From Candidatus Micrarchaeota archaeon (lineage in GTDB: Archaea > Micrarchaeota > Micrarchaeia > Anstonellales > Bilamarchaeaceae), in contig JBBITJ010000005.1 in NCBI GenBank assembly GCA_037440825.1, positions 1 through 49,261 of the forward strand: a stretch of 49,261 nt of DNA, read 5' to 3'. The notes beneath the pieces are model-generated. The model was not told where the DNA came from and ran no database searches. It saw nothing but the letters and a program-made list of their open reading frames with translations. The translations under genes were made by a program, and so were the position numbers. Shown here piece by piece: positions 1 through 49,261 of the stretch; position 1 is the stretch's first letter, and the number at the start of each line of letters is the position of its first letter.

Positions 1-830
1 TGGACCACAAGCGAAAGGTCTGCGACGTAGTCCTGGCCGCCGGAGAAGCTCATGTTGTAGAGCTTGTCAGCTATCGCGCTGTTGTTGTTCAGCGAGATTA
101 TCGGCACTGTCTGGTATGCGGTGTTGTTCAGGAACGAGGATGCGGAGTTCTGGGCTGATTCGAGCTCCGCTGCTGGGAGCGGGAACATGAGGAGCATGAG
201 CGGATAGAATATGATGAACGAGATGGAGCATGCGATCAGGAAAGCGCCGAACCTGCGCGAGAGGAAGAAGCTCCTGAGCACGAGCCCTGCGCCGAAAACC
301 ACGCCGAACCAGTTCGAGGAAGCGAAGGAAAGGAGCTGGGCGTTGAGGGCCAAGGCGAACGCTGATGACTGAAAAGAATAGAGGGAATTGGAAAGCTCTG
401 CTGAAACGCCGTCGAGGTTTGCGAGCGGCTGTATCGAGAAGTTGCCGAAATCCATGGAAAGCGTGCGGTAGTAGCCGACGTTGCTTTGCACGCGCACCAC
501 GTCCTGCGAGAGACTGAAGGACTGCTGGGATGTGTGGTTTATGGTGCAGAGCGCGTAGTCCGCAGGAGAGGTGTTGGCAGTGCAGTTCAATCCCGCGACC
601 TCTGAAGGCGCGAGTTCGGTTCCGACCTCGAGCACCAATAGGGAGAGCCCTACGGAAAAGCCGAGTATCGCCGCGTTTACCACGGATTGCACGAGCTCTT
701 CGGTGCCGAACCGCTCAAGCTTCTTCAATGAGAAGGCGCGACCCAGCCCTAGCGCGATTCCGCCGATTATGATGGAGATTATTATTGCCGTGCCTGTTAT
801 ACCCTGCCAGCCGGAGAGGAGTTCGGCCAT
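1..830 (-). CDS. Polytopic membrane protein, VirB6/CedA-like (partial, runs off left edge)
   Basis: Manually translated from ATG at 830: MAELLSGWQGITGTAIIISIIIGGIALGLGRAFSLKKLERFGTEELVQSVVNAAILG...GLVLRSFFLSRRFGAFLIACSISFIIFYPLML. Multiple TM helices; directly downstream of a pilin-like gene. Not in the ORF track. Confidence 0.6.
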   Translation of the reverse strand, partial: MAELLSGWQGITGTAIIISIIIGGIALGLGRAFSLKKLERFGTEELVQSVVNAAILGFSVGLSLLVLEVGTELAPSEVAGLNCTANTSPADYALCTINHTSQQSFSLSQDVVRVQSNVGYYRTLSMDFGNFSIQPLANLDGVSAELSNSLYSFQSSAFALALNAQLLSFASSNWFGVVFGAGLVLRSFFLSRRFGAFLIACSISFIIFYPLMLLMFPLPAAELESAQNSASSFLNNTAYQTVPIISLNNNSAIADKLYNMSFSGGQDYVADLSLVV

Positions 831-843
831 AATGCTCCCTGGA

Positions 844-1086
844 TCACGTCAGGATGCCTTGGGACGTGCTTGCTATGGCAGGCGCTGCAACTGAAATGGC
901 CGCGATTATCACGCCGCCTATGAACATGCTCACTGCGGCAGTGGTGTATTTGCCGCGCGCCTCCGCTGGCTGCATCTGCGCGAAGCCGTAGATTATGCCG
1001 CTGAGTATGATCAGGATGACGGAAAGCGTGGGTGCTATGCTGCTCAACGAACCTTGTATCCCTTCAAGGATTGTCTGCAGAGCCAT
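844..1086 (-). CDS. Small two-helix hydrophobic protein, TrbC/VirB2-like pilin
   Basis: 80 aa from ATG 1086: MALQTILEGIQGSLSSIAPTLSVILIILSGIIYGFAQMQPAEARGKYTTAAVSMFIGGVIIAAISVAAPAI. Hydrophobic hairpin with a short charged loop; TATA-like TTTATAAA at 1108-1115. Confidence 0.6.
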   Translation of the reverse strand: MALQTILEGIQGSLSSIAPTLSVILIILSGIIYGFAQMQPAEARGKYTTAAVSMFIGGVIIAAISVAAPAIASTSQGILT

Positions 1087-1201
1087 GGTTTCTATTCTGA
1101 AAAGCGGTTTATAAATATGAGGGTAACGAGGGGAAGAAAAACATATATATAGATTATTGGCGACTAAATATACAAGTGGTTGTGTGGAAAGGCAGTACAC
1201 G

Positions 1202-1659
1202 ATGCTTTATATCGATTACGGGGGCAACGCGGAATTCCTTGAAATAGTCGCGGTTCCGGAAATGAAGAAGGTACTGGAAGTTAAGTTCGGGTTCGTGGAG
1301 GGAGCCGACGCAGGCGTGCGGACGCTGAAGTCCGCGGAAGCGGGGAAGTACGATATGGTGGTCTGCACCACGAGCAAGATAAACAACGGGGGGTGAGCCC
1401 GCAGGAGGTGTTCAGGGCGGCGCTCGAGAACAACAAGGCGTGCACGCTTGTCATCATGTCCAGGGACCCGCGGATGAGGGAGGAATTCCGCGAATTCCGA
1501 GGAAAGGACCTGAAGGAGCTTGCCGAGATAGCCGCTAAAAAGAGGATGGAAATGGACGGCGCTCCTTCGCCCTCGCGCCTCAGGGACGACATTCGCGCTA
1601 TGGAAGCCATCGACAGGACTTTCAAGAGGGTTGCGGAAAGGAAGAGATTCGTGCTGTAG
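1202..1659 (+). pseudogene. Degenerate CheY/receiver-like protein split at a G6 run (or two coupled small ORFs, 1202-1396 and 1393-1659)
   Basis: Joined ORFs give a receiver-like pattern: LYIDY...YDMVVCT...GG/VSPQEVF...TLVIMSRD. The frame changes at GGGGGG (1388-1393). Confidence 0.4.
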
Positions 1660-1708
1660 CGATCCGACCTTATCAAAATATAAAAAGGTTCGCGCACCTC
1701 TCTATTCC

Positions 1709-2482
1709 ATGCGAATACGCCTCAGGATCGGAAAAAGCGTGCACGAGAACGCAGGGGCGTATTACGACGAGGCGAAGGAGGCGAGAGAGAAGGTGAAGGG
1801 CGCGGAGAAGGCCATAGACGAGACCCGGTCGGAGATAGCTAAGGCCGAGAAGGAAGAGGCCGCGGAAGAGAGGAGGAGGGCGTCGGAGACCAAGGTCGTA
1901 AGGAAGAAGGCGTGGTACGAGAAATTCCATTATTTCTTCACTTCGGAAGGGAAGCTTGTTGTCGGAGGGCGGAGCGCAGACCAGAACGATTTCGTGTGCA
2001 AGAATTATTTGGAAGAGGATGACTTGTTTTTCCACGCTGACATACAGGGCGGCAGCGCGTGCATATTGAAAGGCGGAATCGGCGCTTCCGAGAATGAGCT
2101 GGAGGAGACCGCGCAGTTCGCCGCGTCTTTCTCCAACGCGTGGAAGAACGGGAACGCGGCTGTTGATGTCTATTGCGTCGGCAAGGGGCAAGTGTCCAAG
2201 CACGCGACGGGCGGATTCATTGCCAGGGGGGCATTTGCGATTGTGGGCGAGAGGAAGTGGTTTAGGAAGGTGGAGCTGAAATTGAAAGTTGGGATTGAGA
2301 ATGGGATTGCGACGGTCCTGCCTGCGAAGTGCGGACGGAAGATGGATAAGGAAGTGGCGATCGTGCCGGGGACGCACGAGAAGGGGGAAATCGTGAAGAG
2401 GCTGGCGAAGATGTTCGGGGTGCATCCGGACGAGGTGCAGAACATACTCCCTGCCGGAAGGATAAGCGTAGCGAAGCAGTAG
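1709..2482 (+). CDS. NFACT-R (DUF814) domain protein, C-terminal half of Rqc2/NEMF-like factor
   Basis: ENAGAYYDEAK coiled coil, WYEKFHYFFTSEGKLVVGGRSADQND, FFHADIQGG, GAFAIVGERKWF. Confidence 0.85.
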   Translation: MRIRLRIGKSVHENAGAYYDEAKEAREKVKGAEKAIDETRSEIAKAEKEEAAEERRRASETKVVRKKAWYEKFHYFFTSEGKLVVGGRSADQNDFVCKNYLEEDDLFFHADIQGGSACILKGGIGASENELEETAQFAASFSNAWKNGNAAVDVYCVGKGQVSKHATGGFIARGAFAIVGERKWFRKVELKLKVGIENGIATVLPAKCGRKMDKEVAIVPGTHEKGEIVKRLAKMFGVHPDEVQNILPAGRISVAKQ

Positions 2483-2484
2483 TT

Positions 2485-2500
2485 TGTAACTATAAGTACA
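2485..2500. promoter_or_regulatory. Imperfect copy of 16-bp palindrome (TGTAACTATAAGTACA) upstream of purL
   Basis: 14/16 match to TGTAACTATAGTTACA; about 26 bp upstream of TATA box TTTATATAAA (2527-2536). Confidence 0.6.
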
Positions 2501-2585
2501 ATGCGGCTTGGCTTGTTCTTGCGCTATTTATATAAATCTTGGATTACATCCTAATCTAATCTCATAAAGGTCGGCGGGTTTCAGG

Positions 2586-5260
2586 ATGGCCAAGCGAATT
2601 GAAGTGAAATTCAAGGACGAGATCAAGGACCCCAGGGGCGAACGTTTGGCCGCGCTGCTGCGCACCGAATTCAAGGCAAAGGTCTCCAAGGTCGCGGTCA
2701 TAGACGCCTTCAGCATGGACGCGGACCTGGACGAAAGGGAGCTGGAGTTTCTGGGCATGGAGGTGTTCAGCGACAAGGTCGTGCAGGAATACTCCTACAT
2801 GAAGCCACTCGGCCGGGGCTGGCGGGTGGAGATAGGCTACCGGCCGGGAGTGACCGACAATGTGGGCAAGACAGGAAAGGATGCGATAGGGGACGCGCTC
2901 GGCAAGGAAGTTGATGTATATTCCAGCATGGTGTACGCGATAGACGGCGACATCGATGAAGAGGTCTGCGGCGAATTCGGGAAGAGGCTGGCGAACGAGC
3001 TCATACAGAGCATAAAGGTGAGCGCCCCAGATGCGCCGGAAGCCGAGACGTTCGCGCCCAACATACCCAAAGTGGTCCTGAAGCAGGAGGTAGTTGTGGA
3101 GAAGGTGAAGCTCCCTGCTGACGAGGAGAAGCTGGAGCAACTATCCAGGAGCAGGCTGCTCGCGCTCTCCGTGGCCGAGATGAAGGCGATCAGGAAATAC
3201 ATCACGTCCAAGAAGATTGTGGAGCAGAGGGCCGCGCAGGGGCTTTCCGACGAGATCACTGATGTGGAATTGGAAGTGATAGCGCAGACATGGAGCGAGC
3301 ACTGCAAGCACAAGATATTCAACGCCGAGATAAATTACAGCGAGGGCGAGGACAACTACAATGTCGATTCATTGTTCAAGACGTTCATACGCGGAGCCAC
3401 GGAGATGCTCAAGAAGCCGTACGTGGTTTCCGCGTTCAAGGACAACGGCGGCATAATCAAGTTCAGCCCTGCGTACGACATAGCTGTGAAGGTGGAGACG
3501 CACAACGCGCCGAGCGCAATAGACCCGTACGGAGGCGCGCTTACCGGAATATTGGGCGTGAACAGGGATATATTGGGAACTGGGATGGGAGCATACCCGA
3601 TAGCGAATGTTGACATGCTGTGCTTCGGGCCGCTGGATGCGGTTGAATCCGGAGCCGAAGACTTGAAACCCGGATGCGCGGTTGTGCCCCAAGGCGTGCT
3701 TCACCCGCGCAGGATATACGAAGGTGTGGTGGAGGGGATAAAAGACGGCGGCAACAAGAGCGGCATCCCCACAGTGAACGGCTCATTCACTTTCGAGCCC
3801 GGATTCGTGGCGAGGCCCGTGATATACTGCGGAACCGTAGGGATTATGCCTTCGGAAATAAAGGGGCGCAAGACTTCGGAGAAGAAAATTGAGCCAGGAT
3901 ACCTCGCGGTGATGGTTGGGGGCAGGGTAGGCAAAGACGGCATACACGGCGCGACTTTCTCCTCGCAGCAGCTCGAGAACAACATACCCACGAGCGTGGT
4001 GCAGATAGGAGACCCGATAACGCAGAAGAAGGCGATCGATTTCATAATGGAGGCGAGGGACGAGCTCCTTTACGAGGCAATAACAGACAACGGCGCAGGC
4101 GGCCTCTCGTCGAGCATAGGCGAGATGGCGGAGCAGAGCAACGGCTGCGAGATATGGCTTGATGCGGTTCCGCTCAAATATCCTGGGCTCCAGCCCTGGG
4201 AAATACTCGTTTCGGAGAGCCAGGAGCGCATGACGCTCGCTGTGAAGAAGGAGAATATGGAGCGGCTGGAGGAGCTCGCGAAAAAGCACGAAGTCGAGAT
4301 AACCGCAGTGGGCAAGTTCACTGACAGCGGCAAGCTGCACGCCCTCTACGAGGGCAAGACGGTCGCGTACCTAGACCTGGATTTCCTCCACCACCCGCCG
4401 AGGCTCAAGCTGGCTGCGAAATGGCAGAGGAAGACTTTTCCCGAGCCTAATATCAGGGAACGCGACCTTTCCGCTGCGCTGAAAAGGCTGCTGGCCTCGC
4501 CTAACATAGCATCCAAGGAGCACACGATAAGGCGCTACGACCACGAGGTGCAGGGCAAGAGCGTGATAAAGCCGCTCATGGGCAACAACGCGCCCTGCGA
4601 CGCAGCTGTCATAAAGCCGGATTTCGCGAGCTGGGAAGGACTGGTGGTGTCGCACGGCATCTGCCCGAAGTACGTCCAGGACAGCTACGACATGGCCANN
4701 NNNNNNNNNNNNNNNNNNNNNNNNNNNNNNNNNNNNNNNNNNNNNNNNNNNNNNNNNNNNNNNNNNNNNNNNNNNNNNNNNNNNNNNNNNNNNNNNNNGA
4801 GCTCGGGGGGAGCGAATACTACCGATTGTTCGGTGGAGTAGGGAACAGGAACCCCAAGGTGCACGTGGACGAGACGCTGCCGCTCTACCGCGCGTTCTCC
4901 GCTGCTTGCGAAATGAAGCTGGTGAAATCCGCGCACGATATATCGGACGGCGGGCTCGCTGTCGCGCTCGCTGAATCCAGCTTCCCGTCAGGCAAGGGTG
5001 TTGAAATAGACATACTCAAGGTGCCTGCGGAAACGCAGAACGAGGACGCTGTCCTGTTCTCGGAATCAGGAGGCAGGTTCGTGGTGAGTGTGGCGGAGAA
5101 GGACACGCAGAAATTCGAGAAGGTGATGGACGGGACTGTTTTTGCGCGTGTAGGCAGGGTGCGCGGGGACAAAAGATTCGTGGTGAAGAAAGGCGATGCG
5201 GTGCTCATTAACGAAAACACGCGCGACCTCAAGGCCATCTGGAACGGTGTGAAGATATGA
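2586..5260 (+). CDS. purL: Phosphoribosylformylglycinamidine synthase PurL with N-terminal PurS-like domains (interrupted by gap 4699-4798)
   Basis: AQTWSEHCKHKIF, KVETHNAPSAIDPYGGALTG, DNGAGGL, SESQERM, SAHDISDGGL. N-terminal DPRG and YRPGVTDNVG resemble PurS repeats. Confidence 0.95.
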
Positions 5261-6045
5261 GCGGAAAGGCGAAGGCTGCGGTGCTTACCGGATACGGAAT
5301 AAATGCGGACTACGAGCTCGAGCACGCGCTGGCAGCCTCTGGTGCGGAAGCCAAGAGGCTGCATATAAACGAGCTCATCAACAACCCTGCGCTGCTCGAC
5401 GACTACAACCTGCTGGCTTTCCCCGGCGGATTCTCCTACGGCGACGATTTGGGAAGCGGAAAGGTGGTCGCGAACAAGTTCAGGTTCAAGCTCAAAGACA
5501 AGGTCATGGATTTCGTGAAGCAGGGCAAGCTCGTGATAGGCATCTGCAACGGGTTCCAGGTGATAGCCAAGATGGGGCTGCTGCCTTACAACGACTTCGA
5601 GCAGAAGGTGACACTCACGTTCAACGATTCCGGGAAGTTCGAGGACAGGTGGGTGTACGTAAAAATAAACTGCAGGTCGCCGTGCGTGTTCACGAAGGGC
5701 ATAGACGGGCTCATGCTGCCCGTACGGCACGGGGAAGGCAAGTTCGTCGCTCCAGGAAGCGTGCTCAAGGACCTCTCGGATAAAAGCATGATAGCCATGC
5801 AGTACGTGAACGAGAAGGACGAGTTCGCGGGCTACCCGTACAACCCGAACGGCTCGGTGCTTAACATAGCTGGCATATGCAACGAGCAGGGCAACGTGTT
5901 CGGGCTCATGCCCCACCCGGAAGCGTACAACATAATGGCGAACAACCCCTACTGGCCCAACGTGAAGGATAGGATAAAGGACTGGAAGGGCTCCGGCATG
6001 AAGATTTTCGAGAACGCCGTGGCCTATCTGAACGAAAAGTTCTGA
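5257..6045 (+). CDS. purQ: FGAM synthase glutaminase subunit PurQ
   Basis: PGGFSYGDDL, GICNGFQV, GLMPHPE; ATGA overlap with purL. Confidence 0.97.
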   Translation: MSGKAKAAVLTGYGINADYELEHALAASGAEAKRLHINELINNPALLDDYNLLAFPGGFSYGDDLGSGKVVANKFRFKLKDKVMDFVKQGKLVIGICNGFQVIAKMGLLPYNDFEQKVTLTFNDSGKFEDRWVYVKINCRSPCVFTKGIDGLMLPVRHGEGKFVAPGSVLKDLSDKSMIAMQYVNEKDEFAGYPYNPNGSVLNIAGICNEQGNVFGLMPHPEAYNIMANNPYWPNVKDRIKDWKGSGMKIFENAVAYLNEKF

Positions 6046-6067
6046 TTCCCCGCCTTCTTTTTTGCGC

Positions 6068-7471
6068 TCAGGCGAACGAAGAAACGAGCAGCAGGGCGGA
6101 AAAAAGCCATATGTAGGAATCCACGACATCTTCCTTCTTAGTTTTCGCGAGGAACAGCATAAACGCCGAGCCGAGCATGAATGCGGCTGCCGCGCCTATT
6201 GAAAGTGGCGAGGAAGCGCCTTTTTCGAACAGCACGAACAGCGGCGGAACTGTGATAAGAAGCACGCGGAAAGCAGACCAGAACGCCTCTTTGGGTTTTC
6301 CTTCAAGCACGGTGAATATCGTGTTGATTCCTGCCTTGCGGTCCCCTGGCTCGTCCTTGTAGTCCTTCACCATCACCCCGCCTGTGAAAACTATGAAGCA
6401 TGCGGCTGCGGGAAGGAGGAGCGGCTGCTGTGGAAGCACTGCTGCAGGATAAGATATGAAGCACAGGGTGAAAACCGCCCCTTCCAGGATGTATGCTGCC
6501 GGGAAATGCCTCTTGACCTTGATCGGGCTGCTGTATGCGAACGCGAGCGCGGCCATCGCAATAGGGGTAAATGAGAACAATGACGAATTGGAGATTAGCA
6601 CGAACGCTGATGCTGCGGCCCAAATGAAAATGATTGATGCCCATGCGAACGGTCCGGGGTGCGGAGTACGCCTGCGGTTTTCCTTGTCCTCAACCTCGTC
6701 GCCTTTCGAGTTGAGCATGTACGCGATGGCTGCTGCGGAAACGTTGGCCACAAGAAGCGGAAGCGCGGCAGGCAGCGGAACCGCGAACGAGGAGATCGAA
6801 AAAATGGAAAGCGAAAGGAAGAGGAGTATCCTGGAGCCGCGGTAGGACATGAATCTGCTGAACGAATCGTCCACGTATGCGAGCGGGATGAGCATCATGG
6901 CTAACCGGGTTGGAATGAGGATTAGCCCGTCCATCGTCGCTGCGAGCCGCTGCTCGAGGATGAATGAGATCATAGGGTGGATGGAACCGAAAACCTGCAG
7001 GACTGCCCATGCGAAAATCGCGGCGTATGCTGCGAACGCCGCGCTTTTCCTGCTGAGCGCTACGTATGCGGCGAAGATGATGATGGCGCCATACACTGCG
7101 AAAAGCTCTCCTGCAGTGATGCCCTTGACCATGAAGAGCAGGTGTGGAATCGGGTAAAAATACCTCGGGGATTCGTAAATAAATACGTCCAATATTGGAG
7201 GAAGGAAGGCGAGCACGAAGCCCAGTGCTATCGGCGCCGCAGAAATGCGGCGCAGGAAGAGCTTCTGGCCTGCGAGGAAGCATAGCAGCAGGAACGCGTA
7301 GAATGTGATGGAATCCAAGAGGTGGCGCAGGTTCTCGCCCAGCGGCGGAGTCGTACCAGTGACTGCGAGTTCGAGCAGGTGGCGCACCACACCTGTAAAG
7401 GCGGCTGCCAGGAGCGCGTGCGCCGGCGAAACCGGGAATTTTTCCAGCTTTTCCACAAAAGAGCGAGGCAT
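6068..7471 (-). CDS. Polytopic membrane protein with C-terminal UbiA prenyltransferase domain
   Basis: NSKGDEVEDKENRRRTP and KDYKDEPGDRKAGINTI Asp-rich motifs; many TM helices. Confidence 0.7.
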   Translation of the reverse strand: MPRSFVEKLEKFPVSPAHALLAAAFTGVVRHLLELAVTGTTPPLGENLRHLLDSITFYAFLLLCFLAGQKLFLRRISAAPIALGFVLAFLPPILDVFIYESPRYFYPIPHLLFMVKGITAGELFAVYGAIIIFAAYVALSRKSAAFAAYAAIFAWAVLQVFGSIHPMISFILEQRLAATMDGLILIPTRLAMMLIPLAYVDDSFSRFMSYRGSRILLFLSLSIFSISSFAVPLPAALPLLVANVSAAAIAYMLNSKGDEVEDKENRRRTPHPGPFAWASIIFIWAAASAFVLISNSSLFSFTPIAMAALAFAYSSPIKVKRHFPAAYILEGAVFTLCFISYPAAVLPQQPLLLPAAACFIVFTGGVMVKDYKDEPGDRKAGINTIFTVLEGKPKEAFWSAFRVLLITVPPLFVLFEKGASSPLSIGAAAAFMLGSAFMLFLAKTKKEDVVDSYIWLFSALLLVSSFA

Positions 7472-7514
7472 GGAGCAATAACCGCATCATTAGTTTAAAG
7501 GGCTGCGGACAATA

Positions 7515-7530
7515 TGTAACTATAGTTACA
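7515..7530. promoter_or_regulatory. Perfect 16-bp palindrome TGTAACTATAGTTACA between divergent ubiA-like and purF promoters
   Basis: Seen directly; flanked by TATA-like TTTAAA (7494-7499) and TTTTAAA (7566-7572). Confidence 0.7.
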
Positions 7531-7592
7531 ACAGCACGGCGGTCCTTGCGCTGCGACGCTAATCATTTTAAACAAGTTTGTGAAAATAAGTT

Positions 7593-8990
7593 ATGGATAC
7601 CAGCCCTAATTGTAGCTTTTTCAGAGATGAGGAGAAGGTCGAGCACTGCGGAGTAGTAGGGGTTTGCTCCAAGAAGGCGAAGAAGGTGGCACCTGCGATC
7701 TACCGCGGCATGGTGGGGCTCCAGCACAGAGGGCAGGACGCAGCAGGACTCGTGGTGTGGAACGAAGGGTTTGTGGAAAAGAAAGGTATAGGCCTGGTTT
7801 TGGATATATTCAAGAATGGAGATGCGGACATCGACGGAAAGGTCGGCGTGGGCCACACCAGATACCCGACAACCGGGATGTGCCTGATAAGCGACGTCCA
7901 GCCATTCAGTGGTATAAATATATCGGTTTCGCACAACGGTCAGGTCTCCAATTACAAAGACGTCCGCAAGGCGCTAGAGAAAAGGGGCTTCAAATTCACA
8001 TCCACTGTAGATTCGGAAGTAGTGGTATACCTGCTGCACGAGAAGCTCAACGAAGGCAAGTCGATAGAGGACGCAGTGAAGGCGGTCATGTTGTTGCTTG
8101 ACGGCGGTTATTCCATCACCGCGCTCGTGGGTGGCACGCTGATCGCGTTCAAGGACCCGAACGGCATAAAGCCGCTCGTGTGGGGTGAAAACGATGAATT
8201 GATAATGTTCGCTTCCGAGACCGTGGCTCTGGACGCAAACGGCGTCCCGTTCAAGGGCGACCTCAAGGGAGGCGAACTCGCGATAGTGCGCGACGGGAAA
8301 ATCGAGATCAAGAAGCTCGTGGATGCGAAGCCGGCCGCATGCATGTTCGAATATGTATATTTCTCCAGGCCAGACAGCACGATAAACGGTCGTAGTGTGA
8401 TAGATGTGAGGAAGAACCTCGGCAGGGAACTCGCACGGGAGCATCCTGCGAAAGCCGATGTCGTGATAGAAGTTCCGGACAGCGCGCGCACTGCGGCAGC
8501 CTCGTACGCCGACGCGCTTGGCATCCCACACGACGAAGGGCTGATAAAGAACCGGTATGTGGGAAGGACGTTCATAATGCCGAGCCAGCAGAAGAGGGTG
8601 GATGCTGTGCGGATGAAGCTCAACGCGGTGCGCCAGGTGGTCGCGGGAAAGCGGATCGCGCTCGTGGACGACAGTATAGTGCGCGGCACCACGCTCAAGG
8701 AAATAGTCTCGCTTGTGCGGAACGCCGGAGCGAAGGAGGTGCACGTGCGCATAACCTGCCCGCCCATACGCGCGCCGTGCTTTTACGGCGTGGACATGTC
8801 AACTTACAAGGAACTGGCTGCGCACACCAAATCAATTCCTGAAATAGGGAAGATGATTGGCGCCGACAGCATAGGCTACCTTTCCATGGAAGGGCTCAGG
8901 AAGGCGATCGGAATCCCGATCTGCACCGGCTGCCTTGACGAAGGCTACCCCACCCCTTACGCTAAAAAGCTTGCAGACGAACAGAAATGA
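7593..8990 (+). CDS. purF: Amidophosphoribosyltransferase
   Basis: EHCGVVGV propeptide/Cys, LQHRGQDAAG, GHTRYPT, CMFEYVYFSRPDS, VDDSIVRGTT. Confidence 0.98.
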   Translation: MDTSPNCSFFRDEEKVEHCGVVGVCSKKAKKVAPAIYRGMVGLQHRGQDAAGLVVWNEGFVEKKGIGLVLDIFKNGDADIDGKVGVGHTRYPTTGMCLISDVQPFSGINISVSHNGQVSNYKDVRKALEKRGFKFTSTVDSEVVVYLLHEKLNEGKSIEDAVKAVMLLLDGGYSITALVGGTLIAFKDPNGIKPLVWGENDELIMFASETVALDANGVPFKGDLKGGELAIVRDGKIEIKKLVDAKPAACMFEYVYFSRPDSTINGRSVIDVRKNLGRELAREHPAKADVVIEVPDSARTAAASYADALGIPHDEGLIKNRYVGRTFIMPSQQKRVDAVRMKLNAVRQVVAGKRIALVDDSIVRGTTLKEIVSLVRNAGAKEVHVRITCPPIRAPCFYGVDMSTYKELAAHTKSIPEIGKMIGADSIGYLSMEGLRKAIGIPICTGCLDEGYPTPYAKKLADEQK

Positions 8991-8996
8991 AGTGGT

Positions 8997-10553
8997 ATGA
9001 TGGCAGTAGTCATGATTCAGACGGACGAAATAACCAGGATGACCGGTCTCAGGAAGGAGCAGGTGCTGGAAAGCCTCAACAACATAGGGATGCCTGCCGA
9101 AGAGGCGGAAGGTGAGATTGTTGTGGAGATCACGCCGAACAGGCCCGACCTTTTCTCCATCGAGGGGCTTGCCAGAGCGCTGGATTCGTTCCACGGCAGG
9201 AAACCCAGGAATTATTCAGCGAAGAAATCCCAGTACGTTGCGAAAATAGACCCCTCGATCGGCAAGTCCAGACCATATTTCGTCTCAGCGGTGGTCAAGA
9301 ATGTGAGGATGGACGAAAGCGCGCTCAAATCGCTCATCCAACTCCAGGAGAAGCTCCATGAAACAGTCGGAAGGAAAAGGAAAAAAGTCGCCATCGGCGT
9401 GCACAACGCCGATGAGGTCGTTTTCCCGCTCGAGTACAGATTTGTGAAGAACGAAAGGTTCGTACCCCTGGACTTCGACCGCGAGATGGACATCCCGGAG
9501 CTGCTGGAAAGCCATCCCAAAGGCAGGGCGTACGCGCACCTCGTGAAGGACGGCTACCCGATGCTCTACGACAGAAAAGGTGTGATTTCATTCCCTCCAA
9601 TAATAAACAGCGAGCGCACCCGCGTGACTGAAAAGACAAGGAACTTGGTGATAGACATCACCGGCACTCATCTTGGAACCCTCAAAGGCGTGCTCAACAT
9701 ACTGGTCTGCGCGCTCGCCGACCGCGGAGGCGAGATTTATGAGGTCGCTGTCGGCAAAGCAACTTGCCCTGAGCTCGAGCCTGTGAAAATGGCTGTGCAG
9801 GCGGAGGAAATAAGCAAGCTCCTCGGCCAGAAGTTCAGCAAAAAACAAATATTCGAGAACCTCGCACGCCTCGGCTGGCCCAACGACGGGAAGAACGCGC
9901 TAGTGCCACCTTACAGGATGGACGTGTCGCATTACGCCGATATGGCTGAAGACGTCGCGATCGCGATAGGATACAACAATTTCGAACCCTCGCTGCCCAA
10001 TTTCTTCACCCCAGGCGCACTCGCGTACAACAACGACGATGTGAGGCAGGCGATGGTAGGCCTCGGGTTTGTGGAAGTGGTAAATTACGCGCTCACGAAC
10101 GAAAGAAAGCTCAAGCTCGTGCACAAGGACAGCAGGCCTGTGAAGGTGCTCAACCCCAAGACAGAGGAATTCACGCTGCTGCGCACCAATCTCGCAGTTT
10201 CGCTGCTTGACAACCTGGCGCTGAACAGGTCGCAGGAGCTTCCTATAAGGATTTTCGAGATAGGCAGAGCGTACGAAGGTAAGGAGAAAATCCACCTGGC
10301 CTTCGCGATGTCCGCAGAAGCGATTGATTTCAGCGCCATACGCGGCGTCTTGCAATCCGTTTCGTCCGTCATGGAGAAGGGATTCGAGCTCAAGCCGTCC
10401 AAAAGCAGGATGTTCATCACAGGTAGGGGGGCTGAAATATATTTGGATGGTAAAAAAGCCGGTGAAATAGGTGAAGTCTCACCTTATATACTGGAAGGTT
10501 TTGGTATAGAAAACCCAGTCTGCATTTGCGAAATAGAGATAATGGATGTGTAG
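8997..10553 (+). CDS. pheT: Phenylalanyl-tRNA synthetase beta subunit (archaeal type)
   Basis: EITPNRPDLFSIEGLARAL, QLQEKLH, SFPPIINS, VPPYRMDV...EDVAIAIGYNN. Confidence 0.97.
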   Translation: MMAVVMIQTDEITRMTGLRKEQVLESLNNIGMPAEEAEGEIVVEITPNRPDLFSIEGLARALDSFHGRKPRNYSAKKSQYVAKIDPSIGKSRPYFVSAVVKNVRMDESALKSLIQLQEKLHETVGRKRKKVAIGVHNADEVVFPLEYRFVKNERFVPLDFDREMDIPELLESHPKGRAYAHLVKDGYPMLYDRKGVISFPPIINSERTRVTEKTRNLVIDITGTHLGTLKGVLNILVCALADRGGEIYEVAVGKATCPELEPVKMAVQAEEISKLLGQKFSKKQIFENLARLGWPNDGKNALVPPYRMDVSHYADMAEDVAIAIGYNNFEPSLPNFFTPGALAYNNDDVRQAMVGLGFVEVVNYALTNERKLKLVHKDSRPVKVLNPKTEEFTLLRTNLAVSLLDNLALNRSQELPIRIFEIGRAYEGKEKIHLAFAMSAEAIDFSAIRGVLQSVSSVMEKGFELKPSKSRMFITGRGAEIYLDGKKAGEIGEVSPYILEGFGIENPVCICEIEIMDV

Positions 10554-10557
10554 AGGG

Positions 10558-10577
10558 ACCCCATAGTTCCACTATTA
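10558..10577 (-). promoter_or_regulatory. ORB-like element, left (TAATAGTGGAACTATGGGGT on minus strand)
   Basis: AGTGGAA core plus G-string as in archaeal origin recognition boxes; 13-bp perfect inverted repeat with 10903-10915. Confidence 0.45.
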
Positions 10578-10599
10578 TTCTAAGCAAGGTTTCCCAGTT

Positions 10600-10836
10600 T
10601 CAATAAAGCTGCTCCACATTCTCAGTTCGTATCTTATAAACCTCTATTTCCCCTTTGAAACCTCTGAAAAACGAATCCATCACTTTCTCGTACTTATCAG
10701 CAACTGCAAGCACCGATTTTGTCTTGAACGAAAAATCAGCAAGCCGAATCTTGTTGAAATGATAATAAAAACTGCGTTTCAGCCTTCTATAATCCCCTTT
10801 CTTCTTAGGTTTCAAGTCATAAAAATAAACCAACAT
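10600..10836 (-). CDS. Stand-alone Cas2/VapD-like small basic protein
   Basis: MLVYFYDL...YRRLKRSFYY...KTKSVL resembles the Cas2 YD motif and Q/xSV strand. SD-like GGTGA at 10841-10845; alternative TTG start at 10839. Confidence 0.6.
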   Translation of the reverse strand: MLVYFYDLKPKKKGDYRRLKRSFYYHFNKIRLADFSFKTKSVLAVADKYEKVMDSFFRGFKGEIEVYKIRTENVEQLY

Positions 10837-10858
10837 CAAATCACCAACCCCAATACAA

Positions 10859-10876
10859 ATGTAACTATAGTTACAT
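10859..10876. promoter_or_regulatory. Perfect 18-bp palindrome ATGTAACTATAGTTACAT in the cas2-like promoter
   Basis: Seen directly; lies between the AT-rich TATA region (10881-10900) and the start codon. Confidence 0.7.
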
Positions 10877-10902
10877 ACGTTTTTAATTTTTAATATTGTA
10901 TT

Positions 10903-10915
10903 TAATAGTGGAACT
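10903..10915 (+). promoter_or_regulatory. ORB-like element, right (TAATAGTGGAACT)
   Basis: Exact reverse complement of 10565-10577; adjoins the AT-rich tract 10880-10905. Confidence 0.45.
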
Positions 10916-11101
10916 GTACCCCCTACCCCACTACTTACTCTATTTTTTGTTGTTTGTTTCCGGCCTCCAGCTGTTGGCGTTTTGACGGCTATTTCATGAA
11001 AAGCTTCTACTTTTCCCGATCCAGTTCCCAGCTCCTGGCTTCTGTTTCCAACTTTCCAACTTCCAAATTGTTTTTATTCACCAAACCCCCAAAACAACAT
11101 C

Positions 11102-12619
11102 ATGAAGCTCGAACCGAGGGAATACCAGAAATCCATATTCAATTCCATAAAAGAGCAGGGCAACATGCTCGTGGTGCTTCCCACAGGGCTGGGCAAAACC
11201 CTGATCGGTTTCATGCTTATAGAAGAAAAAATAAAAAGTGGGAAATGTATGTTCCTCGCTCCGACCCGCCCGCTTGTGCACCAACACTACACCTCTTTCC
11301 TCCAGATTTCCGAAACCGATTCGGCATCGGTCGCGACAGTGACCGGCGAAATCCCGAAAAAGAAGCGCGCTTCACTATACGAAAAGAAAGTTATATTCTC
11401 CACCCCCCAGACGATAAAGAACGACCTCCTTTCCGGAACACTTGCAGACCCGTCCGCATTTTCCCTCTGCATATTCGACGAGGCGCACCGCGCGGTGGGC
11501 AACTATGCGTACACACTCGTTGCTGAAAAGATGAAGGAAAGCGCCCTCATAGTGGGGCTGACCGCCTCCCCGGGCGGAAACCGCGAGCGCATATCCAAGA
11601 TACTTTCCAACCTGTTCATAAAGAACGTCCAGCTCAGGACCAAGCACGACGCAGACGTGAAAGGGTATGTGAAGGAAATCAAAATCAAATGGCTTGAAAC
11701 TACACTCACCCCGGAATTGAAAGAGGTCAAATCCATCCTGGATTCCCTCATCTCGACCTATTCGCGCAACCTTGCGGCAATGGGCTTCCCACCTCAGATA
11801 AAATCCAAACGCCTCTTCCTCGCGCTCCGCCAGAAGATACTGAATATCCAGAGCAACGCCAAATACCCCATCCTCGTCACATACTCCATCCTGCTCAACC
11901 TGCTCCACATGCAGGAGCTCGTGGAAACCCAGGGCGCATCAGCGCTCAGGAGCTACCTGGAAAAGATGGCGGCTAAGGACACCAAGAGCGCATCAGCCCT
12001 GCTCAGGAAGCCTGAAATAGCGCGCATCAAGGCGATGCTCACATCAACTTCTGAGGAGCACCCCAAGCTCGCCATGCTCCTCAACCTCCTGAAGAAAATG
12101 GAAGGGAAGAAAGTGATAGTGTTCGCGCAATACCGGGACCAGGTGGCGCTCATAGAGAAAAAGCTGGTCGAAGCGGGAATCCCCGCGCGCATGTTCCTCG
12201 GCAAGAAAGGCGACTACACGAAAAAGCAGCAGGAGGAAACCCTTGACCAGTTCCGCTCCGATGCGTTCCGCGTCCTAGTCGCCAGTTCGATAGGCGAGGA
12301 AGGGCTCGACATCCCGGCAGTGGACGCAGTGATATTCTACGAACCGACGCCGAGCGAGATACGGAGTATCCAGCGCCGCGGCCGAGCAGGCAGGTTCAAG
12401 GAAGGTGAGGTCTACATCCTCATAACCAAAGGCACCCGTGACGAGTTTTTCCACTGGGCAGCGATAAACCGCGAAAAGAGGATGAAGCGCATAATCTCAG
12501 GCATGCAGAAAAGCTCCAGCAGCCTTCTGGCCACAGACCAACAACCAGAAAAAACCCATTCAGATGCAAAACCCGAAACCCACGCATCAGGACAATCGCG
12601 GCTAGACCGCTTTTTCTAG
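11102..12619 (+). CDS. Hef/FANCM/Mph1-like SF2 helicase without ERCC4 nuclease domain; C-terminal PIP box
   Basis: EPREYQ, LPTGLGKT, DEAHRAVGNYAY, TASPG, GEEGLDIP, IQRRGRAGR; ends QSRLDRFF. Confidence 0.92.
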   Translation: MKLEPREYQKSIFNSIKEQGNMLVVLPTGLGKTLIGFMLIEEKIKSGKCMFLAPTRPLVHQHYTSFLQISETDSASVATVTGEIPKKKRASLYEKKVIFSTPQTIKNDLLSGTLADPSAFSLCIFDEAHRAVGNYAYTLVAEKMKESALIVGLTASPGGNRERISKILSNLFIKNVQLRTKHDADVKGYVKEIKIKWLETTLTPELKEVKSILDSLISTYSRNLAAMGFPPQIKSKRLFLALRQKILNIQSNAKYPILVTYSILLNLLHMQELVETQGASALRSYLEKMAAKDTKSASALLRKPEIARIKAMLTSTSEEHPKLAMLLNLLKKMEGKKVIVFAQYRDQVALIEKKLVEAGIPARMFLGKKGDYTKKQQEETLDQFRSDAFRVLVASSIGEEGLDIPAVDAVIFYEPTPSEIRSIQRRGRAGRFKEGEVYILITKGTRDEFFHWAAINREKRMKRIISGMQKSSSSLLATDQQPEKTHSDAKPETHASGQSRLDRFF

Positions 12620-15600
12620 CGGTCTGAACTTCCTTTTTTCCCCATACCCGCCTTTTCCGAACCGCTCCTTGAAATAGTAAATCGCAGCCGCAGCAGCCAC
12701 GAAAACTGCGCTCGCGAGAAGCACTCCGCTGTAATCCTGCCTGTCCTCTGCAGCGGAAAGCACCTTGATTATTTCATCACTGGCTTCGAGCGCCTTCACA
12801 TATTCCCCCGCTTCCAGATAGCTGTCGAGTTCCGCAGCCAGCGCAGCAGCCTTCTTCCTTTCCTTTTCCTGAATCTTCTGCCCGTACGCCTCGTACGCCG
12901 CCATCGCTTCCTGCGCGTTGCGCCCTGCTGCTCCTTCCAAATAATCCAGCGTGGATTCCATCCCTCCTATATAATCAGAAATCGAGGCGTACTGCCTCCC
13001 AATCTCATCCATATCCTCTTTTCCTATCGCTTTCTTCATGCTGGAAACCGCAGCCTTCACATCCGCACTGTCCACCTTGAAAACGCTTTCGAACCTGCTT
13101 CCTTTAGCATCCGAGGCTGCTTTTGAATAATCGTCCAGAACCGCTTCCGCTTCCTCTACGAGTGCCTGCGCCCCTTCCGCAATCTCAGCCCTTTTCGCCG
13201 CGCTCGCGTTCTCCAACACCTCTACATTCGCCTCCAGCCCGTCCAGCGCTGCATCCAATCCGAATGCATCAACAAGCTCCCCGCTCGCCTCGAATTTGTC
13301 ATACTCCGCCCTGGCCTTGCCGAACATCACCGAGACCTGCGCATCCGCTTCCCCATTGTCCAGATACCTCGCATACAGCCGGTTGAGCTTGCCGGAAGCG
13401 TTTTTCCTGTACTCCTTCATCTGGTCCGCGAGCCACCCATTGTCATATCCACTGAGCGCAGAGACCTGCGCGCTCGCATTCATCCCCTCCAAGGAGGAAA
13501 TCAGCCTCTCGAGGTAATCCTTTCTTGCTGAAACCTTATCGTACAATCCACTTCTCACAACAGCCTCGCCGAGCGCAGCGCCTATCTTGTTGATTTCAGC
13601 CGCCACTTCAGAACGCAGCCTGTCGCGCTTCGCTTCGAGCTTCTCCAGCTCCACCTCATCCTTCCTGATCTGTTCGTATGCCTGCTGGAGCTTTTCCACT
13701 GCCCTTACCTCATCCATAGCAGCAAGCGCATCGCTCGCTTCGTCCACCAACGCCCTCGCACTAGCGCTGATGTTGGAGGCGTTGAGCTCTTTTATGGTCG
13801 CGTTGACGTATGCAGAGGTGTTGTCCACGTAATAACTCACCTCGAACCTCGCGGCCTTGCCCTTCTTCAGTCCGTACACNNNNNNNNNNNNNNNNNNNNN
13901 NNNNNNNNNNNNNNNNNNNNNNNNNNNNNNNNNNNNNNNNNNNNNNNNNNNNNNNNNNNNNNNNNNNNNNNNNNNNNNNCCACGTAATAACTCACCTCGA
14001 ACCTCGCGGCCTTGCCCTTCTTCAGTCCGTACACACGCACCACATATCCGTCTGCGGTTTCCATAGCCTCGACTTTTTCCCCAGTTACTGTTATCACTTG
14101 CTTTTCCCGCACCTCGTCCTGTGGCGGCACTTCCGCGAAAGTTTCAAGATATACCATATCCACATTTGGAACCAGCTCGATCTGGTACCTCTGGTACGTT
14201 CGTTCCCCTATCTTGGTACTCAGGTTCTTGGCGAACTTCCTTTCATACGCGTCTTGCATGGTGTATTGCGCTTCGAACGTGTGCAGCCCCTCCTCAAGTT
14301 TCCTTGAAACCATTCCCCCTTCCCCAATCGCGGCAGGCACTCCATCTATGTAAAGCCCGTCCCACGTTTCCGCCACAGCGAAGCGCCAGACATCCCCTAT
14401 CGTGCGCACATCTCTTGACTCGGTGATCATTGCCGAATAATTCTGGAACCCGATCGCGTCCACACTAACCTTCTCCGTTTTCATCACTACTTCCCGCTTT
14501 TCAAACAAATACCTCTGCCTTTCGTAGCCGCCTATCGCCTTCAGATAGAGCCTGATTTTCCCGTCATAGTAAGCCACGCCCCGCAGCAAGTCTGCGCCTA
14601 TCACGACGTCATCCTGGCTGAATTCCACTTTCGAGCCCGCTTCCACCACCAGATTCTTGCCTGCGTAAGGTGCCGCATTGACCACTATGATCTCGAGGCT
14701 GGATTCAGATTCGCCGTCCAGCACCGCATCCTCGGAATAGAGCGAAGCGCTGGCCAGCAGCCTGCCTGCACCCAGATTCACCATGCTTTCGTGCGCATCC
14801 TTCAAAATCTCCCCATACTTTTTCCGTAGTTCAGCGAGCGAGCCGACCGCTTCAGGGTACGAAATCGTCCCGGCAGACACAAGCCCTGCTTCGGCTTGTT
14901 CAACCATGAGTGCGAGGTCCGTGCAACCCTCCCCGCATTCTTCTATCGCAGCAATCACCTCCCCTCTCAACCTGGGAAGGTCCGAATACCGTTCCATCGC
15001 GCTTTCACCCACGCTGGCGATTATCGCCGAACACCCTGCCAGCAGCGCGGAAGCGTTGTCCCCATTTTCCAGCACCGAAAGGTACGCTCTCTCGAATTCC
15101 ACCTGGATGCCGTCAGTTTCCGCCCGTGCGAGCAGCGCCTCCGCTTCCGCGCACGTTCCAATCGCGCTCCAGTTCGTATCAGCTTCAGCCTCGCTCGAGA
15201 CCGCGAGCGCAGCCTCGGCATCAGCGATCGCCCTCGCATAATACTCTAGCCTCCTTCCCTGAATTTCCTCATCCAGCCCTGCCTGGAATTCAGCTTCTGC
15301 ATCATCGTAAAGCGCCTTTGCCCTGGAAGGCCAGGCAGAGCTCGCGAATTTCCTCTCCACGTCAGAAATCCTCACCCTGGCTTCGCCTTCATACTCCTGC
15401 ACGACCGTTTCAACCACGTCCAGCGCAGCCGAGAACTCGTCTTCCGCCTGCTTCGCAAGCTCCCTTGCCGCAGTCGCGTTTGCGAGCGCATTCTTCAGAT
15501 AGCCGCTTCCGCGGTGGGCTGCAGCTGTCTCGGCATATTCCAGCCTTCTTTTCGCCTCCGCGACGTGCCTCTTACCGCTTTCAGCCAATTCGTCCACTGC

Positions 15601-16593
15601 AGCGAGTCCGTCCCCTATGTTTTCCCCGAATACCGCGCTTCCCCCTACCCTCCACAATTCGGCATCGTCCGCTGCCTGCTCCATCAGCTCCGCAGCGGCA
15701 ATCTCCGCAACAGCTTCCGCGCGCACGCTTTCGTAATTTGCCGCGCTTCCGCTTACCTGTGCATCCACCTGCGCTGCAGCCGCATTTACCTTATTCACAG
15801 CGCCGAAGTAATCGTCGCCTATGATATTCATGGGCCAGCCGAACTCTATCAGGGGCACGTCGTCATAAACCCGCAGGGTGTTGTTCTCCAGCATGCTCCT
15901 CACCAGCGCGAAATCCCCGCTTCCACCTTTTCCAGCAGCAGCGAGCAACGCCTCCGCTTCCGCGCACGCTTCGTGCCCTGCGACGTCCTGTCCGCAAACC
16001 CCTGCGTATTCAGCTTCAATCAGCGCAGCCTCCAATCCAACAAGCGCTCCATTCAGCCTCTTGACCCGCGCTTCGAGCGCATCTAGGGCATTGTTCATCG
16101 TCCCTCTCCATGCCTTCGCGTAATCTTCCGAGAACCACCTCTTCGCGATGAAATACCTGAAATCCCGGCCGAAGTTGAGATTGCAATTAATCGCCCTGTC
16201 CACAACGAAGCACGCGCAGTTCGCGTCTCCGGAAGCGGCGCATATGTCCTTCACGTTATATATGTAAGGCAATATCCAGTAATTGGTGAAGTCGTCGACC
16301 TGCGTCCAGATGTTTCTCGCCAGCGAATAGTTCCCTTGTGCCTCGCGCACAGTGGGTGCGTCCCTATACTCCCCTTCCACGGAATTCACCGCGAGCCGGT
16401 CCAGGCTCGCCTGCGTTTGGTATATATCCCACTCCGGCGAGAGCGGCGGCACGAGGGTGTAATCCACTACATCAGAATTCCCTGGCCACTGGACCTCATA
16501 ATTCCACGGCCTCGCGAACGTCTGTGGAAAAGGGTCTATCGCAAACGAAACTAGAACTAGCGCAAGGAGCCCAAAACCTTCCTTTTTGAGCAT
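12602..16593 (-). CDS. Giant membrane-anchored surface protein (~1278 aa after closing the artefactual gap)
   Basis: N-terminal signal peptide, Ala/Glu-rich helical regions, central beta-rich segment, C-terminal TM and basic tail. 55 bp is duplicated on both sides of gap 13880-13979; collapsing it gives an in-frame 3837-nt ORF. Confidence 0.8.
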
Positions 16594-16690
16594 GTTTTTC
16601 TATTACAAGCAACATATATAAACTAAAAGGGTATATAAGCAGCGAAAGTTTCTTGCCCCTTTTGGACCCCTTTGTTCTATTCACCCAAAC

Positions 16691-16727
16691 TGCGTATGCG
16701 TGCACGCTTTAGCGTCACGCATATGCA
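16691..16727. terminator. Long inverted repeat downstream of purN (possible terminator)
   Basis: TGCGTATGCGTG-C-ACGCT-TT-AGCGT-CACGCATATGCA. Confidence 0.4.
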
Positions 16728-16736
16728 TCAAATCCA

Positions 16737-17372
16737 CTATTTGCTCATTTTACCAAATTCAATATAAGACGTTCTCTTTCCTTCCACAACAAATTTCCCG
16801 ACAGAAAGCATGCGTGCGACTTCTTTGACGCACTCGTGCTCCAGCGGCCTCATTAACTCATACACCTCTTCCTTGCTCCTGCAATTCGAGATGTCTGCAC
16901 ACTTCTGATACAATATCGGTCCGGCATCCAACTCAGGCGTCACAAAATGAATGGTGACTCCGCTCACTTTGCACCCGTGATTGTAAGCCTGCCCCTGCGC
17001 GTCTAATCCAGGAAACGAGGGAAGGAGCGCAGGATGGAGGTTGATTATTTTGTTCTCGTATCTTTTGAAGAATTCCGGCGCCTTCAGGAGCAGCATGTAT
17101 CCCAGCAGATAGACGTAATCCACCTTGTAGCTTTCCAATATCCTCAAAATCTCGCGGTCCATGTCCTCCCTTGTCTTGAATTTCTCCCTCAAGACGACCT
17201 GCACAGGAATCCCGGCCTTCTTCGCCCTCTCTATCGCCCCGGCTTCAGCGCGATTCGTTATCAGCACCTTTATCTCCGCGCCCTTTATTTCGCCTGATTT
17301 AATTCCGTCTATGAGCGCCTGGAAGTTCGTCCCGTTTCCGCTTGCAAGAACTCCGAAAGAAACCATATTCAT
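16737..17372 (-). CDS. purN: Phosphoribosylglycinamide formyltransferase
   Basis: GVLASGNGTNFQAL, INLHPALLPSFPG, GVTIHFVTPELDAGPI. Confidence 0.97.
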   Translation of the reverse strand: MNMVSFGVLASGNGTNFQALIDGIKSGEIKGAEIKVLITNRAEAGAIERAKKAGIPVQVVLREKFKTREDMDREILRILESYKVDYVYLLGYMLLLKAPEFFKRYENKIINLHPALLPSFPGLDAQGQAYNHGCKVSGVTIHFVTPELDAGPILYQKCADISNCRSKEEVYELMRPLEHECVKEVARMLSVGKFVVEGKRTSYIEFGKMSK

Positions 17373-17911
17373 CCCTCCAGTACCCAATCCTCGGCAATTA
17401 TTTTATCCATTCGCATGTCGTGCTTCTCGCGCGGCAGCTTCGGGACGACCTGCCACTCGTAACATACCCCTATCGAATAAACGTCATGCTTGGCCAGGTA
17501 CTTGTCGTAATACCCTTTTCCGAATCCAAGCCTGTACATCTCCAGATCAAAAGCGAGTCCAGGCACCACGAGCAGCTCAGGAACCTCTTCGGTTTCGCCG
17601 AGCGGCTCCATTATGCCCAGCTGGCCAGCAGCAAGGCTCTCAAAACCTTCGAATTCGCAGAATGCGATCTCGCCCGTCCTGATCCTAGGCAGATATATTG
17701 TCTTCCCGAATTTCAGAGTTCGCTCTATCATCTCCTTCGTGCTTATCTCGCCCTTCATGGAATAGTAGAAACCGACGCTCTCGACTTTCAGGAATTCCTC
17801 GTCTGAGAAAAGGTTCCTCATAACCTTCGCGCCCGCTTCGGAAACATCATCGTCGCTGAGTGAAGCCCTCCTCAGGGTCATCTCCTCCCTTATCTGCTGC
17901 TTACTGTTCAT
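17369..17911 (-). CDS. 5-formyltetrahydrofolate cyclo-ligase
   Basis: KQQIRE, GIMEP, VPGLAFD...RLGFGKGYYDKYL, HD. Confidence 0.95.
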   Translation of the reverse strand: MNSKQQIREEMTLRRASLSDDDVSEAGAKVMRNLFSDEEFLKVESVGFYYSMKGEISTKEMIERTLKFGKTIYLPRIRTGEIAFCEFEGFESLAAGQLGIMEPLGETEEVPELLVVPGLAFDLEMYRLGFGKGYYDKYLAKHDVYSIGVCYEWQVVPKLPREKHDMRMDKIIAEDWVLEG

Positions 17912-18932
17912 CGATCCTGAACCTCAAAAGCGCGGCAATGCCGCCCAATCCCTTCAATTCCTGTCCAGGTTCGGCCTCGGAAGAAAAAACCACGACGACC
18001 GCGCTTTTCTCAGCCTCCTCGGCGAGCTTCTCCGCGCGCTTGTCCGCCCTCAGCAATTCGTCAAGCACCAGCACGGTCTCCGCAGCCCCCAGTCCAAGCG
18101 CTTTCTCCACTTCCGCAGCCCCGTATGTGGAAAGCCCGTCCTCCTTGTTTATATGCATCATCACTTTCCCCATGAGCTCGGCTTCCTTCTCTATCCTCGC
18201 TTCTCCTATGAGCTTGCCCACTATCCCGCGCTTGAGCAATTCGCTCACTCCATTCCGCTCCGCATAGCTCACATTCTCGAAGCTTGAGCGTTTAAGCAGC
18301 GCCGCGTTCTTCTTCTCCAGATATTTCCTGAAATTGTCCTTCTCGAACCCGGGCCCAGCTATTATGTAGCGTTCTTCGTGCATCTCCATTTCCCGGGCGA
18401 TCTCAGCGTAGTATGCGGTTTTCTTCTCCTCGAACTTCTCATCTCTCTTTCTCGCCTCGCTGTAAATCTCGGGTCCGAACTCCACTCCGTAGCCCATCAC
18501 GAGCGCAGTGAGCGCCTTCTCGTCATCCATCACTATTATGCGCACCTTCGGCCTCTTCGCCTCCTTCTCCGCCTCCTTCAACCTCTTTATATGGTGCGCC
18601 TTCCACTCCTTTATGATAGTTATTTTCTCACCCTTCTCCGCGTCTATCGTATGGTACTTCCCCCGCTGCACGAACTCCTCGGGAGTTCCCTGAACGATCT
18701 TCCCGCTCAGCCGGAGTTTGTTCGCGTATTTCGCGAACTCCACCTTCTCGATCTCGATTCGCACGAAAACCGGCTTCTTCACTTCCTCGCTTCCCAGCTT
18801 CACGCTCCTGAAAGTCCTGGCTTCCGCGAAATCCCCTGGTTCCACTATCCTCTCCAGATGCCAGAGGTCGTCAAGCGTTTCCGGAACGAGCTTCGCCTCG
18901 CCGGTTTTCTTGTCTATCCCAAGGATTCGCAT
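17901..18932 (-). CDS. pelA: Pelota mRNA surveillance / ribosome rescue protein
   Basis: PETLDDLWHL, GKYHTI, IAGPGF, GLGGIAALLRF. Confidence 0.96.
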   Translation of the reverse strand: MRILGIDKKTGEAKLVPETLDDLWHLERIVEPGDFAEARTFRSVKLGSEEVKKPVFVRIEIEKVEFAKYANKLRLSGKIVQGTPEEFVQRGKYHTIDAEKGEKITIIKEWKAHHIKRLKEAEKEAKRPKVRIIVMDDEKALTALVMGYGVEFGPEIYSEARKRDEKFEEKKTAYYAEIAREMEMHEERYIIAGPGFEKDNFRKYLEKKNAALLKRSSFENVSYAERNGVSELLKRGIVGKLIGEARIEKEAELMGKVMMHINKEDGLSTYGAAEVEKALGLGAAETVLVLDELLRADKRAEKLAEEAEKSAVVVVFSSEAEPGQELKGLGGIAALLRFRIDEQ

Positions 18933-19111
18933 GCAGAAATTATGGGGGCTTTTTTTATAAACAGAGCTATCTGCCTTCCTTATTTTTCCCGCAGCCAGTG
19001 CTTTCTTCTGGGCGAATTCCTGCCTGGAAATGCCCGGACGTGCCGATCATGATCTGCGCCATGCGCATATGTGCCCGCCAACATTAAAATCATTCTCCAT
19101 GAAATAGGCGC

Positions 19112-20095
19112 ATGAAGTGCATATTGGGCGGAACATTCAACATCCTGCACAAAGGGCACCGCAAATTGCTGGAAGCCGCGCTCGCGTTCGACGAATTGGA
19201 AATAGGGCTCACGAGCGACAGGTTCGCCAGAGAAATCAAGAGCTATCCGTCAGTCCCTTATGGGAAAAGGAAATCCAATCTAACTGCGTTCCTGGAGTCC
19301 GTGCTCAAAAAATCAAAAATCGAATTCTCGATAAAGCAAATAGACGACAAATACGGCTTCGCGCACAAGAGCGACGCAGACGCGATAATCGTCTCGCAGG
19401 AAACCGAAGCTGCGGCGCAGGAGATAAATGCTTTGCGTCTGCGCCTCAGGCGCAAGCCGCTGAAAATAATTTCCGTTCCAATCTCCTACGCAGAAGATTA
19501 CCTGAAAATCTCCTCGCAGCGCATCCACGAAAAGAAGATAAATGCGGAAGGCAAACGCCTCAAGCCCGTGCTCTTCGCTCTCGGCACAGTCAATCCGAGC
19601 AAGAAGGAAGGCGTGGAGAACGCAGCGAAAAAGCTCTTCAAGAAATTCAAGGTGCAGGCCCTGAAGGTGAAGAGCGGCATAAGCGAGCAGCCGTTCGACG
19701 AGGAAACCGTGGAGGGCGCGATGAACCGCGCGAAAGCAGCCTATTACACCACTGGCGCTGATTTCGGAATCGGGATAGAGAGCGGCATATTCAAACTAGG
19801 CGAATTCCTTCACGATATTGCAATCTGCGCCATTTTCGACGGCGAACGCACCACTCTTGGAAACAGCATGGGCTTCCAGATGCCGCCTCAGACGCTCCAA
19901 TTGCTCTCGCAGCACAAGGATTTGGGCGCTGTGATGGAGGGGCTTTCCGGAATAGAAAAGATAGGGTACAAGAAAGGCGCGATCCACTATCTGTCCGCAG
20001 GCCTCCTCGACCGCCAGATGATGAACGAACAGGCATTTTTGTGCGCGATGATCCCTCGCATCTCCGAAGCGAAAGGGGTTTTCAGGTACTTCTAA
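19112..20095 (+). CDS. coaD: Bifunctional phosphopantetheine adenylyltransferase / inosine-xanthosine triphosphatase (YjjX)
   Basis: GGTFNILHKGH, IIVSQET, ISSQRI; then GTVNPSK, SEQPF...GAMNRA, GIGIESG. Confidence 0.9.
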   Translation: MKCILGGTFNILHKGHRKLLEAALAFDELEIGLTSDRFAREIKSYPSVPYGKRKSNLTAFLESVLKKSKIEFSIKQIDDKYGFAHKSDADAIIVSQETEAAAQEINALRLRLRRKPLKIISVPISYAEDYLKISSQRIHEKKINAEGKRLKPVLFALGTVNPSKKEGVENAAKKLFKKFKVQALKVKSGISEQPFDEETVEGAMNRAKAAYYTTGADFGIGIESGIFKLGEFLHDIAICAIFDGERTTLGNSMGFQMPPQTLQLLSQHKDLGAVMEGLSGIEKIGYKKGAIHYLSAGLLDRQMMNEQAFLCAMIPRISEAKGVFRYF

Positions 20096-20604
20096 TCCTC
20101 TACTCTTTCCATAGGGCTGTAGCACCCGTTCTGCTGGCAGTCAGTCATCTTCTCTTCCAGCTCGTTCTTTATGGAATCTATTCCCCAGCCGTACCAGTCG
20201 CCCACGTACACCATGGGCACGTAGAACTGGTCCTTCGGAACACCGTAAGCGTCAGCGAATCTTTCATACATCAACCAGCCTTCGCCAGTGCTTATATCGT
20301 ACTCTATCCAAGCGGAACTTTCGTTGTACGTGGATTTGAGCTGGAGCACCCATTTCCTCAGCTCCACGCACGCCGAGCACCCTTCCTCGTAAAAATAAAC
20401 AACTGTCACATTCCCTTTCTCCAATTCGAGATTGTCGAAAATGGAATCAGCGCCGCTTTCATCCACGTCCGCGAAATCCCCCCAATCTCCGGAAGGGTTC
20501 TCCATGTTCAGCACATCTGAAAAGTCAGGACCTTTGGCCTGCTGTTGGCTGGCGCATCCGAAAAGCGCAATCAGAGCGAGAAATGCCGCGAACGTGAATC
20601 GCAT
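20092..20604 (-). CDS. Thioredoxin-like lipoprotein
   Basis: Lipobox LFGC; YFYEEGCSAC; cis-Pro VP motif. Confidence 0.75.
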   Translation of the reverse strand: MRFTFAAFLALIALFGCASQQQAKGPDFSDVLNMENPSGDWGDFADVDESGADSIFDNLELEKGNVTVVYFYEEGCSACVELRKWVLQLKSTYNESSAWIEYDISTGEGWLMYERFADAYGVPKDQFYVPMVYVGDWYGWGIDSIKNELEEKMTDCQQNGCYSPMERVED

Positions 20605-20867
20605 AATCCAACATAGCGTCCAAAATTTTAAGATGCTTGCCAAAACCCCAAATAGCGTATTTGACGATGGTGTGCGCGAGTGCTCTATGCATCGCGCGCA
20701 CTCGGTTTGGGTGCGTAAAACAAAGTTCCCAGAAGGAGCAAGAATATTCGTGCTTTATTGCCTCTTCTAACCCACTGGAAAGCACCCCTTCCTTTATTAT
20801 TATATATAGTATATCTTATATAAGAAAAGAACGGAACCTCTTTCGGGCTCCAAAAACGGTGAATAAA

Positions 20868-21113
20868 ATGGTAGACGAGGACTTTGAAGAAGTAAGCGGA
20901 AGCGAACAGCAGCAGGAAACCCAGGGCGGAGGAAAGCGCCCGGAGCTGCGCGTGGTCCAGCCCGTGACCGACCGCGACGGGAAAACTATTTTCAAGAGCG
21001 TGGGCGGGATGTGGAAGAACGTAAGCAAGAACGGCAACGAGTTCTACACCCTGAAAATAGGCGAGCTCAAGCTCCTAGTGTTCCCCAACACCCCCCGAGA
21101 CCAGTCGTTCTAA
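20868..21113 (+). CDS. Small DUF736-like protein upstream of radA
   Basis: VGGMWKNVSKNGNEFYTLKI...LVFPN; acidic N-terminus; SD-like GGTGA before ATG 20868. Confidence 0.6.
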   Translation: MVDEDFEEVSGSEQQQETQGGGKRPELRVVQPVTDRDGKTIFKSVGGMWKNVSKNGNEFYTLKIGELKLLVFPNTPRDQSF

Positions 21114-21136
21114 TGAAAATATGAAAGGCGATCAGC

Positions 21137-22117
21137 ATGGCAGAGAAAAAAGAAAAAGACGAAAAGGAATCGAAGTATGTGAAGTACGAAGACCTTGAGG
21201 ACCTTCCGGGAATAGGTCCCGCGACAGCGGAAAGGCTGAAAGCCGCAGGATACAAGGACATCGCGAGCATAGCTTCCGGAACACCGCACGAGCTTGCCGA
21301 AGTCGGCGATTTCGGCGTGGAAGCCGCGAAAAAAGCGATAGAGGCGGCGAAATCCTCCCTTGAAATAGGGTTCGAGACCGCTGACCAGGTGTTCGAAAGG
21401 AGGAAGAACATCGGCAGGATAAAGACCGGCTCCCAAGAGCTCGACGAGCTGCTCGGAGGAGGGGTGGAAACCCAGTCCATAACCGAATTCTTCGGCAGGT
21501 TCGGCTCAGGAAAATCCCAGGTTGGATTCCAGCTCGCGGTGAACGTGCAGAAGCCTGTCGAACAGGGCGGGCTCGGAGGTAAGACGATATTCATAGATAC
21601 AGAAAGCACATTCAGGCCAGACAGGATAATGCAGCTTGCCGAAGCCCAGGGGCTCGACCCGCAGGAGGCGCTGAGGAACATATACATCCAGCGTGCAGAA
21701 AATTCCGACCACCAGATGCTTCTCGCTGAAAGGGCGGAATCCCTGATAAAGGAGAACAACGTGAAGCTCATGATAGTGGATTCGCTCACTTCGCACTTCC
21801 GCGCGGATTACGTTGGAAGAGGCGCGCTTGGAGACAGGCAGCAGAAGCTCAACAAGCACATCCACCTGCTCCAGAAGCTCGCGGACAAGTACAACATCGC
21901 AATCTACATCACGAACCAGGTTATGGACAATCCTGCGATAATGTTCGGCGATCCAACTACTCCCATAGGAGGGCACGTGCTCGCGCACGCCGCAACCTAC
22001 CGCGTCTACGTGAGGAAGAGCAAGGAAGAAAAGAGGATTGCAAGGCTCATAGACTCCCCCAACCTTCCTGAAGGCGAGCGCGTGTTCAAGGTCACCCCTG
22101 AAGGGATAAAGGACTAG
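21137..22117 (+). CDS. radA: DNA repair and recombination protein RadA
   Basis: LEDLPGIGP Hh[32 protein letters not shown]. Confidence 0.98.
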
Positions 22118-22169
22118 TTTTCTTTCCGTTTTGTTTTCGCCCTTCGTTCTTTGGGGCGGGCTCTCACTT

Positions 22170-22433
22170 CTAAATATTGGCGAAATCCTTAGGTCCCTTT
22201 CCCCTGGGGAATATCTTCTGCCCCGCGCTCTTAACAGGAAGCTGGTTCTCCTCAGCCACCCTTACCATCTCGTTTATCGGAAGGCTCCTAGCGCAGGAAA
22301 GGTAAGGTATTTTTCCAACCGGCCCATCTTCCCTCTCGACAACAAAATCCTGCCTCTGCCTTATCCCGGCTATGGTGACATTCAGCGTCACTTTCCCGAT
22401 TTGCAGAATCTGTTCCCTATCCATGTCAAACAT
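22170..22433 (-). CDS. Hypothetical protein (87 aa)
   Basis: Operonic ORF overlapping the NAD kinase stop; natural protein composition. Confidence 0.65.
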   Translation of the reverse strand: MFDMDREQILQIGKVTLNVTIAGIRQRQDFVVEREDGPVGKIPYLSCARSLPINEMVRVAEENQLPVKSAGQKIFPRGKGPKDFANI

Positions 22434-23124
22434 CCACGAAATTTATTACTCTGTCTCCAATCGCGCTCACAACTTCGCCTTCCGCGAGCTCGATCACCTG
22501 CTGGCCGTCCAGTATCAGGTCCGCCGCCCCCCTGGTCCTCACAGTTATCTCTGAAGCCACTGGCGCGAGCCTGGGCTTGAAGCTCCTCAGGTACGGGCAT
22601 ATCGCAACCACTTCGACGAGGAAATTCGATTTCTCTATCGTGAATCCGCCTGCTGAATAAGCGTATCCGCTCGCCCCTGTGGGAGTGGATATTATCACCC
22701 CGTCCCCTCCGAACCTGAACGTCTCCTTCCCGATAACCACTTCATTCTCTATGAAGTTGTGCTTCCTCGAATGCACTACTGCGTCATTGAGCGCCCATCC
22801 AACATCCTTCCCGTCTATTTTCACTGAAAGCGCAGTCCGTTCCTCCACTTCCAGCTTCTTCATCTTCATTATCTTCTCGATTGCGGGCTTCCAGTTGCCT
22901 GAGTTCGCCTGGCACACCTTGCTCCTCTCGCTCCCGATAGCGAAAACAGCTCCGTGTACGTTTCCCTTGTTGTAGAATATCGTCCCGTCTCCCCCTATGA
23001 GCACGCACACGTCCTCCCTGGCGGAAACGAGCTCCTGCTTCCTGGATTTGAGCAGCTGCTCAGCCTCCTTCGCGACCTTTGCAGCCCATTCTTTGGCAGG
23101 ATTGAAAATTATCCTGAATCTCAT
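22426..23124 (-). CDS. nadK: NAD(+) kinase
   Basis: GGDGT, ALND, DGVIISTPTGASGYAYSAGG. Confidence 0.92.
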   Translation of the reverse strand: MRFRIIFNPAKEWAAKVAKEAEQLLKSRKQELVSAREDVCVLIGGDGTIFYNKGNVHGAVFAIGSERSKVCQANSGNWKPAIEKIMKMKKLEVEERTALSVKIDGKDVGWALNDAVVHSRKHNFIENEVVIGKETFRFGGDGVIISTPTGASGYAYSAGGFTIEKSNFLVEVVAICPYLRSFKPRLAPVASEITVRTRGAADLILDGQQVIELAEGEVVSAIGDRVINFVDV

Positions 23125-23128
23125 GCTA

Positions 23129-23515
23129 TCATTGGAGTGCTTGCACGTAGACCTTCCGGTTCCTGGGTCCGTCGCCTTCCACAAGCAGTATGCGCTGCCA
23201 GCTCCCCAGCGCTAGTTTGCCGTTATGCACGGGGACCACCACGCTCGTGCTTATGAGCGCGGAAAGCAAGTGCGCTTCGGCATTACCGTCAACCTTGTTG
23301 TGCCTGTAATCCGCCTTAGGGGCTATCCTGTTGAAAAAGTCCTTGTAATCCTCCTTTATGTTCGGCTCGTACTCGTTTATCGTGACTGCTGCGGTGGTGT
23401 GCGGAACGAAGACAAGGCACGCGCTGCCCTCCTCGTCCTTCATCGCCTCCTTGACGAAATGCGTGATGTCCAGCACTTCGGTCTTTGCCCTGGTCTTCAC
23501 CATGAACTCCTCCAT
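23129..23515 (-). CDS. yjbQ: YjbQ/UPF0047 family protein
   Basis: FVPHTTAAVTINE, NAEAHL, LGSWQRI...DGPR. Confidence 0.93.
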   Translation of the reverse strand: MEEFMVKTRAKTEVLDITHFVKEAMKDEEGSACLVFVPHTTAAVTINEYEPNIKEDYKDFFNRIAPKADYRHNKVDGNAEAHLLSALISTSVVVPVHNGKLALGSWQRILLVEGDGPRNRKVYVQALQ

Positions 23516-24025
23516 CTAATCCCCTTTTTTCTTCTTTATCATTCCCATCACAGGGTGGCTGCCGAAGATCCTGGTGTAGTTCTTTATGAATGCGAGGAAC
23601 GCCTTGGGCCTTCCTATGACCATCTTCCCATCCATTTTCCTCGTGGGGAACCCGAGCCGCATGAACAGCAGCTCGTCCGAGCTTCCGAACCTCTCCAGGT
23701 ACACGATACCCTGCTCGCTTATCCCTCCAACCGCGTCGAACACGCCCGCGAGGTAGTTCGCCGAATACTCGTTTATGTACTTGTACCTTTCCAGCTTGCC
23801 GTCCTCTATCTCCTGGAAGAATTTCCTGTACTTGCTGTGGTAGAAATAGATTTTCCATTCGTCGGAGAGCAGCTTGTCCGATTCGGTGAGCTTCTGCTCC
23901 AGCACCTGCTGCGCGAAAATCTCCTGCATCTTCTTGTTCCCCTCTATGCCCACTCCTTCCTTGCTGCGCCTCTTCGACCACAGCCCTATGAGGTATGAGA
24001 GTTCCGGGGTGAGCTTTATCTTCAT
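23516..24025 (-). CDS. Degenerate LAGLIDADG-like domain protein
   Basis: LTPELSYLIGLW and NYLAGVFDAVGGI resemble two LAGLIDADG helices. Confidence 0.6.
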   Translation of the reverse strand: MKIKLTPELSYLIGLWSKRRSKEGVGIEGNKKMQEIFAQQVLEQKLTESDKLLSDEWKIYFYHSKYRKFFQEIEDGKLERYKYINEYSANYLAGVFDAVGGISEQGIVYLERFGSSDELLFMRLGFPTRKMDGKMVIGRPKAFLAFIKNYTRIFGSHPVMGMIKKKKGD

Positions 24026-24040
24026 CAATATCACACTTGC

Positions 24041-24502
24041 TCAATGAACAAGCTTTTCCTTCTCTTTCTCCTGCTGCTTCTGCTCAGGCAGGACTTCCTC
24101 CTTCTTCGGAACCACAGCCGCCTTGCTCATCTGTGCCTTGAGCTCCATCGTGAGCAGCTCGTCAACGCTCATCGCGAACTTCCTTGCCGCCTTCGCGGAG
24201 AGCGAATGCCTTGCGAATATTCCTTCTAGTTCTTTCTTCTCCTCGGCGGAGAATGGCTCCTTGCCTTCCCCTGCACGCCTGTCCGCGGATTCCAGCAGCG
24301 CCGCGAACCTCTTCACATCCGACTCGCTCTGCTCTCCTCCTGCAAGAGTGGAGAGTATGGCCCTTGAGATGATAATATTCCTCTTTTCTGTCCTGAGAAG
24401 CAGCCTTTCCACAGCCCTGGTGTCCTTTTCACCCAGCTTGCCCATGCGCAGCGCGTGCACAACGCGATTCGCAAAAGCCACGAACGAATCGTTGACGTTC
24501 AT
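24041..24502 (-). CDS. Hypothetical helical protein (153 aa)
   Basis: ORF with upstream TATA-like TTTAAA at ~24532; first gene of a minus-strand run. Confidence 0.6.
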   Translation of the reverse strand: MNVNDSFVAFANRVVHALRMGKLGEKDTRAVERLLLRTEKRNIIISRAILSTLAGGEQSESDVKRFAALLESADRRAGEGKEPFSAEEKKELEGIFARHSLSAKAARKFAMSVDELLTMELKAQMSKAAVVPKKEEVLPEQKQQEKEKEKLVH

Positions 24503-24675
24503 TTATATCGGAATAGTGATGTTCTAAATCCTTTAAAACCCTTTTCTACCTAAATATCCTTAGTGGACCCAGGTGAGCCCCGGGTCCCGGGTTTCGAGTT
24601 TTGCATTCCAAACTGAAAACCGCAGGCTGGAAACCGCAAATGAAACCCGTTCAACCCAAAAAGCGCCTGCTTTCT

Positions 24676-24906
24676 GGGCCCGTAGCTCATCCAGGTTAGA
24701 GCGATGGTCTTATATGGCGTCCTCTAATACATGTTATTAGATGACTGTCTGAGCTAGCCATAGGTTCGGAGTTCAAATGTCAGCCCAAGGGGGCAAGCCC
24801 CCTTAGTCCGACACCACCCAAACCCCCAAATTTGAGTGGTATCACGTTTCTCGTTTCCGGCAAACCGGAAACTCGAGACAGGAAACTGAAATTCTCCGCG
24901 GGCCCA
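24676..24906 (+). tRNA. tRNA-Ile(UAU) with introns at 37/38 (24715-24755) and 59/60 (24778-24892)
   Basis: Acceptor GGGCCCG/CGGGCCC-A, D arm GCTC/GAGC, anticodon arm ATGGT-CT-TAT-A...A-GCCAT, T arm CGGAG-TTCAAA...T-CTCCG. BHB helices CTTA/TGAG and TTCA/TGAA. Confidence 0.92.
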
Positions 24907-24992
24907 ATTTTCTTCTGTTTCCAGTCTTCAGTCTCCAGTTTCGCATGGGGAAAACAGGGGGCGCAGCCAGCAGGAGACAACTCCAATTTTTC

Positions 24993-25757
24993 CTACTTGT
25001 TTCCCGTTCCGGGTTTCGAGTCCCCGGCTTTCTCCTTCGGCTCCTGCTCCTTGATTATGCCAGCTATGATGTCCTGGTTGGGCACCTTCTCCACCTGCCT
25101 GGGCGCAGGCGGCTGGACCTGAGGAGCGAAAGGCGCCGCAGGCTTCTGCTGCACCTTGGCCGCCTCCTGCCTCTTCCTCACGATATAGAATCCATACGCT
25201 TGGAGCGCAACTGTGGCGATTCCGAGCCCCACCATCGCTATTTCCGAGATGTTCACGAACGTCTGCCTGCCCACTTTGGTGAAAAGTCCATTTGCCTGCA
25301 TTACGAAATGGTAGAACGCGAATATGAACGCCACGTAAGCGAGCCGCTGCACGTTCTTCCAGTTCGGCACGTTTTTCACAGCCCAGTCCATGGAAGTCGC
25401 AGCTAGAACCACGAATATCACAAGCGCCAGGAGAGCGTAAATTCCGGACTCTATGGCGAGCACGGATTGGAGCTGCCCTCCATACGTGATCAAGAAAGAT
25501 ATCGCGAAATGCCCGAGCACGAATGCGAACGAGGCGATTCCGACCGCCCTCCTGTGCGCAAGCAGGATCGCGAACTCCTTGGGCGCGATTATCGCCAGCG
25601 GCCCAATCATTAGCGAAGCGCAGAGCAGCAGGAACCCGCCGAGCCCCAGGAACCTCGCGACAGCCGTGGATGGAGGCACGTCGAAGAGCGCGTTGTACGC
25701 CGCGAGCGCAGCCAATGCGGCAACCATGACCATCCAGAGAAAGCTTCCCTTGTCCAT
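24993..25757 (-). CDS. Ferric reductase-like transmembrane heme protein (MsrQ/YedZ-like)
   Basis: SLMIGPL, HRRAVGIASF...LGHF, LAATS, WKNVQRLAY...YHF. Confidence 0.8.
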   Translation of the reverse strand: MDKGSFLWMVMVAALAALAAYNALFDVPPSTAVARFLGLGGFLLLCASLMIGPLAIIAPKEFAILLAHRRAVGIASFAFVLGHFAISFLITYGGQLQSVLAIESGIYALLALVIFVVLAATSMDWAVKNVPNWKNVQRLAYVAFIFAFYHFVMQANGLFTKVGRQTFVNISEIAMVGLGIATVALQAYGFYIVRKRQEAAKVQQKPAAPFAPQVQPPAPRQVEKVPNQDIIAGIIKEQEPKEKAGDSKPGTGNK

Positions 25758-25762
25758 AGATA

Positions 25763-26194
25763 TCAACCTTCACGCCCTGCCGCATCGAGGGGCTGGCCGA
25801 GCTTCCCGATGATGTACGAGTCGAGCACGCTGTCAGCATACCTAGAATGCCTGTGGCTTCTGTTCGCGCCGTGGTATATTTCGCTGGCGTCGGTTCCGCA
25901 ATAGTTCTTGAACTCGTCTCCAGCGGGATGCGTGACGTATGACGTAAGGTCTGCCACATTGCCGTCTATGACCATCCAGCAGTCCGAACTGGAGTTGTGC
26001 CTCGCTACCTCCTCAAGGGTTAGGATGCTGGGCTGTGCAGCGCTTCCGCCTTCGCTTCCCCTGAGCCCTTCTGCGGCGGGCAGCCCTGCGCTCGGCCTGA
26101 TCTGCGCAAGATCCACGGGGTTGGCAGTGCAGCCGGCAAGCAGCAGCCCCGCAAGCACAGCAGAAATTACCATGAACATTGAATGTGCGCCCAT
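25763..26194 (-). CDS. Cytochrome b5-like heme-binding lipoprotein
   Basis: Lipobox LAGC; LTLEEVARHNSSSDCWMVIDG...HPAG...CGTDAS...HS...YIIGKL. Confidence 0.9.
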   Translation of the reverse strand: MGAHSMFMVISAVLAGLLLAGCTANPVDLAQIRPSAGLPAAEGLRGSEGGSAAQPSILTLEEVARHNSSSDCWMVIDGNVADLTSYVTHPAGDEFKNYCGTDASEIYHGANRSHRHSRYADSVLDSYIIGKLGQPLDAAGREG

Positions 26195-26242
26195 GCGCTG
26201 ATTTACCGCTCCCAATTTAAATTAGTTTTCCCAAATTCCATC

Positions 26243-27166
26243 ATGGACGAAAAGCAGTTCAGGGACTACCTCTCGCAGTTCGCCGACGCGGACAAGATTC
26301 TCTCTGCGGAAGTGCGCGACACAATTCGCATAAACACCCTGAAAATCGCGAAGGAGGAATTCTTCGCGACAACCGAAATCGAAACAAAACCCACGTTCTA
26401 CGAATACGGGTTCTATGCAGAAGCGAAGCCCATGGAGCAGAACCCTGAGCCAGACGCCGCAAACGCTGAACCCTTAACCAGGAGCCGGAAGCCCCGCCTA
26501 GGCGCCACGTGGGAATACTTCCTAGGTTACATGCACACCCAGTCCCTCTCATCCATGATACCCTCGCTGGTCCTCAACCCAGGAGAGCGCGACCTCGTGC
26601 TGGACGCAGCTGCATCCCCCGGTTCCAAGACCACGCACATGGCGATGATGATGGGGAACAAGGGCGCGATACTCGCCAACGACGTGAACTGGGTGCGCGG
26701 CTCTGCCCTGTTCGCCAACCTCGCGCGCCTGGGGGTGCTGAACGTGAAGCTCACCGTCCGCGACGCAACGCGGCTGGGCATAAACTCGTATTTCACAAAA
26801 GCGCTGGTGGACGTGCCGTGCTCTTCCCTGTCCCAGCCGTTCGCATACAAGAAATTCACCCCCGACCTTTCCTACGAGATATCCAAGACGCAGATAAAGA
26901 TGCTCTTCTCCGCGTACGACGCTCTCGCGGACGGCGGAGAGCTGGTGTATTCCACCTGCACATACGAGAAAGGCGAGAACGAGGAAGTCCTGAAGCTCCT
27001 GCTGGAAAAGAGGCAGGACGCGAAGCTCGCCGGGCTGGGCGTGGAGTTCCCGCACGATTCCGGGCTCTCGGAATACGGGAACGAGTTCCGCAAGGTTGCA
27101 AGGATTTACCCCTATCACTTCAGCAGCGAGGGCTTCTTCATAGCCAAGGTCAAGAAAGGAGGTTAG
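26243..27166 (+). CDS. RsmB/NOL1/NOP2 RNA m5C methyltransferase
   Basis: VLDAAASPGSKTT, DVPCS, VYSTCT, ENEEV, GFFIAK. Confidence 0.93.
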   Translation: MDEKQFRDYLSQFADADKILSAEVRDTIRINTLKIAKEEFFATTEIETKPTFYEYGFYAEAKPMEQNPEPDAANAEPLTRSRKPRLGATWEYFLGYMHTQSLSSMIPSLVLNPGERDLVLDAAASPGSKTTHMAMMMGNKGAILANDVNWVRGSALFANLARLGVLNVKLTVRDATRLGINSYFTKALVDVPCSSLSQPFAYKKFTPDLSYEISKTQIKMLFSAYDALADGGELVYSTCTYEKGENEEVLKLLLEKRQDAKLAGLGVEFPHDSGLSEYGNEFRKVARIYPYHFSSEGFFIAKVKKGG

Positions 27167-27167
27167 C

Positions 27168-27596
27168 ATGTCCCACGTAACTACGTTCCGTGACTATCTT
27201 CAACGCCAATTCGGCATCGCCATCCCCAAGGAGGTCGTGCTCAACGAGCAGGAGGGCGTGATACGCGCATATTCCAAAACCGTGATGATGATGAAGCCCT
27301 CCGGCTACATGGGCTTCGTGGCAGGGAAGGTGAGCACTAAAGGGATCGAGGTCAAGGGGGAGTTCGTCCAGCTTTTCGGAAAAAGCGCGAGCCGCAACAT
27401 TCTCGCCCTGGACGAAGCGCAGGCGAAGGATTTCGTGGAAGCGGAATTCGTGCAGGCCGGGGAAGCGGGGGAAGGGTACAGGATCGCGAAATTCGGGAGG
27501 CACGTGCTGGGCGTGGGCAAGCTGCGCGAAGGAAAGTTCTACCCGGACTTCATCGGGAAGGGCAGGAAGCGCGTGGAGAATTCCATGAAGCCTTGA
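27168..27596 (+). CDS. Nip7/RsmF C-terminal-like PUA-domain protein
   Basis: QLFGKSASRNILALDEAQAKDFV...GYRI...VLGVG; coupled to the m5C methyltransferase. Confidence 0.65.
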   Translation: MSHVTTFRDYLQRQFGIAIPKEVVLNEQEGVIRAYSKTVMMMKPSGYMGFVAGKVSTKGIEVKGEFVQLFGKSASRNILALDEAQAKDFVEAEFVQAGEAGEGYRIAKFGRHVLGVGKLREGKFYPDFIGKGRKRVENSMKP

Positions 27597-27642
27597 TTCC
27601 CGGAATCCAAAAACTTAAATTCACTGCTGCAGGTGCAATCCT

Positions 27643-28272
27643 ATGCGCATGCACGTTTTCATAATCGCAATCGCCTCACTGCTGCTCGCCTTCGGCTGCG
27701 TTTCAGCCCCTGCAGGAGGGAAGAACGAAAGCGGAAGCGAAACCCCGCCCCAACTTCCTGATTTCGAGGTTTCGGTTTCCCGCGGACGCGGGTTGTCGCC
27801 TGTCGCGTGGAGCGATACGATAATCATCAGCTCGAACGGCACAGTGCGGCGCATGCACGCAGTGGGCGGATTCGTTGTAAACCGGACCATGGCACTCGGC
27901 GCGGCAGAGCTGGAAGAGGTGCGCAAGCAGCTCTCGGAGGCGGACCTTTCGGAGCTCGACGTGGAATACTCGTGCAGGCAGAACTGCCCTGCAGACCTTC
28001 CCGGCACGCGCATCAATATCACATACGGCGCAACAGCGAAGTCAGTCTACATCTACATGCCTGAAAGCGTGCCTACAATAATAATGCAGCTGGACAGGAA
28101 AGCCTACGAGCTCAGCCTGCGCTTCGGCGCGGAGCAGGGCGAATTCTGCGGAGGCATAGCCGCGTTCCAGTGCGCCGAGGGCCTGGAATGCGTGCTTGAC
28201 GGCGCGTTCCCCGACGCAGGCGGGATTTGCTCAGCGCCCGGCGGAAACCTGTCCGCGCTCTCTAATATTTAA
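27643..28272 (+). CDS. Secreted lipoprotein with C-terminal Cys-rich domain
   Basis: Lipobox AFGC; FCGGIAAFQCAEGLEC...DAGGIC. Confidence 0.7.
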   Translation: MRMHVFIIAIASLLLAFGCVSAPAGGKNESGSETPPQLPDFEVSVSRGRGLSPVAWSDTIIISSNGTVRRMHAVGGFVVNRTMALGAAELEEVRKQLSEADLSELDVEYSCRQNCPADLPGTRINITYGATAKSVYIYMPESVPTIIMQLDRKAYELSLRFGAEQGEFCGGIAAFQCAEGLECVLDGAFPDAGGICSAPGGNLSALSNI

Positions 28273-28297
28273 AACACCAACCAGCCAATCTATTCCC

Positions 28298-29191
28298 ATG
28301 CTTTCAGGAGAAGACAGGGAGGATTTTATCGAGAGCGGCAGGATTGCCGCAAAGGTGCGCGAGGAATCCAGGAAGCTCATAATGGTGGACGAATCGCTCC
28401 TTGACATAGCCGAAACAGTGGAGCAGATGATCCTGGAGGAAGGCGCCAAGCCCGCATTCCCGCTCAACATTTCAGTGAACGAGGAGGCGGCGCATTTCAG
28501 CCCGGAATCCGGCTGCGAGCGCACGCTCGGCGAGAGCGACGTGGTCAAGGTGGACATCGGCGTTTCAGTGGACGGCGCGCTAACAGACACCGCATACACC
28601 ACGGACCTTTCAGGCAGGTACGGAAAGCTAGTGGAGGCGAGCGAAATGGCGCTCGAAGCAGCCATAAAATTGATGGTCCCGGGCACGAAAATATCGGAAA
28701 TTTCCGCCACGATAGAGGAGACGATAAAATCGTACGGCTTCCTTCCCATCTCCAACCTGACAGGGCACATGATACAGAAAGGTTTGCTTCACGCAGGAGT
28801 GGAAGTGCCGAACGTGCGCAGCAGCGTTCCCTACTCGCTCAAGGAAGGGGACGTTTTCGCAATCGAGCCGTTCGCCAGCACAGGCAGCGGTTTCGTGCAG
28901 GACACGGACCAGGTGGAGATCTTTTCGCTGATAAATCCCAAGCCGCTCAGGCTTCCTCAGGCGCGGAAGATACAGGAATTCATAATGAGGGAATACCGCG
29001 CGCTCCCGTTCGCGCAGCGCTGGCTGGATGCAAAGCACTCGCGCATAATGGTCAACTCCGCGCTCAAGGAGATGATTTCCCAGAAAATAGCGGCCGCTTA
29101 CCCTGTGCTCAAGGATTCCGGCGACGGGCTGGTGAGCCAGGCGGAGCATACCATACTGGTCGAAGAGAAGCCGACGGTGCTCACAAGATGA
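28298..29191 (+). CDS. map: Methionine aminopeptidase type II
   Basis: AFP.NISVNEEAAH, DIGVSVDG..TDTA, NLTGH, AIEPF, QAEHT. Confidence 0.96.
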   Translation: MLSGEDREDFIESGRIAAKVREESRKLIMVDESLLDIAETVEQMILEEGAKPAFPLNISVNEEAAHFSPESGCERTLGESDVVKVDIGVSVDGALTDTAYTTDLSGRYGKLVEASEMALEAAIKLMVPGTKISEISATIEETIKSYGFLPISNLTGHMIQKGLLHAGVEVPNVRSSVPYSLKEGDVFAIEPFASTGSGFVQDTDQVEIFSLINPKPLRLPQARKIQEFIMREYRALPFAQRWLDAKHSRIMVNSALKEMISQKIAAAYPVLKDSGDGLVSQAEHTILVEEKPTVLTR

Positions 29192-29206
29192 GGTTTCCTG
29201 TTCCCA

Positions 29207-29228
29207 TTTCGCCGACATTTCGGCGAAA
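29207..29228. terminator. Hairpin after map
   Basis: TTTCGCCGA-CATT-TCGGCGAAA. Confidence 0.4.
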
Positions 29229-29285
29229 GGGCCGTAAAGAGCCAGGCTCTTTCCGGTCGGGTTTCCGGTTTCGAACTGTGATGCG

Positions 29286-30032
29286 ATGACCGACACCAAG
29301 CGCAAGTACTATTCCCAGCTCGTCGAATTGCTCAGGAAAGCCGACGTCGCGGTGGAAGTCGTCGATTCCCGCTTCACAGAGGAGACGAGGATAAAGAAGC
29401 TGGAGAATCGGTTCGGCAAAAAACTCCTCATAGCCGCGTCCAAATCCGACCTCATACCGAAGGAGCGCCGCAAGCCGGGCTACATCTATTTCAGCAGTAG
29501 GACGCGCGAAGGGATAAACGAGATACTGGCCAAGGCGTCCGAAATAGGGCGCAACAACCCCTACCGCAGGACCAAGGAAACGAAGATGGTCATATTCGGA
29601 ATGCCGAACGTCGGCAAATCATCCCTCATAAACGCGATACTGAAGAAATATGCGGCAGTCACAGGATTCAGGGCCGGGCTCACGCATGGCCCGCAGTGGA
29701 TACGGCTTTCGGAGGATATGATGCTCTGCGACACCGCCGGAGTTGTGGATCTGCGCGAGAACGAGGAATCCATGGCATTGAAGAGCGCGCTCGACGTCAC
29801 GGAATTGAAGAGGCCGGAGCAGATCGCAGCCAAGCTCATTTCAAAATCCATGGAGGGCAGCAAGAACCTCCTGTTCATGTTCTACGGCATCACGAGCGCA
29901 GAGGACGCTGAAGACGTTCTCATTCAAATTGCGAAGAAGCGCGGGCTCCTCGGAAAAGGCGGCGTCCCGCTCGTGAACGAGGCCGCCAAGATGCTTCTGC
30001 GCGATTATCAGAAAGGAAAATTCGTGCTCTAG
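29286..30032 (+). CDS. Circularly permuted GTPase, YlqF/RbgA family
   Basis: VVDSR, SKSD, GMPNVGKSSLIN, DTAG. Confidence 0.92.
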   Translation: MTDTKRKYYSQLVELLRKADVAVEVVDSRFTEETRIKKLENRFGKKLLIAASKSDLIPKERRKPGYIYFSSRTREGINEILAKASEIGRNNPYRRTKETKMVIFGMPNVGKSSLINAILKKYAAVTGFRAGLTHGPQWIRLSEDMMLCDTAGVVDLRENEESMALKSALDVTELKRPEQIAAKLISKSMEGSKNLLFMFYGITSAEDAEDVLIQIAKKRGLLGKGGVPLVNEAAKMLLRDYQKGKFVL

Positions 30033-30040
30033 GTGGTGCG

Positions 30041-30967
30041 ATGGGTTTGAAACTGCATTCGAAAGGAAGCGGCTTCGAGCTCTATTCCCTGGAAGCCGAC
30101 GGCTTTCCTGCGAACAGCTACATCCTATGTTCCGAAGCCGCGCGTTCCATACTCTACCACCCCTACCTTGCAGGAAAGGAACTGCAGGACACGATGGAAG
30201 CTGTGGGAGAGATATTCGCGAAGGCCGCGTCAGCCACAGCGCTCAAAGGAGTGAAGAAATGCGAGCTCGCGGAACTCGTCTATCTGGCCGGAGGGCTCTT
30301 CTACGGCGTGAACGAAGGATTCAAGCGCGTCTGGAATTTCGCGATTCCCCAATGCTTCATCGGGATAGGGCGTGTAAAGGTTCCGGGAACCGAGGGCGAT
30401 TTCATCGCCGAGATTGGATACGAAAATTTCGAGGCTCTTCCGGACAACGCGGCCCTCATAATCGGAGACACGATGGCTACAGGAGCCACGATGGCCGAGG
30501 GCATCCGTTCGCTCGGCAAGGCGCTCAGGAAAAGCGGCAAGAGGATACGGAAGCTGGTGGTTTTCACGCTCGCAGGCGCCCCCAAGGCTGCGCGGGCCCT
30601 GAAGGCGGCAGCGGACGAGCTCTCGAAATCCAATCCCGGGATGGAAACCTGGTTTTTCGCGTGCGAGCAGCTCTTCACATTGATGCCGGACGGGACGGAT
30701 TTGAGGTTTTTTGGTTCGGATTCAATAATTCCCGAACCCACGCGCGCATATACGCTGAAAACGTACGGCGAGTGGCTTGGCAAGAACATGAAATGCGCCG
30801 TATTCGATTGGGGCACGAGGTGCAAGAACCCGGCTGCGCATTACCGCGAATTCATAGAATATGCGGAGCATGCGGCAAAAGGCGCGCCTCCGGAAGCCAG
30901 GGAAAAATTAGAGGGAATGGCGGCATACGCCAAGGCGAAGCTCGGTGAATTATCTGAAAAAATATAG
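30041..30967 (+). CDS. Type I phosphoribosyltransferase-fold protein (UPRT-like, divergent)
   Basis: PRPP-binding-like motif LIIGDTMATGAT. Confidence 0.6.
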   Translation: MGLKLHSKGSGFELYSLEADGFPANSYILCSEAARSILYHPYLAGKELQDTMEAVGEIFAKAASATALKGVKKCELAELVYLAGGLFYGVNEGFKRVWNFAIPQCFIGIGRVKVPGTEGDFIAEIGYENFEALPDNAALIIGDTMATGATMAEGIRSLGKALRKSGKRIRKLVVFTLAGAPKAARALKAAADELSKSNPGMETWFFACEQLFTLMPDGTDLRFFGSDSIIPEPTRAYTLKTYGEWLGKNMKCAVFDWGTRCKNPAAHYREFIEYAEHAAKGAPPEAREKLEGMAAYAKAKLGELSEKI

Positions 30968-31018
30968 TCCGCAGCCTTGCAATCAGACTTCAGCCTTTAT
31001 TTTTTGCGAAAAAATAAA

Positions 31019-31235
31019 CGGGCTCGGCAGGATTCTTAGGCGGTATCGCCTCAAAAATAGAGGAAATGCCTGAACCCACAACCGCCCGGTTCCCACCAGA
31101 GTTGCCAGTTTTCCGTTTCGGGTTTCGCGTACGAGCCTCGAAACACAGGGCTGGAAACCGCTTTGAGAACCATCAAGCCACAATTAGCTTGAGGCTGTCC
31201 GAAGCCGGGCGCGCTATCCGTTGCGCCACGAGCCC
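31019..31235 (-). tRNA. tRNA-Arg(UCG) with introns at 37/38 (31091-31198) and in the T loop at ~56/57 (31036-31071)
   Basis: Minus strand: GGGCTCG-TG-GCGC-AACGGATA-GCGC-G-CCCGG-CT-TCG-G[intron]A-CCGGG-CGGTT-GTGGG-TTC[intron]GAAT-CCTGC-CGAGCCC-G. Confidence 0.9.
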
Positions 31236-31343
31236 ACACATCCACTTCTCTTGCTTACTTTTTAAAGAATAATGAGGAATAGGAGATGAAAGGGAAATCA
31301 AGGAAAAACCGCTAGGGGGCGCAGCCCCCTATGAGGTTTGTCT

Positions 31344-31604
31344 ATGGAAGAAAAAGAGCGTTCGGAAAAGGACCTCGAGAAGCTGAAGGCGATAATCGCG
31401 TATTTCCGCACCCAGCCGTTCGCAAAATCATACTCTGCGCAGCTCGACTTCTCTGAAACCTACTGGAAGGACGCCGAGCATTACCACGAAAAAGGCGACT
31501 ATTTCACGTCGTTCGGGTGCGCGAACTACGCCTACGGCATACTGGAAGGCGTGCTGCTGAAGGAGAAAGGCAAGACGTTCCACGAGCTCGAGGAGGAAAA
31601 ATAA
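31344..31604 (+). CDS. DUF357 domain protein
   Basis: YWKDAEHYHEKGDYFTSFGCANYAYGILE. Confidence 0.88.
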   Translation: MEEKERSEKDLEKLKAIIAYFRTQPFAKSYSAQLDFSETYWKDAEHYHEKGDYFTSFGCANYAYGILEGVLLKEKGKTFHELEEEK

Positions 31605-32341
31605 TGCAATTGAAGAAATCCCTTGGCCAGAATTTCCTCAGGGACAAGAACATCCTCGAGAAGGAGGCCCGCCTCCTCGGCGTAGCCGGCAAGACGGCGC
31701 TGGAAATCGGGCCGGGCGACGGCCGCCTTACTGAGCAGCTGCTTCTCGCCGGAGCTAAGGAAGTCATAGCAGTTGAGAAAGACGCCCGCATGGTAGAAAT
31801 GCTGAAGAACCGCTTCGCAGGCAAGCCCGTGGAAGTCGTCTACGGCGATTTCCTCGAAATCAATCCTAAAGAATACAAAATAGACAAGATAGCGGGCAAC
31901 ATCCCCTACTACATCTCCAGCCCCATAATTTTCAAATTGAAGGAATTCGATTTCGAGGACGCGATAATTATGGTGCAGGACGAGTTCGCGAAAAAGATGG
32001 TGTGCAAGCCCGGAGATGCGAATTACGGCCGCCTGAGCGTGACCTCCAACCTTTTCTACGAAGTCAAATACATCCAGAAGGTGCCTGCGCACCTCTTCGA
32101 CCCCCCTCCTAAGGTGAATTCCGCGATAATCGTGCTTAGGAAGCGTGGTCTGTCCGTCAGCATAGGCGCTGAAAACGTGATACGCGCGCTCTTCCAGCAC
32201 AAGAACAAAACCGTGCGCAACGCCCTGCTGGATGCGGGCTACCTTGAAAGCAAGGTCAAAGCCCTCGGCGCATTGCTGAAGCTGAGGCCCAGGGAACTCA
32301 CAGAAGAAAAGATCCTTGAAATCTGCGGAAAATTGGAATGA
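31604..32341 (+). CDS. rsmA: 16S rRNA dimethyladenosine transferase KsgA/RsmA
   Basis: KKSLGQNFL, LEIGPGDG, GNIPYYISS, YGRLSV, PPPKVNS. Confidence 0.97.
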   Translation: MQLKKSLGQNFLRDKNILEKEARLLGVAGKTALEIGPGDGRLTEQLLLAGAKEVIAVEKDARMVEMLKNRFAGKPVEVVYGDFLEINPKEYKIDKIAGNIPYYISSPIIFKLKEFDFEDAIIMVQDEFAKKMVCKPGDANYGRLSVTSNLFYEVKYIQKVPAHLFDPPPKVNSAIIVLRKRGLSVSIGAENVIRALFQHKNKTVRNALLDAGYLESKVKALGALLKLRPRELTEEKILEICGKLE

Positions 32342-32421
32342 AATAAAAACAAGATAAGAAAAGAAGGCCTTCGCCGTTTGGGGCGGCGAAGTCAGCTTCG
32401 TCGGTTAGTAGAAGAATCTAC

Positions 32422-32583
32422 TTAGAACCTGCTCGGCTTGTGCTTCTTGTAGCAGTCCCTGCAGTACACAGGCCTGCCTTCCTTCGGCTCGAAGGGAACT
32501 TCGCAAGCTGCTCCGCAGTCGGAACAAGTCGCAGGATACATTTTCCTGTCTCCGCCAAATCCTCCTCCGCTTCCGTATGCCAT
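32422..32583 (-). CDS. CxxC-x17-CxxC zinc-finger small protein (53 aa)
   Basis: Manually translated: MAYGSGGGFGGDRKMYPATCSDCGAACEVPFEPKEGRPVYCRDCYKKHKPSRF; SD-like GGTGA. Below the ORF-track length cutoff. Confidence 0.92.
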   Translation of the reverse strand: MAYGSGGGFGGDRKMYPATCSDCGAACEVPFEPKEGRPVYCRDCYKKHKPSRF

Positions 32584-32745
32584 ATATTCACCTATTTTTT
32601 TCTACCTGTTTAGAAACCTGCTTCAGAATTAGGAGATTTTACTCTACTACTCTGCTCTCGGCGCACCCCTTTGGGGCGCTTATCTAAACCAAGTAGCATA
32701 TGGGATCCGTGGTATATAAACCTATGTATTTGCACGAAAATACAC

Positions 32746-33132
32746 TTATGCCCAGAAAATCTTGGTCCTTGTGCGCATGACTATGATCCGGCTGTGGGTT
32801 TCCGCCTTGAGCCGCGTCCTGATGCCTATATCGTTGGTGCAAACTATCGTCCTGGGGTTCGCCTTGCAGTATTCCACTATCCAGTCGTCTGCGGCCCTGA
32901 TATTGGACTCTATTATGCGGAGCTTGTTCCGCTCTATTATCTCCAGCGCCACCCGCGCCGCAATGCTTTCCTTCTTCCTTCCCTTGGAAAGTCTCTTGAG
33001 CTCGGCGAGCACCGGCTCGCCCACCGCCAGTTCGTGCGCACTCTCCACGAGCTTGTCCAGCGCTGCCATGATGTTTATCTTGAATTGATAGGGGATGAGG
33101 AGGAAATTCGTGTCCAGTATTATCGTTTTCAT
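32746..33132 (-). CDS. PIN-domain protein (FCF1/Utp24/VapC9-like)
   Basis: IILDTNFL, VLAEL, ADD, VCTND. Confidence 0.9.
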   Translation of the reverse strand: MKTIILDTNFLLIPYQFKINIMAALDKLVESAHELAVGEPVLAELKRLSKGRKKESIAARVALEIIERNKLRIIESNIRAADDWIVEYCKANPRTIVCTNDIGIRTRLKAETHSRIIVMRTRTKIFWA

Positions 33133-33138
33133 GTGCAA

Positions 33139-34563
33139 TCAGCCTGCGATGTTGTGCGCGATCCTGTCCGCGTCGAATTCCTCTATGTCTTCGTAGCCCT
33201 GCCCCACGGTCACGTAGAGCACGGGGACCTTAGTCACCTTGGATATGGAAATGACCGTCCCGCCCTTGGCGTCGCAGTCCAGCTTGGTGAGTATCACTCC
33301 GTCCAGCCCGAGCTCGCGGTTGAACGTATCGACTTGCTCTATCACTGAGTTCCCGGCAATGCTTTCGCCCACATAAACCTTTATTTCCGGCGCTAGCACG
33401 CGCACCATCTTCTTCAGCTCGTTGAGAAGGTTGAGGTTGGTCTCCTGCCTTCCCGCGGTGTCTATGAGCACGACGTCCATGTTGTGCGCCTTGGCGTGGC
33501 TCACCGCATCAAAAGCGACGGAAGTCGGATCTGCGCCGTATTTCCCCTTCACGACCTTTATCCCCAGCCTGCTGCCGTGGATCTCCATCTGCTCTATCGC
33601 AGCCGCCCTGAACGTGTCCGCAGCAGCGATCACCACCGTGTAGCCGTTCTTTTTCAGCAAATTGGCTATCTTCGCGATCGTGGTGGTCTTGCCGCTTCCG
33701 TTCGGGCCGGTGAACATTATCTTAACTGGTCGCGCTTCAATCCTCTTCACCTGCTCCAATATGGGCATGCCGGTGTTTTCCGACATTATCTCCTTTATCG
33801 AATTGAAAAATGCCGATTCTATCTTCTGCTGGAGCTCGCTCTTCTTCATCTTGCTGCCCACGAGCTCGTTGCGCAATTCATCCTTTATCTGCTCCGCGAC
33901 CTCGAAAGCCACGTCTCCCTCGAGCAGCTCCATCTCGAAATCGTCCAGCGCGGAAGATATATCCTTTTCGCTCAGCTCGACCTCGCTGCTGAATATGGAC
34001 TTCACTTGCGTGGCGAGGCTGAGCTTGACCTTTTCTTCCTTCTTCTCCCCGGGCTTCTTCCCGCCGCCTTTCATTATCGTTGCGAGGAATCCGCCCGTCT
34101 CGGTTTCGCATTTTGCCTCGGCCTTAGTCCCCTTCGCAGGCTCGACCGTCGCATTCTGCTCTTTCCACTGCGAAGGAACCTCTGACTTGGCCTGGCCAGA
34201 AACCGCAATGGCGACTGCCCCCTCTATTTTTTCATTTTTCTCTCCGCCTGCAGCCGGTCCGTACTCCGCCTTTTTCTCCGCAGCGTGCTGAGGGAACGGC
34301 TTCGGCTTCTTTTCCGCGTGCGCAGCCGCGGCATGCGCATGGTGTTTGGAGTATTCATGCTCCTTCTCAATCTTCGCCGGCTTGGACTGCACCTTCTTCT
34401 CGTGCTCCTCCACTGCCTTCTTCGCCTCGGGAATGGCCGCAGCGACCTTTTCCTCTATGCGCTCTATTTGTGCCTCAGCTTTTTTCTCTGCCGCCTTCTC
34501 CTCCTGCCTGCTAGCTATCTTGTCCACAAATTCGGAAATCTTCTTCTTGAGAAAGTCGAACAT
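33139..34563 (-). CDS. ftsY: SRP receptor FtsY with long charged N-terminal region
   Basis: GPNGSGKTTT, DTFRAAA, DTAGR, TKLDCDAKGG. Confidence 0.97.
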   Translation of the reverse strand: MFDFLKKKISEFVDKIASRQEEKAAEKKAEAQIERIEEKVAAAIPEAKKAVEEHEKKVQSKPAKIEKEHEYSKHHAHAAAAHAEKKPKPFPQHAAEKKAEYGPAAGGEKNEKIEGAVAIAVSGQAKSEVPSQWKEQNATVEPAKGTKAEAKCETETGGFLATIMKGGGKKPGEKKEEKVKLSLATQVKSIFSSEVELSEKDISSALDDFEMELLEGDVAFEVAEQIKDELRNELVGSKMKKSELQQKIESAFFNSIKEIMSENTGMPILEQVKRIEARPVKIMFTGPNGSGKTTTIAKIANLLKKNGYTVVIAAADTFRAAAIEQMEIHGSRLGIKVVKGKYGADPTSVAFDAVSHAKAHNMDVVLIDTAGRQETNLNLLNELKKMVRVLAPEIKVYVGESIAGNSVIEQVDTFNRELGLDGVILTKLDCDAKGGTVISISKVTKVPVLYVTVGQGYEDIEEFDADRIAHNIAG

Positions 34564-34568
34564 GGCAT

Positions 34569-34976
34569 CTACTGCCTGTCAGCGCTCAGCTTTACGTTCA
34601 GTTCCTGGAGCTTCTGGTTGATCGCGCCGAGTTTTGCAGCTATCTTCTGGAACTCCGCCTTGAGCCGCTCAGCTGCCTTCTCGGTCGAAGCTATTCTCTT
34701 CTTGACCTCGTCTATCGCTTCGTGCTTCTTGAGGCTCACCAGGTATCCGCCGCCTATGGGCACCAGCACCTCCGTGGACGAGACTTTTGCGTTGACCATA
34801 GCCCCGCCTCCGATAGGGACGAAGACTGAGTCTTCCTTGAGCGTCTCCACCGATCTGAGCGAATTCTGCAGCTCCGCAGTAGTCATGGACACGCGCTCAA
34901 TTTCGCCTTCGAGCAGCCTTAGCTGCTCCCTGTAAAGCCTCGCCTCGTAAGCCAGCCTCTGGTACTCGTCTGCCAT
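34569..34976 (-). CDS. pfdA: Prefoldin alpha subunit
   Basis: Coiled coils flanking VFVPIGGG / VLVPIGGGY hairpins; conserved synteny. Confidence 0.93.
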   Translation of the reverse strand: MADEYQRLAYEARLYREQLRLLEGEIERVSMTTAELQNSLRSVETLKEDSVFVPIGGGAMVNAKVSSTEVLVPIGGGYLVSLKKHEAIDEVKKRIASTEKAAERLKAEFQKIAAKLGAINQKLQELNVKLSADRQ

Positions 34977-35153
34977 CTACTGCACCTTGGCGACGCTCTC
35001 TATCTTCACCTTCTTCCTGTTAACGCCGTTGACCGACCCTATGAGCGCGTACGTCACGTCTTTCGCGTGCTTCTCGCTCTTCGCTTCGACCTCCTTGCTG
35101 AACTTTCTCTTCCCGTTAGGGATGTCCACGGTTCCGTTTACAGTAAATTTCAT
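34977..35153 (-). CDS. rplX: 50S ribosomal protein L18Ae/LX
   Basis: Manually translated: MKFTVNG...KFSKEVEAKSEKHAKDVTYALIGSVNGVNRKKVKIESV. Confidence 0.88.
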   Translation of the reverse strand: MKFTVNGTVDIPNGKRKFSKEVEAKSEKHAKDVTYALIGSVNGVNRKKVKIESVAKVQ

Positions 35154-35169
35154 TCAAATCACCTTATAT

Positions 35170-35487
35170 TTATCCTACTCTGGTTCCAGGCGCAACGCTC
35201 TTTTCCGTAGTCAGGAGCACGACCTCCTTTTCCCCCGCAGCGAGCAGCATTCCCTGCGACTCCAGCCCGGCGATCTTCTTGTAATCCATGTTCGCTACGA
35301 TGATTATATTCTTTCCTACTAGTTCTTCAGGCTTGTAGAACTTCGCGATTCCGGCAACAATCTGCCTTTTCTCGCTGCCCAGGTCCACCTGGAGCTTCAG
35401 GAGCTTGTTCGAGCCCTCCACCGCAACGGCCTCGAGCACGCGCGCAACGCGCAGCTCTGTTTTGGAGAAATCCTCGTAGCTCACCAT
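35170..35487 (-). CDS. Free-standing tRNA-binding protein (Trbp111 / MetRS C-terminal-like)
   Basis: SYEDFSKTELRVA, KLLKLQVDLG, RQIVAGIA, ESQGMLLAA. Confidence 0.92.
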   Translation of the reverse strand: MVSYEDFSKTELRVARVLEAVAVEGSNKLLKLQVDLGSEKRQIVAGIAKFYKPEELVGKNIIIVANMDYKKIAGLESQGMLLAAGEKEVVLLTTEKSVAPGTRVG

Positions 35488-35492
35488 GCGAA

Positions 35493-36152
35493 TCACAGAT
35501 ACCCTAACGCTGCCTCCATCTTCCCTATCTCGAATCCGGTGCTCGCCTCGCCCACGACGAATCCTTTCGAATTCGCGACCATGCCTATGCCCACGAATCC
35601 GGTCCCCATATTCACAGTCCCCTTGTCCCCAGGCACCTTGAGCGCATCCTCAAGCGATTTCATCTCTTCCTCGCTCGCGGCGTAATGCGCAAGGAATCCC
35701 TTGTTTGTCGCAGTGCACGCGCTTCCAACCGTGGAATAGTTGGCGATTGTCAGCGGAACCAGCTCCACTCCGAGCGCGTCCTCCATCCTCTTTCTCTCTC
35801 CGGAGTCCACGTGCGGGTTCACTACTCCTCCCTTGCCGTTCGCGCAGATGTTGTTCCCGTGCGCGTTGTTGAGCTCCTTGGAAACGAGCACGTTGAGCCC
35901 CTCCTTCTTCAGGAGTGCGAGCTCACGCTCCTCTATCACGTTCGGAAGCACCACACCGTTGTTGTTCATCGCGGTGTATATCCCGACGAGGTTGGAGCTC
36001 GCCATCGTGAGCTGCACCACTTTAGTGCCGAGCTCCTGCTCCAACGCGAGCACGTTCTTGTGCTGCGCATCAACCGGAGCGAGGGCTATGCTGTCGTTCG
36101 CCTTGAAGAAAAGCCCCAGGAAAGGGTTCCCGTAATACGCGGTCCTGTGCAT
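35493..36152 (-). CDS. eif6: Translation initiation factor 6 (aIF6)
   Basis: GNPFLGLF, GNNICAN, GTVNMG, TGFEI. Confidence 0.95.
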   Translation of the reverse strand: MHRTAYYGNPFLGLFFKANDSIALAPVDAQHKNVLALEQELGTKVVQLTMASSNLVGIYTAMNNNGVVLPNVIEERELALLKKEGLNVLVSKELNNAHGNNICANGKGGVVNPHVDSGERKRMEDALGVELVPLTIANYSTVGSACTATNKGFLAHYAASEEEMKSLEDALKVPGDKGTVNMGTGFVGIGMVANSKGFVVGEASTGFEIGKMEAALGYL

Positions 36153-36532
36153 TACTTCTTCTCCTCTTTCTTCTCGTGCTTGTGCGCATGCTCCTCCTTC
36201 TTCGCAGGAGCAGCCTTCGTCTCAGCCTTCGGAGCATCTTTCTTCTCTTCTTTCTTGGGCTCCGGCTTCGTTATTTTCTCTTCCACGAGGTACGCCTTCG
36301 CAACGTCGGTCTCCTTCACGACCTTTATCTTGACCTTGCGCGGAGGCTTCTGTATGCTCTGTGCCCAGAGCACCGCGTTGAGCGCGTTGGACACCTTCAC
36401 CGCGTCCAGTGCGACCTTGCTGTGCCTGGACACGAACTGCTTGAGCAGCGAAACCGCCCTCCTGGCCCTCCTGGTCCTCACGTAGTCGTACGCCTTCGCA
36501 AGCGGGACTGTGTAGATCTTCTCATCTGCCAT
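36152..36532 (-). CDS. rpl31e: 50S ribosomal protein L31e
   Basis: IYTVPL...RARRAV...FVSRH...LNAVLW..SIQKPPRKVKIK. Confidence 0.95.
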   Translation of the reverse strand: MADEKIYTVPLAKAYDYVRTRRARRAVSLLKQFVSRHSKVALDAVKVSNALNAVLWAQSIQKPPRKVKIKVVKETDVAKAYLVEEKITKPEPKKEEKKDAPKAETKAAPAKKEEHAHKHEKKEEKK

Positions 36533-36537
36533 CGCAA

Positions 36538-36702
36538 TCACCATTTCCTGGCTCCGAGCTTCTGCGTCCTCCAGGCCCTCTTCTTGAAGTTCTGGGTGAC
36601 CTTCCTCTTGGTCCTGATCGCGACGAAAACAGGGAGCCTCCTGTTCTGCCGCGTGGCTTTCGCAAGCCTCTTTTTCTTGTCATGCGTCTTCTTGGTCATC
36701 AT
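36538..36702 (-). CDS. rpl39e: 50S ribosomal protein L39e
   Basis: Manually translated: MMTKKTHDKKKRLAKATRQNRRLPVFVAIRTKRKVTQNFKKRAWRTQKL. Confidence 0.93.
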   Translation of the reverse strand: MMTKKTHDKKKRLAKATRQNRRLPVFVAIRTKRKVTQNFKKRAWRTQKLGARKW

Positions 36703-36708
36703 AGCCAC

Positions 36709-37008
36709 CTATTTCCTTTCGAATGTTATTTCGGGTTCGCGTTCCTCGCCCTTGAGCCTTCGCAGTATCATGAGGACCTCCTTGTTGCCCAGCTTCCTTC
36801 CGAGCCTCTGGAAGATCGCCACGCATCCCTGCACCGCGTTCGCGTACAGTTCCGGGTTCGCGACCTTCACGTTCATCATCCGCTCATAGGCCTCGTCGTC
36901 GAGCACTTTCCTGAGCGTCGATTTTATCTGCTCTTCCGCGTCCTGGCTTTTCTGGAGCTGTTCGAGCTTCTTCTTCCTAATCTGCTCGAGCTCATCGGAC
37001 AATTTCAT
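36709..37008 (-). CDS. PDCD5-like DNA-binding protein
   Basis: DELEQIRKKKLEQLQ...LRKVLDDEAYERMMNVK; conserved synteny. Confidence 0.9.
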   Translation of the reverse strand: MKLSDELEQIRKKKLEQLQKSQDAEEQIKSTLRKVLDDEAYERMMNVKVANPELYANAVQGCVAIFQRLGRKLGNKEVLMILRRLKGEEREPEITFERK

Positions 37009-37433
37009 GCACCCTTTTTGACCTCCTTGGCCGAGCTGTCAAGCAGCTTTCTGCCCTTGGCGGTGAGTCTCCTTCCCTTCTTCGGACCCTTCTCCACCTT
37101 CTCCATGAGGCCCGCCTTCTCGAGCGCCTGGAAAGCCTTCCTTATCGTCGAGCCTCCTGCTCTCCTGTGCCTGTTCGGCCGGACACCGCGGTTCTTCTTC
37201 CCGCCGTAGTGGATCCTCAGCTTCTGCACCCCTATGATGTTGCGCAGGTACGCCTGCCTCATTATGGACGCGCAGCGCACGAAGAAGAAATTCTCCTGCT
37301 CCGGCGGCCTCTGGTTGTGGGCGCCGCTCTTCACTATGCCCACGAACGCCGGCTGCTGGATGCCCATTTCCATGAGCTTCTCGGCGACCTTCGCGTTCAG
37401 CTTGTTCGCATCTACATCTATCGCACTTGCCAT
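37005..37433 (-). CDS. rps19e: 30S ribosomal protein S19e
   Basis: VKSGAHNQRPP, RCASIMR, YGGKKNRGVRP, GRRLTAKG. Confidence 0.97.
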   Translation of the reverse strand: MASAIDVDANKLNAKVAEKLMEMGIQQPAFVGIVKSGAHNQRPPEQENFFFVRCASIMRQAYLRNIIGVQKLRIHYGGKKNRGVRPNRHRRAGGSTIRKAFQALEKAGLMEKVEKGPKKGRRLTAKGRKLLDSSAKEVKKGA

Positions 37434-37640
37434 TATATCACTCTGCACACTCTCTGCGTGTTTTTAGTATGTGGTTGCCAGTCGCGCGTTCCGCGTTTGG
37501 AAGCGCAGCGCAACCTCTACCCATGCCTTTCCTTTCGTCGTGGAATTAAAATCAGCGGCACGTTACAACTCGTTCCGCCTAATGGCGCGGACCTTGGAAA
37601 TCCGCATCCAGGTTGGAGTTCTAATATTAATGAGAAATGA

Positions 37641-38156
37641 TTATAAAGACTTGGTTAGTGGGGCTTTCTGGATTTCCGGGACAATCTCGCCCCCGCTTTC
37701 CCGCTCTTCCACTGCTTCGAGCGCCTTGCATACGTTCCGAAGCGTGCCTTCCCCATCCAAACTCACAAGCATTGTGGCTGTCCCCCTGCCGTCCTTCCCG
37801 GTCTCGAATTCAATGACCGTGATCTTTCCGCACACCTTCGTATCCTCCTTCACTTCCACCTTGCCTGCGCACACATCCGCGAAAAACGAATACGCTTCGC
37901 CCACAAGCTCCTCTGCCATGCCCTTCGCGACCTGCGCCTGCTCCAACGAACCTCTGTTGCCTTCCTTCTCCACCAGCACAGCGGTGTCCAGGGTGTTTTC
38001 GCACTTCTTGCCTTCTCTCAATTCCAACCTCCCAACATAAGTCTTGGCCTTTGGCGTGTCCGCCACATTGGACGAACAGCTGATGAGAAAAAATGCTCCG
38101 AAAGCCGCTGCTGCTGTTACGAGCCTTCCCCTGCCGGAACCGCCTGTTTTCGCCAT
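37641..38156 (-). CDS. Hypothetical exported/lipoprotein
   Basis: Hydrophobic stretch ending in LISC; start uncertain. Confidence 0.55.
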   Translation of the reverse strand: MAKTGGSGRGRLVTAAAAFGAFFLISCSSNVADTPKAKTYVGRLELREGKKCENTLDTAVLVEKEGNRGSLEQAQVAKGMAEELVGEAYSFFADVCAGKVEVKEDTKVCGKITVIEFETGKDGRGTATMLVSLDGEGTLRNVCKALEAVEERESGGEIVPEIQKAPLTKSL

Positions 38157-38233
38157 GTGCATAATAAACATATCTGCTACTCATACAAACATTTAAACCT
38201 CATCTTTTTAATTCCAGCCCGGCACTATCCTGC

Positions 38234-39006
38234 ATGGCAGAACTGGAAGCGTTCCTGGAAGTGGCGTTCAGCCGCCTCATAGAGCTGCTGACCGCCCCGC
38301 TCCTCTACCCAGACATGCTCTGGATCGTCTTCCCTCTTTTCGGGACNNNNNNNNNNNNNNNNNNNNNNNNNNNNNNNNNNNNNNNNNNNNNNNNNNNNNN
38401 NNNNNNNNNNNNNNNNNNNNNNNNNNNNNNNNNNNNNNNNNNNNNNCCGCCCCGCTCCTCTACCCAGACATGCTCTGGATCGTCTTCCCTCTTTTCGGGA
38501 CTCTTTTTCTGATGCAGGCCTATTTCGCGAGGCATAACGAATCATTGGGATGGAACACCGCGTTCGCGAACGGGGTGGCGCTCATTTTCGTGGTGTTCGA
38601 CCTCATGCGCAGAACCTACGGTGCGTCCCAGGAATTCCTTTCATTGCTCTTCTCCGCAGCCAACCTCCCGCACACGCTCGTCATCGCGTTCCTTTTCCTT
38701 TACGCGCTGTTCGTGCTCTCCATAAATTTCTTCCGCCTCCTCCCGGATTACCTGAGCTTCTTTCTTTCATCCTATCCTGTCACCACAGGGCTGGCGTACG
38801 TCGCGATAGCGATAGTGTATTCCGAAATCCAGCTCAGCGAACCGACCGCTCTCGCAATCCTCGTATTCTATTCCATCCTTTTCCTCGCCCTCTTCGCGTT
38901 CAAAACCGTGATGGGAAAGGTGCTCCTGTCCCTCTTCCCTTCCAAAGGGGAGAATCTGGAGCGGGAGTTCAAGAGGAAGCTGGGCAAAGGGGAAATAGAA
39001 CTCTGA
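38234..39006 (+). CDS. Hypothetical membrane protein (~205 aa after closing the artefactual gap)
   Basis: 55-bp duplication flanks gap 38347-38446; collapsing it gives one in-frame ORF with ~6 TM helices. Confidence 0.75.
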
Positions 39007-39245
39007 AACTATCCATTTCCGGCTTCGCGTTCCAGCCCGCGTCCATCACTGTCGCCAATGGTGCTACAGTCACGTGGACGAACAACGACGCCGCTCCGCA
39101 CGCCGTCACAGGGGATTCGTTCGACTCCGGCACGCTTTCGCAGGGGCAGCCCTGCCTCTACACATTCACCCAGGCCGGAGCGTATACGTACGCCTGCAGC
39201 ATACGCCCGTCCATGAAAGGGACTGTGATGGTCGCAGCAACCTGA
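39003..39245 (+). pseudogene. Cupredoxin (plastocyanin/halocyanin-like) remnant
   Basis: FAFQPASITV..G.TVTWTNND..PH.V...YTYACSIRPSMKG; no ATG start or signal peptide, and the His ligand is replaced by Arg. Confidence 0.75.
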
Positions 39246-39357
39246 CTGTTTTCGGTTCAGGGTTTTGCGTTCTGGTTCGAAACCCACTTAAATCAGTCTA
39301 ACCACTATACAAAATACAAAACGCTAAACCCAAAACCCGAAACCACAAGTGATTCCA

Positions 39358-40275
39358 ATGGCTTTTTATGACCTGATAATCATCGGCGGAGGACCTGCAG
39401 GCCTCACCGCAAGCATCTACGCCTCCCGCTCAGGGCTCAAAACCCTCGTAATAGAAAAAGGGAGCGTGGGCGGCCAGCTCGGCGTCACCGCTGTAATAGA
39501 GAATTACCCTGGTTATGCCTCGATAGAGGGCGCGAAGCTCACCGAGCTTATGGCAACGCACGCGAAAAAATTCGGGGCAGAGATAATGGAATTCACCGAA
39601 GCGCAGGGGCTGGAATTGGAAGGCAAGGTGAAGAAAGTCCAGACCTCCAACGGCACGTTCGAATCCAAATCCATAATCATAGCAACAGGCAACCGCGAGC
39701 GCAAATTGGGCGTGAAGGGGGAGAGCGAGCTCAAGGGAAGAGGGGTCAGCTATTGTGCGACCTGCGACGGTCCGTTCTTCAAAGGCAAGGACATCCTCGT
39801 AATAGGTGGCGGCAATTCCGCAGTCGGCGAAGCCATCTACTTATCAAAATTCGCTAGCTCCGTTACCGTGGTGCACAGGCGCCTCGAATTCCGCGCGGAA
39901 AAGGCATTGGTGGACAAGGCGAAGGAGAACCCCAAAATCAAATTCATCCTCGAAAGCGTCCTGGACGAGATCAAAGGCTCCAATAAGGTGGAAGGGGTGA
40001 AGCTCAAGAACGTGAGGACCGGCGCAATCTCCGAAATGAAAACCGACGGCGTTTTCATCTACGTGGGCATGCTTCCGAATTCCGAGCTCGTCAAAGGGAA
40101 GCTCGCGTTGGACGAGTGGGGCTACATAATCGCGGACAATTCGCGCAGGACGAGCGTGGAAGGAGTGTTTGCAGCAGGCGACGTCACCAACTCAAAAGTG
40201 AAGCAGGTGACCACGGCAACAGGCGACGGCACCATTGCCGCAGTATTCGCGGAAAAATACGTATCAGGCGAGTGA
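39358..40275 (+). CDS. trxB: Thioredoxin reductase
   Basis: IIGGGPAG, GVSYCATCDG, GGGNSA, FAAGD. Confidence 0.97.
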   Translation: MAFYDLIIIGGGPAGLTASIYASRSGLKTLVIEKGSVGGQLGVTAVIENYPGYASIEGAKLTELMATHAKKFGAEIMEFTEAQGLELEGKVKKVQTSNGTFESKSIIIATGNRERKLGVKGESELKGRGVSYCATCDGPFFKGKDILVIGGGNSAVGEAIYLSKFASSVTVVHRRLEFRAEKALVDKAKENPKIKFILESVLDEIKGSNKVEGVKLKNVRTGAISEMKTDGVFIYVGMLPNSELVKGKLALDEWGYIIADNSRRTSVEGVFAAGDVTNSKVKQVTTATGDGTIAAVFAEKYVSGE

Positions 40276-40839
40276 ATGCTCTATATCATCACCGCGCTCG
40301 CGCTGTTCTTCATACTCCAGCTCGTGATGCCTTCTTCCATATCGCTCATGATCCTGGATCCAATGCACCCGGAGCAGCTCTGGCGCCTGATAACATCCAT
40401 GTTCCTGCACGCTGACATCGAGCACCTTTTCTTCAACGCCATTTCGCTGTTCTTCTTCGCGCCTGCTGTGGAGCGCACGATAGGAAGGAAGGAGATGTAC
40501 ATCCTGTTCTTCCTCGGAGGGCTCGCAGGCAACCTGCTTTATCTTGCATTGGTCTTTGCAGGAATCTCCCCTCCAATTCCAGCGCTTGGCGCTAGCGGAG
40601 CGATTTACGCGATAATGGGCGCAGTGGCGCTGTTCCACCCTGATGCGATAGTGTATGTCTATTTCTTCCCTCTGAAGATGAGGAACGCGGTGATCCTGTG
40701 GGTCGCGATAAACCTCTTCTACCTGATGGACTGGTCGAGCGGGATAGGGGGCGCAGCGCACCTCGGAGGCCTGGCGTTCGGCTATCTGTACGCCATCTAT
40801 TTGCGGGACCACAAAGGGATGGGCTGGCAGTACTACTGA
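40276..40839 (+). CDS. Rhomboid intramembrane serine protease
   Basis: WRLITSMFLH, HLFFN, GASGA, AHLGG. Confidence 0.95.
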   Translation: MLYIITALALFFILQLVMPSSISLMILDPMHPEQLWRLITSMFLHADIEHLFFNAISLFFFAPAVERTIGRKEMYILFFLGGLAGNLLYLALVFAGISPPIPALGASGAIYAIMGAVALFHPDAIVYVYFFPLKMRNAVILWVAINLFYLMDWSSGIGGAAHLGGLAFGYLYAIYLRDHKGMGWQYY

Positions 40840-40886
40840 TCTCCGGTTTCCAGTCTCGGGTTCCGCGTTTTGGCGGTGTACTTCGC

Positions 40887-41934
40887 TCAGCTTTCTTGTC
40901 TATTCCAAGCCATAAACNNNNNNNNNNNNNNNNNNNNNNNNNNNNNNNNNNNNNNNNNNNNNNNNNNNNNNNNNNNNNNNNNNNNNNNNNNNNNNNNNNN
41001 NNNNNNNNNNNNNNNNNGCGTTGGCCTTGTCATCCACGTTCAGCTTCACTTCTATCTCGTACGGAATATCGGCCCACATCCTCCCGTGCAGGTGCATGAA
41101 CGCTAGTTTTGTGTTGCCCAAAAACGGCACGTAATCCGATGGCCCGATGTGTATCTGCCTCTCGTCCAGAGGCACCTTGAGCTGGCTCTGCACGCTCTCC
41201 GTCTTTGAAATCTTCTTGCTCTCGAGGCGCTCGCGCTCGAGCATGTTCTTGAAATCCGTGTTCCCTCCGACGTTGAGCTGGTATGTGTGCAGCAAGTCGG
41301 CTCCGCGGTCTGCGATGAGCCTGGTGAGCACCCTGTGCACTATTGTCGCCCCGATCATGCCCTTCATGTCATCGCCAATCACTGGAAGCTTCGCTTGTGC
41401 GAATCTCCTCTCCCATTTCGGGTTGGAAGCTATGAAAACTGGAATCGCGTTCACGAGCGCGCAATTGGTCTTGAGCGCTATTTCAGCCCAGAACTCCGTG
41501 GCCTTCTGGCTTCCCACAGGAAGGTAATTCACGAGTATTTCGGTGCCGCTATTCTTTATCTCGGCAATGATCTCCTTCTCCAGTTCCTCTACAGGCCTTT
41601 CCTTCACCGGCTCCACCATGCCTACGAGGTATTTGCCCAGCCCGTCGTAGAGCGGGCTCTGCCTCACCACGACCTGGCTCTTTGGAATCCTCACCCATTG
41701 CACCATGTTCGGTTTCGCGTACAGCGCCTCGTCAAGGGTTTTGCCCACCTTGTTGTCGGCGACATCGAACGCGCTGGCTATTTCTATATCGCGCACGTCG
41801 TAGCCGCCTATGTCCTGGTGCATTATGCCCACGACCTCGCGCTCCGGGTGCTGCCTGTAATACTCTATGCCCTCTATGAATCCCGCGGCGCAGTTCCCCA
41901 CGCCTATTATTCCGACCTTGATCTTCCTTGCCAT
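40887..41934 (-). CDS. ino1: Myo-inositol-1-phosphate synthase (gap 40918-41017; 3' end uncertain)
   Basis: GVGNCA, NYLPVGS, GDDMK, QLNVGGNTDF, SKKISKT. Confidence 0.95.
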
Positions 41935-41951
41935 AAACATCACGTCTCTTG

Positions 41952-41978
41952 AACTATATAACAATTCATTATATAGTT
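41952..41978. repeat. 10-bp perfect inverted repeat with 7-bp spacer
   Basis: AACTATATAA-CAATTCA-TTATATAGTT. Confidence 0.75.
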
Positions 41979-41984
41979 AAGAAT

Positions 41985-42098
41985 TTATAATATTGCAGGC
42001 GTAGCATATCCGCAGGTTCCCGGAAGCGAAACGCTTTCGGCCACGCATCCGAAAAGGAGCAGGGAGGCGATAGCCAGCATTATGAGCATCTTCTTCAT
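41985..42098 (-). pseudogene. 37-aa lipoprotein signal-peptide remnant or mini-lipoprotein
   Basis: MKKMLIMLAIASLLLFGCVAESVSLPGTCGYATPAIL*; TATA-like sequence at ~42128. Confidence 0.5.
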
Positions 42099-42152
42099 AC
42101 TACCACAGCTAGCTAACGCTGGGAGCTATATAATCATTGGGTTTTCAGATGG

Positions 42153-43373
42153 CTAGGAAATGAGCGCCTTGAGTGCTCCCAGCAGCTGCGGCCTTCCCTT
42201 GAGCACCTTCGCAACCGGACCTGCGAACTGCCCCTTCATCACCAGGTCCAGATCATCCTGGGTGATGGTGTTGAATATGTAGTTCAAATCGTCATCCGAT
42301 ACGTGCTCGAGCACCTTCCTGAGCAGAAGGCGCTTCTCCACCTTCTTCCCAGGCCCTGCCCTCCACGTTTTCTCGTATTCGTAGAGCTTCTGCTTGCTGA
42401 AGTCCTTCTTCGCGATCGCTTCGTTAGCCACCTTGGCAGCCATTATTCCGGCTTCCATCGCGAGCGCGATTCCTCCACCGTGTATAGGGTCCACCTGCTT
42501 TGCGGCAGTTCCCACGACCATGATGTTGTCGTCAACGAACTTGTCCAGCGGCGCGCCCACGCTTATTATGCCCCCGAAATCGAGGAGCGTGCTCGCCTCC
42601 TTCATCGCGTCGTTGTCAACTATGAACTTGTCCAGCAGCATCTTCGGGTCTGCGCCCATTATCCCGCTCTTCTTCTTCCAGAGCGAGAGGTTCCCGCCTA
42701 TCCCTATCCCAACATTCGCCTTCCTGTCCTTCTTCGGGAATATCCACACGTATCCGCGCGGCGCGAGCTCGTTGCCGAAATACAATTCGATGAGGTTCTC
42801 GTGGTCGTAAGGCTGCATCTCGTACTGATAGCATGTGTCGACATCATAGAGGTTGTGCACGGTCCTGAATCCTGCCTTCCTCGCTATGTGCGATTCCATG
42901 CCTTCGGCGCTTATAACGAGCGGCGCGGTGACATCGTATGCGTCCTTGCCGTACTTCTCAACCTTCACGCCGTTTATCTTCCCGTCCTTCTTCACCAGGT
43001 CAACTGCCCGGGTGTAAGCATGAACCTCCGCGCCCTTCTGCACCGCGAGCTCGGCGAGCCACTTGTCGAACATCTTTCTCTCCAGCACCCAGCCGGTGGT
43101 GTCCTTGCTCTTCCACACTATCTCCTTTCCGTTCGGCGCGACCACTTTCGCACCGTGAATCTCGGTGGAAATCACTTCCTTCGGCAAATCCAGGCCCTGC
43201 GCCACAACCTCGCGCTGCCCCAGCCCCTCGCCGCACCTGACCGGGTTCCCTATGTCCTTCCTTTTGTCTATGACAAGCACGTCGCGCCCTTCCTGCGCGA
43301 GTATGCGGGACATCGTGCTTCCTGCAGGTCCAGCCCCGACGATTATCGCGTCGTAATCGTAGCCTTTAGCCAT
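42153..43373 (-). CDS. Digeranylgeranylglycerophospholipid reductase (GGR family)
   Basis: VGAGPAGS, PVRCGEG, LERKMFDK, PRGYVWIFPK, PIHGGGI. Confidence 0.93.
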   Translation of the reverse strand: MAKGYDYDAIIVGAGPAGSTMSRILAQEGRDVLVIDKRKDIGNPVRCGEGLGQREVVAQGLDLPKEVISTEIHGAKVVAPNGKEIVWKSKDTTGWVLERKMFDKWLAELAVQKGAEVHAYTRAVDLVKKDGKINGVKVEKYGKDAYDVTAPLVISAEGMESHIARKAGFRTVHNLYDVDTCYQYEMQPYDHENLIELYFGNELAPRGYVWIFPKKDRKANVGIGIGGNLSLWKKKSGIMGADPKMLLDKFIVDNDAMKEASTLLDFGGIISVGAPLDKFVDDNIMVVGTAAKQVDPIHGGGIALAMEAGIMAAKVANEAIAKKDFSKQKLYEYEKTWRAGPGKKVEKRLLLRKVLEHVSDDDLNYIFNTITQDDLDLVMKGQFAGPVAKVLKGRPQLLGALKALIS

Positions 43374-43382
43374 GAGAATCAC

Positions 43383-43604
43383 CTAAAGCCTTTTCCTCGC
43401 CTCCTCGGGCAGGTCCTTCACATCTTTCACTCCCTTGTAGAGCTCTATCACGTTCGCCGGGCAGCCCTTTATGCATATCCCGCAGTCCGTGCATTTCTCC
43501 GAATATACCTTCATTCTCGTTCCAACCCACTCTATGGCGCTGAACGGGCAGACGGCTGCGCAGCCTGCGCACAGTATGCATCCTGAATGGTCGATCGTTA
43601 TCAT
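43383..43604 (-). CDS. 2[4Fe-4S] ferredoxin
   Basis: CILCAGCAAVCP and CTDCGICIKGCP; coupled to the GGR gene. Confidence 0.95.
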   Translation of the reverse strand: MITIDHSGCILCAGCAAVCPFSAIEWVGTRMKVYSEKCTDCGICIKGCPANVIELYKGVKDVKDLPEEARKRL

Positions 43605-43915
43605 TTTCTCACCATGATTTTGTAATCTAGATACTCAAAAAGGTTTCTCAAAAAGGTTTAAAATGATCTACATGCCGAGCCCCTTGAGCCTGCATCTCCT
43701 TCCCTCATCATATTCTCTATTTGCCGAAACCCAGGGGAAACTTATTCTCTGGAACAAGGCGTTTCCACTCAAGTTCCACAGCCCTCCCCGCCTCCATTCC
43801 AATATCACTCACATANNNNNNNNNNNNNNNNNNNNNNNNNNNNNNNNNNNNNNNNNNNNNNNNNNNNNNNNNNNNNNNNNNNNNNNNNNNNNNNNNNNNN
43901 NNNNNNNNNNNNNNN

Positions 43916-44991
43916 TACTTCTTCATCTTCTCCTCCCCTGTCGCGAGCGCCTCCTTGGGCAAATCGGAGAGGCCCATCATGCTCATCACATTTCCAAGAG
44001 GACCCATCTTCTTGGCAGCTTTGAGCTGCTTGTAGAAATTCTCTATCGTGAGCTCCTCGGTTTCTATCTCCTCGAGCTGCTCTTCCTCCTTGATCTTGTC
44101 TATCTTCTCTATGAGCCCCTTTATGTCCGGCATGCCCAAAAGCCTTCCCACGAACCTTTTCGCGTCGTAGACCTCAAGGTCATCCGTTTTCTCCCCCACT
44201 CCGATGAAAGCTATCTTCGCCTTGGTGGCTGCGACGGCGGAAAGCGCGCCGCCTCCCTTTCCGCTTCCATCCATCTTCGTGACTATCACTCCGGTGATCG
44301 GGGAAACCTTGGAGAACTGCTCGGCCTGCCTGCCCGCGACCTGCCCTATGTCCGCATTGAGCACCAAGTAAGTCTCGTCAGGGTGCAGAGCATCCACTAT
44401 CCCCTTAAGCTCCTTTTCCAATTCCGTGTCGAACGCGTTCCTTCCCGCGGAATCCACTATCACCACTTCCTCTTTGGATTCCTTCAGCGCCTTCTCCACC
44501 ACCTTTCCGGCAATCTTCTCGCCGAGCGTGGTGTAATAGCGCACCCCTATCTTCTCAGCCAGCTGCCGCAATTGCTCCTGTGCGGCAGGCCTCTCAACGT
44601 CCGCCCCGACAAGGGCGACCGAAAGCCCACGGGATTTGTAAAAGTACGCCACCTTTGAAGCCGTCGTGGTCTTTCCGCTGCCGTACAATCCTAGCAGCAG
44701 TATCTTGTGCCTGTCCATCCTGGGCTGGTAGCCCTCGCCCATCAGGCCCACGAGCTCGTCGTAAACCACTTTCAATACGTGCTCCCTGAGCGTGAGCGCC
44801 TCCATCTTCTCCGCGTGGAGCGCGCGCTGCTCTATTCGTTTGGAAATCTCGAACACTAGCTTTACATTGACGTCGCTGGATATGAGTATGCGCTGCAATT
44901 CCTTTATGAGACCCTTGACCGCCGCTTCGTCAACCACAGGAAGGTTGGCGACCTTGGCCAGCGCGTCCCTCAATTTCTTTCCCAAGTCCAT
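43916..44991 (-). CDS. srp54: Signal recognition particle protein SRP54 (3' end lost in gap 43816-43915)
   Basis: GLYGSGKTTT, DVERPAA, DSAGR, TKMDGSGKGGG, KMGPL. Confidence 0.95.
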
Positions 44992-45175
44992 GAAGAATGA
45001 TTTGATTAAAACCCCTTAAAATGATATCCACGCATGAGGCCGCTGGCTGCAGACGCAGTGATAATAAAGGACGGGAAGATTTCAGAAGTGAAATGGTCCA
45101 GATAGCTGCAGTGCCGAAGCTCGCCTCGGACCATAATAAAATGATAAACGACTGCCTGGAGCCGGAAAAAGGTAA

Positions 45176-45703
45176 TTACCTCTCTTCCTTCTCGAAGACC
45201 GCGATGTCCTCCAAGGTGACCATGTGGTCGCTCTTTATGCCTTTCTTGGCCTGCTTCCTGATCTCGCGCTGGCTCTCGTAGTAGTCGTTGAGCTCCTCCC
45301 TTATCTTCTTGAGCTCCGGCTCTATCCTGGCTATCTCGGCCTGCGCCTCGGCTATGTCGCCCTCGACGAGCTTGGCCTTCCTCCTCGCCTTCTCCACTTC
45401 CGCGACCTTCGAGAGCTCGGCCTCTATCTTCTTGACACCCTTCACGAGCTCCTTCTCTATCTTGGGCGTGTAAGCCTGCGTTGCGATCCTGAATTCGAGC
45501 GTGCGGAGCTGCTTCCTGAGCGGCCCTATCATGACGTTCTTGGTCTGCTCCAGGAACGGCTCGATCGCCTTCCTCTCCTGCTCCTTGTACCTGAGCCTGC
45601 CCTTGATCTTGCTTATCCTTTCCAGAAGCTCCGCTTTCTTGGCTTCAAGGCCTTTGATATAGTCTTCTATGTCTTTGTTCAAATCCGTAATCTCGTCGCT
45701 CAT
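45176..45703 (-). CDS. Archaeal coiled-coil protein
   Basis: Heptad-rich; LEFRIATQAYTPKIEKELVK; C-terminal VTLEDI. Confidence 0.75.
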   Translation of the reverse strand: MSDEITDLNKDIEDYIKGLEAKKAELLERISKIKGRLRYKEQERKAIEPFLEQTKNVMIGPLRKQLRTLEFRIATQAYTPKIEKELVKGVKKIEAELSKVAEVEKARRKAKLVEGDIAEAQAEIARIEPELKKIREELNDYYESQREIRKQAKKGIKSDHMVTLEDIAVFEKEER

Positions 45704-45941
45704 CAAATCACTTAACCGTATGAAAATCGAGTATCTTCTTTTTGTATAGGAACGTTTTAAAACATGGTGGCGTCCCTCACATAAGCCTATAATTTCCCTC
45801 CATCATGTCGGCAGGCGGTTTTCAGTTCCGAGTCTTCAGTCGCCGGATTGTTGGCGACTGTCTTTTCATGGTGCGCACACTGAAAATCCAGTTCGGAACG
45901 CACCGAAAAACGCATAACCCTTTCGCGTCCCTCTATATCCC

Positions 45942-46634
45942 ATGTCCGTCCGCGTAATCCTCGTCGAAACGGAATATTCCTTTAACCTGGGTTCAGTATG
46001 CCGCGTTATGAAAAACTTCGGTTTCTCAGAACTCGTGCTGGTCAACCCCAGGTGCGAAACTCGGAATGTGGACGCGTACAAGGGCGCCAAGCACGCAAAA
46101 GACATATTGGAAAAGGCGCGGGTCGCGGCCTCGCTGGATGAGGCCGCGGAAGGCTGCGACATCATAGTCGGCACGACCGGGATACGGGTGCGCAACAAGG
46201 GGACGATCAGAGGCGTGCTGCCCCTGCGCGCGTTCGCCTCGAAGAAAAAATACTATTCGGGAAAAAGCATCGCGCTGGTTTTCGGAAGGGAAGGCATAGG
46301 GCTCACCGAAGACGAGCTTAACAAATGCGACCTCCTCGTGCACGTGGAAACTTCCCCTCATTACCCGGTGCTCAACATCTCCCACGCGGCAGCAATAATT
46401 CTCCACTCAATATCCGGCTTCAGGAGCTGTCAGAAGGAGAAGCGCGCCTCCGCGCGCGAGCTCAGGGCGCTGAACATGTTCATGGAAAAAATATCGTCTA
46501 AGTTCGAGCGCAAGAACCTGCGTGCCCCCGTCGCACTCAAGCGCGTCCTCTCCAGGGCGCATGCGAACGAGCACGAGGTCAAGGCACTTCTCAACCTGTT
46601 CAGGATGGTGAGCGAGATGCTGGAAAAGCAGTGA
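45942..46634 (+). CDS. trmJ: SPOUT RNA methyltransferase, TrmJ/TrmH family
   Basis: NLGSVCRVMKNFG, FGREGIGL, YPVLNISHA. Confidence 0.9.
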   Translation: MSVRVILVETEYSFNLGSVCRVMKNFGFSELVLVNPRCETRNVDAYKGAKHAKDILEKARVAASLDEAAEGCDIIVGTTGIRVRNKGTIRGVLPLRAFASKKKYYSGKSIALVFGREGIGLTEDELNKCDLLVHVETSPHYPVLNISHAAAIILHSISGFRSCQKEKRASARELRALNMFMEKISSKFERKNLRAPVALKRVLSRAHANEHEVKALLNLFRMVSEMLEKQ

Positions 46635-47003
46635 TTATTTCTTCTTCTTTTTTTTCAGCATCTTCTCGACGCGCTCGAAATAGCAGAACGTGAAGGCGTA
46701 TTCCCTGTAGAACCAGTACATGTAGCCGCCGAAAGCCATTATTCCGAGGATCTCCACTATGGGCTCCACGACTCGGATGAATGCGCTGCCTTCCGGAGGA
46801 AGGGTGTCTATGCCGAAATATTCGATGGCCCTGAGCAGGTGGTACGCGGTCATGGGAACCAGACCGGCAATGACCAACATGAAAACGTCCGTGAACCTGC
46901 CTTTCATCCTCTGGGAAGTCTTGACAAGGATGACGAGGGGTACGAGCAGTGCCGCAAAGACCGCGACGTGTATAGCCGCACCAAGCGCACTTATTTCAGC
47001 CAT
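46635..47003 (-). CDS. Hypothetical 3-TM membrane protein
   Basis: Three hydrophobic segments and a poly-Lys tail. Confidence 0.65.
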   Translation of the reverse strand: MAEISALGAAIHVAVFAALLVPLVILVKTSQRMKGRFTDVFMLVIAGLVPMTAYHLLRAIEYFGIDTLPPEGSAFIRVVEPIVEILGIMAFGGYMYWFYREYAFTFCYFERVEKMLKKKKKK

Positions 47004-47083
47004 GCGCTACTATCCGGAACAATCATTTTAAACCCTTAAGGGTGATAACCTAGCGAAACCAAACCCCCAGCACGGCGGCGCAT

Positions 47084-48380
47084 ATGGACAAGACGGACAG
47101 GAAAGAGAAGGAGAAGGAGCTGCAGAGACTCATTTCGCTGACTTTTGACGAGAATCCGGAAGTGAGGAAGCAGGCCGCCCTCAAGCTCTCGGAAAGCGAC
47201 GAGCCCGGAGCGACATTCGCGCTCCTCGAGCTCACCTACGACAAGGATGAGAGCGTGAAATCCCTCGTGAGGGAGATACTCTCCAAGAAGCCGCCGCAGG
47301 ACAAGGATTCGATCTCCTTTGCGGACCTATTCAGCCAGCCGGAAGTCCAGGAGCAGGTGCCTGCCGCAGCGCCCACCCCAGAGGAGGACATGAAGAAAAA
47401 GAAGCTGCTCTCCCCGGTGGAGCAGATATTCGAGAAGCGGCTGGGCAAGACCAAGGCCGCGCTGGTGAAGGACAGGATGATGTCCACCATCGAGAAGATT
47501 TACATCAAGGCGGTCTCGTCCAAACCCGAGGACTCGCAGAAACGCGAGAAGAGTATGCAGAAGATGCTCACGTCCTACGCGGACATCCTTTCAGGGCTGG
47601 ACAAGCTAATGTTCGAAGACAGGAATGAGCGCGAGGAGAAGATGGCCGAAGTGCAGACCGTCCAGGAGGCGCAGCCCGNNNNNNNNNNNNNNNNNNNNNN
47701 NNNNNNNNNNNNNNNNNNNNNNNNNNNNNNNNNNNNNNNNNNNNNNNNNNNNNNNNNNNNNNNNNNNNNNNNNNNNNNCCGAGCCGATTCTGGAGGAGAT
47801 AGGCAACAAGCCCGATTCCTCCAAGATCGCGCAGGACCTTTCCGCGCTCGCGGCGCAGGAAGACACGCGGGATGAGCTGCCCAAGGAACTCTTTCAGGAA
47901 GACGATTCCGCTTCGGGCTGGAATAAGTCCGTGTTCAGGAAGGCCTACGAAATCATGATGGCCGCGGATGGCGACGAGGAGGTAATGGAGCAGCAGAGGC
48001 AGGACCTCCTCAAGCAGCTCGAGAAGGAAGTGCACCTCGCGTTCAGGCTCGCGAAGCAGCGCTTCAAGTCCGAGAACATAACGCACCTCACGGAACTCAG
48101 GGACGGAATGAGGAACGTGAATACCGACATCCTGACTGTGAAATCCTGCGACCTTGGCGAATACGCCAAGACCAAGACCAAGAAGGACACCTACGCGCGC
48201 ATCACGGTGAATGATTCGGAAGGAAGCGAAGGCGTGGTCTATCTTTTCGACGGAAGGGGCAAGGAGGTGCGCCCAGGCATGATGATAAAAGTGGTTAAGG
48301 GCCAGGTCAAGACGTTCAATTTCTCCAAGGAGACCGCGATAACTGTGGGCAAGAAAGGGAGCGTCTATATTGTCCTCTAA
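47084..48380 (+). CDS. HEAT-repeat plus C-terminal OB-fold protein (gap 47679-47778)
   Basis: DENPEVRKQAA / DKDESVK HEAT repeats; C-terminal ITHLTELRDGMRNVN...ITVND...LFD...GMMIKV..G.V is RPA/SSB-like. Confidence 0.65.
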
Positions 48381-48970
48381 CCTGTCCGTCCGGCCTCGAT
48401 CACAGCTATCTTCTCGAAGAAGAATTTCTCTTCGTCCAGTATCCGCGCCGCGAATCCGACCTTCCGCAGCTTCGCCTCGGTGCTCCCTATCCCAGCGAGG
48501 CTGCTCTCAATCATCAGCATCGTCCCGTCCTTTTTCAGGAATGCGGGGAATTCATGCAAGAATCGGTCCGTGATCTCCCTGCCGCTCGGTCCTCCGTCGA
48601 ACGCGAGGTTGAGGTTTCCCTTCACCTTCTCATCTTCGGAAGTGGGCAGGTATGGCGGGTTGAATATGATCGCATCGAACGTTCCGCGGACATCCGAGAA
48701 CAGGTCGCTTTCCAGGAATTCCGCGTTCATCACCCTGTTTTTCTCCGCGTTCAACCGTGCGTTCCTAACTGCGGAGGGATTCAGATCTACTCCAAGCACC
48801 CTGTTCGCCGGATCAGCTTTCGCGCACACCAGCGCCTGAATCCCGCACCCCGTCCCGATGTCCAGCACACGCCCGCGCAACCCTTTCGCGTATTTCGAGA
48901 GCAGAAAACTGTCCTCAGCTGGCTCGTAGACGTCCGGGAATACTTCGAGCTCAAGACCGTAGAACTTCAC
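48377..48970 (-). CDS. HemK2/Mtq2-family release-factor glutamine methyltransferase
   Basis: VYEPAEDSFLL, LDIGTGCG, FNPPY, DGG..GR. Confidence 0.93.
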   Translation of the reverse strand: MKFYGLELEVFPDVYEPAEDSFLLSKYAKGLRGRVLDIGTGCGIQALVCAKADPANRVLGVDLNPSAVRNARLNAEKNRVMNAEFLESDLFSDVRGTFDAIIFNPPYLPTSEDEKVKGNLNLAFDGGPSGREITDRFLHEFPAFLKKDGTMLMIESSLAGIGSTEAKLRKVGFAARILDEEKFFFEKIAVIEAGRTG

Positions 48971-48980
48971 GCCGTCCCCT

Positions 48981-49261
48981 TCATTTCCTGATCAGCATCT
49001 TCCTGGCCTCGCCGACAACGAGAATGGAGGCGGCGGCGCAGAATGCCACTATGGTGTCGGAAAGCGAGAGCGGAACCGTGCCGGCCATCTCCATGAAGAG
49101 CCTCACGTTCACGATCGCGAGCTGCACCGCAACCACGGAGATTATGGCGAGCACCATCCACTTGTTGCCCGCGAGCGAGCTGTAGAACGGCTCCTTCCTC
49201 GACCTGGAATTGAGGGCGTTGAACGCCTGCATGAGCGCGAACGAAGTGAACGCCATGGTCA
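48981..49261 (-). CDS. Cation-transporting P-type ATPase, C-terminus (partial)
   Basis: TMAF...QAFNALNSRS...NKW...QLAIV...PLS...E..K. Confidence 0.85.
   Translation of the reverse strand, partial: TMAFTSFALMQAFNALNSRSRKEPFYSSLAGNKWMVLAIISVVAVQLAIVNVRLFMEMAGTVPLSLSDTIVAFCAAASILVVGEARKMLIRK

Follow-up and report, generated by a model that had tools for sequence, protein, structure and literature searches.

The 16-bp palindrome that lies ahead of purL, between purF and a ubiA-like gene, and between the gene of a 78-aa protein and a hef-like helicase gene is a real, discrete, conserved and mostly intergenic site of 16-18 bp in Micrarchaeota, and the small gene is linked to it by position and co-occurrence. 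Because a site is present almost constantly at the promoter of the small gene, and gene and motif are present or absent together, the 78-aa protein is, judged from sequence, most likely the best candidate for the molecule that binds the palindrome. We lean, with modest confidence, towards the view that the two make up a new dimeric transcription factor and its operator, the factor repressing its own gene and acting on purL, purF/ubiA and hef from ahead of their TATA boxes.

The window is the whole stretch of DNA that was analysed, 49,261 bases of a genome of 875,410 bases (G000). Scanned with up to three mismatches, it holds exactly three matches, where 0.01 are expected, and three or more were seen in 0 of 100 shuffles. 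TGTAACTATAGTTACA occurs perfectly at two places, and TGTAACTATAAGTACA, the third copy, carries two mismatches, both in the right half-site. The first-pass annotation had reported three intergenic copies near TATA boxes, two perfect and one matching at 14 of 16 positions, and none in the rest of the window; the scan and the ORF positions confirm both statements, and the whole genome, at up to two mismatches, also gives only these three. All sit between ORFs and fall within 8.4 kb. Freeing the four central bases adds 7 two-mismatch matches in all, which is no excess over scrambled control patterns (2-31). The features concerned are these:

2485-2500, no strand: degenerate palindrome, with the purL TATA-like box 26 nt downstream
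2527-2536, plus strand: TATA-like box of purL, TTTATATAAA, read by eye
2586-5260, plus strand: purL (PurS-PurL fusion), candidate target, with AIRS, AIRS_C, FGAR-AT linker and PurS domains
6068-7471, minus strand: UbiA-family prenyltransferase gene, divergent from purF
7494-7499: TATA-like box of the ubiA-like gene, read by eye, 15 nt downstream of the palindrome in the direction of transcription
7515-7530, no strand: perfect palindrome between the divergent ubiA-like and purF genes, ahead of the TATA-like box of each
7566-7572, plus strand: TATA-like box of purF, TTTTAAA, centre about 24 nt before the ATG, read by eye
7593-8990, plus strand: purF (amidophosphoribosyltransferase), candidate target gene
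8997-10553: pheT, following purF
10600-10836, minus strand: 78-aa gene, proposed palindrome binder, ATG at 10834-10836 (the ORF lister started one codon earlier, at a TTG)
10860-10875, no strand: perfect palindrome, proposed to be an autoregulatory operator; the 78-aa gene has its ATG 23 nt away on one side, and the hef-like helicase gene follows 226 nt away on the other
10880-10898: AT-rich TATA-like region near this copy, read by eye
11102-12619, plus strand: Hef-like helicase, helicase part only (NF010337, E 9.4e-158; the score of 526.7 bits falls short of the 610-bit cut-off)

The degenerate copy lies 2 nt past the stop of an RqcH/NFACT-like gene and 85 nt ahead of the purL ATG, and the copy at 7515 has the start of the minus-strand ubiA-like gene 43 nt away on one side and the purF ATG 62 nt away on the other. 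The apparent split of purL is due only to a 100-N scaffold gap at 4699-4798; in relatives the gene is one ORF of about 965-1,000 aa. Similar TATA-like boxes follow the palindrome by 24-48 nt before purL of G001, G007, G018 and G019, and the order of palindrome then TATA box before purL and purF is maintained in five genera. The small gene, whose neighbours in the window are pheT and hef, forms a divergent pair with the Hef-like helicase gene in all nine annotated genomes. A further element, CTTGCGCT, had been noted as common to the purL and purF copies; it is indeed present, at 2518 and 7545, but its significance is not supported, as its distances to the palindrome and to the TATA box differ between the two copies, it occurs 62 times in the genome, and the congeners G001 and G007 have not kept it ahead of purL.

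Conservation in relatives, a check that the first-pass annotation had suggested, was borne out. The motif is found in 36 of 41 relatives, with up to 16 copies per genome, while a reversed control gives 0 in most genomes, and the information content of the flanks falls to at most 0.59 bit at +/-1, 0.29 at +/-2 and 0.19 elsewhere (86 sites, 7 genomes). Orthologous sites are kept across genera, before purL in g1, g12, g13 and g17, and at the 3' end of purB in g1 and g12. The motif also changes in concert across whole genomes: a CATG centre predominates in G018, G019 and G023, and TGTGAC...GTCACA stands at 9 of the 11 sites listed for G022, a genome-wide change that implies one trans-acting factor. 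Site turnover looks more volatile than that of a classical regulon, since the copy number swings from 0 to 14 inside a single genus and the window genome is empty at 19 of 19 orthologous places that are occupied in relatives. Most sites lie between genes: with gene calls made by a crude longest-ORF rule, 79 of 94 sites (9 genomes) lie outside ORFs of at least 150 aa, but 15 lie inside, some of them conserved (trm1, a Mur-ligase-like gene, hef).

Where sites adjoin a gene start (n=57), their distances are uneven, 8.8% falling at 0-28 nt (null 34%) and 17.5% at 36-40 nt (null 4.7%), in bins picked after inspecting the data. Fifteen sites of the nine-genome set occupy divergent promoter regions. 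Another 19 of the 76 classifiable intergenic sites, not fewer than random placement predicts, lie between convergent genes, where there is no promoter to regulate, and for at least 7 of these both neighbouring genes are supported by Pfam, as with purB/gatE in G001 and G007. By hand count, 21 of the 94 sites flank a gene of purine synthesis or salvage (purL, purF, purE, purP, purB, purN, adenosine deaminase or xanthine/uracil permease), and in G024 four sites follow one another at steps of about 1.2 kb around the adenosine deaminase and permease genes. The idea of a purine regulon is too narrow, as in relatives replication, repair and other genes are flanked too, among them hef, PCNA, MCM, DNA ligase, FEN1, a Rad50-like gene and Nre. 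The purine sites are, moreover, confined to some lineages: of the genomes that have the small gene, 8 of 23 carry a site ahead of purL, which is perfect in G001 and G004, and 4 of 25 carry one ahead of purF (the others being G004, G018 and G023).

At the small gene itself the proposed operator is kept at the promoter of its own candidate regulator. In 26 of 30 loci the 250 nt upstream contain a site with at most two mismatches, and in 66 of 78 loci of an overlapping set the 200 nt upstream contain one, the distance to the ATG being 0-36 nt in most; where a genome has one match only, it is often the small-gene site (e.g. G029, G035, G040, G036). Within family f1, to which the window genome belongs, all 21 motif-bearing genomes (G000 included) have the small gene, and the motif-free genomes G002, G003, G009 and G013 are precisely the four where it was not detected, counts that come from related, non-independent genomes and do not amount to a statistical test. 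G003, G009 and G013 retain hef and purF, but without a site. Outside f1, G026 and G038, where the small gene was not found, have only two-mismatch, non-palindromic matches. From the earlier proposal of a purine operator whose regulator also controls, or is, the "Cas2-like" protein, the conserved operator and this protein as its best candidate binder are therefore retained, on the grounds of promoter site and co-occurrence, but not the purine scope.

The small-protein family is restricted to part of Micrarchaeota, and is basic (median pI 9.6, net charge +7). Its alignment, A1, has invariant Y4, D7, K20, R21, F23, Y24, Y25, S41, F56, F57 and K68, of which K20, R21, Y24 and Y25 are carried on helix 1. 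Sequence searches of Pfam, NCBIfam and PDB gave no match, Pfam none of any kind at E <=0.01, and profile searches found no HTH, wHTH, RHH or other recognised DNA-binding domain. The AF2 model is ferredoxin-like (pLDDT 90.6; strands at 2-8, 42-45 and 64-70, helices at 13-29 and 47-58). Its best PDB matches in Foldseek are Cas2 chains, with VapD also listed, although weak (E 0.018-0.1, TM 0.38-0.63), and VIA places ACT, PII and other ferredoxin-like chains equal to or above Cas2, in generic matches with Z <=7.9. The protein resembles Cas2 (PF09827) and VapD in size (about 80-100 aa), in its beta-alpha-beta-beta-alpha-beta order, in the Y-D end of strand 1 and in its basic helix 1. Yet Cas2 models matched 0 of 21 family members at E <=1, and hhalign of A1 against A2, made up of 19 true Cas2 proteins from this phylum, gave a probability of 3.1% over 12 columns, the only columns within which D7 aligns with their Y-D. 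Across 151 genomes from the phylum, PF09827 finds true Cas2 in 24, never as this gene and not in G000. In this genome (95.6% complete) no Cas1 (PF01867) was found, nor any CRISPR-like array (no 18-mer repeated three or more times at a spacing of 45-100 nt). We therefore reject membership in the Cas2 family, and "Cas2-like" holds only for the weak fold resemblance and the strand-1 Y-D.

In the mechanism that we infer, which extends to the small protein as binder, its dimeric state, the sign of regulation and any ligand, TGTAAC-YATR-GTTACA would be a double-stranded-DNA operator whose two 6-bp half-sites, with centres 10 bp apart and thus on the same helix face, could be read by the small basic protein with its ferredoxin fold, acting as a homodimer. 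In the promoter of the protein's own gene the site is placed over, or in between, the TATA region and the start; a protein bound there should shut the gene off, giving negative autoregulation. At purL, purF/ubiA and hef the site is upstream of the TATA box, and binding may instead alter how the transcription machinery is recruited; activation is a guess from position, with repression by looping as another option. The regulon would have shrunk to three sites in the window genome, while in relatives it may comprise up to 16, enriched at genes of purine synthesis and salvage and of DNA replication and repair. More tentatively, one could speculate that this HTH-free ferredoxin/Cas2-fold protein of 78 residues is a new structural class of archaeal regulator, coupling purine supply (purL, purF, purE, purP, salvage) to replication and repair (hef, PCNA, MCM, ligase) in Micrarchaeota, perhaps sensing a nucleotide through an ACT-like fold, and perhaps a Cas2 cousin that reads DNA sequence rather than merely holding DNA.

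It is conceivable, if unlikely, that the palindrome is the operator of another transcription factor, for example of Lrp/AsnC, TrmB or PadR type, and that the 78-aa gene is only its most conserved target. The small protein has no known DNA-binding domain, and regulators do occur near sites: an Lrp-like gene in G024 has one 38 nt upstream, a double-wHTH gene in G001 and G024 has one just past its stop, and PadR and TrmB genes adjoin sites in G032 and G018. No such regulator is consistently linked to sites, however, and tblastn (E 1e-10) with the G001 double-wHTH protein gives no match in the motif-bearing window genome. Since motif and small gene vanish together in G003, G009 and G013, where the targets remain, another factor would require a second gene loss each time. 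We consider it improbable that the sites are architectural, i.e. docking points for chromosome organisation, segregation (parS-like) or roadblock and termination, with promoter position secondary. This would suit a 16-bp palindrome that is kept throughout an order at low copy number in each genome, the 19 convergent-gene sites and the 15 inside ORFs, the three G000 copies within 8.4 kb and the sites that bracket genes in G024. But ParB_N (PF02195) has 0 matches in G000 although control genomes respond, and the sole Cdc6/Orc1 match there (Cdc6_C) is on contig C14, outside the window. The sites are also dispersed, the 12 of the near-complete G032 running over 35,751-202,316 on C1 and 31,666-263,522 on C2, with one on C4, and the 12 of G023 being scattered over many contigs. 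The proposal of a parS-like, origin-linked site is thus not supported, given the missing ParB_N, the separate contig of Cdc6/Orc1 and a spread over hundreds of kb in G032, and the avoidance of 0-28 nt, the peak at 36-40 nt before starts and the enrichment at functionally related genes likewise speak against an architectural role.

A selfish, REP-like repeat served by the small protein as a nuclease- or transposase-like partner, as in REP/RAYT, with the strand-1 Asp catalytic as in Cas2, seems to us very improbable. It would account for a repeat that flanks a single-copy gene and is lost together with it, for copy numbers of 0 to 14 inside one genus, for the many copies at 3' ends between convergent genes, and for Y4, Y6 and D7 being invariant or nearly so (D7 in 21 of 21 sequences) in a protein whose top Foldseek matches are Cas2 nucleases. 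It fits poorly with flanks that are unconserved beyond +/-2 nt, with no more than 16 copies per genome, with orthologous positions kept across genera (purL; the purB 3' end), with promoter-phased placement and with a partner that has no transposase or Cas2 profile match; nor did reading A1 by eye reveal the conserved H-x-H of HUH/Y1 transposases. Least credible is an RNA element, a hairpin acting as terminator, 3'-end protector or protein-binding stem-loop. A stem of 6-7 bp with a 4-nt loop is possible and many copies directly follow stop codons, but the fold has little stability (-4.4 to -5.7 kcal/mol, with z of -1.2 and -2.3), the copy at 2485 does not form it, a search of the window found no Rfam family, and 15 sites are at divergent promoters, where, as at purF/ubiA, a position upstream of both TATA-like boxes means that they should not be transcribed. 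An intrinsic-terminator-like hairpin, which would have a stable G+C-rich stem and then a T run, was rejected, the stems being A+U-rich and weak and the flanks unconserved.

To our knowledge, there has been hardly any work on how DPANN archaea regulate their genes, as the organisms are mostly uncultured. The 16-bp site and the 78-aa protein form a pair small enough to be synthesised and tested by gel shift in a day. If the pairing of operator and small protein is true, it would represent a new DNA-binding family with a fold unused by known archaeal regulators, the first reconstructed Micrarchaeota regulon, with nucleotide synthesis tied to replication and repair, and an operator visibly changing in concert genome-wide, in its CATG centre and TGTGAC half-site. 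A Cas2-like enzyme acting on the palindrome would be equally unexpected.

Among known systems, autoregulated archaeal factors with palindromic operators, e.g. regulators of Lrp/AsnC, TrmB and MarR type, similarly have a short conserved palindrome with one copy over the promoter of the (here candidate) regulator and others upstream of the BRE/TATA of related genes. In contrast to these, the candidate has 78 residues, a ferredoxin-like fold, no HTH, wHTH or RHH and no family, and 19 of the 76 intergenic Micrarchaeota sites lie between convergent genes. In bacteria, PurR, a LacI-family protein in E. coli and a PRT-type protein in Bacillus, is autoregulated and recognises the 16-bp PUR box, a palindrome before purine biosynthesis genes. 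The 16-bp palindrome ahead of purine genes and the autoregulation, here proposed, are shared, whereas the sequence motif is unrelated, the Micrarchaeota sites are upstream of TATA boxes, and the targets reach well beyond purine genes, with purine sites in some lineages only. ParB-parS offers the same 16-bp TGT-N10-ACA palindrome with few copies per genome and wide-clade conservation, but differs in the absence of ParB_N from G000, the dispersed, promoter-phased sites and the lack of any link seen to the Cdc6/Orc1 locus. Unlike in REP/RAYT, where the unit exceeds the core, has conserved flanks or a tetranucleotide head and is present in tens to hundreds of copies, there is no long repeat with conserved flanks, copies number at most 16, and the partner has no HUH/Y1 match. 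No E2 or EBNA1 chains are among the fold matches listed by Foldseek and VIA; papillomavirus E2 and EBNA1 have small dimerising ferredoxin-like domains whose basic helix 1 is exposed and recognises a palindrome with 4 bp between its halves, and by this analogy the candidate would share with them the ferredoxin-like fold, the basic helix 1 and the 4-bp-spaced palindrome.

A pattern search of the window for the 16-bp palindrome TGTAAC-YATR-GTTACA returned two perfect copies, at 7515-7530 and 10860-10875, and a further copy at 2485-2500 with two mismatches, both within its right half-site. Three copies at up to three mismatches compare with a chance expectation of 0.01, and none of 100 shuffles gave three. 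All are intergenic and near AT-rich TATA-like boxes, and the copy between purF and ubiA precedes the TATA-like box of each of these divergent genes. The first-pass annotation, which had described two perfect copies and one 14/16 copy in such positions, was thus accurate, and its statement that the window holds no other copy extends to the entire assembly of the genome containing it (G000; 45 contigs, 875,410 bases, 54% G+C, 95.6% complete), in which no further copy was found at up to two mismatches. Relaxing the four central bases added matches in G000 that were no more numerous than scrambled control patterns gave. The element is, we conclude, biologically real. The genes around the three copies are as follows:

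1631-2482, plus strand: RqcH/NFACT-like gene (Pfam, NCBIfam)
2586-5260, plus strand: purL, a PurS-PurL fusion (Pfam, NCBIfam)
5257-6045, plus strand: purQ (Pfam, NCBIfam)
6068-7471, minus strand: UbiA-family prenyltransferase gene (Pfam, NCBIfam)
7593-8990, plus strand: purF (Pfam, NCBIfam)
8997-10553, plus strand: pheT (Pfam, NCBIfam)
10600-10836, minus strand: 78-aa ORF, the small gene
11102-12619, plus strand: helicase gene whose match is to the helicase portion of Hef (E 9.4e-158, under the curated cut-off), here hef

The RqcH/NFACT-like match is confined to positions 380-643 of 645, the C-terminal part of the archaeal RqcH model, and the gene is equally short in relatives (249-260 aa). 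Six runs of 100 N mark scaffold gaps (4699-4798, 13880-13979, 38347-38446, 40918-41017, 43816-43915 and 47679-47778), and it is because of the one at 4699-4798 that purL seems split into ORFs of 751 and 144 aa. The gap at 13880-13979 falls between two unannotated minus-strand ORFs downstream of hef, of 425 aa (12602-13879) and 908 aa (13867-16593), neither of which belongs to a Pfam or NCBIfam family; in two relatives (G001 and G032) a large ORF of 1,276-1,322 aa, also without annotation, likewise adjoins hef. A 118-aa ORF at 844-1200 (minus strand) gives weak TrbC/VirB2 (E 4e-5) and T4SS-pilin (E 5e-4) matches, both below the Pfam cut-offs, and a 414-aa ORF at 4885-6129 (minus strand), antisense to purL and purQ, matches no family and is most likely a shadow ORF of a G+C-rich coding region. 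No Rfam family reached its gathering score in the window.

The purL and purF copies had also been said to share a following box. CTTGCGCT is indeed present after them, at 2518 and 7545, lying 17 and 14 nt from the palindrome and 1 and 13 nt from the TATA box; it occurs 62 times in G000, and before purL it is not kept in the congeners G001 and G007. Being common and not conserved, it was dropped as a second shared box, and we exclude it from the element.

Conservation in relatives, proposed earlier as a check, was evident: at up to two mismatches the motif occurs in 36 of the 41 genomes of the same order (G000 counted), and orthologous positions are kept. Within the window's family a genome can have as many as 16 copies, and a reversed control pattern gave none in most of these genomes; copy number varies sharply among congeners, from 0 to 14. 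Sites of a genome tend to share one variant, which is TATA-centred in the window's genus, mostly CATG-centred in G018, G019 and G023, and TGTGAC-TATA-GTCACA, a symmetric change in both half-sites, at 9 of the 11 sites among those listed for G022. Such a concerted, genome-wide change is expected if all the sites are recognised by a single trans-acting factor. Alignment of 86 distinct sites from seven genomes with their 25-nt flanks revealed no conservation past one or two bases per side, so that the element is a discrete site of 16-18 bp and neither a longer repeat nor a miniature transposon. Three sites on contig C2 of G032 (loci L253, L255 and L255) resemble one another over about 25 nt on one side, and flanks are likewise shared by a pair of sites in G024 and another pair in G018, which suggests locally duplicated promoter modules.

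The placement of the sites was assessed for every listed site of nine genomes, 94 in total, with classes that are approximate under longest-ORF gene calls: 42 lie between tandem genes, 15 in divergent promoter regions, 19 between convergent genes, 15 inside ORFs of at least 150 aa and 3 at contig edges. Since these genomes are tightly packed, the 79 of 94 sites outside long ORFs represent a strong intergenic bias. For the 57 sites adjoining at least one gene start, position within the spacer is also non-random: 8.8% fall 0-28 nt from the start codon compared with 34% under the null, and 17.5% fall at 36-40 nt compared with 4.7%, both bins having been picked after the data were seen. At purL and purF the order across five genera is always palindrome, G+C-rich spacer of 14-48 nt, TATA box and start.

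The constant partner of the palindrome is the small gene. A single-protein search found homologues in 35 of 41 relatives, with 33-78% identity among the matches listed, and of 151 genomes from the phylum a profile search detected them in 59, comprising almost all of the window's order together with four other families, with none in two large families (0 of 46 and 0 of 25); the 78-aa ORF is thus a real, conserved gene. A palindrome with at most two mismatches lies within 250 nt upstream of it in 26 of 30 loci and within 200 nt upstream in 66 of 78 species-representative contigs, two sets that overlap. The distance from this own-gene site to the ATG is mostly 0-36 nt, which puts the site in the core promoter or initially transcribed region, and where a genome has a single match, that match is often the own-gene site. 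In the window's family, the motif-free genomes G002, G003, G009 and G013 are exactly the four without a detected small gene; G003 (of the window's genus, 95% complete), G009 and G013 keep hef and purF with neither small gene nor site alongside. In the congener G002 a contig break falls at the small-gene position next to hef and could hide the gene, and about 70 nt before purF (locus L148, contig C84) stands a different perfect 16-bp palindrome, with outer and central bases as in the motif and each half-site one base shorter, which may be a diverged operator. G026 and G038, with no detectable small gene, have nothing but non-palindromic two-mismatch matches, and in G036 the weak small-gene match is preceded, at 10 nt, by a perfect site. 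Since these genomes are related to one another, the co-occurrence is suggestive of a link between gene and motif. By eye, the own-gene sites with a CATG centre accompany one protein subgroup and those with a TATA centre accompany others, a pairing that shared ancestry could also explain.

The first-pass annotation had proposed the operator of a purine regulon, and Pfam scans of the ORFs flanking the sites show purine genes beside them in some lineages. A site precedes purL in four genera (g1, g12, g13 and g17) and adjoins purF in three of them (g1, g12 and g17), purE in G018 and G032, and purP in G018; it stands at the 3' end of purB, between convergent genes, in G001, G007 and G018, and at the 3' end of purN in G007, and in G024 four sites bracket adenosine deaminase and xanthine/uracil permease genes. 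By hand count, a purine synthesis or salvage gene adjoins 21 of the 94 sites, far more than expected by chance from about a dozen such genes per roughly one thousand. The link is lineage-limited: among genomes having the small gene, a site lies within 300 nt upstream of purL in 8 of 23 and of purF in 4 of 25, and genomes without the small gene had no upstream site at purL (three examined) or purF (two examined). The candidate targets also reach beyond purine genes, some of them to replication and repair: PCNA adjoins a site in G024 and G032, carbonic anhydrase does so in G023 and G032, and MCM, DNA ligase, FEN1, a Rad50-like gene, Nre, trm1, carB and a dCMP-deaminase fusion are other recurrent neighbours. 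Of 22 orthologous places queried in G000 (among them purB, gatE, dnaJ, fibrillarin, trm1, purN, thermosome, ftsZ, purE, PCNA, MCM and purP), three gave no match and all of the remaining 19 lacked a site; the best matches there have 5-9 mismatches, by which degenerate copies were rejected, and the regulon of G000 therefore appears reduced to three sites. In G001 (L059:12694), G007 (L071:7911) and G011 (L258:2870) and, by spacing, also in G004 (C99:1186/1520) and G006 (C51:12096/12439), the coding region of hef contains another palindrome, some 240 nt in. This internal copy stands 330-410 bp away from the one at the promoter and is conserved in two genera; G000 lacks it, its closest sequence within hef having five mismatches.

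The protein had been called Cas2-like, a description that survives as a likeness of fold and a shared Y-D motif. None of 21 family members matched a Pfam or NCBIfam family, a PDB sequence search gave no relative (one chance apolipoprotein match, E 0.36), and the ESM Atlas held none beyond the protein's own 'hypothetical' clusters; homologues are 'hypothetical' or 'uncharacterised' wherever named. The family comprises 79 cluster representatives among 1.84 billion, of which 30 (27 lower-ranked and 3 longer than 160 aa) have no Pfam domain and, as the weak tail, provided no sequence bridge to Cas2. The AlphaFold model, a confident one (pLDDT 90.6), is ferredoxin-like, beta-alpha-beta-beta-alpha-beta; the best PDB rows in Foldseek are Cas2 chains, weakly matched (E at least 0.018, TM 0.38-0.63), and a second, independent aligner ranked ACT, PII, RAM and Cas2 domains equally (Z up to 7.9). 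True Cas2 was found in 24 of 151 genomes from the phylum and is a different gene from the 78-aa one, profile-profile comparison with 19 true Cas2 proteins aligned only 12 strand-1 columns (probability 3.1%), and neither cas1 nor a CRISPR-like array was found in G000 (95.6% complete). The likeness thus stops short of membership in the Cas2 family. With a median pI of 9.6 and a net charge of +7 the protein is basic, and its conservation peaks in helix 1, where K20, R21, F23, Y24 and Y25 are invariant; from helical periodicity we infer that K20, R21, Y24 and Y25 face the solvent, an arrangement that would suit a recognition helix.

Other readings of the palindrome fare less well. A parS-like site clustered near the origin, the alternative offered by the first-pass annotation, is not supported, as no ParB_N was found in G000, the Cdc6/Orc1 match is on a contig other than the window's, and in G032 and G023 the sites are scattered; in the window, the turn in G+C skew near 10 kb coincides with a change of coding strand in the ORF list. 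As an RNA hairpin the palindrome has weak, A+U-rich stems, the copy at 2485 does not fold in this way, and copies in divergent promoters should not be transcribed. Another regulator may bind the palindrome; the wHTH genes near sites are inconsistent, and G000 lacks one of them. A REP/RAYT-like repeat with its partner protein would account for the joint loss of gene and motif, the swings in copy number and the invariant Y-x-Y-D of the 78-aa protein, but the absence of conserved flanks, the few copies, the conserved orthologous positions and the promoter phasing make it very improbable.

The best-supported reading is a new, putative small transcription factor together with its operator, autoregulated and tied in G000 to purL, purF/ubiA and hef. 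The 16-mer appears in no paper of the searchable library, which does not cover subscription journals, and keyword searches of the same library brought up nothing on such a regulator. A pure promoter-operator model does not explain the copies between convergent genes, which are as frequent as under random intergenic placement (at least seven with Pfam-supported genes on both sides) and in part conserved (purB/gatE in G001 and G007, purB in G018), nor the conserved copies inside trm1, a Mur-ligase-like gene and hef. These misfit sites keep three alternatives alive, namely a function as roadblock or architectural element, control exerted from the 3' side and a REP-like history. The sharp differences in copy number among congeners fit poorly as well. 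Paired sites, namely the promoter and internal copies of hef (G001, G007 and G011) and the four at the salvage genes of G024, hint at looping, and the ferredoxin/ACT-like fold of the model leaves room for a small-molecule effector. For the autoregulated factor itself, we envisage a putative homodimer in which the helix 1 of each subunit would sit on one half-site, with 10 bp between the half-site centres, and which would block initiation at its own promoter. At the target promoters the dimer would sit just upstream of BRE/TATA, and since it is from just this position that known archaeal activators act, we lean towards activation of purL, purF/ubiA and hef.

Follow-up and report, generated by a model that had tools for sequence, protein, structure and literature searches.

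The window, the whole 49,261-nt stretch of DNA analysed here, belongs to the 875-kb genome of a Candidatus Micrarchaeota archaeon (G000; G-numbers denote genomes and L-numbers loci of its relatives). Between the gene for the beta chain of Phe-tRNA synthetase on the left (pheT, 8997-10553, plus strand; Pfam tRNA_synthFbeta, B5 and B3_4) and that for a Hef-like helicase without a nuclease domain on the right (11102-12619, plus strand), two ORB-like boxes in inverted orientation enclose a small gene, a palindrome and an AT-rich tract. The helicase was matched by Pfam ResIII and Helicase_C and by NCBIfam NF010337, at 526.7 bits with a cut-off of 610 and over profile positions 15-527 of 781; the coding strand is rich in C, 1-kb windows overlapping the gene having a GC skew between -0.23 and -0.07. 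The left box (10558-10577, minus strand) is abutted by the pheT stop codon and comprises a C-string (CCCC), a 4-nt spacer and the core TTCCACTATTA, reading TAATAGTGGAACTATGGGGT on the minus strand. In L012, L018, L019 and L025, too, the left box immediately follows the last pheT codons. The small gene (10600-10836, minus strand) encodes 78 amino acids from an ATG at 10836, with an in-frame TTG at 10839. Between its start and the AT-rich tract (10866-10907) lies a perfect 16-bp palindrome, TGTAACTATAGTTACA (10860-10875); the tract itself is a candidate unwinding element, and its minus strand is the TATA region of the small gene. The right box (10903-10923, plus strand) has the core TAATAGTGGAA, a 5-nt spacer and a C-run. 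Both boxes follow one layout of about 20 nt, in which a G/C string stands 4-5 nt from the core AATAGTGGAA, and are inverted with the strings distal.

The initial annotation had described a perfect 13-bp inverted repeat bracketing an AT-rich island. The repeat was confirmed, with AGTTCCACTATTA (10565-10577) and TAATAGTGGAACT (10903-10915) separated by 325 nt, and the left copy does run on along the other strand, as TAATAGTGGAACTATGGGGT. Complementarity of the arms continues outward imperfectly (10531-10557 against 10919-10945, 27 nt, 70%), the outer left arm overlapping the last pheT codons and ending in the G-run GAGGG. The island stood as a matter of composition: the GC content is 0.342 between the arms, 0.115 at 10877-10902 and 0.539 in the window, and few 40-mers of the window are as AT-rich as those that start at 10866-10868. 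Most of it is the protein-coding gene and not empty spacer. When perfect 13-nt inverted repeats with a spacer of at most 500 nt were counted, 53 of 200 block shuffles gave at least one such pair (mean 0.44), and the window has one. By itself the 13-nt repeat is not above chance, and its weight rests on the conservation of the boxes in relatives.

In several families of this small-genome order, relatives likewise have the small gene and the palindrome flanked by the boxes. At 33 loci around the small gene, the left box was present in 26, the right in 21 and both in 19, counts that are not independent of one another as these relatives are kin; in shifted controls (27-28) the left box was found 0-1 times, the right 1-4 times and both never. 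The palindrome occurred in 29 of the 33 loci and in none of the shifted controls, and the AT-rich stretch between palindrome and right box also recurs in relatives, G037 included. G037 has the small gene on a different contig and its two boxes some 110 nt apart, separated by the palindrome and an A-rich spacer and nothing else; the pair is flanked there by a gene for tRNA-Met and by a neighbour that differs from the usual one. In G017 one box and the palindrome remain beside pheT, the small gene being absent there. A search of the 41 genomes for WTAGTGGAA-N3-6-GGGG listed 35 matches in 22 of them, at 30 distinct sites, and the reversed control gave 10; no fewer than 19 of the distinct sites belong to this locus, and 9 of the 11 others lie inside open reading frames. 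The box pair is unique in the G000 genome, where the 13-mer with up to one mismatch has three sites in 875 kb, namely the two arms and one at C20:11033-11045, 6 nt after the mcm TATA box. What is conserved is an AT-rich tract with inverted repeats on each side, and a G-string ends each box in most families. Copies of the palindrome elsewhere in G000 were found only at 7515 and 2485 of the window. The palindrome also precedes genes of purine and pyrimidine synthesis, and may in addition precede the PCNA gene and occur within hef.

The small gene was matched in 35 of the 41 genomes, almost always in one copy, and lies between pheT and the Hef-like helicase gene in an order conserved wherever the neighbours were read. 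Homologues of its product comprise 51 cluster representatives at E<=1e-3; one source gives the organism of a close homologue as 'Candidatus Burarchaeum australiense'. The protein had no match in Pfam (E<=10), NCBIfam or PADLOC, Cas2 models included, and the ESM Atlas likewise gave no name for it. An AlphaFold2 model of the 78 residues (pLDDT 94.7) has the order beta-alpha-beta-beta-alpha-beta, with an invariant Asp closing strand 1. The best PDB matches of this model in Foldseek were Cas2 (6jhz, 8ia4, 5xvn) and VapD (6zn8), at E 6e-3 and TM 0.58, with none at E<=1e-3. The protein may share the fold of these small nucleases; it differs from them in lacking a sequence-family match and in being a single-copy gene at a fixed place in the genomes that carry it.

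The Pyrococcus oriC offers the closest comparison for the boxes. It contains two long ORBs as an inverted repeat, mini-ORBs and AT-rich regions, and is bound by Cdc6/Orc1, as described in PMC1904270; both it and the present module are inverted box pairs around AT-rich DNA. The Cdc6-binding ORB1 and ORB2 oligonucleotides of P. furiosus consist of a C-string, 10 nt and TTCCACTGGA, and the invariant ORB core is TTCC and GAA (PMC1904270). TTCCACT occurs in the left box as well, with a C-string on the corresponding side, and the right arm TAATAGTGGAACT and the published 13-mer TTCCAGTGGAACT are the same in their last nine bases. To this extent the boxes can be called ORB-like, as initially proposed. 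They depart from the Pyrococcus sites in the distance between string and core, which is 4-5 nt here (4 nt before TTCCACTATTA in the left box) and about 10 nt there, and in the second half of the dyad, which is GGAA there and ATTA here. In addition, a mini-ORB cluster was not found at this locus, and a gene and a palindrome stand between its boxes. The string of the right box is a C-run in the window's family and a G-string (GGGGTC) in other families of the order (L046, L047, L052, L054, L055, L056 and L024). This C-run in place of a G-string counts against reading the module as an origin, as do the missing GGAA half of the dyad, the coding gene that takes up most of the room between the boxes and the lack of a cdc6 next to them.

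A further difference from Pyrococcus concerns the initiator gene. Archaeal origins typically adjoin cdc6, as the Pyrococcus origin does, and non-adjacency is atypical (PMC4010727), whereas the present module consists of two boxes only and adjoins no Orc1/Cdc6 gene. In line with the initial annotation, which noted no adjacent cdc6, the window carries none; Cdc6_C has a single match in the genome, on contig C14, and a paralogue is on C6. In all eight genomes that carry both on one contig, cdc6 lies 9-95 kb from the locus. Upstream of the G000 cdc6 there are inverted GGAAAC arrays, but these are not conserved in the four same-genus relatives read (L101, L102, L103 and L105), in contrast to the boxes, which are conserved across families; upstream of the second Orc1 paralogue there is no spacer. 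No rival origin site was therefore found beside the initiator genes. Exact 9-mer cores occur upstream of mcm at 3 of 29 loci and upstream of cdc6 at 4 of 26, and with up to one mismatch the density of cores upstream of the two genes is 2.2 sites per kb, compared with genome backgrounds of 0.26-1.16 per kb. In several relatives, single boxes stand 6-20 nt downstream of the TATA box in the mcm and cdc6 promoters.

The switch in strand composition, previously judged by eye, was borne out by computation. The cumulative G-C of the 49-kb window reaches its maximum at base 10,557, the position that immediately precedes the left box. To the left of the locus the skew is 0.154 in plus-strand genes, 0.091 in minus-strand genes and 0.139 in intergenic DNA; to the right, the corresponding values are 0.011, -0.205 and -0.153. 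At third codon positions the sign likewise changes at the locus, from 0.048 and 0.067 on the left to -0.084 and -0.181 on the right. The plus strand is thus G-rich to the left and C-rich to the right, a polarity which under the bacterial rule is that of a terminus. The sign also changes at the homologous locus in five of six relatives, giving six of the seven genomes examined. The skew maximum lies at 117.0 kb in G029 (locus 117.1-117.5 kb), at 95 kb in G032 (locus 96.4 kb) and at 495 kb in G031 (locus 497.6-498.3 kb), and in G037 the switch, at 25.0 kb, is at the boxes, from which the small gene is missing. G021, assembled as one 1.57-Mb contig with an estimated completeness of 87%, has its global maximum at 845.9 kb, and a giant C-rich gene of 12 kb separates this point from the locus at 866 kb; it is this gene, and not rRNA, that makes the skew strongly negative at 840-860 kb, where no known RNA families were found. 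G033 shows no switch at the locus, and its minimum is 35 kb away. A placement of the G021 locus midway between weak Orc1-like matches at 292 and 1,437 kb was considered and dropped; the skew of the whole contig has one rise and one fall and does not have the shape of two origins.

Taken together, we regard it as probable that the module is a chromosomal replication origin, or one of several, of this archaeon and its order, of the Orc1/Cdc6-ORB type and uncoupled from cdc6. The origin candidate put forward in the initial annotation is to this degree supported, and its composition switch would mark the start of replication and not the end. The opposite reading, a terminus or zone where forks meet, with the boxes as polar fork barriers or a resolution site and perhaps bound by the small protein, appears unlikely, though several observations are in its favour. 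In Bacillus subtilis the gene of the terminator protein lies beside its inverted sites, and here too a small conserved gene stands between inverted repeats. The polarity of the skew, at third positions and between genes as well, is that of bacterial termini. Gene orientation, taken from a codon-usage gene caller, points locally in the same direction. By our own gene calls, the window's genes converge on the locus (7 of 11 on the plus strand to its left, 27 of 42 on the minus strand to its right), and the genes for the ribosomal proteins L31e and S19e and for FtsY and SRP54, to its right, are oriented toward it. G032 converges within 60 kb of the locus, and within 50 kb of it in G021 26 core genes point toward and 18 away. 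Among the markers (rRNA, ribosomal protein and RNA polymerase genes) on all contigs with the locus, 4 of 15 point toward it, namely L2 in G011, 23S in G031 and in G035, and 16S in G029.

Against a terminus, the other 11 of the 15 markers point away, and the genome-wide convergence that a terminus would lead one to expect was found to be the opposite in G021, convergence in G000, G032 and G021 being local only, over about 50 kb. Orientation within 60-100 kb was undecisive (G029, G031, G032 and G033 together, 387 away and 374 toward). Over the whole G021 contig, in contrast, 311 of the 534 genes with a conserved counterpart in G000 are directed away from 866 kb (binomial p 1.6e-4), as are all four markers (16S, 23S, the L2 cluster and rpoB), and the cumulative strand bias of the conserved genes has its minimum at 829 kb. 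The proximity of cdc6, at 9-95 kb in every genome where this could be read, also argues against a terminus, as do the ORB-like character of the boxes with their single copies in cdc6 and mcm promoters, and the retention of the skew switch at the boxes in G037 without the small gene, which is gone from the locus in G017 as well. The terminus-like polarity raised as a caveat at the outset therefore stands as an observation under the bacterial rule, but it is not decisive in archaea, as the relation of skew to strand bias is not uniform there: PMC12999951 gives a correlation of -0.17 +/- 0.61 between third-position skew and gene strand bias, with Haloferax volcanii anticorrelated. G021 resembles the latter in that its skew maximum (846-866 kb) and strand-bias minimum (829 kb) run in opposite directions; it differs in that the haloarchaea of PMC12999951 have several mapped origins, while the present locus is known from sequence alone. 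It is gene orientation in this one single-contig relative that tips the balance to an origin over a terminus.

Single boxes in promoters could also be taken to mean that the boxes are operators only, of a transcription factor, possibly Orc1, acting on hef, mcm and cdc6, with the switch a by-product of gene order. Their position 6-20 nt after the TATA box of mcm and cdc6 in several relatives would suit an operator, as would the right box of G004, which lies about 45 nt before the hef start. The left box, however, stands in most genomes between convergent 3' ends where there is no promoter. Moreover, the switch is found at the boxes in six of seven genomes whose gene neighbours differ, G037 among them, and it shows in genes on either strand as well as between genes. 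We consider this explanation improbable.

Pairing of the arms in RNA, as a long-range stem enclosing the small mRNA and serving in its processing or stabilisation, would make the boxes something other than DNA sites. The complementary stretch reaches about 45 nt in the window, some changes in one arm are answered in the other (TTCCGGTATT/AATACCGGAA in L024, ATTA in both arms of L025), and the G-to-A difference seen in G037 could be accommodated on one strand as a G-U pair. However, the sequence itself is kept and not the pairing alone, unpaired single copies occur in the mcm and cdc6 promoters, and G037 retains the arms with the gene gone from between them. The right arm lies upstream of the small gene's AT-rich promoter tract, the C-runs on the same strand in both arms of the window's family are unable to pair, and no Rfam family was found in 10300-11300 at E<=1. 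It is very improbable that such a stem accounts for the module. The other caveat of the initial annotation, that the arms are terminal inverted repeats of a mini mobile element carrying the Cas2-like gene, draws on the perfect 13-bp pair around a low-GC gene and is contradicted and can be set aside, because no empty pheT-hef site, and so no insertion, was seen in the relatives read and the gene is almost always single-copy in the 35 of 41 genomes where it was matched, in a fixed order wherever its neighbours were read, while the boxes stay where the gene is elsewhere and G000 has no further copy of the pair and only the one extra site, in the mcm promoter.

In solved ORB complexes the winged helix contacts the TTCCAC-like core and the AAA+ part the G/C string. 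If the locus is an origin, Orc1/Cdc6 would bind each box in the same manner, with its winged helix on the TTCCAC core and its AAA+ part on the string. The AT-rich tract beside the right box would then melt, MCM would be loaded between the boxes, and two forks would leave. The single boxes in the cdc6 and mcm promoters may allow the same protein to feed back on replication genes. Orc1 binding, melting and MCM loading at the module are in this scheme predicted from sequence features. A more elaborate version is tentative and seems unlikely as a whole: the locus may be a composite control module at the origin, with two Orc1 boxes, the palindrome and usually a Cas2-fold gene under the palindrome's control, in which firing, nucleotide supply and a new small protein residing at the origin are wired together and the origin has become detached from cdc6. 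Were it true, the leading strand would be C-rich, the reverse of the bacterial rule.

Among the 12 best-ranked of 100 matches of a literature search we found no paper on origins in Micrarchaeota and, as far as that search went, these very small uncultured archaea have no mapped origin. If the module is an origin, its signature, AATAGTGGAA followed by 4-5 nt and a G/C string in an inverted pair, could be used to locate origins in the fragmented genomes of the order. The bacterial skew rule would then name the wrong end of these chromosomes, which matters for automatic origin finders and for growth rates estimated from read depth. The conserved Cas2-fold protein and the palindromic operator would be candidates for replication-linked control, and the locus would provide a case of an archaeal origin that lies apart from its initiator gene.

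The module lies between pheT, which ends at 10553, and a gene for a Hef-like helicase without the nuclease part (hef), which starts at 11102. It comprises two ORB-like boxes (10558-10577 and 10903-10923) and, between their arms, a 78-aa open frame on the minus strand (10600-10836), a perfect 16-bp palindrome (10860-10875) and an AT-rich tract. The perfect 13-bp inverted repeat of the initial annotation was confirmed, its arms AGTTCCACTATTA (10565-10577) and TAATAGTGGAACT (10903-10915) being complementary throughout their 13 nt each across a 325-nt spacer, as was the AT-rich interval, with a GC content of 0.342 between the arms and 0.115 at 10877-10902, compared with 0.539 for the whole window. 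The left arm, read on the minus strand, runs on into a G-string (TAATAGTGGAACTATGGGGT), and after the right arm comes a C-run (CTGTACCCCC); outward pairing is weaker (70% for 10531-10557 against 10919-10945) and includes the final pheT codons. Perfect inverted repeats of 13 nt with arms no more than 500 nt apart are no rarity by chance, since block shuffling of the window yielded at least one in 53 of 200 cases; the repeat carries weight only because of its conservation, its other copies, its likeness to ORBs and the skew evidence. Upstream of hef, at 11043-11068, stand three TTCCAAC-like units in tandem (GTTTCCAACTTTCCAACTTCCAAAT), absent from G004, a relative whose spacer before hef is only ~45 nt. 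The window holds six 100-N scaffold gaps (4699-4798, 13880-13979, 38347-38446, 40918-41017, 43816-43915 and 47679-47778), one of which breaks purL and another a 908-codon frame (13867-16593).

The 78-aa gene is real, since close homologues (68-78% identical) come from 'Candidatus Burarchaeum australiense' and 'Candidatus ainarchaeum sp.', 51 cluster representatives were matched at E<=1e-3, and the gene was matched in 35 of the 41 genomes of the order (the window's own, G000, counted), nearly always in single copy. A ribosome-site-like GGTGAT precedes its start. An AlphaFold2 model built from 39 sequences (pLDDT 94.7) has a beta-alpha-beta-beta-alpha-beta fold, to which Cas2 and VapD are the closest solved structures, weakly matched (E 6e-3, TM 0.58), while Pfam, NCBIfam and PADLOC gave no family match; the label 'cas2like' used at the outset holds, weakly, for the fold but not for the family.

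The skew inflection first judged by eye was borne out by the cumulative G-C curve of the window, which has its maximum at 10,557. With our own codon-usage gene calls, some of them broken by N gaps, skew to the left of the locus was 0.154 in plus-strand genes, 0.091 in minus-strand genes and 0.139 in intergenic sequence (third positions 0.048 and 0.067 for plus and minus genes), and to the right 0.011, -0.205 and -0.153 (third positions -0.084 and -0.181); because every site class changes, the switch is not merely one of gene orientation. In the relative G021, a single contig of 1,571,539 nt, the curve climbs once, starting at ~34 kb, and descends once; its global peak, at 845,914, coincides with the start of a 12-kb gene whose coding strand is very C-rich; skew is positive again at 860-865 kb and negative from 865 kb, and the small gene lies at 866,012. 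The maximum was found at 117.0 kb in G029 (locus at 117.1-117.5 kb), at 95 kb in G032 (96.4 kb), at 495 kb in G031 (497.6-498.3 kb, with a lower peak at 450 kb, at cdc6) and at 25.0 kb in G037, exactly on boxes without the gene; in G033 no switch was seen at the locus, and the minimum lies 35 kb off. Since the switch falls at the locus in six of the seven genomes, from five families, base composition marks the locus as a landmark of replication. Giant genes of G021 (4-24177, 39103-54120 and 845895-857855; 4,000-8,000 codons, coding strands strongly C-rich) distort its cumulative curve at both extremes.

By the rule for bacteria, a cumulative skew maximum marks the terminus, and the locus, being such a maximum, would be terminus-like. 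That rule is unsafe in archaea: PMC12999951 gives a correlation of -0.17 +/- 0.61 between third-position skew and gene strand bias in archaeal chromosomes and describes the two as anticorrelated in Haloferax volcanii; gene orientation was therefore used as the criterion. On this footing we consider a terminus improbable and a replication origin the somewhat favoured reading. In G021, which is 87% complete by marker count, 311 of the 534 genes with a strong G000 homologue point away from 866 kb and 223 toward it (p 1.6e-4, on our own gene calls, as in all orientation counts); the cumulative strand bias of these genes has a broad minimum, lowest at 829 kb, and that of all 1,269 gene calls has its minimum between 831 and 922 kb. 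All four G021 markers point away, namely 16S (1.509 Mb, +), 23S (227 kb, -), L2 (1.373 Mb, +) and rpoB (1.227 Mb, +). On other contigs with the locus, 7 of 11 markers do so (G031 rpoB and 16S; the 23S of G029, G032, G037 and G024; G035 16S), the remainder (G011 L2, G031 23S, G035 23S and G029 16S) pointing toward it. The locus lies 9-95 kb from cdc6 in all eight genomes with both on one contig (G016 9, G033 18, G037 40, G031 49, G014 58, G029 64, G032 69 and G021 94 kb). The away-pointing G021 genes and markers, the 7 of 11 markers elsewhere and the nearness of cdc6 speak for an origin. Against it, gene orientation in the window, within tens of kb of the locus, is convergent (34 of 53 calls), and on the right side the genes for L31e, S19e, FtsY and SRP54 point toward it; G032 genes also converge, and in the nearest 50 kb of G021, 26 core genes point toward the locus and 18 away. 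Some rRNA matches are oversized or in abutting pieces (G033:C4:89709-93474, G032:C1:184353-189465 and G037:C10:100700-103031, C denoting the contig), with spans far beyond those of the models (3.8 kb for a 16S match, 5.1 kb for a 23S match), pointing to introns or insertions in the rRNA genes of this order.

In view of the lower G031 skew peak at cdc6, a second and weaker origin may lie there. The G000 genome encodes a single full Cdc6 (C14:21639-22883) and, on C6, a paralogue 33% identical to it, which has no upstream spacer. Upstream of cdc6, GGAAAC-type heptamers form inverted arrays around an AT-rich stretch (G000:C14, extracted locus L005, 5902-5935 and 6014-6041; third copy 4619-4638), this stretch lying between cdc6 and a gene whose product resembles SepF by eye. 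Such a cluster is of the kind that the initial annotation had named as counting against its reading; the arrays are absent from the same spacer in four same-genus relatives (L101, L102, L103 and L105); they could represent a strain-specific second origin or a regulatory site.

For conservation, 33 loci (the window and 32 from relatives) were put in one orientation, and a box was called where the core, with <=2 mismatches, had a run of G or C no more than 14 nt away. Of these loci, 26 had the left box, 21 the right, 19 both and 29 the palindrome, against 0-1, 1-4, 0 and 0 in 27-28 shifted-position controls; the relatives are kin, and counts of loci and genomes are thus not independent. Outside the window's family the boxes are genuine mirror images of each other, G-strings distal (consensus AATAGTGGAA-GTRT-GGGGTC; L046, L047, L052, L054, L055, L056 and L024), and within it a C-run is found on the right box and a near-palindromic GGGACCCC on the left. 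The box sequence itself is conserved, beyond the pairing of the arms. In L024, L025 and L054 both boxes of one genome carry common variants, a pattern compatible with pairing as well as with co-evolution with a single binding protein. Pairing of the arms as an mRNA stem is unlikely, since the boxes stay where the small gene is gone: in G037 they stand ~110 nt from each other, separated by nothing but the palindrome and an A-rich spacer, adjoining a tRNA-Met gene, and the small gene sits on another contig, while G017 retains one box and the palindrome at the pheT end without it. The same parting of boxes from gene rules out a mobile cassette. A tRNA-Met (CAT) gene adjoins the boxes in L059 (G037), L056 (G029), L052 (G039) and L047 (G031), and its 3' end plus the next two bases (TTCCCGCTATT or TTCCCACTATT) is similar to the box core, which may be chance or a remnant of how the boxes originated. 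After pheT on G003:C43 (L231) are two tandem left-type boxes (TTCCGGTATA and TTCCAGTATA), each preceded by a C-rich run, and a degenerate palindrome, the contig stopping 352 nt further; this genome, 95% complete, gave no match to the small gene.

The methods of PMC1904270 list Cdc6-binding oligonucleotides of P. furiosus ORB1 and ORB2 as a C-string, ten bases and TTCCACTGGA, and a mini-ORB is given in that paper as TTCCAGTGGAACT, with TTCC and GAA named invariant. Our left box reads C-string, four bases, TTCCACTATTA; compared with those ORB1/ORB2 oligonucleotides, its core 7-mer is identical and its string on the same side, but it has a shorter spacer and lacks the second dyad half. The left box thus resembles Orc1/Cdc6 sites tested for binding, a resemblance that does not by itself prove binding. 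At <=1 mismatch, the 875-kb G000 has one further copy of the 13-mer, at C20:11033-11045 (L003 about 1507-1519), 6 nt past the TATA box TATTAAAA of the mcm promoter and reading TTCCACTATTA, then GT and CCCC. G005 and G013 show the same arrangement at mcm, and G010, G021 and G008 weaker forms of it; boxes also occur in the promoter or leader region of cdc6 in G021, G012, G019, G018, G017 and G016. Of 29 mcm loci, 3 have the exact 9-mer core upstream of the gene, as do 4 of 26 cdc6 loci; when one mismatch is allowed, these regions hold 2.2 sites per kb against 0.26-1.16 in genome backgrounds. A stricter G-string pattern was listed 35 times, for 30 distinct sites, across 22 of the 41 genomes; its reversed control gave 10. 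The locus accounts for at least 19 of these 30 sites, and 9 of the 11 others that were read fall within open reading frames.

The palindrome, TGTAACTATAGTTACA, is within G000 confined to this window, where perfect copies precede the 78-aa gene and purF (7515-7530) and one with two changes precedes a purS-purL fusion (2485-2500). A second copy, encoding VTIVTG inside the hef coding region ~340-400 nt past the first, occurs in the same-genus loci L007, L008, L010, L011 and L012 and is lost from the window's own hef. Close matches, with at most one change and dyad symmetry retained, number one each in G021, G029 and G031, at the locus or <= ~0.5 kb away, and five in G032; the sole copy in G033, at the locus, has one asymmetric change. 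The other G032 copies lie near genes that we take, by eye from the protein starts, to resemble pyrE, purD and PCNA. As a lead only, the palindrome may be regarded as a candidate operator that would tie the small gene resident at the putative origin to nucleotide synthesis and to replication genes.

Follow-up and report, generated by a model that had tools for sequence, protein, structure and literature searches.

A conserved small-protein gene of Micrarchaeota with a palindromic promoter element: a candidate autoregulated factor at a chromosomal strand-composition switch

We analysed a 49,261-nucleotide stretch of DNA from a Candidatus Micrarchaeota archaeon (the window) and found that a 78-aa protein encoded in it represents an undescribed, widely conserved family, and that its gene is a real, selected one. 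The explanation that we favour, with a confidence modestly above even, is that the protein is a homodimeric, autoregulated, palindrome-binding factor with a lineage-variable nucleotide-synthesis regulon, encoded in a probable origin of replication. In this explanation, we infer the binding of the protein to the palindrome, the sign of the regulation, any ligand and the identity of the origin. The features concerned are listed in Table 1.

Table 1. Positions of the small gene, its surrounding elements and its candidate targets in the window
Feature	Position	Strand	Remarks
PurS-PurL (FGAM synthase) fusion gene	2586..4841	+	Candidate target
Palindrome copy with two mismatches	2485..2500		86 nt upstream of the PurS-PurL fusion gene (2586)
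Second exact 16-bp palindrome copy	7515..7530		63 nt before the purF ATG (7593), between a divergent UbiA-family gene and purF
purF (amidophosphoribosyltransferase)	7593..8990	+	Candidate target
pheT	8997..10553	+	Convergent neighbour downstream; synteny kept in 22/42 loci
ORB-like arm downstream of the gene	10555..10577		G/C run and 13-nt core (10565-10577)
Small-protein gene	10600..10836	-	78 aa; stop codon 10600-10602; ferredoxin-like/Cas2-like fold; predicted homodimer
18-bp perfect palindrome, candidate operator	10859..10876		16-bp core TGTAACTATAGTTACA at 10860-10875
AT-rich promoter-like stretch	10877..10902	-	Between the upstream ORB-like arm and the palindrome; putative TATA box
ORB-like arm upstream of the gene	10903..10931		13-nt core (10903-10915) and C-run on the + strand
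Hef-like DEAD/ResIII helicase gene	11102..12619	+	Divergent neighbour upstream, in 13/42 loci

The open reading frame called at this position in the ORF list (10600..10839, minus strand) comprises 79 aa and starts with TTG. The next codon is ATG, which is the start in eleven relatives with 55-78% identity, ten of them 78-82 aa long, and since this start is common to the relatives we assigned the gene to 10600-10836. The protein has a pI of 9.73 and contains 12 lysine, 6 arginine, 8 phenylalanine and 8 tyrosine residues. An alignment of family representatives showed that its VYFYDL strand and its KSV motif are both conserved. Among 67 family representatives, residues D7 and S41 are at least 90% conserved, and helix 1 bears most of the near-invariant residues (K20, R21, F23, Y24 and Y25). 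An earlier note on this DNA had described a basic, aromatic-rich protein of 78 aa with these two motifs, and the ORF, the composition and the 67-representative alignment bear this out. The alternative of a non-coding ORF was ruled out by the conservation across relatives.

A sequence search returned 12 proteins at E≤0.01, including the protein of the window itself, two of which have a named source (Candidatus Burarchaeum australiense and a 'Candidatus ainarchaeum sp.' MAG). When 1.84 billion cluster representatives were searched with a profile, 70 of them matched at E≤1e-3; the names of ten distant ones were looked up, and all were unnamed or 'hypothetical protein'. The window protein had no match in Pfam at E≤10 and a single chance-level match in NCBIfam (E 0.21), and sequence searches of the PDB, whether started from the protein or from the 12-sequence profile, gave chance-level matches only (E of at least 0.2). 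The ESM Atlas yielded only clusters of hypothetical archaeal proteins, and the family was not found in the literature searched on Micrarchaeota origins and on archaeal purine regulators. Family matches were present in 152 of 401 Micrarchaeota genomes, with one copy in 151 and two copies in one. The gene is near-universal in the taxonomic families f1 (69/75), f2 (29/30), f12 (7/9), f15 (6/6) and f18 (6/7), and was not found in f10 (0/94), f11 (0/83) and f14 (0/21). One Bilamarchaeaceae MAG carries two copies of the gene (loci L010 and L011) with near-identical promoters and a TGTAACTCTGGTTACA palindrome. The flanks of these two loci differ and the ORB-like arms are absent from them, and the pair may represent a duplication or a mobile context.

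The small gene has purF and pheT on one side and the Hef-like helicase gene on the other, and genes for PurS-PurL, PurN and 5-formyl-THF cyclo-ligase lie nearby in the window. No co-oriented partner gene was found beside it. In the host genome (45 contigs, 875,410 bp, 95.6% complete), neither Cas1 (PF01867) nor Cas2 (PF09827) was matched, and PF09827 had no match in four other scored genomes of the same genus. No CRISPR-like tandem array was found in the window. The gene had been described as standing alone, without cas1, a CRISPR array or an antitoxin, and the Pfam search of the genome, the array search of the window and the neighbouring genes agree on this point. A mobile element with terminal inverted repeats was ruled out, because the small gene is single-copy and syntenic.

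Some further observations concern single loci. Among sequencing data, the stretch was found in assembled DNA contigs of one study, and no RNA dataset was listed for it. In a genome assembled as one contig of 1.57 Mb (G301), an additional small ORF of ~76 aa (865674-865904) lies between the palindrome and the small gene, and the promoter and operator there appear to serve a two-gene unit. Elsewhere in the window, a 118-aa ORF (844-1200, minus strand) gave sub-threshold matches to TrbC/VirB2 and T4SS pilin (E 4e-5 and 5e-4). A run of N at ~13880-14007 splits an apparent single, very large surface-protein gene (ORFs 12602-13879 and 13867-16593, minus strand); the peptide VYGLKKGKAARFEVSYYV occurs on both sides of the gap, so that the gap edges are duplicated and represent a scaffolding artefact.

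The core of the promoter palindrome ends 23 nt before the ATG of the small gene, within a segment (10840-10902) of 24% G+C. The perfect 18-bp palindrome noted earlier can be read directly from the sequence and indeed recurs in related loci. With either A or T permitted at half-site position 5 and at most one mismatch, it was present in the 900 nt upstream of the gene in 38 of the 42 distinct loci that remained after removal of five duplicates. The loci without it were a distant metagenome locus (L047) and all three examined loci of f2 (L066, L074 and L077). Half-site variants were often one-sided across related loci, which favours a protein-binding site in DNA over an RNA hairpin, and an Rfam search at the locus returned nothing at E≤1. 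A comparison by eye of the helix-1 residues with the A/T variant at half-site position 5 revealed no clear covariation, and the sequence of the palindrome was not found in the literature searched. In 21 of the genomes with a single exact copy and listed coordinates, the copy lies within ~120 nt of the small gene, which is the pattern expected of an autoregulated factor. In f2, the sole exact palindrome is elsewhere in nine single-copy genomes. The autoregulation suggested in the earlier note fits the conservation of the palindrome at the promoter, and the protein would be a putative DNA binder. In many relatives, a second exact palindrome occurs 150-500 nt further upstream, in or before the Hef-like helicase gene (for example, site 1295 in L225 and site 1712 in L240; also in L004, L006, L008, L009, L042 and L057), and the window genome has lost it at the orthologous position.

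The exact 16-bp core has two copies in the 875-kb genome, one at the small gene's own promoter and one before purF; a chance control gave 0-2 matches in five shuffles, even at one mismatch. At up to two mismatches, the window contains three matches compared to 0.38 expected. Two other genomes of the genus have exact sites 94 and 76 nt in front of the purSL orthologue, whose product shows 70% and 68% identity, respectively, to the PurS-PurL protein of the window. Other sites in the genus precede an NFACT gene, a phosphomutase-like gene (assigned by eye), a surface-protein gene and small unknown genes, and some are located inside the helicase gene. The purF site in the window may sit upstream of a TATA-like element, a position that would be at odds with simple repression. 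Exact copies are present in 50 of the 81 genomes of the taxonomic family, with a maximum of 19 in one genome, and a reversed-pattern control gave 0-1. Of the 16 sites in the genome G258, 11 are followed by a start codon within 100 nt, and no start codon was assigned to the other five. Five of the 11 start-proximal sites precede purE, purN, purF, purP or pyrD, and others belong to PriL, a kinase-like gene (a P-loop protein by Pfam), HisRS, a beta-CASP gene and the small gene itself; Pfam also identified ferredoxin, glycosyltransferase and Hef-like helicase genes beside sites. Three to five exact palindromes were located within ~15 kb of the small gene in G053 (contig C1), G258 (C15), G282 (C6) and G223 (C4), and these clusters probably reflect purine genes gathered near the locus, as in the window.

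The spread of the motif across taxonomic families follows that of the small gene. The exact motif was present in 110 of 167 genomes of families with the gene versus 8 of 221 genomes of families without it (f10, f11, f13, f14, f17, f19 and f20), in a count that omits 12 genomes of small families and in which related genomes are not independent. Genus g4 has 0-1 exact copies of the motif though purE is present in 27 of its 28 genomes, indicating that purine control is not general. Furthermore, the gene is present in families that lack purE (f15, 6/6; f18, 6/7) and absent from families that have it (f13, f14 and f19), and its retention in the former means that purine control cannot be its sole role. 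The distributions of gene, motif and purE thus point to a conserved core of the gene with its own site, and to the nucleotide-synthesis regulon as a lineage-specific extension.

The AlphaFold (AF2) model of the protein had a pLDDT of 90.1 and a pTM of 0.78 and showed a ferredoxin-like β-α-β-β-α-β order, with modelled elements at residues 2-8 (strand), 13-29 (helix), 42-45 (strand), 47-58 (helix) and 64-70 (strand). Foldseek returned nothing at E≤0.001, and its list of weak matches (E from 0.028 up) mixes Lrp, PII, PstA, Cas2 and VapD, with E 0.045 and TM 0.51 for the Cas2 chain 7cr6_E and E 0.089 and TM 0.50 for the VapD structure 6zn8_B. With VIA-align, the best hit was a DUF3240 protein (Z 8.1), and Cas2 8ia4_A ranked 18th (Z 6.2, rmsd 3.0, 74 aligned residues). 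The structural neighbours are all ferredoxin-like, and many unrelated ones score as high as Cas2 or higher. The fold class is therefore clear in the model, and the modelled structure alone does not single out Cas2. The ferredoxin-like fold expected under the reading of the earlier note is thus present in the model.

Sequence comparisons gave a weak signal in the same direction. PF09827 is the Pfam family matched by most members, at 3 of 67 with a best E of 0.014, which is below threshold, and eight PADLOC Cas2 models each matched 1-3 of the 67 members, also below threshold (best E 0.0021). We compared the family with an alignment of 30 true Cas2 proteins from the same phylum using hhalign, and obtained a collinear alignment of 67 columns with a P value of 0.0019 and a probability of only 14.6%. 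The score was 23.3, whereas reversed alignments scored 13.9 and 14.0 and 30 column shuffles scored 6.8-14.8. D7, located at the end of strand 1, corresponds in the alignment to D9 of these Cas2 proteins, which is invariant among them. Judged from these sequence comparisons, remote membership of the Cas2 superfamily is probable. The protein is not a member of the Cas2 family proper, as the genomic association that defines this family is missing. Of the Cas2 fold claimed earlier, the ferredoxin-like fold and a weak, in-register likeness to Cas2 held, at a level at which no model reached its threshold and the fold search did not single out Cas2.

The homodimer prediction scored 0.61 (median of three runs), compared to 0.00 for the best control. 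In the calibration of the tool, 20 of 30 proteins solved as pairs and 1 of 23 solved as single chains attained this mark. At least 91% of the contacts were common to the runs, and the pLDDT of the partner was at least 80. The predicted interface comprises β1, residues 38-42, α2, β4 and an exchanged C-terminal tail, and helix 1 (13-29) lies outside it. The prediction supports pairing of the protein as a homodimer; the pass may partly reflect its likeness to Cas2, because Cas2 dimers are among the solved structures.

The small gene lies between two ORB-like arms, the downstream one situated in the 46-nt spacer between the stop codons of pheT and the small gene. The 13-nt cores of the arms are 100% complementary, are 325 nt apart and represent the sole exact copies in the 875,410-bp genome. 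The 325 bp between the arms have a G+C content of 34.2%, compared to 54.7% for the genome, which places them in the lowest 0.24% of 325-bp windows. Both arms were recognisable in 26 of 42 loci, including loci of f12, f23, f32 and f33 with different flanking genes; the pairs were screened by motif search, as a screen for the longest exact inverted match was confounded by unrelated matches. In f1, mostly 37-50 nt separate the upstream arm from the palindrome, and the spacing between the palindrome and the start codon is variable. The arms carry 'TTCCACT' with an adjoining C/G run, followed by A/T-rich bases, and contain no 'GAA'. In the part of Matsunaga et al. (2007, PMC1904270) consulted, Pyrococcus ORB oligonucleotides contain the 'TTCCACT' and C/G run common to the arms, and the 'GAA' motif of the mini-ORB is called perfectly conserved, alongside 'TTCC'. 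The inverted arrangement and the conservation of the repeats are thus established, and we call them ORB-like, with 'GAA' missing and orc1/cdc6 located elsewhere. Across homologues, the neighbourhood analysis suggested in the earlier note showed the palindrome, the ORB-like arms on both sides and a syntenic context at the frequencies given above.

All three genomes that we examined show a switch of the GC skew from positive to negative at the locus. The cumulative skew of the window has its maximum at 10-11 kb. In G301, computed with one 3,987-aa gene of aberrant composition masked, the maximum over the whole genome is reached within the 2-kb interval 864001-866000 and the minimum near 32 kb; the locus in this genome is at 865516-866295. 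The masked ORF (845895-857855, L122-L123) has a skew of -0.18, lies ~8 kb from the locus and shifts the raw cumulative-skew maximum by ~25 kb. In G102, which belongs to another taxonomic family, the skew is +0.10 just before the gene and -0.12 just after it. This polarity is the reverse of the bacterial origin rule. A passage of PMC1868953 gives the usual rule as a G-rich leading strand, and the same source describes an inverted skew polarity in haloarchaea (Norais et al. 2007). Gene orientation in G301 is slightly biased away from the locus, with 288 plus-strand and 338 minus-strand genes to its left and 303 plus-strand and 282 minus-strand genes to its right. The bias is weak (Fisher p 0.044), and the same tendency was seen in G102.

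The single Cdc6_C match of the host genome is on contig C14. The distance from orc1/cdc6 to the locus is 95 kb in G301 and ~390 kb around the circle in G102, and the two are on different contigs in G357, G377 and G006. Before the sole orc1/cdc6 on contig C14 (L002, 2701-3020), GGAAAC-type direct and inverted repeats 82 nt apart surround a moderately AT-rich stretch, and no skew switch was seen on this 25-kb contig. The region upstream of orc1/cdc6 may be a second, cdc6-linked origin. We put the chance that the small-gene locus is a replication origin at about even; that it is neither origin nor terminus is possible at clearly less than even chance, and that it is a terminus is decidedly unlikely.

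In the mechanism that we propose, the small basic protein would form a symmetric homodimer on a ferredoxin-like, Cas2-like scaffold, and this dimer would recognise the palindrome TGTAAC-N4-GTTACA, a palindromic site that the symmetry of the predicted dimer fits. Helix 1, which carries the KR-FYY--NK motif, presents the most conserved surface and is free of the predicted dimer interface, would be the likely element for reading the DNA. At the gene's own promoter, the site just downstream of the AT-rich TATA-like stretch would cover the likely transcription start, and a dimer bound there would repress the small gene, resulting in autoregulation. The same site lies from a few to ~90 nt upstream of the start codons of other genes; this putative regulon would vary by lineage and be rich in genes for the de novo synthesis of purines and pyrimidines, and would include some genes of replication and repair. 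The small gene lies with its promoter and candidate operator between the ORB-like inverted repeats, in the AT-rich 325-bp island at the skew switch. Considering that an origin is the likeliest identity of the locus, the factor may in addition influence the activity of the origin or be controlled by it. A more far-reaching version, which we regard as tentative and rather doubtful, is that a Cas2-fold homodimer was recruited in Micrarchaeota as an origin-resident palindrome-binding factor for its own gene and for nucleotide-synthesis and replication genes, encoded between the ORB-like elements of an origin without linkage to orc1/cdc6 and tying nucleotide supply to initiation. In this version, the factor would be a functional counterpart of the dual role of DnaA, with an unrelated fold.

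The palindrome could instead be the operator of a different transcription factor, with the small protein a mere member of the regulon that acts in another role, for example as a nucleoid-associated, origin-associated or RNA-binding protein. A different factor confined to the same clade could bind the palindrome, and the neighbours of the fold are signalling or nuclease proteins, with no sequence-specific DNA binders among them. The small, basic, single-copy protein is also reminiscent of a chromatin protein, and the gene persists in f2, whose loci lack the palindrome. We nevertheless consider this explanation unlikely, as the motif tracks the small gene across families, its sole exact copy lies at the gene in 21 genomes, and the predicted symmetric dimer matches a palindrome.

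Two further explanations have still lower probabilities. In the window, G301 and G102, the top strand is rich in G on the left side of the locus and rich in C on its right side, and the locus would be a terminus under the rule of a G-rich leading strand as stated in the part of PMC1868953 consulted. The protein would then be an autoregulated, Tus/RTP-like fork-arrest factor beside its inverted sites, two elements that are unique in the genome and have no orc1/cdc6 adjacent to them. The gene of a fork-arrest factor lies next to its sites in tus-TerB and rtp-IR as well. However, the arms share 'TTCCACT' and the C/G run with Pyrococcus ORBs (in the passage of PMC1904270 cited above), the genes of G301 (weakly) and G102 tend to point away from the locus, skew polarity is inverted in haloarchaea (according to the same part of PMC1868953), and palindromes dispersed over promoters are a misfit for a pure fork trap, so that we consider this reading improbable. 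A solo nuclease or toxin of the Cas2/VapD type, left over from a lost CRISPR or toxin-antitoxin module, is very improbable. It would account for the weak in-register matches to Cas2 models, for the conserved Asp at the end of strand 1 and for a predicted dimer that exchanges its C-terminal strand and has this Asp at its interface; such a remnant is hard to reconcile with a single-copy, syntenic core gene that is near-universal in several taxonomic families. Moreover, an antitoxin-like partner is absent, Cas1 was not found in the host genome, canonical Cas2 is present separately in 46 of 301 genomes of the phylum, and viral contigs searched for relatives of the small gene yielded none.

Under the favoured explanation, the protein would resemble an autoregulated palindrome-binding repressor in its working and Cas2 in its build, as far as can be read from sequence. 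Like Cas2 (PF09827), it belongs to proteins of ~80-90 aa with a β-α-β-β-α-β ferredoxin-like fold, a hydrophobic first strand ending in Y-D and an S-V motif in the second strand, and it resembles Cas2 in the exchange of the C-terminal strand in its predicted homodimer and gives weak profile matches to Cas2 that are in register over the full length. Unlike in Cas2, helix 1 and the next loop are ~11 residues longer and carry the family-specific KR-FYY--NK motif, and the gene, without cas1 or an array, belongs to the syntenic core and has a palindromic promoter element of its own. The VapD toxins of the Cas2 superfamily have the same fold class and gave a weak Foldseek match, but the small gene has no adjacent antitoxin gene and its context is neither mobile nor variable.

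Archaeal oriC regions, as described in parts of PMC4010727 and PMC1904270, consist of an AT-rich region with inverted ORBs on its flanks and an adjoining orc1/cdc6, and the position of the small gene recalls the pairing of an origin with a neighbouring factor gene, which is also described in that part of PMC4010727. The small-gene locus similarly has inverted 'TTCCACT' and G/C-run elements flanking an AT-rich region at a skew switch. It differs in lacking the 'GAA' half of the mini-ORB, in having only two elements, in holding a gene within the flanked region and in having no adjacent orc1/cdc6. Bacterial DnaA offers another parallel, as an initiator that also represses its own gene and nucleotide-synthesis genes. 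Here too, one motif would be common to the origin region, the own promoter and nucleotide-supply genes, and the gene of the factor would lie at the origin. In contrast to DnaA, the small protein has an unrelated fold without an ATPase domain, initiator activity is not indicated, and the palindrome differs from the ORB-like elements.

What appears to be new here, on sequence grounds, is an undescribed conserved family with a candidate operator, a candidate regulon and a chromosomal strand-switch position. To our knowledge, next to nothing is known about regulation or the control of replication in DPANN archaea. If the favoured explanation is true, the family would be a new class of archaeal transcription factor on a Cas2/ferredoxin-like scaffold, and would provide a defined operator and the first nucleotide-synthesis regulon in Micrarchaeota. 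The locus would be a candidate chromosome origin (or terminus) away from orc1/cdc6 and could serve to estimate growth rates from metagenomic data. A relative of Cas2 with a function outside CRISPR would bear on the origins of Cas2.
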